In this document: positions 1-32,000 of the stretch, one piece after another
Layout of the letters: the number at the start of each line of letters is the position of its first letter
Position numbering within the stretch: position 1 is the first letter of the stretch
Source: Minicystis rosea
GTDB lineage: Bacteria > Myxococcota_A > Polyangia > Polyangiales > Polyangiaceae
Direction: 5' to 3'
Length of the DNA: 32,000 nucleotides
NCBI GenBank assembly: GCA_001931535.1
Contig: CP016211.1
Coordinates: 6,835,703 to 6,867,702 of the forward strand
The notes under the pieces: model-generated
Databases searched by the model: none
Told to the model about the DNA's origin: nothing
The model's input: the letters and a program-made list of their open reading frames with translations, nothing else
Position numbers and translations under genes: made by a program

Positions 1-459
1 CTTCTCGATGATGTCGAGCCAGCTCGCCACCTCGACCGAGAGCGCGTCCAGCGGCTCCGACAGCGGCCGATCGCGCACCACCTTCTTCGCGAGGCGCGCC
101 AGGAAATGGCTGACGTCGGGGGCGCGGCCGTCGACCGTGAGATCCGCGACGCCCTTCATCAAGCCGCCGAGATGGCCCGCGTACATGCGCCACGCTTGGA
201 GCGCGTTCTTCTGCGCGAGATCGAGGCGCCCCGCGCAGGCGTTGATCTCGGCCATCGGCAACAGGCGCTCGACGTCCGCGACGCCCACGCCCGCCTGCCT
301 GGCCGTCTCCTCGACGCCGCGCTTGAGCCCGCCGTGAAGGTTGTCGGTCGAAAGCTCGGACAGCCCATTCTCGACCTTGCTCGACAGGATGCACCCGCCC
401 GCATAATTCAGCGGGCCGAGCGAGCATCGAAGGAAGGCTGCGCCGAGCTTGTTGGCCAT
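1..459 (-). CDS. hypothetical protein, N-terminal part only (ORF runs off the left edge)
   Basis: Absent from the track because no stop lies in the window. Hand translation of the minus strand from ATG 459..457 gives MANKLGAAFLRCSLGPLNYAGGCILSSKVENGLSELSTDNLHGGLKRGVEETARQAGVGVADVERLL..., apparently open to position 1 (first ~33 codons checked codon by codon, the rest read through once), with G/C-dominated third positions. No family recognised. Confidence 0.5.
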   Translation of the reverse strand, partial: MANKLGAAFLRCSLGPLNYAGGCILSSKVENGLSELSTDNLHGGLKRGVEETARQAGVGVADVERLLPMAEINACAGRLDLAQKNALQAWRMYAGHLGGLMKGVADLTVDGRAPDVSHFLARLAKKVVRDRPLSEPLDALSVEVASWLDIIEK

Positions 460-792
460 GGCTCAGGTGACCATGGTTAGCACGACTGCCCGGCACCTCG
501 AAGCGCCCCGTGCACGTATACGGTTCCTCATGGATCGCGGGCTGCGCGAGCACGTCCAGGCCATCGTCCGCACGCGCCCCACGGCGCGCGATCACGTCTG
601 CGGAAGCCCTTTTTCGCCTCGCCCAAACGCGCGCTCGCTGAGGAGCGCCGTCGCTCCCGATGCGCGCACCGAGGCCGCTCAGGTGTCGAGCGATCGCACG
701 CGGGCACGCCGCGCTCATGAAGGCCGCGTCTCCGCTCGCTCGTCGTCGGCTTCGCAGTGGAAGCGCGCGGCGCTTCGTGCGAGCTTCCGCCC

Positions 793-1335
793 ATGACTCA
801 TCCGCTCCACGACATCGTGCTCCCCGACGACCGCCGCGAGTTCTTCCCCGTCGTGGTCGAGATCCCCAAGGGATCGAAGTGCAAGTACGAGCTCGACAAG
901 AAGACGGGTCTGCTCATGCTCGACCGCGTCCTGTACTCGTCGGTCCACTACCCGGCGAACTACGGGTTCATCCCGCAGACGCACGCCGGCGACGGCGATC
1001 CGCTCGACGTCCTCGTGCTCATGCAGGAGCCGGTCGTCCCGCTCACCATCGTCCGCGCCCGCGCCATCGGCGGCTTCTTCATGCGCGACGACAAGGGCGT
1101 CGACGACAAGATCATCGCCGTCGCCGTCGACGATCCGGCCTTCTCCCATTACACCCGCAGGGATCAGCTCCCTCCCCACTTGGCCCTCGAGCTGATGCGC
1201 TTCTTCGTCGACTACAAGACGCTGGAGCACAAGCTCGCCGAGGTCGAAGAGATGTACGACGTCGACCACGCCCACGAGGTCATCGAAGAAGCCGTCGCCG
1301 GCTACCGGCAGAAGAGCGCCTGGACCAAGGGCTGA
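793..1335 (+). CDS. ppa: inorganic pyrophosphatase (family I)
   Basis: Track ORF 757..1335. The likely start is the internal ATG at 793 (MTHPLHDIV...). Family-typical motifs are present: [43 protein letters not shown]. Confidence 0.93.
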
Positions 1336-1499
1336 GCCCCGCTTCGCCGACGCCCGCCGGAGGGCCTTGGAATCATCATTCATTCCGAAGGGTTGTCACC
1401 GACGGCCCCTCTCGCCGCAGCCCTTCGTGGCCCCGCGTCCTCCGCCACGCGCCGACGTTTTTCTCGATCGCTCCGCGCGAGCTCGCCTACGTTGCGCGG

Positions 1500-1973
1500 G
1501 TGCACCCCAACGCCCAGCTCATCACTGATTTCTACGCTGCATTTGCGCGCCGCGACGCCGAGGGCATGGTGGCCTGCTACGCGCCCGACGTGATCTTCTC
1601 CGATCCGGTCTTCGCTCACCTGCGCGGCGACGAGGCGCGATCGATGTGGCGCATGCTCTGCGAGCGCGGAAAGGATCTGCGCGTCGAAGCGAGCGGCATC
1701 GAGGCCGACGATCGCGAGGGCAAGGCGCACTGGGAGGCGTGGTACACGTTCTCCGCGACGGGCCAGAAGGTGCACAACATCATCGACGCCCGCTTCGTCT
1801 TCGAGGGCGGCAAGATCGCGCGCCACACCGACACCTTCGACCTCCGCCGCTGGGCCGGCATGGCGCTGGGCCTCAAGGGCAAGCTGCTCGGCTGGCTCCC
1901 GCCCGTGCAGAACGCCATCCGCAAGCAAGGCGACGCGGGTCTCCGCGCCTGGATGAAGAAGCACGGCGCATAG
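1500..1973 (+). CDS. SnoaL-like / NTF2-fold (ketosteroid isomerase-like) protein
   Basis: Only the C-terminal ~157 codons of track ORF 660..1973 look coding. The upstream part overlaps ppa out of frame. In-frame GTG at 1500. Sequence HPNAQLITDFYAAFARRDAEGMVACYAPDVIFSDPVF...HWEAWYTF...FVFEGGKIARHTDTFD is typical of the SnoaL/NTF2-like family. Confidence 0.75.
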   Translation: MHPNAQLITDFYAAFARRDAEGMVACYAPDVIFSDPVFAHLRGDEARSMWRMLCERGKDLRVEASGIEADDREGKAHWEAWYTFSATGQKVHNIIDARFVFEGGKIARHTDTFDLRRWAGMALGLKGKLLGWLPPVQNAIRKQGDAGLRAWMKKHGA

Positions 1974-2003
1974 CGCGACGGTCGAAGTCCCGCAGCACGC
2001 CGA

Positions 2004-2927
2004 TCAACGATCGCCGCGATCGCGCCGCGGCACCTCGCGCGCCGCGAGCCAAGCCTCCGGGATGCCGCGATCGTCACACGAGAGCGCGACGATCCCACCG
2101 GCGATCGCGCAGGTCGTGTCGCGATCGCCGAGCCCCGAGACCGTCGTCCAGAGCGCTTCTTCGTAGTCACCGAGGTGCTTCGCGGCGCACCACAACGCGA
2201 AGGGCACCGTGTCGGCCGACGTGATCTTGGCACCGCTGCCGAGCGACCACATCGCGACCTCCACCGGCCTGCTTGGCTCGATGCGCGCGGCGCGCTCGAG
2301 CATCTCGCGCGTCGCCGAGCTCGGGGTGCGTGCCATCACGAAATCGAGGAGCCCCGTCGTGCCGAGCGCCGCGCGATCGACGCGGAAGCGATGCGCATAA
2401 GCGGCCGCGAGCGCGGTCGCGATGGCGCCGGCCTGCCCGTCGGGATGCGCGTGCGTGACCTCGGCGGAGAGCGCGGCCTGCGTCACCACGGCGTCGAGAT
2501 CGTCGGCGAAATAGGCGCCCACAGGCGCGGCCCGCATGGCGCCGCCGTTGCCGAACGATCCCATCCCGCCGAAGGACGCGAGCGTCTCGACCCGCCACGA
2601 GGCTCCCTGGCCGAGCGCGCGCAGCAGACGGTGCGCACCGCCGCCGTACCCGCGGTTCGGCTCCCGTACGAAGCGCTGTGCGAAGGCGCGAGCGAGGGCG
2701 TCCTGATCGATGCGGCCGTGCGCGTCGAGCACGTCGACGATGGCCGTCGCCATCTCGGTGTCGTCCGTGTAGGTCCACGGCGCGGGCGGCAACACGCGCG
2801 CGTCGAGGCGCTGCTCGACGAACTCGGGCGAAACGAAGAAGCACTCGCCGAAGGCATCCCCGACGGAGAGCCCTTCGAGAGCGACGAGCGCGCGCTCCAT
2901 GCGAGCCGCGTGGTCGGTCGGGATCAT
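2004..2927 (-). CDS. ADP-ribosylglycohydrolase family protein (DraG/ARH-like)
   Basis: Track ORF 2004..2945 opens on a TTG. The first ATG is at 2927 (MIPTDHAAR...). Family-like segments: GLSVGDAFG, TDDTEMA, GSFGNGGAMRAAPVG, THAHPDG, GDRDTTCAIAGGI. Confidence 0.88.
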   Translation of the reverse strand: MIPTDHAARMERALVALEGLSVGDAFGECFFVSPEFVEQRLDARVLPPAPWTYTDDTEMATAIVDVLDAHGRIDQDALARAFAQRFVREPNRGYGGGAHRLLRALGQGASWRVETLASFGGMGSFGNGGAMRAAPVGAYFADDLDAVVTQAALSAEVTHAHPDGQAGAIATALAAAYAHRFRVDRAALGTTGLLDFVMARTPSSATREMLERAARIEPSRPVEVAMWSLGSGAKITSADTVPFALWCAAKHLGDYEEALWTTVSGLGDRDTTCAIAGGIVALSCDDRGIPEAWLAAREVPRRDRGDR

Positions 2928-2989
2928 GGGGCGAGACCATAGCAAATCGCGGTGAATCGGATGGCCACCGCTGGGTGTACGATCGCTCG

Positions 2990-3367
2990 ATGCGCCTGTC
3001 CCGCCGCGCCCGCTACGGCCTCGTCGCGCTCGGGCTCGCTGCTGCGTGGGCGCTCGTCATCCTCCTGATCGACGCGCACACCGTACGGGATGTCGTCTCC
3101 GCGCTGCTCATCATCTCCGAGCGTCCGTTCGGCGAGCTCGAAGAGCACGCCGCGCTCGGCTTCATCTTCCATTCGGCCGAGCTCGGCCTCCTGGCCTTGC
3201 TCGGGGCCACGCTGGCGGCGCCCCTCGGCATGCTCGCGCGGGCGCGGGCGCGCCACCGCCTGCGGGTGACAGGGACCGATGCGCTCGCGCCGCTGCACCA
3301 CGCGCTCGAAACGCGGCCCTTACGCCCTCCGGCGACCTCGTGCTGCAGGCGCGCGGGCGCGACGTGA
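2990..3367 (+). CDS. small membrane protein (two predicted hydrophobic helices); 3' end uncertain
   Basis: ATG at 2990 inside track ORF 2678..3367: MRLSRRARYGLVALGLAAAWALVILLIDAH...AELGLLALLGATLAAPLGMLA. Third-position G/C stays high up to about 3315, then coding-like usage moves to the +1 frame (see next feature). Confidence 0.5.
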   Translation: MRLSRRARYGLVALGLAAAWALVILLIDAHTVRDVVSALLIISERPFGELEEHAALGFIFHSAELGLLALLGATLAAPLGMLARARARHRLRVTGTDALAPLHHALETRPLRPPATSCCRRAGAT

Positions 3368-3816
3368 TCCGGCTCCAGCTCACGGGCGACGACGCCATGC
3401 GGATCGCGTCCATCGTCGCGCGCCTCGAGAGCGGCATCGATCGCGCGAAGGCGCAGGCCAGCGACGGCGCCCAGCGCTTCGCGGAGGCCGCGACCACGAA
3501 GACGCTGTCGCAGGCCGCGCACGGCCACACGGATTATCGCGGGCGCGCGATGTCGCGGGACGACCTGCTGGCCATCGTGGAGTCGCCCGCGAGCACCGCC
3601 GAGGCGCGCGCCGCCGCGGCCCACGCGCTCGGGCACGCCGTCGACGCAGTCGAGCAGGAGCGCCTCCGCGTGGCCGCCGGGCTGTGCGCGGAGCCGGCGG
3701 CGCGCGCGGTGTTGCTGCGCGTGGCGACGACGGTCGATGACGACGGCGCGATCGCCGCGGAGGACGAGGCCGCGGAGGATGCGACGCACACGGGGCGGCG
3801 GCGCGGATCGCGGTGA
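3340..3816 (+). CDS. hypothetical Ala-rich protein (possibly the continuation of 2990..3367 after a frame change)
   Basis: This is the frame of track ORF 3046..3816. Third-position G/C is high from about 3310 onward. First in-frame start is GTG at 3340 (VLQARGRDVIRLQLTGDDAMRIASIVARLESGIDRAK...). No family recognised. Confidence 0.45.
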   Translation: MLQARGRDVIRLQLTGDDAMRIASIVARLESGIDRAKAQASDGAQRFAEAATTKTLSQAAHGHTDYRGRAMSRDDLLAIVESPASTAEARAAAAHALGHAVDAVEQERLRVAAGLCAEPAARAVLLRVATTVDDDGAIAAEDEAAEDATHTGRRRGSR

Positions 3817-4025
3817 CGGACGGGAGCCTCGCGGAGCGGATCGAGAGCGGCGAGCCGGAGGGAGAGGAGAGAAACCGCGAGGGCGCAAGGGACGCAGCCG
3901 CTCCCCCGCTCCCCCGATCGCTCAGAACGTGACCGAGAAAGCCAACGTCAGGCCCGAGCGGCTCGACCTTCAAGAAGGCGAGGGTGGTTCGAGGTATGGG
4001 GGGCCCCGACGGCTCCGCCGGCGGG

Positions 4026-4049
4026 GGGAAAGGACGCGAGTCCTTTCCC
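4026..4049 (-). terminator. perfect 10-bp stem / 4-nt loop GC-rich hairpin just after the lipoprotein stop
   Basis: GGGAAAGGAC-gcga-GTCCTTTCCC at 4026..4049, 6 nt downstream of the minus-strand stop at 4055. No U-tract, which is common in high-GC genomes. Confidence 0.4.
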
Positions 4050-4054
4050 GTGAC

Positions 4055-4717
4055 TCAGTAGATCGTGAGGTCGAAGCTGCCGTTCGTGAACGCCGTCCCC
4101 ATCCCGTCGGGGCCTACCATCGTGGCGCTGAACGTGCCCTTCGCCGGCGTGCCCGAGGCGCCGATCGCCGTGACCGTCACCGAGCACTCCCCGTGCGTCG
4201 CGTCCGCCTGAAGGCCCGCGAAGGTCGCCGTGTTCACGTAGGTCATCGTCACCGACGGGTCGCTGGCGCCGGCGGGCTTGCACACGTAGGTGCCCGTCGC
4301 GAGCCCCGTGGGGTGGACGAGGTACATCGAGATGCCCTGCGTGCCGCCCGCGGGGATCGCGTGCTTGCCGGTGATGGCCAAGGTCGTCCCGCTCGTCAGC
4401 ACCGCCGCCGTGCCCAGGTCGAAGTCGGTGGGTGTGCCGCCGATGTCGACGTGGAGCCCCGGTCCCGCGCTGCTCCCGCTGCTGCTCGACGCACTGCTCG
4501 ACGAGCTGCCGGAGCCCGACGACGAGCTGCCCGTGCTCGAGGACGCGCTCGCGCTCGACGTGGAGCTGCTCGACACGCTGCTGCTGCTCGTCGCGCCCCC
4601 TCCGCCGTCCCCGCCCTCCCCGGTACCCGAGCCGCCGCCGCAGGCAGCGAGCGATGCAGTGAGGATTAATGAGGCGAGCGGAAACACGATCATTCGCATG
4701 GTGGCGGGCCCTTTCAT
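4055..4717 (-). CDS. lipoprotein with Ser/Gly-rich linker and a beta-rich C-terminal domain
   Basis: This is the frame of track ORF 4055..5251. Realistic starts are ATG 4717 (MKGPATMRMIVF...) or 4699. Signal peptide MRMIVFPLASLILTASLAAC carries the lipobox L-A-A-C. It is followed by GGGSGTGEGGDGGGG and poly-Ser, then HVDIGGTPTDFDLGTAAVLTSGTTLAITGKH... Confidence 0.8.
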   Translation of the reverse strand: MKGPATMRMIVFPLASLILTASLAACGGGSGTGEGGDGGGGATSSSSVSSSSTSSASASSSTGSSSSGSGSSSSSASSSSGSSAGPGLHVDIGGTPTDFDLGTAAVLTSGTTLAITGKHAIPAGGTQGISMYLVHPTGLATGTYVCKPAGASDPSVTMTYVNTATFAGLQADATHGECSVTVTAIGASGTPAKGTFSATMVGPDGMGTAFTNGSFDLTIY

Positions 4718-4879
4718 GGAAACGGAAGAAGAGCTCCGGCGGCTGCACGAGGCGTGCCTCCTCGGCGCCCCGGAATGGCCGCGACCCGTCACAAAGAGCT
4801 GACTCCCGCAACCGGGCGCGGTCAGAAAGATCCGACGACGCGAGCGCGGTCCGCGGCGGCATTGGCTCCCCGCCGCGGA

Positions 4880-5194
4880 ACAACGGCGCCGACATGGGGA
4901 GCAACGGCGCCGACATGGGGAGCAACCGCACCGACATGGGGAGCAACCGCACCGACATGGGAAGCAACGGCGCCGACATGGGGAGCAACCGCACCGACAT
5001 GGGGAGCAACCGCACCGACATGGGGAGCAACCGCGCCGACATGGGAAGCAACGGCGCCGACCTGAGAAGCCACCGCCCCCACCTGCGAGCCATCCGCACG
5101 GAGCTGGCAGCCATCCGCACGGAGCTGGCAGCCAACCGCACGGAGCTGGCAGCCAACCGCACGGAGCTGGCAGCCATCCGCACGGAGCCTTGGC
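4880..5194. repeat. fifteen contiguous 21-bp tandem repeat registers, in two related sub-families
   Basis: Array A (4880..~5089) has consensus GCAAC[G/C]GC[G/A]CCGACATGGGGA: eight good copies alternating GGCGCC and CGCACC variants, then two decayed copies. Array B (5090..5194) has consensus CCA[T/A]CCGCACGGAGCTGGCAG: four copies plus a partial one. All units are in one continuous 21-nt phase (4880 + 15 x 21 = 5195). The shared core is CAACCGCAC. Confidence 0.95.
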
Positions 5195-5247
5195 ACGATT
5201 TCTCGCGGCACCCATCCCTGCGCGGAGGTGCGCAAGCGTAGGAGGAA

Positions 5248-5437
5248 TCACTCACCCACGGATGGAAGCGTGACGCGCTCCGGGGCGTCGCAGCCGCGCA
5301 ACCGGAAGAACAGGCGATCCCCGCGCGCGACGACGTCGACGGTCGCCCCGGGGATCCGCTGCCAGCCCTTCAGGACGATCGGCGGAGGCCTGCGGACGAG
5401 CGCGCCCGATCCCGCGCGCCCTGCGGAACACGACACT
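5248..5437 (-). CDS. possible small protein (~62 aa), unknown function
   Basis: This is the tail of track ORF 5248..6096, which otherwise overlaps the deacetylase out of frame. In-frame GTG at 5437. Sequence VRRPPPIVLKGWQRIPGATVDVVARGDRLFFRLRGCDAPERVTLPSVGE has nearly all G/C third positions. No convincing SD and no family recognised. Confidence 0.3.
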
Positions 5438-5456
5438 CGGACGCCTGAGCACGCTC

Positions 5457-6515
5457 CTACATCACCGCGGGCAGCAGCGCGACCCGGGGCCGCGGCGGGC
5501 TGCCGAAGAGCAACCGCAGCTTGTACTCGGCGCCGGCGATCTCCATGTCCATCGAGAGCCGCGGGACGTTGAGCGCGTCGAAGCGGCCCGTGTCGCAAAG
5601 ACCGGTGCCGTTGGTGAATCCGAGCTCGAAGCGCGCGTCCTCGGGCGCGCGGCGCAGCGCGCCTTCGAGCGTGTAGCCGACGGGGTACGCCACCCCGAAG
5701 ACCTCGCCGCCGAGCGAGTCGCGGAGCGCGCTCGCCGATCGCATCAGATCGCGCCGCGCGGCGTCGGGCGTGAGCGTGTTGAGCACGAGGTGCTCGTGCG
5801 AGTGGCTCTGCACATCCATGCCCGCGTCGCGCAGCGCCCTCACCTTCTGCCAGCTCATGATGGTGCGCCGCGCGATGCGGATCTCGTCGGCCGCGGGGAT
5901 CGACACGCCCGTGCGCGCCTCCATCTCCTCGAAGAGCCGCACGAGATCGATCCCCGGCGTGCGCTTGATGGCCTGACACACGGTGCGGGCCGCGCCCTCG
6001 GGATCTTCCGCGGGCCGCAGCGAGAGCGGGCACGGGTAATCGAGCGTGACGTGGACCTCGCGGCAACGACGCATGACGAGCCACACGCGATCCCACCAGA
6101 AGAGCCTTCCCGCATCGGGAAAGGCCGTGGCGATGAAGAACGTCGCCGGCACCCCCGCGCGCCGCAGGATGGGGAGCGCGACGTCGTGCCCGTCGGCGTA
6201 GCCGTCGTCGAAGGTCACGAGCACCGGGTTGGGCGGGAGCCTCCGACCGCGGGCGAAGCGGCGCACGTCGGCGAGCGAGACCACGGTGCAGTGCGCGCGC
6301 AGCAGGTCGAGCTGCGCCGCGAGCCCCTCCGGCTCGACCTCGAAGAGGTGAGGATCGAGCTCACCGGCCGCGTCCCGCCCGCCGACGCGATGGTAGGTGA
6401 AGACGGCGAGCTCGCGCGATCCGACCCGCGCGCGCAGCCACAGCAGACGATCGAGCAAACCCACACGATCGAGCGCTTCGCCGGCGCGCGCGCGGAGGCC
6501 GAGCGGGCGCCTCAC
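5457..6515 (-). CDS. polysaccharide deacetylase (NodB homology / CE4) family protein
   Basis: Track ORF 5457..6620. I place the start at GTG 6515, which overlaps the upstream stop as GTGA. Motifs: VLVTFDDGYADGHD, GVPATFFIAT, and SHSHEH with LRDSLGGEVFGVAYPVG. Confidence 0.85.
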   Translation of the reverse strand: MRRPLGLRARAGEALDRVGLLDRLLWLRARVGSRELAVFTYHRVGGRDAAGELDPHLFEVEPEGLAAQLDLLRAHCTVVSLADVRRFARGRRLPPNPVLVTFDDGYADGHDVALPILRRAGVPATFFIATAFPDAGRLFWWDRVWLVMRRCREVHVTLDYPCPLSLRPAEDPEGAARTVCQAIKRTPGIDLVRLFEEMEARTGVSIPAADEIRIARRTIMSWQKVRALRDAGMDVQSHSHEHLVLNTLTPDAARRDLMRSASALRDSLGGEVFGVAYPVGYTLEGALRRAPEDARFELGFTNGTGLCDTGRFDALNVPRLSMDMEIAGAEYKLRLLFGSPPRPRVALLPAVM

Positions 6516-7297
6516 GACAGCCTCCGCACGAGGCCCGCGAGGCCGCGACCGAGGCGACGCCCGAAGCTCGTCGGCGCTTGCCCATCGATGAGCCCGGCAG
6601 CCACGGCCTTGGCGAAGCACGCCTCGTGATCGAAGGGCACGCGACGAAAGCGAACGAGCCCCGCGCCCGCATCGAAGATCGCGTACGACGCGCGCGGATC
6701 ACCGTCGCGGGGCTGCCCGACGCTGCCCGGGTTGACGAGGTGGTGCGATCCTTCCGAGAGCGCCATCGAATCTCCCTCCCACGACCATGGCTCCCCGCCG
6801 CGCGCTTCGTGAACCACGCTCCGGTGCGTGTGGCCGAAGAACGCGAGCCGCACGCCCCACGGCCCGTACACGAAGGCCTGCATGCTCTTCTTCACGCGCG
6901 CCGCGCTGCTCAGGTGCAGATCGGGGTTGGGCACCGGGTGCAGCGCGCCGTGGAAGATGAGAAACCGCGCGTCGACGATCCGCGTGATCGGGAGCGCCGC
7001 GAGGTACGCGCGGCTCTGCTCCGACAGCCGATCGCGCGTCCACAACACCGCCCGCCGGGCCACCTCGCCGAAGCCGTCCGGCTGGTCGAGCCCCGCCGCG
7101 ACGCGATCGTGGTTGCCGGCGATGGCCACGACGTCGTGCTCGCGGAGGAGCGCCACGCAGGCCTCGGGATCCGCGTGGTAGCCGACGAGGTCACCGAGGC
7201 ACACGAGGCGATCCACGCCCGCGGCGCGCGCGTCGGCGAGCACGGCGGAGAGCGCCTCGAGGCTCGCGTGGACATCGGAGAGGATGCCGTACTTCAC
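6512..7297 (-). CDS. metallophosphoesterase (calcineurin-like, YfcE/MJ0936-type)
   Basis: Track ORF 6512..7414. Start placed at GTG 7297 (VKYGILSDVHA), overlapping the upstream stop as GTGA. Motifs: SDVH, CLGDLVGY, AGNHD, FFGHTH, VNPGSVGQPRDGD. Confidence 0.85.
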   Translation of the reverse strand: MKYGILSDVHASLEALSAVLADARAAGVDRLVCLGDLVGYHADPEACVALLREHDVVAIAGNHDRVAAGLDQPDGFGEVARRAVLWTRDRLSEQSRAYLAALPITRIVDARFLIFHGALHPVPNPDLHLSSAARVKKSMQAFVYGPWGVRLAFFGHTHRSVVHEARGGEPWSWEGDSMALSEGSHHLVNPGSVGQPRDGDPRASYAIFDAGAGLVRFRRVPFDHEACFAKAVAAGLIDGQAPTSFGRRLGRGLAGLVRRLS

Positions 7298-7638
7298 GGT
7301 CGATCCTCGCGGCGGCGCTCGCGCAGCGCACGCGCCAGGTTGATGAAGAAGGGCGACGCGTCGTCCCACGCGAAGATGTCGTAGACCTTGGGCCCGCGCA
7401 GCGACGCGATCCATGCCGGGAACGAGAGCTCACCCGCGGGCGCGTAGTCGCGCACGAACGCGCGCATGTCGTCGGCCAGCGAGAGCCAGCGAAGCCCCGT
7501 CCGCGCAGGCCCGGCCACCTCGACGCGCGCGCCCGTGAGATCGCGGTACGCCAAGAGCGGCAGGTTCACGCCCGAGGCCGCGCCCAGGTGGTTCCACAAG
7601 CTGAAGCGCGGGTTCACCTCGAGCAGATGGAAGGCCCC
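7294..7638 (-). pseudogene. C-terminal part of the ATP-grasp enzyme, displaced into another frame by a 1-nt indel
   Basis: This is the tail of track ORF 7294..8574: AFHLLEVNPRFSLWNHLGAASGVNLPLLAYRDLTG...PKVYDIFAWDDASPFF. It continues the ATP-grasp fold exactly where ORF 7614..9773 breaks off (VKLDFKRDPRTG|). The junction is the C4 run at 7635..7638 (G4 on the coding strand). Confidence 0.7.
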
Positions 7639-9665
7639 GTGCGCGGATCGCGCTTGAAATCGAGCTTCACCACGCCGTTCAAATCGAGACGATCGAGGAC
7701 GTCGCCCCCGATGCGGACCAGATCCGGATCGGAGACCAGCTCGAGGTACGTGCTCGCGCCCGCGCTCCGCGGGTAGGTCCGGATCTTCCTCCCCACGAAC
7801 GAGCCCAGCGTCCGCCCGCGCGCGTCGCGGTACGCGTGGAAGCTGTAGACGTGCTCCTCCCCGCCGGGGATGTACTCCTGCACCACGAAGTCGGGCGAGA
7901 ACGAGGAGATGCGCACGATCATCCGCGCCAGCTCCTCCTCGCTCTCCGCGCGCAGCGCCTTCACCGGCCCGACGTTGAGATCGCGCACCGCCTTCGACGT
8001 CCGCCATCCCAGGTGAGAGAACGGCTTGAGGATGTACGGCGCGCGAATGATGCGCGCGATCTCCGCCGCCGTGCGCGCCTCGCTCGACGTGACCGTGCGC
8101 GGCACGGGCAGCCCGTGCGCGCGGGCGAGCGCGGCGAAGCGCACCTTGTCCACGAGCGACTCCAGCAGCTCGGCGGGCGGCATCGCGAAGCGATACCGAG
8201 AAGCGAGCGCCTCGCGGTGCCGCGAGACGAGGAGCAGCGTGGCATCGTCGCCGTAGAAGAGCACCGGCCGATCCGCGAAGAGGCGGCCGAGCGCGAGCAG
8301 CTCGGCGAGCGCGGCCTCGGGCTCCTTGTGCACGTCGGCGATGACGCGGCGTTGACCGCAATGTCGCGAGAAGAAGCAGGGCGCATCGGGATCGGAGGCG
8401 AGCACCACCGTGTGCACGCCGGCGTCCACGAAGCAGCGGAGCATGTTGAGATCCCCGTGCAGCACCGCCGCCGGCCCCGGCGCCGGTGCCGGTCCACGCG
8501 AGGGCGGGCTGCCCAACGAGGCCTCGAGGATCGTGCGCCGGAGCATGCGCCCCTCGGCGCGCCCGCGCTCGCACAAGAGGCGCGCGCGCTCGCGCACACC
8601 GTCCGCGCTCCGCACCGCGCGCAGCCGCACCACCCCGCGCGCCGACGGCGCGAGCTGTCGCTTGTAACGCGATCGCCCCGCGAGAAAATCGTACTCGCGC
8701 CGCCCCGCCTCGATCGCGCGGCGCACCAGCATCGCGTGCAGCGCGATCCCCGGCCGAATCCCGCGCGGCACGTCGAGGCTGCGCCCCGCTTGATAGAAGT
8801 AGACCTTCTCCTGCCAGAGGATCCCGTACGACGCCGCCACGGGCTCACCGCGCGCGGTGAGCCACACGAGCTCGAGCGCGCCGCGCGCGAACAGCTCCGG
8901 CATCACCTCGTCGTGGAACGCGCGGAACCGCGGCGAAGCGAAGGCCCCACCGCCGCCCCAACGCTCGCCGTGCAGCGCGAAGAGGATCCGGCTGCCCTCG
9001 ATTCGCTCGGCCGGTGTCTGCGCCACGCGGAGCTCCACCTCACCGCCGGCCCAGCGCTCGAAATCGCGCGTGGCCCGCGTGACCAGGTATCGGCTCGCCG
9101 ACGACAGCCCGCTCAGATACGCGTGGTACGTCTGCGGCAGCGCGATGTACGGCGCCGATCCGATCGACTCCACCTCGGCCCCGAGACCCGCGCGCTCGAG
9201 CGCCGCGGCGAGGATGCCGGGCATCGCCGTCGTTCCATCCATCGCGGTCAGGACCAGCTCGTCCCACGCTCCGATCGCGCCCTCGGCGAGCGTCGTGGCC
9301 AGCGCCTCCGCGACCGTCTTCTCGACGCCGCGCTCGGCGATCGCGCCGACGTACTCCGAGCAGATCTCGTCAGCCTCGTCCTCGCCGGTGCCGAGCACCT
9401 CGACCCGGCGAAAAGGGATCCCCGGCGCATACCAATGCGTGCGCACGAGGAGCGGCAAGAGCCCTACCAGGCGCGCCCCGTCGCGACACACGATCGTCGC
9501 GAGGCGCCTTCCATCCACAGGGCCGAACACGCGCCACCAAGCAAGCAGCCACAGCGGCGACAGCATCGGCTCGTCGGCCGCGCTCCGCGCGAGCAGCGCC
9601 TCCCACTCGGGGCGGAGCGCTTCGAGCTCGGCAGCTTCGGTGATGACGGACCGGGTAAGCGCCAT
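7614..9665 (-). CDS. CelD/BioF2-like (FemAB-type) GNAT acyltransferase fused in frame to an ATP-grasp domain, truncated at 7614 by the frameshift
   Basis: Track ORF 7614..9773, with ATG at 9665 (MALTRSVITEAAELEALRPEWEALL...). The N-terminal half has CelD-like features: PMLSPLWLLAWW, YFYQAGRS, REYDFLAG. The C-terminal half is ATP-grasp: APYILKP..., VVQEYIPGGEEHVYSFHAY, GVVKLDFKRD. Confidence 0.75.
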   Translation of the reverse strand: MALTRSVITEAAELEALRPEWEALLARSAADEPMLSPLWLLAWWRVFGPVDGRRLATIVCRDGARLVGLLPLLVRTHWYAPGIPFRRVEVLGTGEDEADEICSEYVGAIAERGVEKTVAEALATTLAEGAIGAWDELVLTAMDGTTAMPGILAAALERAGLGAEVESIGSAPYIALPQTYHAYLSGLSSASRYLVTRATRDFERWAGGEVELRVAQTPAERIEGSRILFALHGERWGGGGAFASPRFRAFHDEVMPELFARGALELVWLTARGEPVAASYGILWQEKVYFYQAGRSLDVPRGIRPGIALHAMLVRRAIEAGRREYDFLAGRSRYKRQLAPSARGVVRLRAVRSADGVRERARLLCERGRAEGRMLRRTILEASLGSPPSRGPAPAPGPAAVLHGDLNMLRCFVDAGVHTVVLASDPDAPCFFSRHCGQRRVIADVHKEPEAALAELLALGRLFADRPVLFYGDDATLLLVSRHREALASRYRFAMPPAELLESLVDKVRFAALARAHGLPVPRTVTSSEARTAAEIARIIRAPYILKPFSHLGWRTSKAVRDLNVGPVKALRAESEEELARMIVRISSFSPDFVVQEYIPGGEEHVYSFHAYRDARGRTLGSFVGRKIRTYPRSAGASTYLELVSDPDLVRIGGDVLDRLDLNGVVKLDFKRDPRTGPSICSR

Positions 9666-10115
9666 GATCTGTCCTGTGGGATGAGCACGGGGGCTCGCCG
9701 GTCGCGACGACGCACGCTCGGTGAATGTGTGCTTCCGACATCGTGATGAGCCTGGAGAAGCCGCGGACCTCATCCTCGCAATGGCGGTGCCGGCGAGCGT
9801 GCGCTCTCCCCGCTCATCTCGTCTGCACCTCCCGTTCCTCGTGTTGCTCCACCTCTCGGCTCGCCCCGAAATTTCGGGCTTTCATGCCATCCCACACCCG
9901 CGCCCACCGTCGGACCGAGCGCCGCCGCCGGTGCGTCCCTCGCGCCATCGTCCATCGACGCCGTCATCCGCCGCGCCGGTGCACCTCGCCGTGCCCCCTT
10001 TGCAAGCATGCCCGTCGCGGCGATGACCATGCGCGGACGCATCCGTTGAAACCCGCGCGCGCATCGGGCTCCTACCTGGACCTGGAGAGAGCCGTCGTGT
10101 ACGAAGGGGGAATCC

Positions 10116-11024
10116 ATGCAGGTTCGCTTCTTCGGCGTGCGCGGATCGGTGCCGACGCCCGGCAGTGCCACCGTGCGCTACGGCGGCAACACCGTCTGTG
10201 TCGAGGCGCGCCTCGCCGACGGGAGCGTGGTCATCCTCGACGGCGGCACCGGCCTGCGCGAGCTCGGCAAGGTGCTCCTCTCCGAAGGCCACCGCGGCCC
10301 GCTCTCGGTGTTGCTCACGCACGTGCACTACGACCACATCATCGGCCTCCCGTTCTTCGGGCCGTTGTGGCGTCGCGACACGACGATGAACATCTACCCG
10401 CTCGCCAACGACGCCCATCAAGACTCGGCGCGCCGCCGCGCCCTCTTCGACGGCGTTCACTTCCCCGTGCGCGGCTCCGACATCCCCGCGCGGATGGATT
10501 TGATCGAGCCCGGTGAAGGCGCGTGGCGCATCGGCTCCGCGCTCGTCCGGCGCATCGGCTTGAGCCATCCCGGCGGCGCGCAGGGCTTCCGCATCGACGA
10601 CGACGACGGCAGCTCCCTCGCCTACCTCACCGACAACGAGCTCGCGCCCGCCGGCAGCGGCAGCGCCGCGACCGAGGCCCTCGCGCGCTTCGCCTCCGGC
10701 GTGAACGTGCTCATCCACGACGCCCAGTACGACGAGCCCGAGATGACGGACAAGCGCGGCTGGGGCCACTCGTCGTTGCTCAGCGTGCTCGAGCTCGGCC
10801 GCATGGCCGAGACGGCGCACCTCATCCTCTTCCACCACGATCCCGATCGCGACGACGAAGCGCTCGACGCCTTCGGTGCGCGCGCCCGCTGGTGGCTCAA
10901 CCAGCAGAAGAGCCCGACGCGCGCCACCGTCGCCCACGAAGGCTTGGTCCTACGCCTCGATCACGGTACCGAGCCCGACGCCGCGCCGGCCCCCTCGACC
11001 CGAGGGCGCGCCTCGTCGCGGTGA
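10116..11024 (+). CDS. MBL-fold metallo-hydrolase
   Basis: Track ORF 10116..11024. MQVRFFGVRGSVPTPG..., ILDGGTG, and the HxHxDH motif as LTHVHYDHIIG. HHDPDRDD lies near the C-terminus. Confidence 0.88.
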   Translation: MQVRFFGVRGSVPTPGSATVRYGGNTVCVEARLADGSVVILDGGTGLRELGKVLLSEGHRGPLSVLLTHVHYDHIIGLPFFGPLWRRDTTMNIYPLANDAHQDSARRRALFDGVHFPVRGSDIPARMDLIEPGEGAWRIGSALVRRIGLSHPGGAQGFRIDDDDGSSLAYLTDNELAPAGSGSAATEALARFASGVNVLIHDAQYDEPEMTDKRGWGHSSLLSVLELGRMAETAHLILFHHDPDRDDEALDAFGARARWWLNQQKSPTRATVAHEGLVLRLDHGTEPDAAPAPSTRGRASSR

Positions 11025-11800
11025 TCGCGATGATCGATCGTGTGATGGGGCCCGACGAGCCGGCCTCGATCCTGCGCCTCCCCGCCGCCGCGCTCATCGC
11101 CCCAGAGGTCGCGCCGCCGCGCGCGCTCCTCCGCGATCACCTCGCCGTGCAGTACCAAGGCGTGCTCTCACGCCGCGAGTGCGTGGCCCTCGTGCGCGGC
11201 GTGTACGCCGGCCGCGACGCCTGGGTCTCGAACTTCGACGGCGTGCAATTCACGCTCGGCCGCGCGTGGTACGTGCACCTCGAGACCGATCGCGAGGACG
11301 AATACTTCGACGGCGCCCTCGCCTCCGATGCATCGGTCGAGCGCTTCGTCCCCGGCCTCGCCGATCGCCTCCTCGGCCTCATGCAAGGCTTCCTCGGCGG
11401 TCCCGTGGCGCGACGCGAAGGCTGGTGCGGCCCCGGCGTGCACGTCTTCCCGGCCCAGGAGTGGGTGTCCCATCACGGCGGCGACGTCCACTTCGACTGC
11501 GAAGGCCTCACCGAAGATCAGCTCGCCGCCCACGCCGAAGCCGTCACCGCCATCTTGATGCTCCAGCCCGCTGCGCAGGGCGGCGGCCTGCGCGTCTGGG
11601 ATCACCTCTACGAAGACGAAGACACCGACGAGGCCCCGGGCTCGTCACGCTGCGAGATCGTCGCCTACGACGCCGGCGATCTCGTCTTCATCGACAGCTA
11701 CCGCCTGCATCAAATCTGCGCGTCGAGCGGCCCGCTCGATCGCATCTCGATGACGGCCCACGCAGCGTGGAACGGCACCGGTTGGGAGACTTGGTTTTGA
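11021..11800 (+). CDS. 2OG-Fe(II) oxygenase-like protein (tentative)
   Basis: This is the tail of track ORF 10523..11800. GTG 11021 overlaps the MBL stop as GTGA; the alternative start is ATG 11030. There is a possible HxD...H...RxS facial triad arrangement: GGDVHFDCEG, SYRLHQI, DRISMTAH. Confidence 0.55.
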   Translation: MIAMIDRVMGPDEPASILRLPAAALIAPEVAPPRALLRDHLAVQYQGVLSRRECVALVRGVYAGRDAWVSNFDGVQFTLGRAWYVHLETDREDEYFDGALASDASVERFVPGLADRLLGLMQGFLGGPVARREGWCGPGVHVFPAQEWVSHHGGDVHFDCEGLTEDQLAAHAEAVTAILMLQPAAQGGGLRVWDHLYEDEDTDEAPGSSRCEIVAYDAGDLVFIDSYRLHQICASSGPLDRISMTAHAAWNGTGWETWF

Positions 11801-11835
11801 TATGACGCTCGCCATCCATCCCCTCCCCGCTTGAG

Positions 11836-13026
11836 ATGAGCCGCGCTCCCCTCGTCATCTCGTCGCTCGCCGCGCGTCGTCTTCTCCTCGGCGCGCAGGG
11901 CCTCTTCGACGATCCCACGCGCCCCGCCACGCCGGCCGCGCTGCGCCGCTTGATCCTCGCGCTCGGCTTCGTGCAGGTCGACAGCATCAACACCGTCGCG
12001 CGCGCGCACCACCTCACGCTGCACAGCCGTCTCGACGGCTACCATCCGCGCACGCTCACGCGCCTCTTGGAGCGCGATCGCTTCCTCTTCGAGCACTGGA
12101 CGCACGACGCCAGCATCATCCCCACCGCGTGGTACGCGCACTGGAAGCCTCGCTTCACCCGCGATCGCCCGCGCATCGAGAAGAACGCTTGGTGGCAGAA
12201 GCTCCTCGGCCCGGAACGAGCGCGGGTCACCTCGGCGATGTTGGATCGCATCACCCGCGACGGCCCTCTCCGCGCCGCCGATCTCGACACCAAATCGAGC
12301 GGCGGCTTCTGGGCGTGGACGCCGGAGAAGGCCGCCCTCGAATACCTCTGGCGCGTCGGCGATCTCGCCGTCCACGCGCGCCACAACTTTCAAAAGGTCT
12401 ACGACCTCCCCACGCGCGTCCTCCCCGCGCATCACCCTCTGCCCGAGCCCGACGCCGCGACGCACCTCACCTGGGCCTGCAGCACGGCCGCCGATCGCCT
12501 CGTCGTCTTCACCCCGCGCGAGCTCGCCCATTACTGGGGCGCCGTCTCGCTCGCCGACGCCCGCTCCTTCTGCGTCGAGTCTGCGCGCCGCGGTCAGCTC
12601 GTCGAAGCGCACGCCGAGAGCGCCGACGGCTCGGCCCCGCAGCCCGTCTTCGCGCTCGCGGATTGGGAAGCGCGCCTCGCCGCTCTGCCGGAAGCTCCCG
12701 ATCGCCTCCGCCTCCTCGCGCCCTTCGATCCGATCATCCGCGATCGCGATCGCGCGCGCCGTCGCTTCGGCTTCGACTACACCTTCGAGGCCTACACGCC
12801 CGCGAAGAAGCGCCGCTTCGGCTACTACGTTCTCCCGATGTTGGAGGGCGATCGCCTCGTCGGCCGCGTCGATCCCATCCTCCGCCGCGACGAGGATCGG
12901 CTCGTCGTCCAAGGCGTGTGGTGGGAGCCCGGCATCCGCGCCACCAAAGCGCGCAAGCGATCCCTCGATGCTGCGCTCGCGCGCTTGGCCGCCTTCGCCG
13001 GCGCCACGCGCGTCGACTGGGCGTGA
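11836..13026 (+). CDS. winged-helix DNA glycosylase-like protein (YcaQ/AlkZ family, DUF1006)
   Basis: Track ORF 11836..13026. Family-like segments: LGFVQVDSINTVARAHHLTLHSRL, FEHWTHDASIIP, FDYTFEAYTPAKKRRFGYYVLPML, GRVD. Confidence 0.8.
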   Translation: MSRAPLVISSLAARRLLLGAQGLFDDPTRPATPAALRRLILALGFVQVDSINTVARAHHLTLHSRLDGYHPRTLTRLLERDRFLFEHWTHDASIIPTAWYAHWKPRFTRDRPRIEKNAWWQKLLGPERARVTSAMLDRITRDGPLRAADLDTKSSGGFWAWTPEKAALEYLWRVGDLAVHARHNFQKVYDLPTRVLPAHHPLPEPDAATHLTWACSTAADRLVVFTPRELAHYWGAVSLADARSFCVESARRGQLVEAHAESADGSAPQPVFALADWEARLAALPEAPDRLRLLAPFDPIIRDRDRARRRFGFDYTFEAYTPAKKRRFGYYVLPMLEGDRLVGRVDPILRRDEDRLVVQGVWWEPGIRATKARKRSLDAALARLAAFAGATRVDWA

Positions 13027-13104
13027 CGCCGCGACGCCCTATCGCCCCCACCGCGTACGCTCGCTCGTCGATCCGATCGCGAGGATCGACGAGCGAGATC
13101 TCGA

Positions 13105-13383
13105 CTACTTGTCTTCCTTCGGCGCGACGAACTCCGGCGGGACCGCGGCCCCCTCGCCGAAGAAGTACTTCTCCAGCTCCGTCATCCAGATGCGCTGCCC
13201 CGACTCCGACATGAGATCGAGGCGGTATTCGTTGATGAGCATCTTCGAGTGCTCGAGCCACATCTTCCAAGCTTCCTTGGAGACGTTCTCGAAGACGCGT
13301 TGTCCGAGCGGCCCCTTGATCGGCGGCTTCTCCAGACCTTCGGCTTCTCGGCCGAGCTTCACGCATTGGACCATTCGCGACAT
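13105..13383 (-). CDS. yggX: Fe(2+)-trafficking / oxidative damage protection protein YggX
   Basis: Track ORF 13105..13383, 92 aa: MSRMVQCVKLGREAEGLEKPPIKGPLGQRVFENVSKEAWKMWLEHSKMLINEYRLDLM... This is collinear with enterobacterial YggX. Confidence 0.9.
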   Translation of the reverse strand: MSRMVQCVKLGREAEGLEKPPIKGPLGQRVFENVSKEAWKMWLEHSKMLINEYRLDLMSESGQRIWMTELEKYFFGEGAAVPPEFVAPKEDK

Positions 13384-13544
13384 GCGTCGCCTCTTACCCG
13401 ACCCGCGCCACGCCGTCGAGGCGCGACCTCACGAGCGCCGCCGCGCCGCGCGCCGGGAACCGCCGCCCAGCGTCGTCGACCATGGTCAATCGCGCGCCCA
13501 GCCTTCATCGGCGGACGCGCGCCGCGATCGCTCGCCGACACGCG

Positions 13545-13594
13545 CACACCGAACGGATGAGCCCCGGACCCGGGTTCGATTCCCGGTGCTGCCA
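13545..13594 (+). other. degenerate copy of the tmRNA 3' end (T-arm plus acceptor-like tail)
   Basis: 13565..13586 (CGGACCCGGGTTCGATTCCCGG) is identical to 14041..14062 of ssrA. The next 8 nt, TGCTGCCA, match CGCCTCCA at 5 of 8 positions. Weaker similarity extends about 20 nt upstream. No complementary 5' acceptor strand (GGCAGCA) is nearby. Confidence 0.7.
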
Positions 13595-13671
13595 ATGGAG
13601 CTCGTCCCTCTCGCTCGCCCCTCCGATCCTTCGTTCGAATCAGGCTCGAGGACGATGTCGAGGTCGCGCGC

Positions 13672-13699
13672 TTGACGTGGCTGTGTCGGCGCGTATGTT
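13672..13699 (+). promoter_or_regulatory. candidate sigma-70-type promoter for ssrA
   Basis: TTGACG (13672..13677), a 16-nt spacer, then TATGTT (13694..13699), ending about 28 nt upstream of the mature tmRNA 5' end. The -10 element sits inside a GCGCGTA-tgt-TACGCGC inverted repeat. Confidence 0.3.
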
Positions 13700-13727
13700 A
13701 CGCGCGCCCCTTCACCCCGGGCTTTCC

Positions 13728-14071
<344 letters not shown>

Positions 14072-14185
14072 TGAATTTCCCGACGATCCCCGTTCCTTCC
14101 TTCTCGTTTGTGCCGTGATCCGTTGTGATGCGCGCCGTGCCCCCGTGGCGCGGCAACCGCGCTCACGCGTGCGCATCCGGCCGCG

Positions 14186-14713
14186 CTACCAATTCGCGAG
14201 CTGGTGGAGCACGAAGATCAGCTCCGCCGCGGTGCGTCCCCAGCAGGCATCGGCCTCGAGCTGGAACGCCATGCTGCGCAGCGCGGTCGCCCGGTCCACG
14301 CTCCCCGCATCGAGCGCGCGTAGACAGGCGCCCACGGTCGATGCGATCTCCGCGACGCCCGCGCGCACGCTGCCATCGACCACCTCACGTCTCTCGCTGG
14401 GGTGGCTGGTGTCGCCGATGGGAAAGCGTGTGATGCGATAGTCGTCCGGCAGCGGCGCAGGCGACCAGCCCGAGGAAGGCTGCGCCCCGTGCGGCACCGG
14501 GAGGTCGTCGCCCGTGAGGAGCATCGGCCCCTGCTCGTCGCCGAGGTGAGCGCACGCTGCAGCCGCGGCGTAGAGCTCGGCAAGCGCGTCGCGCATCCGC
14601 CGCGCCTTTCGGATGAAATCATCGCCCTCGGCTGCGCTGTCGGAAGCGATCAGCACGAACACACGCGCAGCGGCCTCCAATCGCTCGGCAGGAATGGATT
14701 CCGATGGATGCAT
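14186..14713 (-). CDS. hypothetical protein (pattern reminiscent of DUF5063, unverified)
   Basis: Track ORF 14186..14713 with an ATG start and coding-like codon usage. Segments DALAELYAAAAA ... GSVRAGVAEIASTVGACLRALDAG ... WGRTAAELIFVLHQL. Confidence 0.6.
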   Translation of the reverse strand: MHPSESIPAERLEAAARVFVLIASDSAAEGDDFIRKARRMRDALAELYAAAAACAHLGDEQGPMLLTGDDLPVPHGAQPSSGWSPAPLPDDYRITRFPIGDTSHPSERREVVDGSVRAGVAEIASTVGACLRALDAGSVDRATALRSMAFQLEADACWGRTAAELIFVLHQLANW

Positions 14714-14883
14714 GAGCGCTCGAAGGTCGCATCCGCTGGATGGATGTCAATCCCGCGCTCGGGCTCCGGCGCGCGTCCATCATCGCGCGCGCCGATATAG
14801 CAACTCCACCCTCATCGTCGACACGAGCCCATACGCAACTCTACGCATGGTGCCCGGAGCCGGCACATCGGTATCGTGATCGG

Positions 14884-15306
14884 ATGGGGTGGCGACGCGC
14901 TTGGTACGACGCGAACCGGAGCAGTTATCGTTCCTTCCATCTCGGTGAGACGCTCGCACCGCTGCTCGGTGGCTGTCTCGTGATCGCATTGGCCTTTGGC
15001 GGCTGCGGGATGTGCGTTTGCGCCAGCGCGATGCACAGCACGGCCGAGCGCCTCGGCGAAAACGAAGCCCCTCGCCACGAGCCTGCGACGCCCCCTCGGC
15101 GAGCAGCGACGCCTGCTCCAGCACCTGCCCCCGAACCGCCGCTGTCGAAGTCGCCATCCACCGCGCCCGCACAGGCAGCCCCGAGCTTCGGCACGTGCGC
15201 CGACGGGACGCCGGCACGATGCTCAGGTCGCGGGTGCTGCTCACACCACGGCGGGACGGGAAGCGGACATCACCGCAGCCATGGTGGCGGGCATCGAAAG
15301 AAGTAG
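14884..15306 (+). CDS. small membrane-anchored Pro-rich protein with a DUF3761-like Cys/His/Gly C-terminus
   Basis: ATG 14884 lies within track ORF 14740..15306. One hydrophobic helix (LAPLLGGCLVIALAFGGCGMCVCA), a Pro/Ala linker, then CADGTPARCSGRGCCSHHGGTGSGHHRSHGGGHRKK. This resembles the C.DG..S.S...G.CSHHGG signature I associate with DUF3761. Confidence 0.5.
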   Translation: MGWRRAWYDANRSSYRSFHLGETLAPLLGGCLVIALAFGGCGMCVCASAMHSTAERLGENEAPRHEPATPPRRAATPAPAPAPEPPLSKSPSTAPAQAAPSFGTCADGTPARCSGRGCCSHHGGTGSGHHRSHGGGHRKK

Positions 15307-15353
15307 ACGGCTTCCTCGAACACGCTCGAGCTCGTGGGAGCTCCATCACACCT

Positions 15354-15896
15354 TCAGCGGCGCTTTGGAGTGGGACGCTGCTGGGGCTGTGGACGAGGCG
15401 TTGCTTCCTGCGCAGGCGACGCCGCAGCCGACGTCGGCGCCCCGCCCACGAGCTCGCAGTCGTCGAGCAACACATTCATCATGAGCCCCGATACGCGCCC
15501 TTGGAATGTTGCGCGCGTGCCTTTGTCGAGGCTTGCGGCTTTTGCCTCCTGACCGCGGGCGAGGCTGCACTGCACCTCCGGAATCTCGAAGGCTGCGCCC
15601 GTGCCCAAGGTGACGAAGGGCTTGTCGAGGATGTCTTTCTTGATGTGGCCGACGAGGCCCGTCACCTTGACGAGCTTGCCCTTCCACTTCGCGTCACCGC
15701 GGACTTCGTTGCCCTTGTAGTCCGCCATCAACGTTGCGGCGTCGACGGCAATGGCCTGCTCCGATGACGCGGGTGTGCTCCCGGGCGCGGAGCCTCCTTC
15801 CTGTCGTTTCGAGCCATTTCCGCAGGCGAGCGATGCCGCGAGAAGAAGCCCCATGTACGCGAGTGGTTCGAGGCGGCGAACGATGGCGAGGTTCAT
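15354..15896 (-). CDS. lipoprotein with OB-fold (tRNA_anti-like) domain
   Basis: Track ORF 15354..15917 opens on a TTG. ATG 15896 gives MNLAIVRRLEPLAYMGLLLAASLAC with lipobox L-A-C. ADYKGNEVRGDAKWKGKLVKVTGLVGHI is typical of the OB-fold putative-lipoprotein family. Confidence 0.75.
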   Translation of the reverse strand: MNLAIVRRLEPLAYMGLLLAASLACGNGSKRQEGGSAPGSTPASSEQAIAVDAATLMADYKGNEVRGDAKWKGKLVKVTGLVGHIKKDILDKPFVTLGTGAAFEIPEVQCSLARGQEAKAASLDKGTRATFQGRVSGLMMNVLLDDCELVGGAPTSAAASPAQEATPRPQPQQRPTPKRR

Positions 15897-15969
15897 TCTG
15901 CCGACGCTACAAGCCAAGCACGCGATGCGCCCTCCGCAAGACTACGTAGGGCACCCACCGTCTTCGGAG

Positions 15970-17469
15970 CTACCTTGGGCCGCGCACGTGGAACACGAGG
16001 TGCTCGGACAGCCATCCTCCTTTCCACTTTCCCAACACCGTACGACGGCCCTGCTCCAGCGCGTCGGCGTCGGGCATGAGCCCCGCGGTGTGTGTCGGCT
16101 CGACGGCCCGGCCGCCTCGACCCGCGGGCGGGCCGACGTGGACGAGGAGCTGTTCGAGCCCGCCCACCTCGTCGAGCTCGATCTCGACGGGCCATGGCTC
16201 CGAGGCTTTCAGCTCTCGCTCCTGGGTAATCGTGGCAAACGAGGGTGCGTGTCCCGGCCGGTGGGTGACCATCACGACGGTGAGCGTCCCTGCGCATCTC
16301 GCGGTGATCTCGACGCGAATCCGATCGCCGTGAGCAGCCGTGAGCATGGAGCCCGGCCCGACGGGGATCCATTCGCCGTCATCAAAGCCGAGGAGCGTCG
16401 AAGTCGCCGGGGGCCAAATCGCCGTGAGCCCTCCGCTGACGGATCGCACCAGCCAGCTATTTTTCAGCAGCTTGACGTTGTCGGCGACCGTGCGTTTATC
16501 GCTCCGCCCCAGGATGGTTTTGACGTCGTCGAGCGCGACGGGCCCCGGCAACGCGTCGAGGAACCGAGAAGCGAGCTCCAAAGACACCTCGCGAGATGCC
16601 ACCGCCTTGGGACGAGCGCCGGGCGTGGTGAGCTGACGGAGCAGCTCCGCAAAACGCTCCCGCTCGGTCAGTGATGGGCTGACCGCGGGCCCAAAGGGCG
16701 TGAGGCGGCCCGCGCCATCAGCGCTCTTTCGACGCGCCCAATCCTCGGTGATGCTTCGCTCCGCCTCGTCGATCCCAAGCACGCTCTGCTGCAAGAAATT
16801 CCATATCTCCCGCGCGTTCCCCGGCCACGCCAGCGGGTGTCGCGAGAGGCGCTCCACCGCGGCGAGCGCCTCCCCCTTGAACGGCTCCTCGAGCCCCAGC
16901 GCCTCCGCCTGCGCGGCGGCGATCCGCCGCGCCTCTGCTGGGCTCTCCCGCAACGACGGCAGCGTGATTCGAAAGACGTTGATGCGATGATAGAGGTCCT
17001 CCCGGAAGAGGCCTTGATTGCACATCTCGCGCAAATCGCGGTTGGTCGCCGCGACGAGCCGAAAGTTGGCTTTGTGCTCTTCGGTGCTGCCCACGCGGCG
17101 ATAGACGCGCTCTTCGAGCAACGTGAGCAGCTTGGCTTGAACGGCGAGCGGGAGCTCTCCGATCTCGTCGAGGAACAGCGTCCCTCCCTCCGCCTTCTCG
17201 ACGATGCCGCGCGCGTCTTGCACCGCCGTGGTGAACGCGCCCTTCACGTGCCCGAACAGCATGCTGTCCGCAAGCTCGCTCGGAATCGCAGCGCAGTTCT
17301 GGGCGACGAAAGGGCGCTTCGCGCGCGCGCTCTCAGCGTGGATCCGCGCGGCTATCCGCGTCTTGCCCGTACCGGGCGCGCCGGTGATGAGGACATCTCC
17401 ATCCGCTTTGGCCACCTTCTCGATCCGCGCCTCGAGCGCGGGATCAAGAATGAGCTCGGTCGATCGCAC
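15970..17469 (-). CDS. sigma-54 activator (bEBP)-type AAA+ protein with variant GAFTTA loop, no receiver domain and a non-canonical C-terminus
   Basis: Track ORF 15970..17592. Start placed at GTG 17469, preceded by GGAGGAG. Walker A ITGAPGTGKT, Walker B GGTLFLDEIGE, FREDLYHRINV. The GAFTGA position reads GAFTTA (17224..17241). The C-terminal ~230 aa have a wHTH-like stretch (VALDDVKTILGRSDKRTVADNVKLLKNSWLV) and a beta-rich region instead of a Fis-type HTH. Confidence 0.85.
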   Translation of the reverse strand: MRSTELILDPALEARIEKVAKADGDVLITGAPGTGKTRIAARIHAESARAKRPFVAQNCAAIPSELADSMLFGHVKGAFTTAVQDARGIVEKAEGGTLFLDEIGELPLAVQAKLLTLLEERVYRRVGSTEEHKANFRLVAATNRDLREMCNQGLFREDLYHRINVFRITLPSLRESPAEARRIAAAQAEALGLEEPFKGEALAAVERLSRHPLAWPGNAREIWNFLQQSVLGIDEAERSITEDWARRKSADGAGRLTPFGPAVSPSLTERERFAELLRQLTTPGARPKAVASREVSLELASRFLDALPGPVALDDVKTILGRSDKRTVADNVKLLKNSWLVRSVSGGLTAIWPPATSTLLGFDDGEWIPVGPGSMLTAAHGDRIRVEITARCAGTLTVVMVTHRPGHAPSFATITQERELKASEPWPVEIELDEVGGLEQLLVHVGPPAGRGGRAVEPTHTAGLMPDADALEQGRRTVLGKWKGGWLSEHLVFHVRGPR

Positions 17470-17548
17470 GTGATCGCTCCTCCGTTCGGAGCCGGACGAT
17501 ACCAGCCCCGTGCCCGCCGAAGCCTCGAAAATCCTCCGCCTCGAGTCC

Positions 17549-17565
17549 TGCTGCAGATTGCAGCA
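17549..17565. promoter_or_regulatory. inverted repeat TGCTGCA-gat-TGCAGCA in the divergent intergenic region
   Basis: Perfect 7-bp arms with a 3-nt spacer, located between the bEBP-like gene (start 17469, minus) and the heme-oxygenase-like gene (start 17717, plus). Candidate activator or repressor site. Confidence 0.3.
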
Positions 17566-17604
17566 AAACGGCCTGCTGCGAGGCCCCTCCAAACCTCACA
17601 AACC

Positions 17605-17616
17605 AATGAATTCATT
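17605..17616. promoter_or_regulatory. AT-rich perfect palindrome AATGAATTCATT
   Basis: A 12-bp perfect palindrome forming a local AT island within very GC-rich DNA, in the same intergenic region. Confidence 0.25.
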
Positions 17617-17628
17617 ACGATTCAACGT

Positions 17629-17644
17629 TGGTGCGGCGGCTGCT
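17629..17644 (+). promoter_or_regulatory. sigma-54-like -24/-12 element
   Basis: TGGTGCGGCGGCTGCT has GG and GC at the canonical spacing of TGGCACG-N4-TTGC (GG at 17630-17631, GC at 17642-17643). It lies about 75 nt upstream of ATG 17717 and next to a bEBP-type gene. Three non-core positions (C4, A5, T12 of the consensus) deviate. Confidence 0.3.
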
Positions 17645-17716
17645 GTGAGGGCCTCCCGCGGCGGCGAGCACGAGGTCACGAAGGCCTCCTCGCCCGCCGC
17701 AGGGAGATATCGAGTC

Positions 17717-18358
17717 ATGCACGATCTCGTCATCAATCTGGATCGGGAGGTCAACCGGCTCGTCGACGTGCTCGACGAGCACCCCGTCGCGCGGACGCTC
17801 TTCGATGGGACCATCACGGCCGGTCACTATGCGCGCTACCTCGAACAGACGGAGTATTACGTCGGCGTCTCCGACGAGCTGCTCCGCGGCTCCGGCGAGC
17901 GGCTCCTCGCGACGCGCCGGCATCGGCCGCTCGCTCGGCTCCTTTTGCAGAAGTCCAAAGAGGAGAAGGGCCACGATCAGTGGGCGCGGGACGATCGCCG
18001 TGCGATCGGGTTCGGGGCGGCGGGCGTGGGGCCGGGGATCGCCGTGCGAGCGTACATCTACACGCATCGCTTCGAGATGGAGACGGGCTCGGGCGCGGCG
18101 TTCCTCGGCACGGCGTACGTGCTCGAAGCGCTCTCGGCGCGGCGCGCGCCCATCGCGGTGCAAAACCTCCTCGCCAAGAGCCGTATCCCCGGCATCGAAG
18201 GCGCGATTCGCTTTCTCAAAGGGCACGGCGAGGCCGATCAGGATCACATCCGAGAGCTCGCAACCAAGCTGCGCTCGTTCACCGATCCGGAGGACACCGA
18301 GGCCATCCTCCGCTCGGCGAAGAACACCGCACGCTTCTTCCCGGAGTTCTTCTCGTGA
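17717..18358 (+). CDS. heme-oxygenase-like fold protein (possible HO-like di-iron oxidase / iron-containing redox enzyme family)
   Basis: ATG 17717 lies within track ORF 17510..18358, with GGGAGA upstream. All-helical sequence with HYARYLEQTEYYV, EEKGHDQWARDD, AYVLEALS, FLKGHGEADQDHI (E..H-type ligand pairs). Confidence 0.6.
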   Translation: MHDLVINLDREVNRLVDVLDEHPVARTLFDGTITAGHYARYLEQTEYYVGVSDELLRGSGERLLATRRHRPLARLLLQKSKEEKGHDQWARDDRRAIGFGAAGVGPGIAVRAYIYTHRFEMETGSGAAFLGTAYVLEALSARRAPIAVQNLLAKSRIPGIEGAIRFLKGHGEADQDHIRELATKLRSFTDPEDTEAILRSAKNTARFFPEFFS

Positions 18359-19140
18359 GCCCCCGCATTCATGCCTCCGTCGTCGAGGGCCCCGCGGCCA
18401 TCGCCGAGTGCCAGCGCGTTCGACATCAGGTGTACGTCGTGGAGAAAGGGCTCTTGAGCCACGACACCACGGCGCTCGATCGGGAGGAGGACGAGTACGA
18501 CGCTCTCGACACCACCGTTCACCTCCTCGCCCGCGTGGACGGCGAGGCGGTCGCGACGGTGCGCCTGCTCCGCCCGAACCCGCATGTCGCAGGAGCATTC
18601 GGGCAAGCGATCGGCATCGGGCTCGCGGCGCGCTACGACCTCGCGTCGCTCGCGGTGCCGGGCATCTCACTCGCGGAGGGCTCGCGCCTGTGCGTGCTCC
18701 CCAAGCACCGCGGCGGCGCCGTCTTCGGCGCGCTCTCTGCCGAGATGATCCGTGCGGGCCTACGCCTCGGGCTCACGCACCTCGTCATCGCGGCCAACAC
18801 CGAGACCGACTCCATCGAGGACGCGGAGATCGCGTATCGGGTCGCCGTGCGCGACGGGTTCGCGAGCGCTCGCTTCCGGGTCGTCCCGAGGCGCGGGGCC
18901 AGCGCATCCGGGCCGTCGCACCGCGGGATCTACACGGCAGAGGAGCGGGCACGGGCGCGCGCAGGAGACCTCACAGGCCTGCAGCTCCCTCGGATGCTGC
19001 GGACGTTCGCGGAGCACCTCGCGGCGCGGTACATGGGGCCACCCATCCGCGAGAAGGGCTATACGGTCTGCTCGTTGCCCGCCGTGATCGATCTCGAAGA
19101 GGCCTTCCGTACCCAGGCATTCCGCCGCGCGATCATGTGA
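18355..19140 (+). CDS. GNAT-fold N-acyl amino acid synthase / LuxI-like acyltransferase
   Basis: This is the tail of track ORF 16837..19140. GTG 18355 overlaps the previous stop as GTGA. CQRVRHQVYVVEKGLL...REEDEYDALDTTVHLLARVDGEAVATVRLL and EGSRLCVLPKHRG match my recollection of the exosortase-associated N-acyl amino acid synthase / FeeM-type family. Confidence 0.7.
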   Translation: MSPRIHASVVEGPAAIAECQRVRHQVYVVEKGLLSHDTTALDREEDEYDALDTTVHLLARVDGEAVATVRLLRPNPHVAGAFGQAIGIGLAARYDLASLAVPGISLAEGSRLCVLPKHRGGAVFGALSAEMIRAGLRLGLTHLVIAANTETDSIEDAEIAYRVAVRDGFASARFRVVPRRGASASGPSHRGIYTAEERARARAGDLTGLQLPRMLRTFAEHLAARYMGPPIREKGYTVCSLPAVIDLEEAFRTQAFRRAIM

Positions 19141-19181
19141 GCAACGGATTCGCGTCGAGCATCCGGCGTTCGTCCCGTGAT

Positions 19182-20276
19182 ATGTTGCGACATATGAGCG
19201 ATGGTGTGGGGCTCATTCGCAACGAAGAACGCCGGATGATGGCGATCTCCGAGGGGCTGAGCTCCTCGTTCGATGTGGAGATCGCGCTGCGCCGCGGCTT
19301 CGAGGGGATCCTGAAGCTCGTCGGTGCGGACTACGGCGCGGTGGCTCTGGCGGGGCCGGAGCGCGGCGCGCCGCTCCGTTGGCCAACCCCATTGCAAGTG
19401 GATCTTCCGCCCATCTTCCTCAGTACGTACCAGGAGATGAGCGAGCATGATTTCTTGCGCGACGCGGCGATCAAACAGCCCAACATCGTGCTGCGCGATC
19501 ACCAGATGATCCACCGGCGCGGGTTCCAACAGAACCCGTTCGTCATCCGCGCGCGCGAGATCGGCGCGCCGATCGAGCAGGTGATGTCGCTCCTGATCGT
19601 CGTCGAAGGCGTCGGCCTCTGCGGGCTGGCGCTGTACCGCGATCGACAGCGCCCGTTCTCCGCGGACGCACAGCGCATGTTGCAACGGCTCACGCCGACG
19701 CTCAAGAACACCGTCGAGAGATGCTGGCAGTACGGCGAGCTCAGCCGGCAGCGATCGTTAATCGAGACAGTCCTCAAAAAGCGGCACCACGCGATCGTCA
19801 TCGTGCCGCCGTCCAATAGAGAGATCGAGCTCACCCCGGCGGCGACCGAGCTGCTCGACGCGTGGTTCGAACCCGTGGAGCGTCGCGGTGGCGCCCTGCC
19901 TCAACCCCTCCTCGACGCGCTGAAGAAGGCGATGGCCACCGAGGAAAAAGGCCTACCGCCAAAGCCTTGGACGGTGAAGGGGAAGACCGCAGATCTCAAG
20001 GTGAGGTTCTCCCGACACTCGGAGTTGCGCGGCAACCCGTCGTGGGCAATCGAGCTCCAGGAGGAGCTTCACCTCCCTGCATCCTGGCGTGAGCGCCTCA
20101 CGGATCGACAAGCTCAAGTGGCGGAGAAGTTGGTCCTCGGGTGGGAGAGCCGCCTCATCGCCGAAGAGCTGGGGTGCCGCACGCGCACGGTAGAGACGCA
20201 CGTCCAAAGCATCCTCGACGCGCTCGGCATGCCCGATCGCCGAGCGCTCATGCTCCACGCAAAAGACACGGATTGA
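19182..20276 (+). CDS. LuxR-family transcriptional regulator (GAF-like N-terminal domain plus C-terminal GerE/LuxR HTH)
   Basis: This is the tail of track ORF 17805..20276. Start at ATG 19182 or 19194. C-terminal LTDRQAQVAEKLVLGWESRLIAEELGCRTRTVETHVQSILDALGM is a LuxR-type HTH. The N-terminus has GAF-like features: GILKLVGADYGAVAL..., GLCGLALYRD. Confidence 0.85.
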   Translation: MLRHMSDGVGLIRNEERRMMAISEGLSSSFDVEIALRRGFEGILKLVGADYGAVALAGPERGAPLRWPTPLQVDLPPIFLSTYQEMSEHDFLRDAAIKQPNIVLRDHQMIHRRGFQQNPFVIRAREIGAPIEQVMSLLIVVEGVGLCGLALYRDRQRPFSADAQRMLQRLTPTLKNTVERCWQYGELSRQRSLIETVLKKRHHAIVIVPPSNREIELTPAATELLDAWFEPVERRGGALPQPLLDALKKAMATEEKGLPPKPWTVKGKTADLKVRFSRHSELRGNPSWAIELQEELHLPASWRERLTDRQAQVAEKLVLGWESRLIAEELGCRTRTVETHVQSILDALGMPDRRALMLHAKDTD

Positions 20277-20308
20277 CCTCGGAAGCGACGGCGCCCTCGA
20301 CGCCCGCG

Positions 20309-21541
20309 CTACGCAGTTTGGCCGCCCCGCATCGTGATGACGTGAATGCCCTTGGAGGGCACGTTGAGGTGGCGCGCGAGGCTCGGGATCGGGCTCGCGT
20401 CGTCGTCGCTCGCGAGCAGCACGGCCTTCGCCTTGCCGATGACGGCTTGCTTCACCAGCGGCCAGCCGGCGCCGTGGGAGGTGCCGTTCGTGGCCGCGAA
20501 GATCGGTAAGAGCATGCCGTTCTCGAGCAGTTGCTGCAGCGCCAAGGGATTGAAGCGCACGTGATGGAACCGAAAGGCTTCGGCGACCAGATCCTTCAGA
20601 TCCACCGAGGGATGCTCCGGGAGCGGGAGCACGATCGGCGCCGGAGCGTCGGGCTTGTGCCTGAAATCCTCGGAGCAAGCGTGGGCGATGCGCTTCCGTG
20701 CGTGCCAAACCGCGCGCTGGCTCCAGGCGCGAAGGGAGAGCACGCGGACGTCGCGGTCCGAGAGCGTGCCGCGCAGGATCTCCTCCAGCGGATCGTCGCT
20801 CATGTCGTCGTCGGAGAGATCCTGCGGATCGGGCTCGGCGAGGATCCAGGCTTGTTGCCGGAGCACGAAGCTCTCGAGCTCCGGCGTGCCCATGGGTGGA
20901 AGATCGGTGTACCCCATCGGCCGGAGGTTGGCCTCCCGCACCTTCGCCTCATCGGCTCTGCGCTTCTCCGGTGTCATCGAGGTGAGCACGACGTAGCCCT
21001 CGGCGAACGGCTCGTTCGGCCGCATCTCCAGGAGCCGCTGGGTCACGGCGTCGATGGCTTCTTCGACGGTGTCGTCGGCGACCGCGACCACGTGGATGAT
21101 GCCCACGCCGCGAAAGGCGAGGAACGTGCGGGATCGCTCCCCCTCCGGCGGATCGACGTCATACCCATGTGACACGAAAAACCGCTTCGCGCGCCGCATG
21201 TACACGTCGTGGGGCGACCGCGACGCGCGCCGCGTTCGCTCGTCGGCCTCGCCGAGGGCCTCCGCGAACACGTCGGCCTCCCTGCGATCACCGCAGAGAA
21301 ACTCGGCGTTCTTGAGGAAGGCGCGGAGCGGCGGCTCTTCACCGCCCCGTGGCTGCCACGTGCTCAGCGTGTTGAAGACGACCAGGAGGTGACTCCTCGG
21401 CGCGGAGCGTGATGATGGCGACGGCAGCGCGGAGCGCACGTTCGACGGGAGCACTTCGACGAGCGCCTCCACGTCGAGCGCGCACGCGCAGGCCGCCGTC
21501 ACCAAGCGGTGGATGGTCGCCTCCGAGAGAAACAACGCCAC
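20309..21541 (-). CDS. adaptor (EAD-like) N-terminal domain protein with uncharacterised middle and C-terminal regions
   Basis: Track ORF 20309..21541. GTG start preceded by GGAGG, 19 nt after the ATPase stop. The first ~100 aa are alignable with the CHAT protein N-terminus. No Walker A and no recognisable catalytic motif in the remainder. Confidence 0.8.
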   Translation of the reverse strand: MALFLSEATIHRLVTAACACALDVEALVEVLPSNVRSALPSPSSRSAPRSHLLVVFNTLSTWQPRGGEEPPLRAFLKNAEFLCGDRREADVFAEALGEADERTRRASRSPHDVYMRRAKRFFVSHGYDVDPPEGERSRTFLAFRGVGIIHVVAVADDTVEEAIDAVTQRLLEMRPNEPFAEGYVVLTSMTPEKRRADEAKVREANLRPMGYTDLPPMGTPELESFVLRQQAWILAEPDPQDLSDDDMSDDPLEEILRGTLSDRDVRVLSLRAWSQRAVWHARKRIAHACSEDFRHKPDAPAPIVLPLPEHPSVDLKDLVAEAFRFHHVRFNPLALQQLLENGMLLPIFAATNGTSHGAGWPLVKQAVIGKAKAVLLASDDDASPIPSLARHLNVPSKGIHVITMRGGQTA

Positions 21542-21560
21542 GGCGCACCTCCGTCGGCGA

Positions 21561-24500
21561 TCAGGGACGACCTGCGCTCTCGCGGATCCTCCGCGCGAGC
21601 AGGAGCAGATCGGCGTCCGGGATCTGCTCCGTCGCGAGCACGCTGCGCAGGGTCCTCACGTGGCTCACGTTCCCCGCGCGGACGAGGTGGAACTCTCCCG
21701 TCTCTTGCCCGGGCAGCCGCGAGAGCACGTCGATCGGGCTCTCGCTGACCATGGGCTTGAGCTTGGCGAGCGCCGTCTGCTCTTTCACGCGGCCGAGGAA
21801 CCACGTGCGAATCGTGTCGCGGCAGCGGTAGTCGAGATCGCCGGGGCTCTGCGTCGCGAGCATCACCCCGAGCCCTGCCGAGCGGCCGCGCTTCAGCAAG
21901 CTCTCCATGGGGGCTTTGGTGGCGGGCTGGCGCTGCGCGGGGAGGTAGAGATCCGCCTCGTCGAAGAGGATCGCCGCCTGAAGCTCATTTCGTGGGCGCT
22001 TGCCCGCCCACCGCAGGATCGCGAGGAGGAGCTGCGCGACCCAGAACTGGATCTGCGCGTCGTCGCGGAGGAACTTGGTGCTGATGACCGAGAGCCGCGC
22101 GCGCCCCGGCCGCGCGTGCGCGCCCTTGCCGAGGAACAGATCGATGTCGAGCGGCTCGCTGCCCGCGCCGAAGAGCCGAGAGCCCGTGACCTTCAGCGTC
22201 TCCAGGCCCTGCACGATTTGGGCGAAGAGCTTGATGTCGAGTCTCCCGACCGCCGCCACGAGCTCCTGATCCTGGTCCCCGATGAAGTCGATCAGCGTGT
22301 CGAGCCCGATGTGCGAGATCGTCTGCGAGAGCACGCGAAGCGCCTGCATGAGGATGGCGCGCTTCGTCGCGTCGCCCCCCGTCTGCTTGTAGTTGAGCAT
22401 GTCCCCGAGCGCGTGCGCGGCGAGATCGGCGGCCTCCTCGCGCTCGAACTGCGGCAGCTCCGCGAGCCCTTCGGGCACCACCGAGATCGAGATCGGCCGG
22501 CCCTCCGGGTGGCCCGGCGTGAAGAGCGCGACATCCACGTTCGACAAGAGCCGCTTGCGACGCTCGTCGAGCGCGGCGTCGGCGATGGGCCGTTGCAACA
22601 CCTCCTGCCGCGCGTAGCCCGCGAGATCGCCCTTGCGATCCACCATGATGACGGGCACGCCGCTCACGAGGAGCTGCTCGATCACGCTCAGCGCGACCGT
22701 CGTCTTGCCGCTCCCCGAACCGCCGAGGAACGCTGCATGACAGGTGAGCTCCGCGGGCGTGATGTGCACCGGCTTCGGCGCCACGCCCGCCGTCGTGCCG
22801 ACGAGCGCGCCCGCGACGTCGCTCGAGGGCGTGCTCGGCGTCGTGGTGGCCTTCGGCGTGGTGGGCGCGCGCGGCTCGCTGACGCGGGCCGCGGGGACGG
22901 TGGACGCGGGCGTGCCGAGCCGCTCCACGTGATCGAGATCGAGGATGTCGCGGATCGAGCCGAGGCGCGACATGTGGTTCTCGTCCGCGCGCCACTCGTG
23001 GAAGAACGGCTCGCGATCGTGAAGCTCGGTGAAGCGCTGGAGCGCGAGCATCGCCCGCCACTCCGCGTCCTGGATGATCACGCGGCGCCCGCCGCCCTTG
23101 AGCGCGAGGGCGATCTGCTGGGTGACGGACTTGGCCGCCGAGAACTCGTCGTTGCGCGTGAGCACGAGGATGGGCTGGTTCGCGTCGTCGCGCGCCGCCT
23201 TGGTGTGCTGGGAGATCTGCCGCGCGAGCCAGCCGAAGTTCGCTTGTCTGTTGCAGAGCGCCACATAAAGGTGCTCGCTTCGACGCCGCTCCGGGCCCCA
23301 CGCGGTGACGTGCACGGCGCCGTCGCCTTCGCTCGTGTCGAAGCGGTGCCCACTCTCCAGCTCCTCGCCTGCGCGGACGATCGCCCAGGCGAGCAGCGGG
23401 ACGAGCTCGGCCTCCTCTTCCGACGGCGAGGACGTGCTCGCAGCGAGGAAGTCGTTCCATCGCTGCTCCCATTGCTCCACCGCCTTGAAGCGCGCGGTCG
23501 ACTCGACGGGCGGGGGCTCCGCGATCGTCGAGGGGCGGGCGTCGACGAGCGCGCCGGCCTTCTTGCAGCGCTGCCGGTACTCGCGGCAGCCCTCGATGAG
23601 ATCGCGCGTGCGAAGCTGCGCGCGGGCCTCGATGATCGAGGGAGGGAACGGGTAGAGCGGGTCCCGCTCGTCGAGCTCGGCGCCGGCGCTCGCGTAGAGG
23701 CAGCGCAGCCGCTCGACGACGATGCTGCGCGCCTCGTCGGCCGTGCGCTGGGCCCGCAATTGGATCGGATCCGGATCGTGCTCGATGCGGTCGAGGAGCG
23801 AGCGGTGCAGCGTGCCCTTGAGCTGCCTGTACGCGTCCTCCAAGCAGCTCAGCACGACGATGATGGACGGGATCTCCGCGAGGTCGCCCAGCGTGGTCAT
23901 CGCGTGACGGAACGGCGCGCTGATCGCTTCGAGATCGTAGAGGCCTTCGAGCTGATCGATGCACAGCACGAGCGCCATCGGCGACTCGGGGACGGCGGCG
24001 AGGAGCTTGCCGAGCTGTTGGATCATCCACGCTGGGTGCTCGTCGTGGGTCTTCGGCATGATGCCGCCGATGCGCTTGCGATCCGTCTCGGCGATGTCCT
24101 CGCAGCGGAGGAACTTGAAGATGCGGCTCTTGATCCGCGGATCGGGCCGGTGGAGGAAGAGCAACGCGCGCAGGAGATCGATGTCCGCGTTTCGATAAGC
24201 CCCTTCGAGGAGCCGATCCACGCCGGTGTTGACGAGATCGGCGACCTCGTCGTCGTCGAGCTCGGCGTCATCCCGGAGCATCGCCGCGAGCTTCGGCTCG
24301 AAGGCGCGCGACGCGAGCAGCGCCGCGATCCGCACGAGCCCGGTGCGCATGTCCACGGGCTCGTCGTACGGTTGATCGAGCGAATCGATGAGGTTACTGA
24401 GCACGTAGCGCGCGTAGTTGTTCGCCGCCGACGTGAGCTGCATGTACCCCACGAAACCCACGCGATTCTTGTGCACGTGGCTGCGGAACGCGCGGAGCAA

Positions 24501-24731
24501 ATGCGTCTTACCGGCGCCCGAGTCGCCGAGCAGCAGTAAGATTCGCCCGGAGGTCGCCTCGAAGGGCGTCGTCGCCCGAACGACCAAGCGCTCGAACTCC
24601 TGCCGTGCCTCCGCGTGCACCGAGGGCACGTCGAACGGATCTTCCTTCCAGATCTCGTGTCGATGCTCGACCGAATGGAAGACCTCGGTCGGATCCGTGA
24701 GAAATACGCGTAGGCGCTCGTCCTTCGACAT
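21561..24731 (-). CDS. 1056-aa fusion of two P-loop ATPase modules: N-terminal DnaA/ORC-like-Walker-A NTPase plus C-terminal YjgR/DUF853 HerA-FtsK-type ATPase
   Basis: Track ORF 21561..24731. ATG preceded by GGGGAGGCGGAGAC. Module 1: Walker A LLLGDSGAGKTHLL (24504..24527), Walker B-like ALVLCIDQLE. Module 2: AFLGGSGSGKTTVALSVIEQLLVSGVPVIMVDRKGDLAGYA (Walker A 22698..22724), Walker B AAILFDEADLY (21945..21974), and LATQSPGDLD. A Pro/Thr/Ser linker separates the modules. Confidence 0.85.
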   Translation of the reverse strand: MSKDERLRVFLTDPTEVFHSVEHRHEIWKEDPFDVPSVHAEARQEFERLVVRATTPFEATSGRILLLLGDSGAGKTHLLRAFRSHVHKNRVGFVGYMQLTSAANNYARYVLSNLIDSLDQPYDEPVDMRTGLVRIAALLASRAFEPKLAAMLRDDAELDDDEVADLVNTGVDRLLEGAYRNADIDLLRALLFLHRPDPRIKSRIFKFLRCEDIAETDRKRIGGIMPKTHDEHPAWMIQQLGKLLAAVPESPMALVLCIDQLEGLYDLEAISAPFRHAMTTLGDLAEIPSIIVVLSCLEDAYRQLKGTLHRSLLDRIEHDPDPIQLRAQRTADEARSIVVERLRCLYASAGAELDERDPLYPFPPSIIEARAQLRTRDLIEGCREYRQRCKKAGALVDARPSTIAEPPPVESTARFKAVEQWEQRWNDFLAASTSSPSEEEAELVPLLAWAIVRAGEELESGHRFDTSEGDGAVHVTAWGPERRRSEHLYVALCNRQANFGWLARQISQHTKAARDDANQPILVLTRNDEFSAAKSVTQQIALALKGGGRRVIIQDAEWRAMLALQRFTELHDREPFFHEWRADENHMSRLGSIRDILDLDHVERLGTPASTVPAARVSEPRAPTTPKATTTPSTPSSDVAGALVGTTAGVAPKPVHITPAELTCHAAFLGGSGSGKTTVALSVIEQLLVSGVPVIMVDRKGDLAGYARQEVLQRPIADAALDERRKRLLSNVDVALFTPGHPEGRPISISVVPEGLAELPQFEREEAADLAAHALGDMLNYKQTGGDATKRAILMQALRVLSQTISHIGLDTLIDFIGDQDQELVAAVGRLDIKLFAQIVQGLETLKVTGSRLFGAGSEPLDIDLFLGKGAHARPGRARLSVISTKFLRDDAQIQFWVAQLLLAILRWAGKRPRNELQAAILFDEADLYLPAQRQPATKAPMESLLKRGRSAGLGVMLATQSPGDLDYRCRDTIRTWFLGRVKEQTALAKLKPMVSESPIDVLSRLPGQETGEFHLVRAGNVSHVRTLRSVLATEQIPDADLLLLARRIRESAGRP

Positions 24732-24749
24732 GTCTCCGCCTCCCCTTTT

Positions 24750-25688
24750 TCAGCGATCGTCGAGCCGCACGAAGTGGAACGATGCATTCAGATACGATGT
24801 CTCCGACGCCGCCACGTCTTCACGCGGCATCGCCTGGACGAGGTCCGCGCGGCTCAGCTCGATGAGCTGACGTTGACTCGCCTCGATGAGCCTCCCTTGG
24901 AAGTCCGGAAACGTCATCGCGCCGACGGCGCCTTGACGCTGGAGCTCGTTCCACACGTGCGAGATGAAAACCTTGTTGTCGTGCCACCGCCCGGTCGGCG
25001 ACGCCTGCGCCGCCTTGCGCACGCGCTCCGCGAATCCGGGGAGGCCGTTCTCCGCTTTGAGCACGGGAGTGACTACGGGGACCTCGATGTTCTGGGCCGT
25101 GGCACGCGGCGCCGCGGCGGGCGCATCGCGGAGCAGGAGGCGTTCGGTGAGCGTAGTGAGCGAGAACGTCTCATTCTCCGTCAGTCCCACCATTCTCCGT
25201 GCAAGCGCGATGACGATGTCGGACGGCGAGGGGTCCTTGTCTTTGAACGAGAGCTGGTGGTGCGCGATGATGATCGCTTTGGCGAGCCACGCACCGGCCC
25301 CCGCCTTCTCGATGGTGCCAACCGTGAGCGGGAGCTTCAACTCGCGCAATACGAGGAGCTTCTTCGCCCACTTCCAATCGGTCTTGGTGCGCTTGGGCAG
25401 CTCGGTGACGTCCAACACCGCGAGCGCGCGACGGCGCCCTTCTGCGGTCAGCATCAAGCGGGTGTCCCGCTCGATCAGACCACCTGCCTTGAGCCGCGCG
25501 AGCGCGTCGTTCGCGACCTTCTTCGGATCCTCCGCGGAGGCGTCGAGGAGTGGCTCGAGAGCCTTCGCTAATTCTCCCGTGCTCTGCTTCTTCCGCGGCA
25601 GCACGAGCCACGCGAGCACCACCTTGTCCACAGAGCTCATCTTGAGATCATCCACGTCTTTCTCCTCGTCGGATTCGCGTCCGAGCAC
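24750..25688 (-). CDS. hypothetical protein with N-terminal winged-helix-like region
   Basis: Track ORF 24750..25688. Start at GTG 25688, or ATG 25640. It ends 18 nt before the ATPase start. KVVLAWLVLPRKKQSTGELAKALEPLL...ALARLKAGGLIERD looks wHTH-like. The conserved-looking C-terminus (NKVFISHVWNEL...LIELSRADLVQAM...FHFVRL) matches no family I recognise. Confidence 0.7.
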   Translation of the reverse strand: MLGRESDEEKDVDDLKMSSVDKVVLAWLVLPRKKQSTGELAKALEPLLDASAEDPKKVANDALARLKAGGLIERDTRLMLTAEGRRRALAVLDVTELPKRTKTDWKWAKKLLVLRELKLPLTVGTIEKAGAGAWLAKAIIIAHHQLSFKDKDPSPSDIVIALARRMVGLTENETFSLTTLTERLLLRDAPAAAPRATAQNIEVPVVTPVLKAENGLPGFAERVRKAAQASPTGRWHDNKVFISHVWNELQRQGAVGAMTFPDFQGRLIEASQRQLIELSRADLVQAMPREDVAASETSYLNASFHFVRLDDR

Positions 25689-25726
25689 GGCGTCTCGTCA
25701 CTCCGAGCACGCGAGCTTATCCAAGA

Positions 25727-26671
25727 TCACGCCCGCAAATCATGTACCGTCCGAATCAGGTGGGTTGACGCGGCGTCGACGCCGGGGCGCGTCCAGAGCC
25801 GCGGATTGTCCTGCTCCCCGAGCCCGAGCGCGTCGATCACCGCGCGCGCTTGCTCGAATGCGCTCTCGACCGATCGCCCCGCGCTGATGGATCCGTAGAA
25901 CGCTGCGGCGAGCTGGGTCTCGGCCTTCTCTTCGACGGCCCCCAGCATCCCAATCGCGAAATCGACCGTCGCGACCGCATGCTCCGCGAGCGGCGCGGAG
26001 TGACACCCACCGAAGAAGACCAGGCGGAGATCGTCGCCCGCAGCGCGCAGGAGTGCCTGCATCGCCGAAGGGCGCACGGTCACGGAGCGCTCGTCCTCCC
26101 ATTCGAAGAGCATTCCCCTCCGCGACCCGTGCGCATGAATGTGCATGAGGTGTGGGCGATGCTGGTTGAGGTGCGGGACCAGATCCGTTGGACGCACCGC
26201 CCAGCCGCTCGCGAGATGAATCTGGTCCTTGCCGCCGGCCTTTGCGATCGCCTCTTCGATCGCGCGATACGCTCTGCCAGGGTTGAGCGTGGTTTCGCTC
26301 TCCGGTTGCGCGCTGAGGAACAACAGCCGGAGCGGCGAGGCACCATCTTTATCTCTGGAGGCTCGCGAAGGCCCAAGACGTCTGAGCATGTCGTCGAAGA
26401 GAGCAGCACCGCGACGTCCAGCAGCGAGATGGGCTGCGTTCTCCAGCAGCACGCGGAGAGGCACCGTGCCGTCACGGAGCTGCCCATCCTGACTGAGCCG
26501 GCTGAGCACGCGGAGGAGGCGAATGGCCGGAACGCCACCGACAGGCAACGTGGTCACGTATCCGGGCGAGAGCCCTTCGAGGAGCGCGTCCAGCCCCGCG
26601 TCCCCTGCGAGACCGTCATCGACGACGGCCCGATGCAATGCGCGAAGATCGTCCTGATCGAGCAGCGGCAT
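25727..26671 (-). CDS. adaptor (EAD-like) N-terminal domain fused to a CHAT (caspase-fold) protease domain
   Basis: Track ORF 25727..26701. The GTG at 26701 overlaps the caspase stop as GTGA. I prefer ATG 26671, which is preceded by GGAGGA at 7 nt. CHAT dyad context: PHLMHIHAHGS (His) and LRLVFFGGCHSAP (Cys), then QLAAAFYGSISAGRSV. Confidence 0.82.
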   Translation of the reverse strand: MPLLDQDDLRALHRAVVDDGLAGDAGLDALLEGLSPGYVTTLPVGGVPAIRLLRVLSRLSQDGQLRDGTVPLRVLLENAAHLAAGRRGAALFDDMLRRLGPSRASRDKDGASPLRLLFLSAQPESETTLNPGRAYRAIEEAIAKAGGKDQIHLASGWAVRPTDLVPHLNQHRPHLMHIHAHGSRRGMLFEWEDERSVTVRPSAMQALLRAAGDDLRLVFFGGCHSAPLAEHAVATVDFAIGMLGAVEEKAETQLAAAFYGSISAGRSVESAFEQARAVIDALGLGEQDNPRLWTRPGVDAASTHLIRTVHDLRA

Positions 26672-26697
26672 GGTCGCATCCTCCGAGCGTCGCGAGC

Positions 26698-27543
26698 TCA
26701 CCGCGGAAAGAGCGGCAGCGCCGCGAGGTTCGATCGCCCGTTCAAGATGGGGCGCTGCTGGCCCTCGGTCGCCTCGCTCACCGCGCGAGCCACGCGCTCG
26801 TACAAGGCGCCCACACCGATCGTCGCCGGTCCCCCCGAGGGCGGCTGCAGCGCTTCGAGCAGGTGATACGTGAAGAGGCCGTGGCCGAGCGCCTCACTCT
26901 CCCGCGCCACCTGAGCCTCATCCGCTGCCGTGAGGATTACGCTGCCTCGCCCAAGGTCCAACCCACGTAAGGATACGCGCGGAGGCGGCCCATCGCCCAT
27001 GAGCCGGCGCGCAAAGGTCCGTCCCCCGGTCGCACCGCTGAAACAAGTATCGAGGATCACCGCGACGAAGCTCGCCTCTTCGAGGCGCACCATCCAGTCG
27101 GAGAGCCGCAGCTCCAAATCGAGGCCCGTCGCGTGGATGTAAGCATACTCGGTATCATGGAGCGCGAGGAACGCCGAGAGCGAGGCGGTCGCGCTCCGAC
27201 GCTCCGGCGTCCCGTGTGATGCGATGTAGATCAGCACCACGTCTTCATCGCTCACATTCCGACAGAGATCGTCGACCCGCTTCTCGACGTTGCGCAAGGT
27301 CGCCTCGCGGTCGAAGAGCGTATGTATGGAGCGCTCCTCCGGCGCGATGCGTTCGAAGAGCTGCGCCATCGCCGCTGCGTCCTTCCGGGCATAGCGGAGC
27401 CTCCGTATCGACGGGTCCTGAAAATCATCAATGCCTATCGAGAGCGCGTGCAGCACCATCCACCTGCTTTGATTCTCTCGTCGATGGACGAGAGCCCCGA
27501 ACGCAAAGGTCGCGAGCGTAACGGTTCGCGCGGAGGAAAGCAC
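26698..27543 (-). CDS. caspase-family (peptidase C14, metacaspase-like) protease, stand-alone domain
   Basis: Track ORF 26698..27543. Start at GTG 27543, or ATG 27459. HALSIGIDDF. Catalytic His in VVLIYIASHG (27214..27216) and catalytic Cys in AVILDTCFSG (27043..27045, checked on the DNA). GHGLFTYHLLEAL follows. Confidence 0.88.
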   Translation of the reverse strand: MLSSARTVTLATFAFGALVHRRENQSRWMVLHALSIGIDDFQDPSIRRLRYARKDAAAMAQLFERIAPEERSIHTLFDREATLRNVEKRVDDLCRNVSDEDVVLIYIASHGTPERRSATASLSAFLALHDTEYAYIHATGLDLELRLSDWMVRLEEASFVAVILDTCFSGATGGRTFARRLMGDGPPPRVSLRGLDLGRGSVILTAADEAQVARESEALGHGLFTYHLLEALQPPSGGPATIGVGALYERVARAVSEATEGQQRPILNGRSNLAALPLFPR

Positions 27544-27758
27544 GCCCGAGTGTCTGCCCCGTCGTCTTCATCGCGACAGCTCGCGCGCCAATTGTCGAAG
27601 GATCTCGAGTCTCTGTCGCGTCGTACAGGCTGCGTCACCGGAGCGCGTAGGGCAGCTCGGTCAAAGGCCCGAGCGTGCTGCGCCGCGCCCTCTCGGAGCT
27701 GTACGCGATGAATCTCACAGCTCGGCGCGGTCGCCCTGCGCTCACGCCCCGAGACGCA

Positions 27759-30350
27759 TCACGACAGCAAATCGCTCGCCGAGAGCGTCGGCGTCATCTG
27801 CTCGCGGAACAGCGCATACGCCGCGCTCCCCGCAGGCAGCACCGCGTCCCCGCGATACAACAGCGCCAGCGACGGCGGCCCATCGGCGCGCGGCGGACGC
27901 GCGCGTGGCTCATCCGCCTCGCCGCGCACGAGCCGGCCGTGGAAGGCGGCCACGTCCTCGTCAGGGCGCCGCACGAACAGCTTCACGTGCTCCGCGTCGC
28001 CGCGCAGGTACACCCGCTGGCAGCGCGCGGCCGCATGGAGCAAACCGAGATCGAGGAGCGACGGCCGCACGCCGCTCTCGAAATATCCCATCATCGCCGG
28101 GCAGATTTTGGTGATCGCCGCGTTCGACGAGGCCACGTTGTTGAGCTGGAGCTGCCCTTTGCTCTGCACGTCGAGCCAGTGCAGCACGCCTTCGCGCACG
28201 TCGAGCACGAGCGGCAGGAACACACCGTTGTCGCCCTGCAAAGCGAACTTCAACGCCACCGTGCGCGGGTCGAAGTGTTGCCCCTCGGTGTCGTCGCGCA
28301 GCATCAGGCCTGCGAAGCCCCGCTCCAGCGCGGCGAACGGCATCCCCGAGTAGTTGTTCACCACCATCACCGCGTAGCGGATCCCCTCCGCGAGCGCGCG
28401 ATCGCGGTGCAGATCGACGAGCTCCGTCGCGCCGTCGGGCCAAGGGGCATCCCGCAAGTCGCCGGCGCTGGTCGCGAGATCGCGACCGTCCTTCCCGACG
28501 GTGCGGAGGTGGTAGTACGAGCACACGCCCACGTGGTTCCAGGCGTCGTCGTAGAAGCCGACGGAGAGATCCAAGTCCGTCTCGTGCCCGCCCTCTTCCG
28601 GCTGGCACCAATGCAAGAACAGCCGCAGCACCTTGCCGGTCGGCACTTGCACGCGCGAACCGCGCGGCAGCGTGACCGCGGAGGGGCTCGCCGTTCGTTC
28701 GTTGAAGGGCGCGACGATGGTCGCAAGCGTTTCGTCGACGATCGCCTCGGCAAACGCCGGCCTCTCGGCGAAGCGCCTGAGGAGCTCGGCCTCGATGGCC
28801 GCGACCGCAAGCTCGATCGCACGCGCCGGAAGAGGCGCACGCTCGTCCTTCGCTGACGGGCCCATCGCCATTTGGCCCTTGGGCCAGTAGACGCGCACCG
28901 CGGCCGGCGCGCGACGCGCCGGCAGCAGGTTCCGCAGCAGCGCGAGCACCGGCGTGGCGAACGCCGGCACGTGCTTCACGAAGGCCGCGATCACGACATC
29001 GACGGCTGCCTCGTCATGGCCCGCGATCCGCAACGCATGATCGAAACGCCGCGCCAGCTCGCCCGGCCTCTCCGCCAGGATCGCCGCCATCGCGCGGCCA
29101 TCCTGCGCGCGCACGGCCGCTTCGAGCTTCGCGGACCAGCCCTGAAAATGCGGCGCAGGCGTCCCATCCGGCGCCTTGCCGCGCACGATCGCGAACGCGC
29201 GGGCCACGTTGGGAAAGCGCGCCGCATGCTCGTGCGGATGCATCAGCTCCCCCACCCACACCCACGTCGAGCGGTGGCGAAGCATGTCCTCGACGAGCCG
29301 ATCCGGCGCGATCCCCTCGAGCAGCGCGAGGAGCGCGCGACGAAGCGGCCGCCCGAGGCGCGCCACCTTGAAGCGGTGCACCTGGAGCGACAGCGACACC
29401 CGCTTCGTCGTCCGGAGCTGCTCCGCGATCTTGCCCGAGAATCGGCGCGCATCCGCCTCGCCCGAGAAAGTCTTCAGAACGGCTGCGGCCTGAAGCGATC
29501 CATCGGCGCCCGACATCACGGCGATGAGGCGCAGCACATCCGTGGCCGTCGTCAGGTGGCGCCGCGCCGCCGGGAGCACGTCGTCCGGCGCGCAGCGCGT
29601 GAGCAGCGTGCCGAAGATCAGGGCCGTGTTCTCCCGCACCGGGATCGACTCCGGCACCCAGCGCAGCACGTTGCCGCGAAGCTCCTCGACGATCGCGACG
29701 AGCGCCGCCCGATCGTCGGGCGAGATCGCTTGCCGGCGCTCGCACAAGCTCGTGAACAGCGCGCGCGCCGCTTCGTGAAAGTCTCCGCCGTCATCGAGGA
29801 GCTGAAAGCGCACCTGCTCCTTGGGCACGCCGCGATCACGCGCCGGCTGAAAGAACGGCGACGACCGATCGACGTGGTGCTCGCAAACCGGGCACGCCGC
29901 GTAGCTCGCCCCATCGAAGCAGCGATCGCAGACCACGTGCTGGCACGGCCGGAGCACGTGCGTCGTCCCCGTGCGACAGCAGAACAAGCACGGCTGCCCT
30001 TCCGCCTGGAGAAAGTGCACGAGGAGCCGCTCCCACCGCAGCGCCGTCGTGTCATCCGGCACGCCCTCGGGAAAGCTCCGAAACAGCGGCTCGTGCTTTT
30101 GATCCGCGCCGCGATGTGCCGCGAGCACCGCGAGCGCCCACGCACGAAATGCCGTCAGCTCATCGAGCGACGTCCGCGTGAAGCGCGCGCGTAGCCGCGA
30201 CGAGATCACGTAGCCGAGCGCCGCGAGCTCGATCTCGCACGCACCGATCGTCGCCTCGGAGAGCAGTGGCCCTTCCGATGCGACGAAGACCGCGCCACGG
30301 CGAAGGAGGAGCAGCTCGCGAATCGTGGTGCGCTCGTCGGCGGTGGGCAT
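27759..30350 (-). CDS. bacterial C3HC4 RING-finger protein with C-terminal TerD-like domain
   Basis: Track ORF 27759..30350 with an ATG start. RING: C121-x2-C124-x11-C136-x-H138-x2-C141-x2-C144-x8-C153-x2-C156 (29883..29990). TerD-like: LRLFLHWCQPEEGGHETDLDLSVGFYDD...SAGDLRDAPWPDGATELVDL...YAVMVVNNYSG. I recall an NCBI family named after MXAN_6230/SCO0854 RING domain proteins; this needs checking. Confidence 0.85.
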   Translation of the reverse strand: MPTADERTTIRELLLLRRGAVFVASEGPLLSEATIGACEIELAALGYVISSRLRARFTRTSLDELTAFRAWALAVLAAHRGADQKHEPLFRSFPEGVPDDTTALRWERLLVHFLQAEGQPCLFCCRTGTTHVLRPCQHVVCDRCFDGASYAACPVCEHHVDRSSPFFQPARDRGVPKEQVRFQLLDDGGDFHEAARALFTSLCERRQAISPDDRAALVAIVEELRGNVLRWVPESIPVRENTALIFGTLLTRCAPDDVLPAARRHLTTATDVLRLIAVMSGADGSLQAAAVLKTFSGEADARRFSGKIAEQLRTTKRVSLSLQVHRFKVARLGRPLRRALLALLEGIAPDRLVEDMLRHRSTWVWVGELMHPHEHAARFPNVARAFAIVRGKAPDGTPAPHFQGWSAKLEAAVRAQDGRAMAAILAERPGELARRFDHALRIAGHDEAAVDVVIAAFVKHVPAFATPVLALLRNLLPARRAPAAVRVYWPKGQMAMGPSAKDERAPLPARAIELAVAAIEAELLRRFAERPAFAEAIVDETLATIVAPFNERTASPSAVTLPRGSRVQVPTGKVLRLFLHWCQPEEGGHETDLDLSVGFYDDAWNHVGVCSYYHLRTVGKDGRDLATSAGDLRDAPWPDGATELVDLHRDRALAEGIRYAVMVVNNYSGMPFAALERGFAGLMLRDDTEGQHFDPRTVALKFALQGDNGVFLPLVLDVREGVLHWLDVQSKGQLQLNNVASSNAAITKICPAMMGYFESGVRPSLLDLGLLHAAARCQRVYLRGDAEHVKLFVRRPDEDVAAFHGRLVRGEADEPRARPPRADGPPSLALLYRGDAVLPAGSAAYALFREQMTPTLSASDLLS

Positions 30351-30490
30351 GATCGAGAGAAGAGGGTGGGAGGAAATCGCCCAGGCTGGTTAGCGTTAGA
30401 AGGAAGCCTGAGCTCAGCCTCCCAAGCCGAGCTTACGTCAGCCGAGCCTTGCGCGGGAAGCCCGGAGTCGTGGCGAAGGCGCGCTCGACG

Positions 30491-30838
30491 CTACGGGCAA
30501 GGCGGGCTCGCGCTCGAGTCGCCGCCGTCCCCCGCAAGCCAGTGTCCATCGCAGCAGCGAACGAAGATGAACGACCATCCCGAGTCGGCGCCGCACTCCT
30601 TCCCTTCGGCGACGTTGCAGGACGCACCGGGCTTGTTTTGGGCCCAGTCGGGGCACTCGCCGTCGCTGCCCGAGTCGGCGTCCGTACCACCGTCGAATGC
30701 GCCGCCGGTTCCGGAGGAAGGAGAGTCGGTGTCGTTTTGACCACCCGTGGCCGTGTCGACGCTGCTGTTGCAGGCAACGCCGAGGATGACCGCCGTGAGA
30801 AAGCTTAGCGATGTCATGAAGCGAATGATCAAGCTCAT
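30491..30838 (-). CDS. small Cys-rich lipoprotein
   Basis: This is the tail of track ORF 30491..31030. ATG 30838 gives MSLIIRFMTSLSFLTAVILGVAC with lipobox L-G-V-A-C. It continues with a Gly/Asp/Ser-rich linker and a Cys-rich end: ECPDW...CNVAEGKECG...VRCCDGHW. Confidence 0.65.
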   Translation of the reverse strand: MSLIIRFMTSLSFLTAVILGVACNSSVDTATGGQNDTDSPSSGTGGAFDGGTDADSGSDGECPDWAQNKPGASCNVAEGKECGADSGWSFIFVRCCDGHWLAGDGGDSSASPPCP

Positions 30839-31214
30839 GACACCGACGATACACCGACATGCGCCGTCAAATCCACCTCGGCATACGTGACATCGCGCCG
30901 ACGAGAACGCGCCTACGACTCCCCGACACATTCCCACACTCGGGCACTCTGTCCTTGGGACTGGACCAAAGGGGGTCACGCCGACGCCAGAAAGACATTG
31001 GCCATCGCCGCACGCTTTCAGGGTCCTCACGATTCACGTCTCACTCGACACGCCTTCACGGCGGGCTCGGGTCGATGGGCATTCGCCGACATCGCCATCA
31101 ACGCTCGATGCCATCATCATGGCATTCTCTCATTGCTCATAGCGGCATCAGGCAATGGCGATGTGTGTTCCCATTTCGATGGGCGTGGAGTAGAAGGCTC
31201 GTGGGAGAGGTCAA

Positions 31215-32000
31215 TTGCCGAACACACGGGAGGAGTGGGTCGGCCGACTCGAAGAGCGGCTGCCCCCTCGAACGGACATTCTCGCGCGGAATGCGGCCAT
31301 CACGGCCATGTACGCCAATTGGTATTTACGGCATCCCGCGCAATGCAAATGGGCGGGCATGGCGGCCAATGCGTCGAACGAAGTGGGCCTCTACTTACGT
31401 GGCCTCATGCCGGATGGGAGCCCGCTCGCGCGGGTATTGCCAACGTCGGTGGCCGAGGCTCAAATCGAGCTCATTCGCGAGGCCAACAATGCCGTCTTCG
31501 AGGACATCGCCTGGGCGCACGGCGCCTTCCTCGATCCCGACGGCGGCCTCGGCACCGTGGAGGACGCGCTCGCCGCGCTGCCGACACACCGCCTTCTCCT
31601 CGATGGCTTTCGCGCCATCGCCGAAGGGCGCATTTGGGAGGGGACGGCGAAGCTCCTCGAGCACGAGCAGCGCCACACCGTGCAACCGCGCTTCGCGGCC
31701 TACCATCCAGCCTTTGCCGCCTTCCTGTCGCTCGCGGCCCGCTCGGATTTCCGCCTCGGCGACGCTCGTGTCGAGCAGCGCCATTTCCCCGCTTTCACAG
31801 CGTACATGCTCCGGCGCGCGCGTCCTTTTCTGCGCGACACGGGGGCCCTCCGGCCCGACATCGCGCGCATCGATCATCGTTGGTATTGGATCGAGCGCGA
31901 GGTGCTGCCTTGTTGGCGCGAGGTCGAAGAGGCCGCGCAACCACCGCTCCGAGAGCGCATGATGGAGCTCTCCGCCCGCTGGCCGGGCCCGCCGGAGCAC
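31215..32000 (+). CDS. hypothetical protein, N-terminal part (ORF runs off the right edge)
   Basis: Absent from the track because no stop lies in the window. The frame opens after TAG 31191..31193. The only early start is TTG 31215, preceded by GGGAGAGG. Hand translation LPNTREEWVGRLEERLPPRTDILARNAAITAMYANWYLRHPAQCKWAGMAANASNEVG... runs to 32000 with no stop (checked codon by codon). Track ORFs 30859..31962(+) and 31395..32000(-) are its shadows. Confidence 0.55.
   Translation, partial: MPNTREEWVGRLEERLPPRTDILARNAAITAMYANWYLRHPAQCKWAGMAANASNEVGLYLRGLMPDGSPLARVLPTSVAEAQIELIREANNAVFEDIAWAHGAFLDPDGGLGTVEDALAALPTHRLLLDGFRAIAEGRIWEGTAKLLEHEQRHTVQPRFAAYHPAFAAFLSLAARSDFRLGDARVEQRHFPAFTAYMLRRARPFLRDTGALRPDIARIDHRWYWIEREVLPCWREVEEAAQPPLRERMMELSARWPGPPEH

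What the first reader, a model, noticed from the sequence alone, without database searches (positions are those of the whole stretch)
20309..27543. Five-gene operon: C14 caspase, adaptor-CHAT protease, wHTH protein, dual P-loop (HerA-type) ATPase, adaptor-domain protein - candidate NTPase-gated proteolytic conflict/defence system
Seen in the sequence: five co-directional minus-strand genes with very short junctions. The caspase stop and the CHAT GTG overlap as GTGA (or there is a 26-nt gap to an ATG with a GGAGGA SD). The other gaps are 38, 18 and 19 nt, and the downstream starts have SD-like GGAG motifs. This implies one transcript. Intact catalytic His/Cys contexts are present in both caspase-fold proteases, and intact Walker A/B motifs in both ATPase modules. 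Established knowledge: caspase/CHAT proteases and HerA-type or STAND-type NTPases are recurrent parts of abortive-infection and immunity systems (gasdermin operons, type III-E Craspase, Sir2-HerA, DUF4297-HerA, Avs, and the NTPase-EAD-effector systems predicted computationally by Kaur, Burroughs, Iyer and Aravind). Inference: this combination does not correspond to any named defence system I know. It has two different caspase-fold proteases plus a YjgR/DUF853-type HerA module fused to a second P-loop NTPase, plus a wHTH protein and an extra adaptor-only protein. It has no gasdermin, nuclease, Sir2 or TIR partner. A plausible model is that the ATPase senses an invader or a DNA end, recruits the CHAT protease through the shared adaptor module, and triggers a protease cascade.
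Basis: partly seen in the sequence, partly recalled or inferred. Interest (0 to 1): 0.86.

Follow-up and report, generated by a model that had tools for sequence, protein, structure and literature searches.

The report
DNA-pump sensor rewired to caspase proteases
This myxobacterial five-gene cassette is a local variant of a widespread, uncharacterised two-gene DNA-binding protein plus double-ATPase module, probably an anti-invader system, in which the usual DNA-cutting partner is replaced by an adaptor protein sharing a docking domain with a CHAT protease that sits next to a caspase.

Summary
There are five co-directional minus-strand genes with 18-38 nt junctions, and the domain calls are confirmed: Peptidase_C14, EAD5-CHAT, a multi-wHTH protein, an AAA+/HerA double ATPase, and an EAD5 protein. 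The window is from Minicystis rosea.

The five genes are not the conserved unit. The invariant core is the wHTH protein directly upstream of the ~1060-aa ATPase, seen in 75 of 75 usable loci from Myxococcota, Planctomycetota, Cyanobacteria and Proteobacteria. In 53 of 65 loci a third gene ending in a DUF559/Vsr-like endonuclease precedes the pair.

One Polyangia clade lacks that nuclease. Instead it has a downstream 410-aa protein: EAD5 plus a Walker-less, STAND/ORC-like fold. Its EAD5 matches the EAD5 of the CHAT protease (E=3e-7). Sister loci use other proteases: an EAD5-EAD1 bridge plus EAD1-trypsin, or a direct caspase-bDLD3 fusion. The exact cassette recurs in five sources. The RING gene is not part of it.

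The closest known kinds are the computationally predicted Orc/CDC6-HerA/FtsK "capture" systems, the EAD-coupling principle, and the experimentally shown SAVED-CHAT to PCaspase cascade. No PADLOC or NCBIfam system matches.

Verdict: a new variant of a known, predicted kind. Its function is inferred, not shown.

The parts
26698..27459 (-). Standalone caspase-fold protease (Peptidase_C14). The maximal ORF runs to 27543; the likely true start is M29 at 27459. No adaptor domain.
   Evidence: Pfam Peptidase_C14 4.3e-13. PADLOC caspase 9e-11. NCBIfam 'caspase, EACC1-associated type' 1.3e-24, below its cutoff. H110 and C167 are invariant, and orthologues start at MLHAL. Orthologues occupy the same position in L081, L082 and L086.
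25727..26671 (-). EAD5-CHAT protease. EAD5 adaptor about 26387-26662; CHAT caspase-fold domain about 25790-26344. The GTG at 26701 overlaps the caspase stop; the ATG at 26671 is the likelier start.
   Evidence: Pfam EAD5 3.8e-17 and CHAT 5.4e-8. PADLOC SAVED_CHAT 6.7e-5. PDB 8tl0 CHAT protein 3.5e-8. H191 and C233 are invariant, and orthologues start at MPLL. Its EAD5 matches the p410 profile at 9e-8 and p410 pairwise at 3e-7.
24750..25688 (-). 'Gene B': a multi-winged-helix DNA-binding-type protein with no Pfam family. It is the universal partner, always immediately upstream of the ATPase. Its C-terminal ~100 residues are the best conserved.
   Evidence: tblastn finds it 10-160 nt upstream of the ATPase in nearly all of the 75/75 loci that have upstream sequence (one gap is 417 nt). 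The family has 2016 representative clusters at E<=1e-10. Profile match to DtxR/IdeR wHTH at 1.6e-3. AF2 model pLDDT 86, with MarR/PadR/DtxR/F-93 fold matches.
21561..24731 (-). 1056-aa double ATPase. N-terminal Orc/Cdc6-STAND-type AAA+ module (about 23712-24599). Conserved middle domain of unknown fold (about 22782-23579). C-terminal HerA/FtsK-type module (about 21654-22775).
   Evidence: Pfam AAA_22, AAA_16, nSTAND1, and HerA_C, DUF87. PADLOC mad8 and HerA models. PDB HerA 8wiv 7.5e-9 and YjgR 5e-7. Walker A and B of both modules are invariant in 20 homologues. 100% identical to Minicystis rosea A7982_05928; 703 homologues at E<=1e-10 among the 8000 candidates scored, and the 120 best listed are nearly all full-length. 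246 loci in species-representative genomes. The middle domain has no Pfam or PDB match.
20309..21541 (-). 'p410': N-terminal EAD5 adaptor (about 21221-21541) plus a conserved ~300-aa alpha/beta core (20312-21220) with weak STAND/ORC-like P-loop fold similarity and no Walker A. It is a clade-specific third component that takes the place of the nuclease gene.
   Evidence: EAD5: Pfam 0.007 in the window, clear in orthologues, and 35% identical to the CHAT EAD5. The core HMM is found only in 11 loci, always directly downstream of the ATPase. These loci are monophyletic in the ATPase tree. AF2 pLDDT 74; Foldseek top hits are Avs4, ORC, TnsC, NLRP9, Apaf-1, CED-4 and MuB at E 2e-3 to 0.1. The conserved strand-loop-helix reads AGNRRAVWH, not GxxGxGK[ST]. 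It is fused to caspase + bDLD3 in L002 and L006.

Best explanation
The cassette is a lineage-specific variant of a widespread, self-contained conflict (anti-invader) module.

**Core.** The invariant core has two parts. One is a multi-wHTH DNA-binding protein (gene B). The other is a ~1060-aa fusion of an Orc/Cdc6-STAND-type AAA+ NTPase with a HerA/FtsK-type translocase ATPase. In most lineages the output is a third protein ending in an apparently active DUF559/Vsr-like endonuclease. That matches the predicted 'HerA/FtsK capture' logic: bind and pump invading DNA, then cut it.

**Minicystis clade.** Here the nuclease gene is absent. A downstream protein (p410) supplies an EAD5 docking domain on a Walker-less, STAND-like scaffold.

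**Proposed sequence of events.** All of these steps are inferred.
1. Gene B and the ATPase engage foreign or aberrant DNA and assemble or change conformation in an ATP-dependent way.
2. p410 joins the assembly and clusters its EAD5.
3. EAD5-EAD5 homotypic binding recruits the EAD5-CHAT protease and activates it by induced proximity.
4. CHAT cleaves and activates the adaptor-less caspase, as SAVED-CHAT does to PCaspase.
5. The caspase degrades cellular targets, giving growth arrest or cell death (abortive infection).

**Shown here:** domain identities and intact catalytic motifs, the strict gene B-ATPase linkage, the clade-restricted swap of nuclease for p410, the shared EAD5, and the exchange of protease effectors among close relatives.
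For: **Core linkage.** Gene B sits immediately upstream of the ATPase in 75/75 loci across at least five phyla. Both ATPase active sites are invariant.

**Nuclease partner.** The gene A C-terminus matches DUF559/REase_MTES_1575 (1.7e-12 to 3e-7). It has conserved E..D...E.DG..H..RRDRRKD motifs. It is present in 53 of 65 loci with enough upstream sequence.

**Effector swap.** The p410 loci form one clade in the ATPase tree. Their sister clade carries STAND-WD40 plus EAD1-trypsin. Both clades lack gene A.

**EAD coupling.**
- p410 EAD5 against CHAT EAD5: E=3e-7, 35% identity.
- In L083 and L084 a small protein is an EAD5-EAD1 bridge. Its EAD1 matches the neighbouring (SAVED-)EAD1-trypsin protease at 1e-10 and 2e-10.
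- In L002 and L006 the p410 core is fused directly to caspase + bDLD3, and the L002 copy lacks the EAD5 part of the profile.

**Cassette conservation.** The exact cassette occurs in five sources.

**Catalytic residues.** The protease dyads are invariant.

**Literature.**
- Orc/CDC6 + HerA/FtsK + wHTH + REase capture systems (PMC10853773).
- The EAD principle and EAD5 (PMC7159879).
- The SAVED-CHAT to PCaspase cascade with an abortive phenotype (10.1101/2023.06.23.546230).
- The window CHAT's only PDB relative is a 496-aa CHAT protein, 8tl0.

**Diversification.** Single genomes carry paralogous systems with different effectors: Chondromyces apiculatus L020 and L022, and MAG ABC1.6 L004 and L021.
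Against: - No experiment exists for any member of this family.
- No PADLOC or NCBIfam defence model hits gene A, gene B or p410.
- A census of 118 flanking proteins from 60 loci shows no recurrent defence genes. Defence neighbours are anecdotal: CBASS in L083 and type I R-M in L085.
- The window flanks look like housekeeping genes, with no integrase or att repeat.
- No physical link between p410 and the ATPase is shown. Profile comparisons found no homology of p410 to gene A or to the ATPase.
- The STAND-like fold of p410 rests on weak Foldseek scores (E>=2e-3, TM about 0.3) from a model of medium confidence.
- The caspase has no adaptor, so its place in a cascade is argued by analogy only.
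- L001, L003 and L085 have p410 but no EAD5 effector in the fetched DNA.
Confidence: 0.55

Rival explanations
1. Same architecture, but not anti-invader immunity. The module monitors the cell's own DNA (segregation, damage, replication ends). In this clade it triggers regulated cell death or proteolytic signalling, for example developmental autolysis in social or multicellular bacteria.
For: The family is concentrated in Myxococcota, filamentous cyanobacteria, Isosphaeraceae and Nitrosomonas. Flanking genes are mostly housekeeping or regulatory: sigma-54 activators, kinases, and a tmRNA gene in the window. No defence-database hit. HerA/FtsK and Orc/Cdc6 ATPases have cellular DNA-handling relatives (PMC10853773).
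Against: The distribution is sporadic: 246 loci among 185,579 species genomes. Some genomes hold paralogous copies with different effectors. Effector exchange is rapid: nuclease, caspase, CHAT, trypsin. Gene A is fragmented in several loci. These are hallmarks of conflict systems rather than conserved housekeeping functions. Some loci abut CBASS or R-M genes.
Confidence: 0.2
2. Two independent systems lie side by side. Caspase + EAD5-CHAT is a separate protease module whose EAD5 partner is elsewhere. Gene B-ATPase-p410 works without it.
For: Caspase and CHAT have lower GC3 (0.76-0.78) than the other three genes (0.83-0.91). They are missing from most p410 loci. EAD domains can pair with copies elsewhere in a genome (PMC7159879).
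Against: The EAD5 on p410 is the only other EAD5 in the window, and it lies in the same operon with 18-38 nt junctions. The same five-gene order recurs in five sources. Sister loci attach other proteases to the same p410, either through an EAD5-EAD1 bridge or by direct fusion.
Confidence: 0.1
3. Reverse wiring. The proteases are upstream regulators or sensors. They might be activated by an invader cue, or they might process p410 or the ATPase. The double ATPase would then be the effector, acting as a DNA pump or remodeller that clears or blocks invader DNA.
For: The clade retains both ATPase active sites although it lost the nuclease. L083 couples the same adaptor chain to a SAVED-containing protease next to a CBASS cyclase, so signals may flow into the protease from elsewhere.
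Against: In Kaur et al. EAD5 is among the EADs that primarily recruit effectors, not signalling parts. In the majority architecture the variable, swapped element is a nuclease, which is an output. In the experimental precedent, CHAT and PCaspase are outputs.
Confidence: 0.1

Closest known systems
Orc/CDC6-HerA/FtsK 'capture systems' (Rakesh, Aravind & Krishnan, NAR 2024, PMC10853773; computational prediction)
   Same: An Orc/Cdc6-type AAA+ ATPase is combined with a HerA/FtsK ATPase in one or several polypeptides. There is a separate, fast-evolving multi-wHTH protein. In most family members there is an active restriction-endonuclease-fold effector. The module is sporadic and self-contained.
   Different: The window cassette has no nuclease at all. 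Its outputs are caspase-fold proteases recruited through EAD5, and the paper's main text does not mention this. Whether the ATPase middle domain is the defining inactive REase could not be tested. Identity with the exact families in that paper could not be verified.
EAD-coupled NTP-dependent conflict systems (Kaur, Burroughs, Iyer & Aravind, eLife 2020/2021; PMC7159879, PMC8195603)
   Same: The same effector-associated domain (EAD5) sits on a core-linked component and on an adjacent effector. An inactive-STAND-like third component carries an N-terminal EAD. Caspase, trypsin and bDLD3 effectors are exchanged between close relatives. The systems are found in multicellular-type bacteria.
   Different: The NTPase core is not MoxR-vWA, a GTPase-GAP pair, EACC1 or a STAND protein. 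It is a wHTH protein plus an AAA+/HerA double ATPase, whose ancestral effector is a nuclease.
SAVED-CHAT / PCaspase proteolytic cascade of Haliangium ochraceum type III-B CRISPR/CBASS (Steens et al., bioRxiv 10.1101/2023.06.23.546230)
   Same: A CHAT protease and a separate adaptor-less caspase are encoded together in a myxobacterium. The CHAT domain carries an N-terminal regulatory or oligomerisation module. The window CHAT's only PDB relative is a 496-aa CHAT protein (8tl0). From my own knowledge I take 8tl0 to be SAVED-CHAT; this was not verified here.
   Different: The N-terminal module is EAD5, not SAVED. There is no cyclase or Cas10 in the cassette. The trigger would be a protein assembly rather than a cyclic nucleotide. 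Cleavage of the caspase by CHAT is untested.
Sir2-HerA and DUF4297-HerA two-gene defence systems
   Same: A HerA-type ATPase is paired with an effector. PADLOC HerA models and PDB HerA (8wiv, 8xau) match the C-terminal module.
   Different: There is no Sir2 or DUF4297 partner. Here HerA is fused to a second AAA+ NTPase, has an obligatory wHTH partner, and uses different effectors.
Apoptosome (Apaf-1/CED-4 with CARD-caspase-9 then caspase-3)
   Same: By analogy only. A P-loop-fold scaffold with an N-terminal homotypic adaptor recruits an adaptor-tagged initiator protease, with an adaptor-less second caspase-fold protease alongside.
   Different: The scaffold (p410) lacks a Walker A. The active NTPases are on a separate protein. 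EAD5 is predicted to be alpha+beta, not a Death fold. No homology is claimed.

Membership tests
Orc/CDC6-HerA/FtsK capture systems (PMC10853773) | HerA/FtsK-type ATPase with intact motifs | tested here: met
   HerA_C 1.4e-10 and DUF87 3e-6. PDB HerA 7.5e-9 and YjgR 5e-7. GSGKTT and FDEAD are invariant.
Orc/CDC6-HerA/FtsK capture systems (PMC10853773) | AAA+ ATPase specifically of the Orc/CDC6 family | tested here: inconclusive
   The N-terminal module hits AAA_22, AAA_16, nSTAND1, NACHT, DnaA, Hda and IstB, all weakly to moderately. It belongs to the Orc/Cdc6-STAND assemblage, but the exact family is not resolved.
Orc/CDC6-HerA/FtsK capture systems (PMC10853773) | Inactive REase domain inserted after the AAA+ core | tested here: inconclusive
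   A conserved ~265-aa middle domain exists, with W425, C493, R526 and W580 invariant.
Orc/CDC6-HerA/FtsK capture systems (PMC10853773) | Active REase-fold effector in the neighbourhood | tested here: not met
   The window cassette has none. It is met in relatives: the DUF559 gene A is present in 53 of 65 loci.
Orc/CDC6-HerA/FtsK capture systems (PMC10853773) | wHTH domain or multi-wHTH protein | tested here: met
   Gene B: DtxR-type wHTH profile match 1.6e-3. The AF2 model has wHTH fold matches. It is linked to the ATPase in 75/75 loci.
EAD-coupled conflict systems (PMC7159879) | Same EAD on a core-linked protein and on an adjacent effector | tested here: met
   EAD5 on p410 and on CHAT, pairwise E=3e-7. 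Pfam EAD5 3.8e-17 on CHAT. An EAD5-EAD1 bridge plus EAD1-trypsin occurs in L083 and L084.
EAD-coupled conflict systems (PMC7159879) | One of the described cores (MoxR-vWA ternary, DO-GTPase-GAP1, NucA-peptidase, EACC1-caspase) | tested here: not met
   There are no MoxR, vWA, GTPase or EACC1 hits in the cassette. The caspase matches the EACC1-associated type only below cutoff: 86.8 against 140 bits.
EAD-coupled conflict systems (PMC7159879) | Effector diversity among close relatives | tested here: met
   The effectors seen are caspase+CHAT, trypsin, caspase-bDLD3 fusion, and STAND-WD40+EAD1-trypsin.
SAVED-CHAT/PCaspase cascade | CHAT protease and a separate caspase in one cluster | tested here: met
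   The genes are adjacent, with overlapping stop and start. PADLOC SAVED_CHAT 6.7e-5 and caspase 9e-11.
SAVED-CHAT/PCaspase cascade | SAVED sensor on CHAT and a cyclic-oligonucleotide source | tested here: not met
   The N-terminus is EAD5, not SAVED, and there is no cyclase or Cas10 in the window.
SAVED-CHAT/PCaspase cascade | CHAT cleaves and activates the caspase | not testable with these tools
   This needs biochemistry.
Sir2-HerA / DUF4297-HerA | Sir2 or DUF4297 effector next to HerA | tested here: not met
   There are no such domains in the cassette or its flanks.
Bacterial gasdermin systems | Gasdermin gene next to the protease | tested here: not met
   No gasdermin hit in Pfam or PADLOC for any cassette or flanking protein.
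Avs / STAND single-protein sensors | One polypeptide with an effector, an active STAND NTPase and a repeat sensor | tested here: not met
   Avs2 matches only the P-loop (E 0.028). There are no repeat sensor domains. p410 lacks a Walker A.

The most novel reading that the evidence does not exclude
A bacterial 'apoptosome-like' device built on a DNA-handling sensor. A wHTH protein and an Orc/Cdc6-HerA double ATPase detect invading DNA. They nucleate an inactive STAND-like scaffold (p410), whose EAD5 recruits an initiator CHAT protease. That protease activates an executioner caspase. This would be a natural case of one sensor switching its output from direct restriction (DUF559 nuclease) to proteolytic cell suicide. 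In sister lineages interchangeable adaptor chains (EAD5, EAD5-EAD1, bDLD3) connect it to other proteases, and even to a CBASS-linked protease.
Probability: 0.3. Interest if true: 0.8.

Novelty: new variant of a known kind. Interest (0 to 1): 0.62.

Why it matters
If the model is right, the locus shows in natural variants how an immune sensor keeps its detection machinery while its output is replaced: nuclease, then adaptor-tagged proteases. It also shows how homotypic adaptor domains make that swap possible.

It would add a DNA-translocase-based trigger to the short list of bacterial caspase and CHAT activators, which currently comprises cyclic nucleotides, type III-E CRISPR, TIR signals and gasdermin partners.

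It gives a tractable set of paired architectures for testing induced-proximity protease activation in bacteria: nuclease, caspase+CHAT, trypsin, and fusion versions.

It also defines a sizeable unnamed family. Gene B has about 2000 representative clusters and no Pfam model, so it could be added to defence-finder tools once validated.

Tried and rejected
- **Is the p410 core a diverged homologue of gene A (a shared docking domain), or of the ATPase's own AAA+ module?** hhalign gave no signal: probabilities 0.05-0.6%.
- **Identifying the ATPase middle domain.**
  - A Pfam scan of 32 members at E<=1 gave only scattered chance hits.
  - A PDB profile search found nothing.
  - hhalign against gene A, p410 and gene B found nothing.
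- **Is the RING gene part of the system?** Rejected. It belongs to the NF041916 equivalog family (3e-272), sits 215 nt away, and is absent from the orthologous cassettes.
- **Is the cassette on an island integrated at the nearby tmRNA gene?** No repeat of the ssrA 3' end and no integrase was found in the window.
- **Defence-island context.** A census of 118 neighbours found 208 Pfam families and nothing recurrent, so this gives no support either way.
- **Are the organisms or accessions listed in the supplement of PMC10853773?** The held text had none.
- **Sensitivity limit.** The word-index homologue search for p410 returned only 8 proteins, so the p410 family size is a lower bound.
- **Promoter and terminator scans** were uninformative.

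Full report
**1. Observation**

The window has about 68-70% G+C. Its 1056-aa protein is 100% identical to Minicystis rosea A7982_05928. Five minus-strand ORFs lie at 26698-27543, 25727-26701, 24750-25688, 21561-24731 and 20309-21541.

- Their codon-position GC is typical of coding sequence: GC3 is 0.76-0.91 and GC2 is 0.43-0.50.
There is a GTGA overlap, or an ATG 26 nt downstream behind GGAGGA. The other gaps are 38, 18 and 19 nt, with GGAG-like motifs.
- Orthologue alignments favour shorter starts: caspase at M29 (about 27459) and CHAT at the ATG (26671).

**2. Domains**

- Pfam gives Peptidase_C14 (4e-13); EAD5 (3.8e-17) plus CHAT (5e-8); nothing for the 312-aa protein; AAA_22/AAA_16/nSTAND1 at the ATPase N-terminus and HerA_C/DUF87 at its C-terminus; and a weak EAD5 on the 410-aa protein.
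- PADLOC hits only generic caspase, SAVED_CHAT, HerA and mad8 models. It has nothing for the 312-aa and 410-aa proteins. NCBIfam adds no system name.
- Both Walker A and both Walker B motifs are invariant across 20 homologues of 47-79% identity.
- The caspase H110/C167 and CHAT H191/C233 dyads are invariant.
- The 312-aa protein ('gene B') matches the DtxR/IdeR winged helix by profile (1.6e-3). It gives a confident AF2 model (pLDDT 86). All of that model's meaningful fold matches are MarR/PadR/DtxR/F-93-type wHTH proteins. The wHTH label therefore stands, probably with more than one wHTH unit.

**3. What is conserved**

A scan of one genome per species found 246 loci encoding a full-length relative of the ATPase. 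I examined the best 80. They come from Myxococcota, Planctomycetota, Cyanobacteria, Beta- and Gammaproteobacteria, Desulfobacterales and Verrucomicrobia.

- Gene B lies immediately upstream of the ATPase in all 75 loci that have upstream sequence. The caspase and the RING protein are found in none, CHAT in one, and the 410-aa protein in five or six.
- My own ORF calling and clustering showed a third conserved gene ('gene A', about 411 aa) upstream of gene B. Its C-terminus is a DUF559/REase_MTES_1575 endonuclease domain with conserved acidic and basic motifs.
- A six-frame profile search finds gene A in 53 of 65 loci with at least 2.6 kb of upstream sequence. Several copies are frameshifted or reduced to remnants.
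- The gene B family is large and unnamed: 2016 representative clusters at E<=1e-10 among 1.84 billion proteins.

**4. The Minicystis clade**

- The core of the 410-aa protein ('p410') occurs only in 11 loci. It always lies directly downstream of the ATPase.
- In a neighbour-joining tree of the ATPase these loci form one clade. Their sister clade (Sorangium and Chondromyces) has a STAND-WD40 protein plus an EAD1-trypsin protease in the same position. Neither clade has gene A.
- p410 is not an adaptor-only protein. After EAD5 comes a ~300-aa alpha/beta core. Its AF2 model (pLDDT 74) resembles P-loop NTPases of the STAND/ORC/TnsC/MuB kind, but only weakly (E 2e-3 to 0.1). The family has no Walker A.
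- I therefore read p410 as an inactive-STAND-like scaffold with an N-terminal EAD. That architecture is known from Kaur et al.'s iSTAND components. The fold call is tentative.

**5. Adaptor logic**

- The N-terminal 107 residues of p410 and the EAD5 of the CHAT protease align at 35% identity (E=3e-7). The p410 profile finds the CHAT N-termini in the window, L081, L082 and L004.
- In L083 and L084 (ATPase 63-64% identical) the neighbouring small protein is an EAD5-EAD1 bridge. Its C-terminal 90 residues match the EAD1 of the adjacent trypsin-like protease (E 1e-10 and 2e-10).
- In L002 and L006 the p410 core is fused directly to a caspase and a bacterial Death-like domain 3. The L002 copy lacks the EAD5 part.
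- The same scaffold is thus wired to different proteases by different adaptor solutions. This is the 'EAD principle' (PMC7159879), here attached to a core that the paper does not describe.
- The exact order caspase, EAD5-CHAT, gene B, ATPase, p410 recurs in four further metagenomic sources with ATPase identity 76-88%.
- The RING gene is absent from those sources. It belongs to the independent MXAN_6230/SCO0854 family (3e-272), so it is not part of the system.

**6. Comparison with what is known**

- Rakesh, Aravind and Krishnan (PMC10853773) predicted 'HerA/FtsK capture systems'. These combine an Orc/CDC6 AAA+ ATPase, an inserted inactive REase, an active REase, a HerA/FtsK domain and wHTH domains in various polypeptide arrangements. 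Some have an extra fast-evolving multi-wHTH protein.
- The A-B-C architecture found here fits that description well.
  - The AAA+ subfamily is unresolved.
  - The fold of the ATPase middle domain could not be tested.
  - The window itself lacks the nuclease.
  - That paper's main text mentions no caspase, CHAT or EAD link.
- For the output side, Steens et al. showed in Haliangium ochraceum that SAVED-CHAT oligomerises, then cleaves and activates a separate PCaspase, giving an abortive phenotype.
- The window's CHAT domain has a single PDB relative, a 496-aa CHAT protein (8tl0, 3.5e-8).

**7. Mechanism**

- Shown: the parts, their intact active sites, the obligate gene B-ATPase pairing, the clade-specific replacement of the nuclease by p410, the shared EAD5, and the exchange of protease effectors.
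- Inferred:
  - DNA sensing or capture by gene B and the ATPase.
  - Docking of p410.
  - EAD5-mediated recruitment and proximity activation of CHAT.
  - Cleavage of the adaptor-less caspase by CHAT.
  - Cell-suicide output.
- Evidence for a defence role is indirect:
  - The distribution is sporadic.
  - Single genomes hold paralogues with different effectors.
  - Effectors turn over quickly.
  - Defence neighbours are occasional.
- A census of 118 flanking proteins shows no recurrent context. The window flanks look like housekeeping genes. A cellular DNA-surveillance or regulated-death role therefore remains a live rival.

**8. Verdict**

- The locus is best described as a new variant of a computationally predicted kind, with an unreported and testable link between a DNA-translocase-type sensor and an adaptor-coupled caspase-fold protease pair.

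Noticed in passing
window 13728-14071 (+): tmRNA (ssrA) gene with tag peptide ANDNALALAA, about 6 kb from the cassette. I checked for an island integrated at ssrA. There is no repeat of its 3' end and no integrase in the window.
   Followed up: yes
window 27759-30350 (-): 863-aa protein with a Prok-RING_4 finger (1e-15). It is a full-length member of NCBIfam NF041916, the 'MXAN_6230/SCO0854 family RING domain-containing protein' (3e-272). This family is conserved in myxobacteria and actinomycetes and has no known function. It is not linked to the cassette in relatives.
   Followed up: partly
L083 1720-6803 (minus strand), divergent from the gene B-ATPase-p410 operon: A CBASS-like operon (SMODS cyclase, bacterial HORMA, Trip13-like AAA). 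Its SAVED-EAD1-trypsin effector sits next to an EAD5-EAD1 bridge protein. One protease may therefore receive input both from a cyclic nucleotide and, through the adaptor chain, from the ATPase system.
   Followed up: partly
L009, L012, L020, L021 (Sorangium, Chondromyces, Polyangiaceae MAG), downstream of the ATPase: A sister architecture. Gene B and the ATPase are followed by a ~1250-aa NACHT-like STAND-WD40 protein and, in three of the four (L009, L012, L020), an EAD1-Trypsin_2 protease (Pfam checked on the L020 copy only). There is no gene A and no p410.
   Followed up: partly
L007, L029, L042, L047, L058 (split); L027, L038, L048 (remnants): The DUF559 'gene A' is frameshifted or reduced to fragments in several loci, while gene B and the ATPase stay intact. 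This could be assembly error or real decay of the nuclease partner.
   Followed up: no
window 25727-27543 versus 20309-25688: The caspase and CHAT genes have lower third-position GC (0.76-0.78) than gene B, the ATPase and p410 (0.83-0.91). This hints that the protease pair was acquired more recently.
   Followed up: no
window 17805-20276: An 823-aa plus-strand ORF has a C-terminal LuxR/GerE HTH (5e-9) and a weak GAF hit. Its codon-position GC is flat (0.69/0.63/0.69), in a stretch of lower GC (about 0.65). The gene model here is uncertain.
   Followed up: no
L020 versus L022 (Chondromyces apiculatus); L004 versus L021 (MAG ABC1.6): Single genomes hold two paralogous gene B-ATPase systems with different third components: STAND-WD40/trypsin against the DUF559 nuclease, and p410 against STAND-WD40.
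   Followed up: partly
L006 13139-16981 (+): Directly after the p410-caspase-bDLD3 fusion gene lies a 1280-aa protein with RNA polymerase alpha C-terminal domain repeats and a sigma-70 region 4 domain. This is an unusual combination, possibly a transcription-linked target or effector.
   Followed up: no

Follow-up and report, generated by a model that had tools for sequence, protein, structure and literature searches.

A shared EAD5 domain on a CHAT protease and a predicted catalytically silent NLR-like protein in a five-gene ATPase cassette of Minicystis rosea

Why would a protease and a second protein of the same bacterial operon begin with the same short module? The question arises in a 32,000-nt stretch of Minicystis rosea DNA (the window), where a sequence-only reading had placed homologous, adaptor-like N-terminal modules on a CHAT protease and on a 410-aa protein and had taken them for effector-associated domains (EADs). 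EADs are proposed bacterial counterparts of the Death, CARD, and Pyrin adaptors. The two genes belong to a cassette of five, all on one strand and separated by gaps of 18 to 86 nt, with the following features.

26698..27543, minus strand: caspase-like peptidase (C14); Pfam Peptidase_C14, E 4.3e-13, above the cut-off
25727..26671, minus strand: EAD5-CHAT protease gene; Pfam EAD5, E 3.8e-17, and CHAT, E 5.4e-08, both above the cut-off
26366..26671, minus strand: EAD5 of the CHAT protease (ORF residues 11-112); Pfam, hhalign, BLASTP, six-frame genome search
25772..26335, minus strand: CHAT protease domain; Pfam CHAT, catalytic motifs
24750..25688, minus strand: 312-aa protein, W; no family match; winged-helix-like, low confidence
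21561..24731, minus strand: 1056-aa two-motor ATPase; Pfam HerA_C, 1.4e-10, AAA_22, 1.3e-09, and AAA_16, 8.9e-09
20309..21541, minus strand: 410-aa protein; EAD5 plus predicted inactive REase-like and inactive STAND-like folds
21224..21541, minus strand: EAD5 of the 410-aa protein (residues 1-106); Pfam, hhalign, AF2 model, six-frame genome search
20906..21214, minus strand: REase-like alpha-beta3-alpha-beta fold (residues 110-212); AF2 secondary structure, Foldseek
20327..20794, minus strand: predicted inactive STAND/AAA+-like nucleotide-binding fold (residues 250-405); Foldseek, alignment A3

The REase-like and STAND-like folds of the 410-aa protein are together referred to as module X. Pfam detected no MoxR or vWA domain in the six window genes, and none was present in the called genes of three further loci, L001, L002, and L031. 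An upstream RING protein (27759-30350) was placed outside the system, since it belongs to NF041916 and is not found beside the cassette in these three loci.

At the level of sequence, the N-termini of the CHAT protease and the 410-aa protein were confirmed to be homologous, both being EAD5 (PF19957). The coordinates and peptides quoted in the sequence-only reading were correct, its CHAT segment corresponding to residues 37-106 of ORF 25727-26701(-) and its 410-aa segment to residues 24-96 of ORF 20309-21541(-). The longest CHAT ORF runs from a GTG at 26701, and the database start is M11 at 26671; the orthologs are 70 to 85% identical and begin with MPL(L/I)DQ. Full-length BLASTP of the two proteins gave an E value of 0.001 with 43% identity over 46 aa, and BLASTP restricted to the two EAD5 copies gave 32% identity over 88 aa (E 3e-6). 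Profile alignment found significant similarity both between the N-termini (hhalign of the two family N-terminal alignments: probability 98.3%, E 1.3e-14, 96 columns, 30% identity) and to the EAD family itself, where the Pfam EAD5 model scored 62.8 bits against the CHAT protein (cut-off, 27) and 16.6 bits, below that cut-off, against the 410-aa protein (E 0.0073). A precomputed PF19957 match is present in 6 of the 7 orthologs of the 410-aa protein, and of the 61 proteins that only the N-terminal part of the 410-aa family profile brought in, 60 are EAD5 proteins by Pfam. The domain takes up the first 100 or so residues of each protein, and its conserved residues are hydrophobic, P, or G. In the AF2 model of the 410-aa protein, it forms a bundle of six helices (residues 7-19, 24-29, 33-38, 48-60, 71-83, and 88-106; pLDDT, 83 to 98). 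As modeled, EAD5 is therefore a small, noncatalytic six-helix adaptor, all-helical rather than of the mixed alpha+beta fold predicted earlier (PMC7159879). The identification of the module as an EAD thus stands, with one copy on a protease effector and the other on a second, noneffector protein of the same operon.

When all six frames of the entire 16-Mb genome were searched with the N-terminal profile of the 410-aa type, exactly four places matched: the 410-aa protein (1.6e-41), the N-terminus of CHAT (1.5e-7), a gene for an EAD5-trypsin protein, and a gene for a stand-alone EAD5 protein of 182 aa. The CHAT copy was the best non-self match, marginally (1.5e-7 versus 5.5e-7). By BLASTP, the EAD5 of the 410-aa protein is a divergent branch that shows 32 to 34% identity to each of the other three; the CHAT EAD5 is nearer to the trypsin and stand-alone copies (38% identity) than to the scaffold copy. 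Judged from these comparisons, the hallmark by which adjacent copies are each other's closest relatives appears at best marginal for this pair. Within the cassette, EAD5 occurs on the CHAT and module X proteins only; two EAD5 profiles and the six-frame genome search revealed no hidden copy in the ATPase, W, or the caspase. Because the 410-aa protein is the sole EAD5 protein of the genome that has neither an effector nor a bare tail (CHAT, trypsin, and the stand-alone protein make up the rest), it is the only candidate hub.

What, then, is this second protein? The sequence-only reading had called it otherwise unassignable, a description that does not hold, since its predicted structure contains an REase-like fold and a STAND-like nucleotide-binding fold, both inactive. 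Pfam gave no family match except EAD5, and a PDB sequence search with the 410-aa family returned nothing meaningful. The full AF2 model, which is of high confidence (pLDDT, 89.4), found as its top Foldseek match Avs4 (PDB 8dgf; Mrr-type nuclease plus STAND; E 1.3e-4, 344 columns), followed by CED-4, Apaf-1, the NLRP3 NACHT, plant NLRs, and ORC/Cdc6, and its REase-like fold matched EndoMS with a probability of 1.00 over 103 columns. In the REase-like family, there are no conserved acidic or lysine catalytic residues, the invariant columns being only G, F, V, and I. In the STAND-like fold, RAWSQRAVWHAR stands where Walker A would be expected, and LLPIFAATNG stands in place of Walker B. The chain stops at residue 410, without sensor repeats. 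On the model, it is a dead REase fold followed by a dead STAND fold in an Avs4-like arrangement.

The relatives of module X differ in what is joined to it. EAD5 accompanies the module in 14 of 17 representative clusters, and in the remaining 3, a fused TIR is present and EAD5 is absent (P0037, P0038, and P0040). This exchange, with TIR fused where EAD5 is missing, is the substitution pattern that defines EADs. Another protein, P0033, has the architecture EAD5-X-caspase-bDLD3, with the effector fused directly to module X. The ancestry of the scaffold is shown by P0035, an intact STAND protein with the same EAD5, both Walker motifs, and pentapeptide and WD40 sensor repeats; in alignment A3, GEYGVGKS and LLFDGMDE are kept in this protein alone. 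The STAND-like profile also matches large, STAND-size ORFs of other genomes (E 1e-6 to 1e-9). A third word-indexed search for relatives added P0047 only, and no further loci were found by a genome-contig scan with alignment A1 or by a metagenome scan with the X-TIR proteins.

Judged by their sequence motifs, the CHAT protein and the caspase are clearly two active proteases. The catalytic His motif of CHAT (HAHG, 189-192) is kept in 14 of 14 family members, and its Cys motif, FFGGCHS or FFAACHS (Cys233; GGCHS at 231), is kept in 12 of 14. The His-Gly/Cys dyad of the caspase is intact (ASHG at 108 and DTCFSG at 165). This peptidase has no adaptor domain.

The two remaining proteins, W and the two-motor ATPase, form the constant core, and both lack EAD5. 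W has no Pfam, NCBIfam, or PADLOC match. Its AF2 model is poor (pLDDT, 60.4), its Foldseek matches were weak and of the PadR/MarR/DtxR winged-helix type, with no E value below 0.1, and a PDB sequence-profile search returned DtxR-type matches alone, with E values of about 0.2; W may be winged-helix-like, an assignment of low confidence. The ATPase fuses a switch-type P-loop to a HerA/FtsK-type P-loop. Its N-terminal half is AAA_16/STAND/BrxD-like (Walker A, GDSGAGKT at 69; Walker B, CIDQLE at 257), and its C-terminal half carries GGSGSGKT at 670 and LFDEAD at 922; all four motifs are invariant among its relatives. PADLOC matched the ATPase to mad8 (7.7e-19) and to HerA models and found no system matching W, scaffold X, or the DUF559 partners described below. 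A W homolog lies directly upstream of the ATPase in 9 of 9 related loci, and the pair spans Myxococcota, a Gammaproteobacteria MAG, and Gemmataceae, i.e., at least three phyla. In 4 of 5 distant loci, the gene just upstream of W encodes a DUF559 nuclease-domain protein, also without EAD5, at the position that EAD5-CHAT holds here, and this fits effector swapping. Module X was also compared with the first ~280 aa of the DUF559 partners of the distant loci, and homology was rejected (hhalign probability, 0.4%).

The same five-gene order, including the caspase gene, is found in L001, L002, and L031, and the last four cassette genes are found in L032, where the 5' end is cut by the end of the contig. 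The two EAD5 genes thus occur together at five loci, the window included. These loci share one chromosomal neighborhood in related Polyangiaceae and therefore count as roughly one evolutionary event. Within this group, the upstream flanks vary and the five genes remain together; the 410-aa orthologs have diverged to 55 to 66% identity, with order, strand, and short gaps retained. Genome G230 has the W-ATPase-X core with neither the caspase nor any other protease beside it, so that linkage to the proteases is not obligatory; 12 EAD5 proteins are scattered in that genome.

How does the cassette compare with known systems? Homotypic, Death-domain-like coupling through EADs was predicted by Kaur et al. 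from copies on an effector and on a noneffector protein in one operon (2020; PMC7159879), and the effector-recruiting EADs named by this group include EAD5 (Kaur, Burroughs, Iyer, and Aravind, eLife 2020, PMC7159879; eLife 2021, PMC8195603). In its gene arrangement, the cassette follows this principle: a single operon encodes one EAD5 on the core (X) and one on the effector (CHAT), and elsewhere module X is joined straight to an effector instead of an EAD. Cores already described as using EADs are the MoxR-vWA ternary systems (VMAP, iSTAND, iSTAND2, TERNS3, FtsH, and beta-propeller), GAP1 GTPase, NucA-trypsin, EACC1, and TIR-ParA (PMC7159879; PMC8195603). The present core is not among them: it has no MoxR, vWA, GTPase, or ParA component and consists instead of W and the fused switch-type/HerA-type ATPase. 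A known principle is thus found in a new core system, and no described system of this composition was found among the papers searched; a supplement of PMC7159879 contains no EAD5, HerA, or Minicystis text.

Several known systems resemble parts of the cassette. iSTAND and iSTAND2 also carry an EAD at the N-terminus of an inactive STAND module and are proposed to be constant sensing or coordinating components that recruit effectors; the 410-aa protein differs in its extra, apparently dead REase-like fold before the STAND and in having no linked MoxR-vWA pair. Avs4, a bacterial STAND antiphage sensor, likewise places an Mrr/REase-type fold before a STAND nucleotide-binding domain, but its active nuclease, active ATPase, and large C-terminal sensor are all missing from the 410-aa protein, which has EAD5 in front. 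In the HerA-partner complexes (SIR2-HerA, DUF4297-HerA, and HerA-NurA), a HerA/FtsK-type P-loop protein is also encoded beside an effector, as with the DUF559 nuclease partner of the distant loci; here, however, a second, AAA_16/BrxD-like P-loop precedes the HerA-type domain in the same chain, and the partners are W, DUF559, or EAD5 proteins rather than SIR2, DUF4297, or NurA. Finally, and by analogy only, the Apaf-1 and CED-4 apoptosomes (with caspase-9 and CED-3, respectively) are STAND-fold platforms whose N-terminal six-helix adaptor matches that of the protease, and the likeness extends to a second caspase-fold protease available for a cascade. In the cassette, by contrast, the nucleotide site of the platform appears dead, and hydrolysis would come from the separate two-motor ATPase.

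Taken together, the operon is probably, though not securely, an ATPase-driven immunity or programmed-death conflict system in which EAD5 tethers the CHAT protease to a dead NLR-like scaffold. We infer EAD5-EAD5 binding and, likewise, the direction of signaling, the trigger, and the protease substrates. The ATPase core would sense an invader or a damage signal and bring about assembly or remodeling of the dead-STAND scaffold. The clustered EAD5 domains of the scaffold would then bind the EAD5 of CHAT, like with like, and activate the protease by induced proximity, a step modeled on the CARD-CARD contacts that activate caspase-9 on Apaf-1. The adaptor-less caspase, whose gene neighbors that of CHAT, would serve as the second protease in a cascade.

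The same domains could also act in the opposite sense, the 410-aa protein being a dead decoy that keeps EAD5-CHAT inactive through EAD5-EAD5 contacts, as CARD-only or FLIP-type inhibitors do, until the ATPase core releases it on a trigger. Both enzymatic folds of the scaffold seem dead, two active proteases have to be held in check by the cell, and the stand-alone EAD5 protein of the genome could act alike. However, relatives of module X with fused effectors (TIR; caspase plus bDLD3) or with sensor repeats suit a platform better, and G230 retains X without adjacent proteases; we regard a decoy as unlikely. The two EAD5 copies share only 32% identity, and neither is clearly the closest relative of the other; they might not bind each other at all and might instead each dock on a common third partner, either the ATPase or W, which are constant in all loci. 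In the distant loci, though, the W and ATPase proteins have as their partner a DUF559 protein lacking EAD5 and so need have no EAD5-binding surface, and the occurrence of EAD5 with many unrelated cores (nSTAND1, TIR, and kinases) favors self-association over one fixed heterologous partner, which makes docking on a third protein quite improbable.

It is also conceivable that the shared EAD5 was left behind by domain shuffling and does not connect the two proteins functionally, the caspase and EAD5-CHAT being an independent module that landed beside W-ATPase-X. This would accommodate the three-gene core without proteases and the 12 scattered EAD5 proteins of G230, an EAD5-CHAT-TIR relative that was found in an unrelated context, and the orthology of all loci that have both genes. 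Yet the order, strand, and short gaps have persisted despite the divergence of the 410-aa protein, the five genes stay together where the upstream flanks differ, and the genome holds no other core-type EAD5 protein with which the CHAT, trypsin, and solo copies could pair. A chance association of this kind is very unlikely, and tethering of CHAT to the scaffold remains the preferred reading.

A broader proposal, which we put forward tentatively and with more doubt than the tether itself, is that W and the ATPase form the core of a defense or cell-death system, undescribed and widely scattered, whose effectors are exchangeable, with a DUF559 nuclease in most lineages. One myxobacterial lineage would have rebuilt it as a "split apoptosome," in which the CHAT/caspase cascade is recruited through the Death-like adaptor of a dead NLR-like platform, and a separate motor protein takes over nucleotide hydrolysis. 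The cassette itself suggests that EAD coupling extends beyond the MoxR-vWA and GTPase systems from which the concept came, and it offers a first functional handle on an unstudied pair of two-motor ATPase and partner present in at least three phyla. No experimental test of an EAD5 pair was found in the papers searched. The cassette is compact, with five genes, two proteases with intact motifs, and one adaptor pair of which one partner is catalytically silent, and for this reason it is a clean system for testing like-with-like activation of a bacterial caspase-fold protease. As for the caspase gene itself, its true start is probably M29, at about 27459, and its product scores 86.8 bits against the NCBIfam model "caspase, EACC1-associated type," below the cut-off of 140.

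The cassette lies on a single-contig genome of 16,040,666 bp (~65-74% G+C) and consists of five genes, all on the minus strand and spaced by ~18-86 nt:

26698-27543, minus strand: C14 caspase
25727-26701, minus strand: CHAT protein (database start M11, at 26671)
24750-25688, minus strand: W, a winged-helix-like protein of 312 aa (low-confidence assignment)
21561-24731, minus strand: two-motor ATPase, 1056 aa
20309-21541, minus strand: 410-aa protein

The sequence-only reading had proposed that the CHAT and 410-aa proteins share an N-terminal effector-associated module of ~95 aa, and the peptides it quoted are correct (residues 37-106 of the CHAT ORF and 24-96 of the 410-aa ORF). Pairwise and profile alignments of the two N termini bore the proposal out. 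BLASTP of the full-length proteins gave one significant segment (E = 0.001), and the isolated domains were 32% identical over 88 residues (E = 3e-6). When N-terminal alignments of 13 CHAT-family and 8 410-aa-family sequences were compared by hhalign, they matched with a probability of 98.3% (E = 1.3e-14) over 96 columns with a single 3-residue gap. Pfam identifies the CHAT N terminus as effector-associated domain 5 (EAD5; PF19957) with 62.8 bits; the 410-aa protein itself scores a subthreshold 16.6 bits, and six of its seven orthologues carry a precomputed EAD5 match. The 410-aa-family profile, run against 1.84 billion representatives, matched more than 100 proteins, one of them a CHAT orthologue, solely at its first ~105 positions, and 60 of the 61 scanned among these carry Pfam EAD5. 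Conversely, the CHAT-family EAD5 profile matched the N termini of 410-aa-family members from other clusters (E = 1e-12 to 5e-6). When the entire 16-Mb genome was searched in six frames, the 410-aa-type profile had four matches only: the 410-aa protein itself, the CHAT N terminus (1.5e-7, the best nonself match), a gene for an EAD5-trypsin, and one for a 182-aa stand-alone EAD5 protein. Taken together, these searches confirm at the sequence level a shared module far above chance.

The genome's sole other EAD5 genes, at L003 (G000:C1:2018589-2021900) and L004 (G000:C1:1326157-1329468), encode the EAD5-trypsin-like protease and the 182-aa EAD5-only protein, which has a low-complexity tail. In the 3.3-kb stretch covered at each locus, neither gene has an NTPase gene beside it, and the two proteins might serve the 410-aa scaffold as additional clients or regulators.

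The remainder of the 410-aa protein, previously considered unassignable, can now be assigned. An AlphaFold2 model built on a 23-sequence alignment was confident (mean pLDDT, 89.4) and contained three parts:

Residues 1-106: six-helix EAD5
Residues 110-212: alpha-beta3-alpha-beta unit
Residues 250-405: Rossmann/P-loop-like alpha/beta domain

The top PDB neighbor in Foldseek was Avs4 (8dgf_B; E = 1.3e-4, probability 1.00, 344 columns), in which an Mrr-type nuclease precedes a STAND ATPase. It was followed by AAA+/STAND proteins (CED-4, Apaf-1, the NLRP3 NACHT, plant NLR resistosomes, and ORC/Cdc6), and the middle unit also matched EndoMS, a restriction endonuclease (REase)-fold protein. In the family alignment, P-loop motifs are kept by one relative only, P0035 (Walker A, GEYGVGKS; Walker B, LLFDGMDE); the 410-aa protein has RAWSQRAVWHAR and LLPIFAATNG at these positions, and the REase-like unit shows no conserved acidic or lysine residues. 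The 410-aa protein is thus an EAD5 followed by a dead REase fold and a dead STAND fold, the latter two hereafter called module X.

EAD5 precedes module X in 14 of 17 representative clusters, including the variants EAD5-X-caspase-bDLD3 (P0033) and EAD5-X-pentapeptide-WD40 (P0035), and the other three (P0037, P0038, and P0040) have a TIR at the C terminus and no EAD5. Most members have an adaptor and others have an effector fused to them directly, which is the pattern of substitution by which Kaur et al. defined EADs (PMC7159879). P0035 has 1431 aa and joins EAD5, an REase-like fold, a STAND domain whose Walker A and B are intact, pentapeptide repeats, and a WD40 propeller; it looks like the ancestral type of the dead 410-aa scaffold, still active and with its sensor. 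Module X has a sparse distribution. Besides the window's own genome, 2 of 190 genomes sampled from the family have it; apart from these three, it was found in none of the other 398 genomes sampled from the order; and a phylum sample of 400 genomes gave one other full-length match.

The ATPase alignment, used in a pattern scan, picked up seven loci, in Polyangiaceae (two), Chondromyces apiculatus, a Haliangiales MAG, a Gammaproteobacteria MAG, and Gemmataceae MAGs (two). A W homologue lies immediately 5′ of the ATPase in every one, and among these loci module X occurs only in those of the Polyangiaceae. The gene just upstream of W was scanned in four of the five distant loci (the fifth, L028, is a short contig); in all four it encodes a ~350- to 400-aa protein with a C-terminal DUF559/REase_MTES_1575 nuclease domain and takes the position of EAD5-CHAT in the window. 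W and the two-motor ATPase are a constant pair whose partner genes are exchanged between lineages, and the DUF559 protein, W, and the ATPase form a candidate three-gene system for which PADLOC has no match. The partner genes (L025:5481-6935, L026:5758-6945, L027:5713-6915, and L029:5973-7028) come from Chondromyces, a Gammaproteobacteria MAG, Fimbriiglobus, and a Haliangiales MAG; their domain is also termed DUF559/Vsr-like. The N-terminal part of the partner has no detectable relation to module X and contains a "PTLS.L.GP" strand-loop resembling a degenerate P-loop. Walker A and B are invariant in both ATPase P-loops. PADLOC matched the HerA-type half (mad8 and HerA models) and, weakly, the first half (BrxD); W, X, and the DUF559 partners had no match there.

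Four metagenomic contigs repeat the order caspase, EAD5-CHAT, W, ATPase, EAD5-X: L001, L002, L031, and L032 (which is truncated 5′ by the contig edge and shows the final four genes), with 410-aa protein identities of 55-66%, variable upstream flanks, and shared downstream LuxR-type, FeeM-like acyltransferase, haem-oxygenase-like, and sigma-54 activator genes. The loci are orthologous and belong to related Polyangiaceae, and so represent about one independent event. An SbcC/SbcD-like pair (SMC_N/AAA_23 plus Metallophos) lies between the EAD5-X and LuxR-type genes at L001:11211-16048 and L002:11303-16152 and has no counterpart there in the window, L031, or L032. One of the two other family genomes with module X, G230, has W, ATPase, and EAD5-like-X with no protease beside them and an Rhs toxin gene upstream on the opposite strand. 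Elsewhere it encodes 12 EAD5 proteins, among them trypsin (three), TIR, PNP-type phosphorylase, nSTAND1, and TIR+EAD1 forms. At L020 (G230:C11:197177-200446), a protein of >1000 aa joins EAD5, TIR, and EAD1 in a single chain, with two different adaptor types on a TIR protein. On the 9-kb contig L033, an EAD5-CHAT-TIR protein (P0027), which shares 53% identity with the CHAT protein of the window, is encoded divergently from the genes for a CHAT protein of 1231 aa and an unknown one of 315 aa (1129-8348); neither module X nor the two-motor ATPase is on this contig.

Of the two homologous EAD5 domains, one is therefore on an active CHAT protease, whose His/Cys motifs are conserved, and the other on a scaffold with catalytically dead REase and STAND folds. 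The caspase is active and has no adaptor. The ATPase core may sense or transduce a signal and remodel or assemble the scaffold, whose EAD5 would bind the CHAT EAD5 homotypically and activate the protease by proximity, with the caspase as a second step. We consider this path, from signal through ATPase core and scaffold to CHAT and then caspase, fairly probable. The main weaknesses of this reading are that the loci holding both EAD5 genes are not independent, that the proteases are missing at the G230 locus, and that neither of the adjacent EAD5 copies is clearly the other's nearest relative. A scaffold dead in both folds might also be a decoy or inhibitor, which appears unlikely. Both EAD5 domains might instead dock on a third partner, an arrangement we regard as slightly less likely again. 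Least likely is that the CHAT and 410-aa genes are adjacent but functionally uncoupled; the G230 locus, with the scaffold but no CHAT beside it, speaks for this, and the persistence of the two genes together on all four contigs speaks against it.

EAD5 is already a Pfam family, and a JGI annotation gives one CHAT orthologue the name "Effector-associated domain 5." The principle of coupling has likewise appeared in print (PMC7159879; PMC8195603), and a 2026 preprint counts EAD5 among Death-like adaptors (10.64898/2026.10.19.760177). The difference lies in the core, which has no MoxR-vWA pair, GTPase, or ParA. It comprises a new inactive STAND lineage with a dead REase fold ahead of the STAND fold, and an unstudied two-motor ATPase paired with a winged-helix-like protein, the pair using a nuclease in other loci.

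An 863-aa RING protein (27759-30350, minus strand; Prok-RING_4, E = 1.2e-15; matched over its full length by NCBIfam NF041916, the MXAN_6230/SCO0854 RING family, at 905 bits) is encoded directly 5′ of the caspase. It is absent from this place in L001, L002, and L031 and is therefore probably outside the cassette's system. On the other side, a sigma-54 activator gene is oriented divergently to haem-oxygenase-like, FeeM-type N-acyl amino acid synthase, and LuxR-type genes (15970-20276), a block syntenic with L001, L002, and L031 that forms the cassette's fixed downstream neighborhood. A tmRNA gene (13728-14071, plus strand; tag ANDNALALAA), with no integrase seen there, lies ~6 kb off the cassette end.
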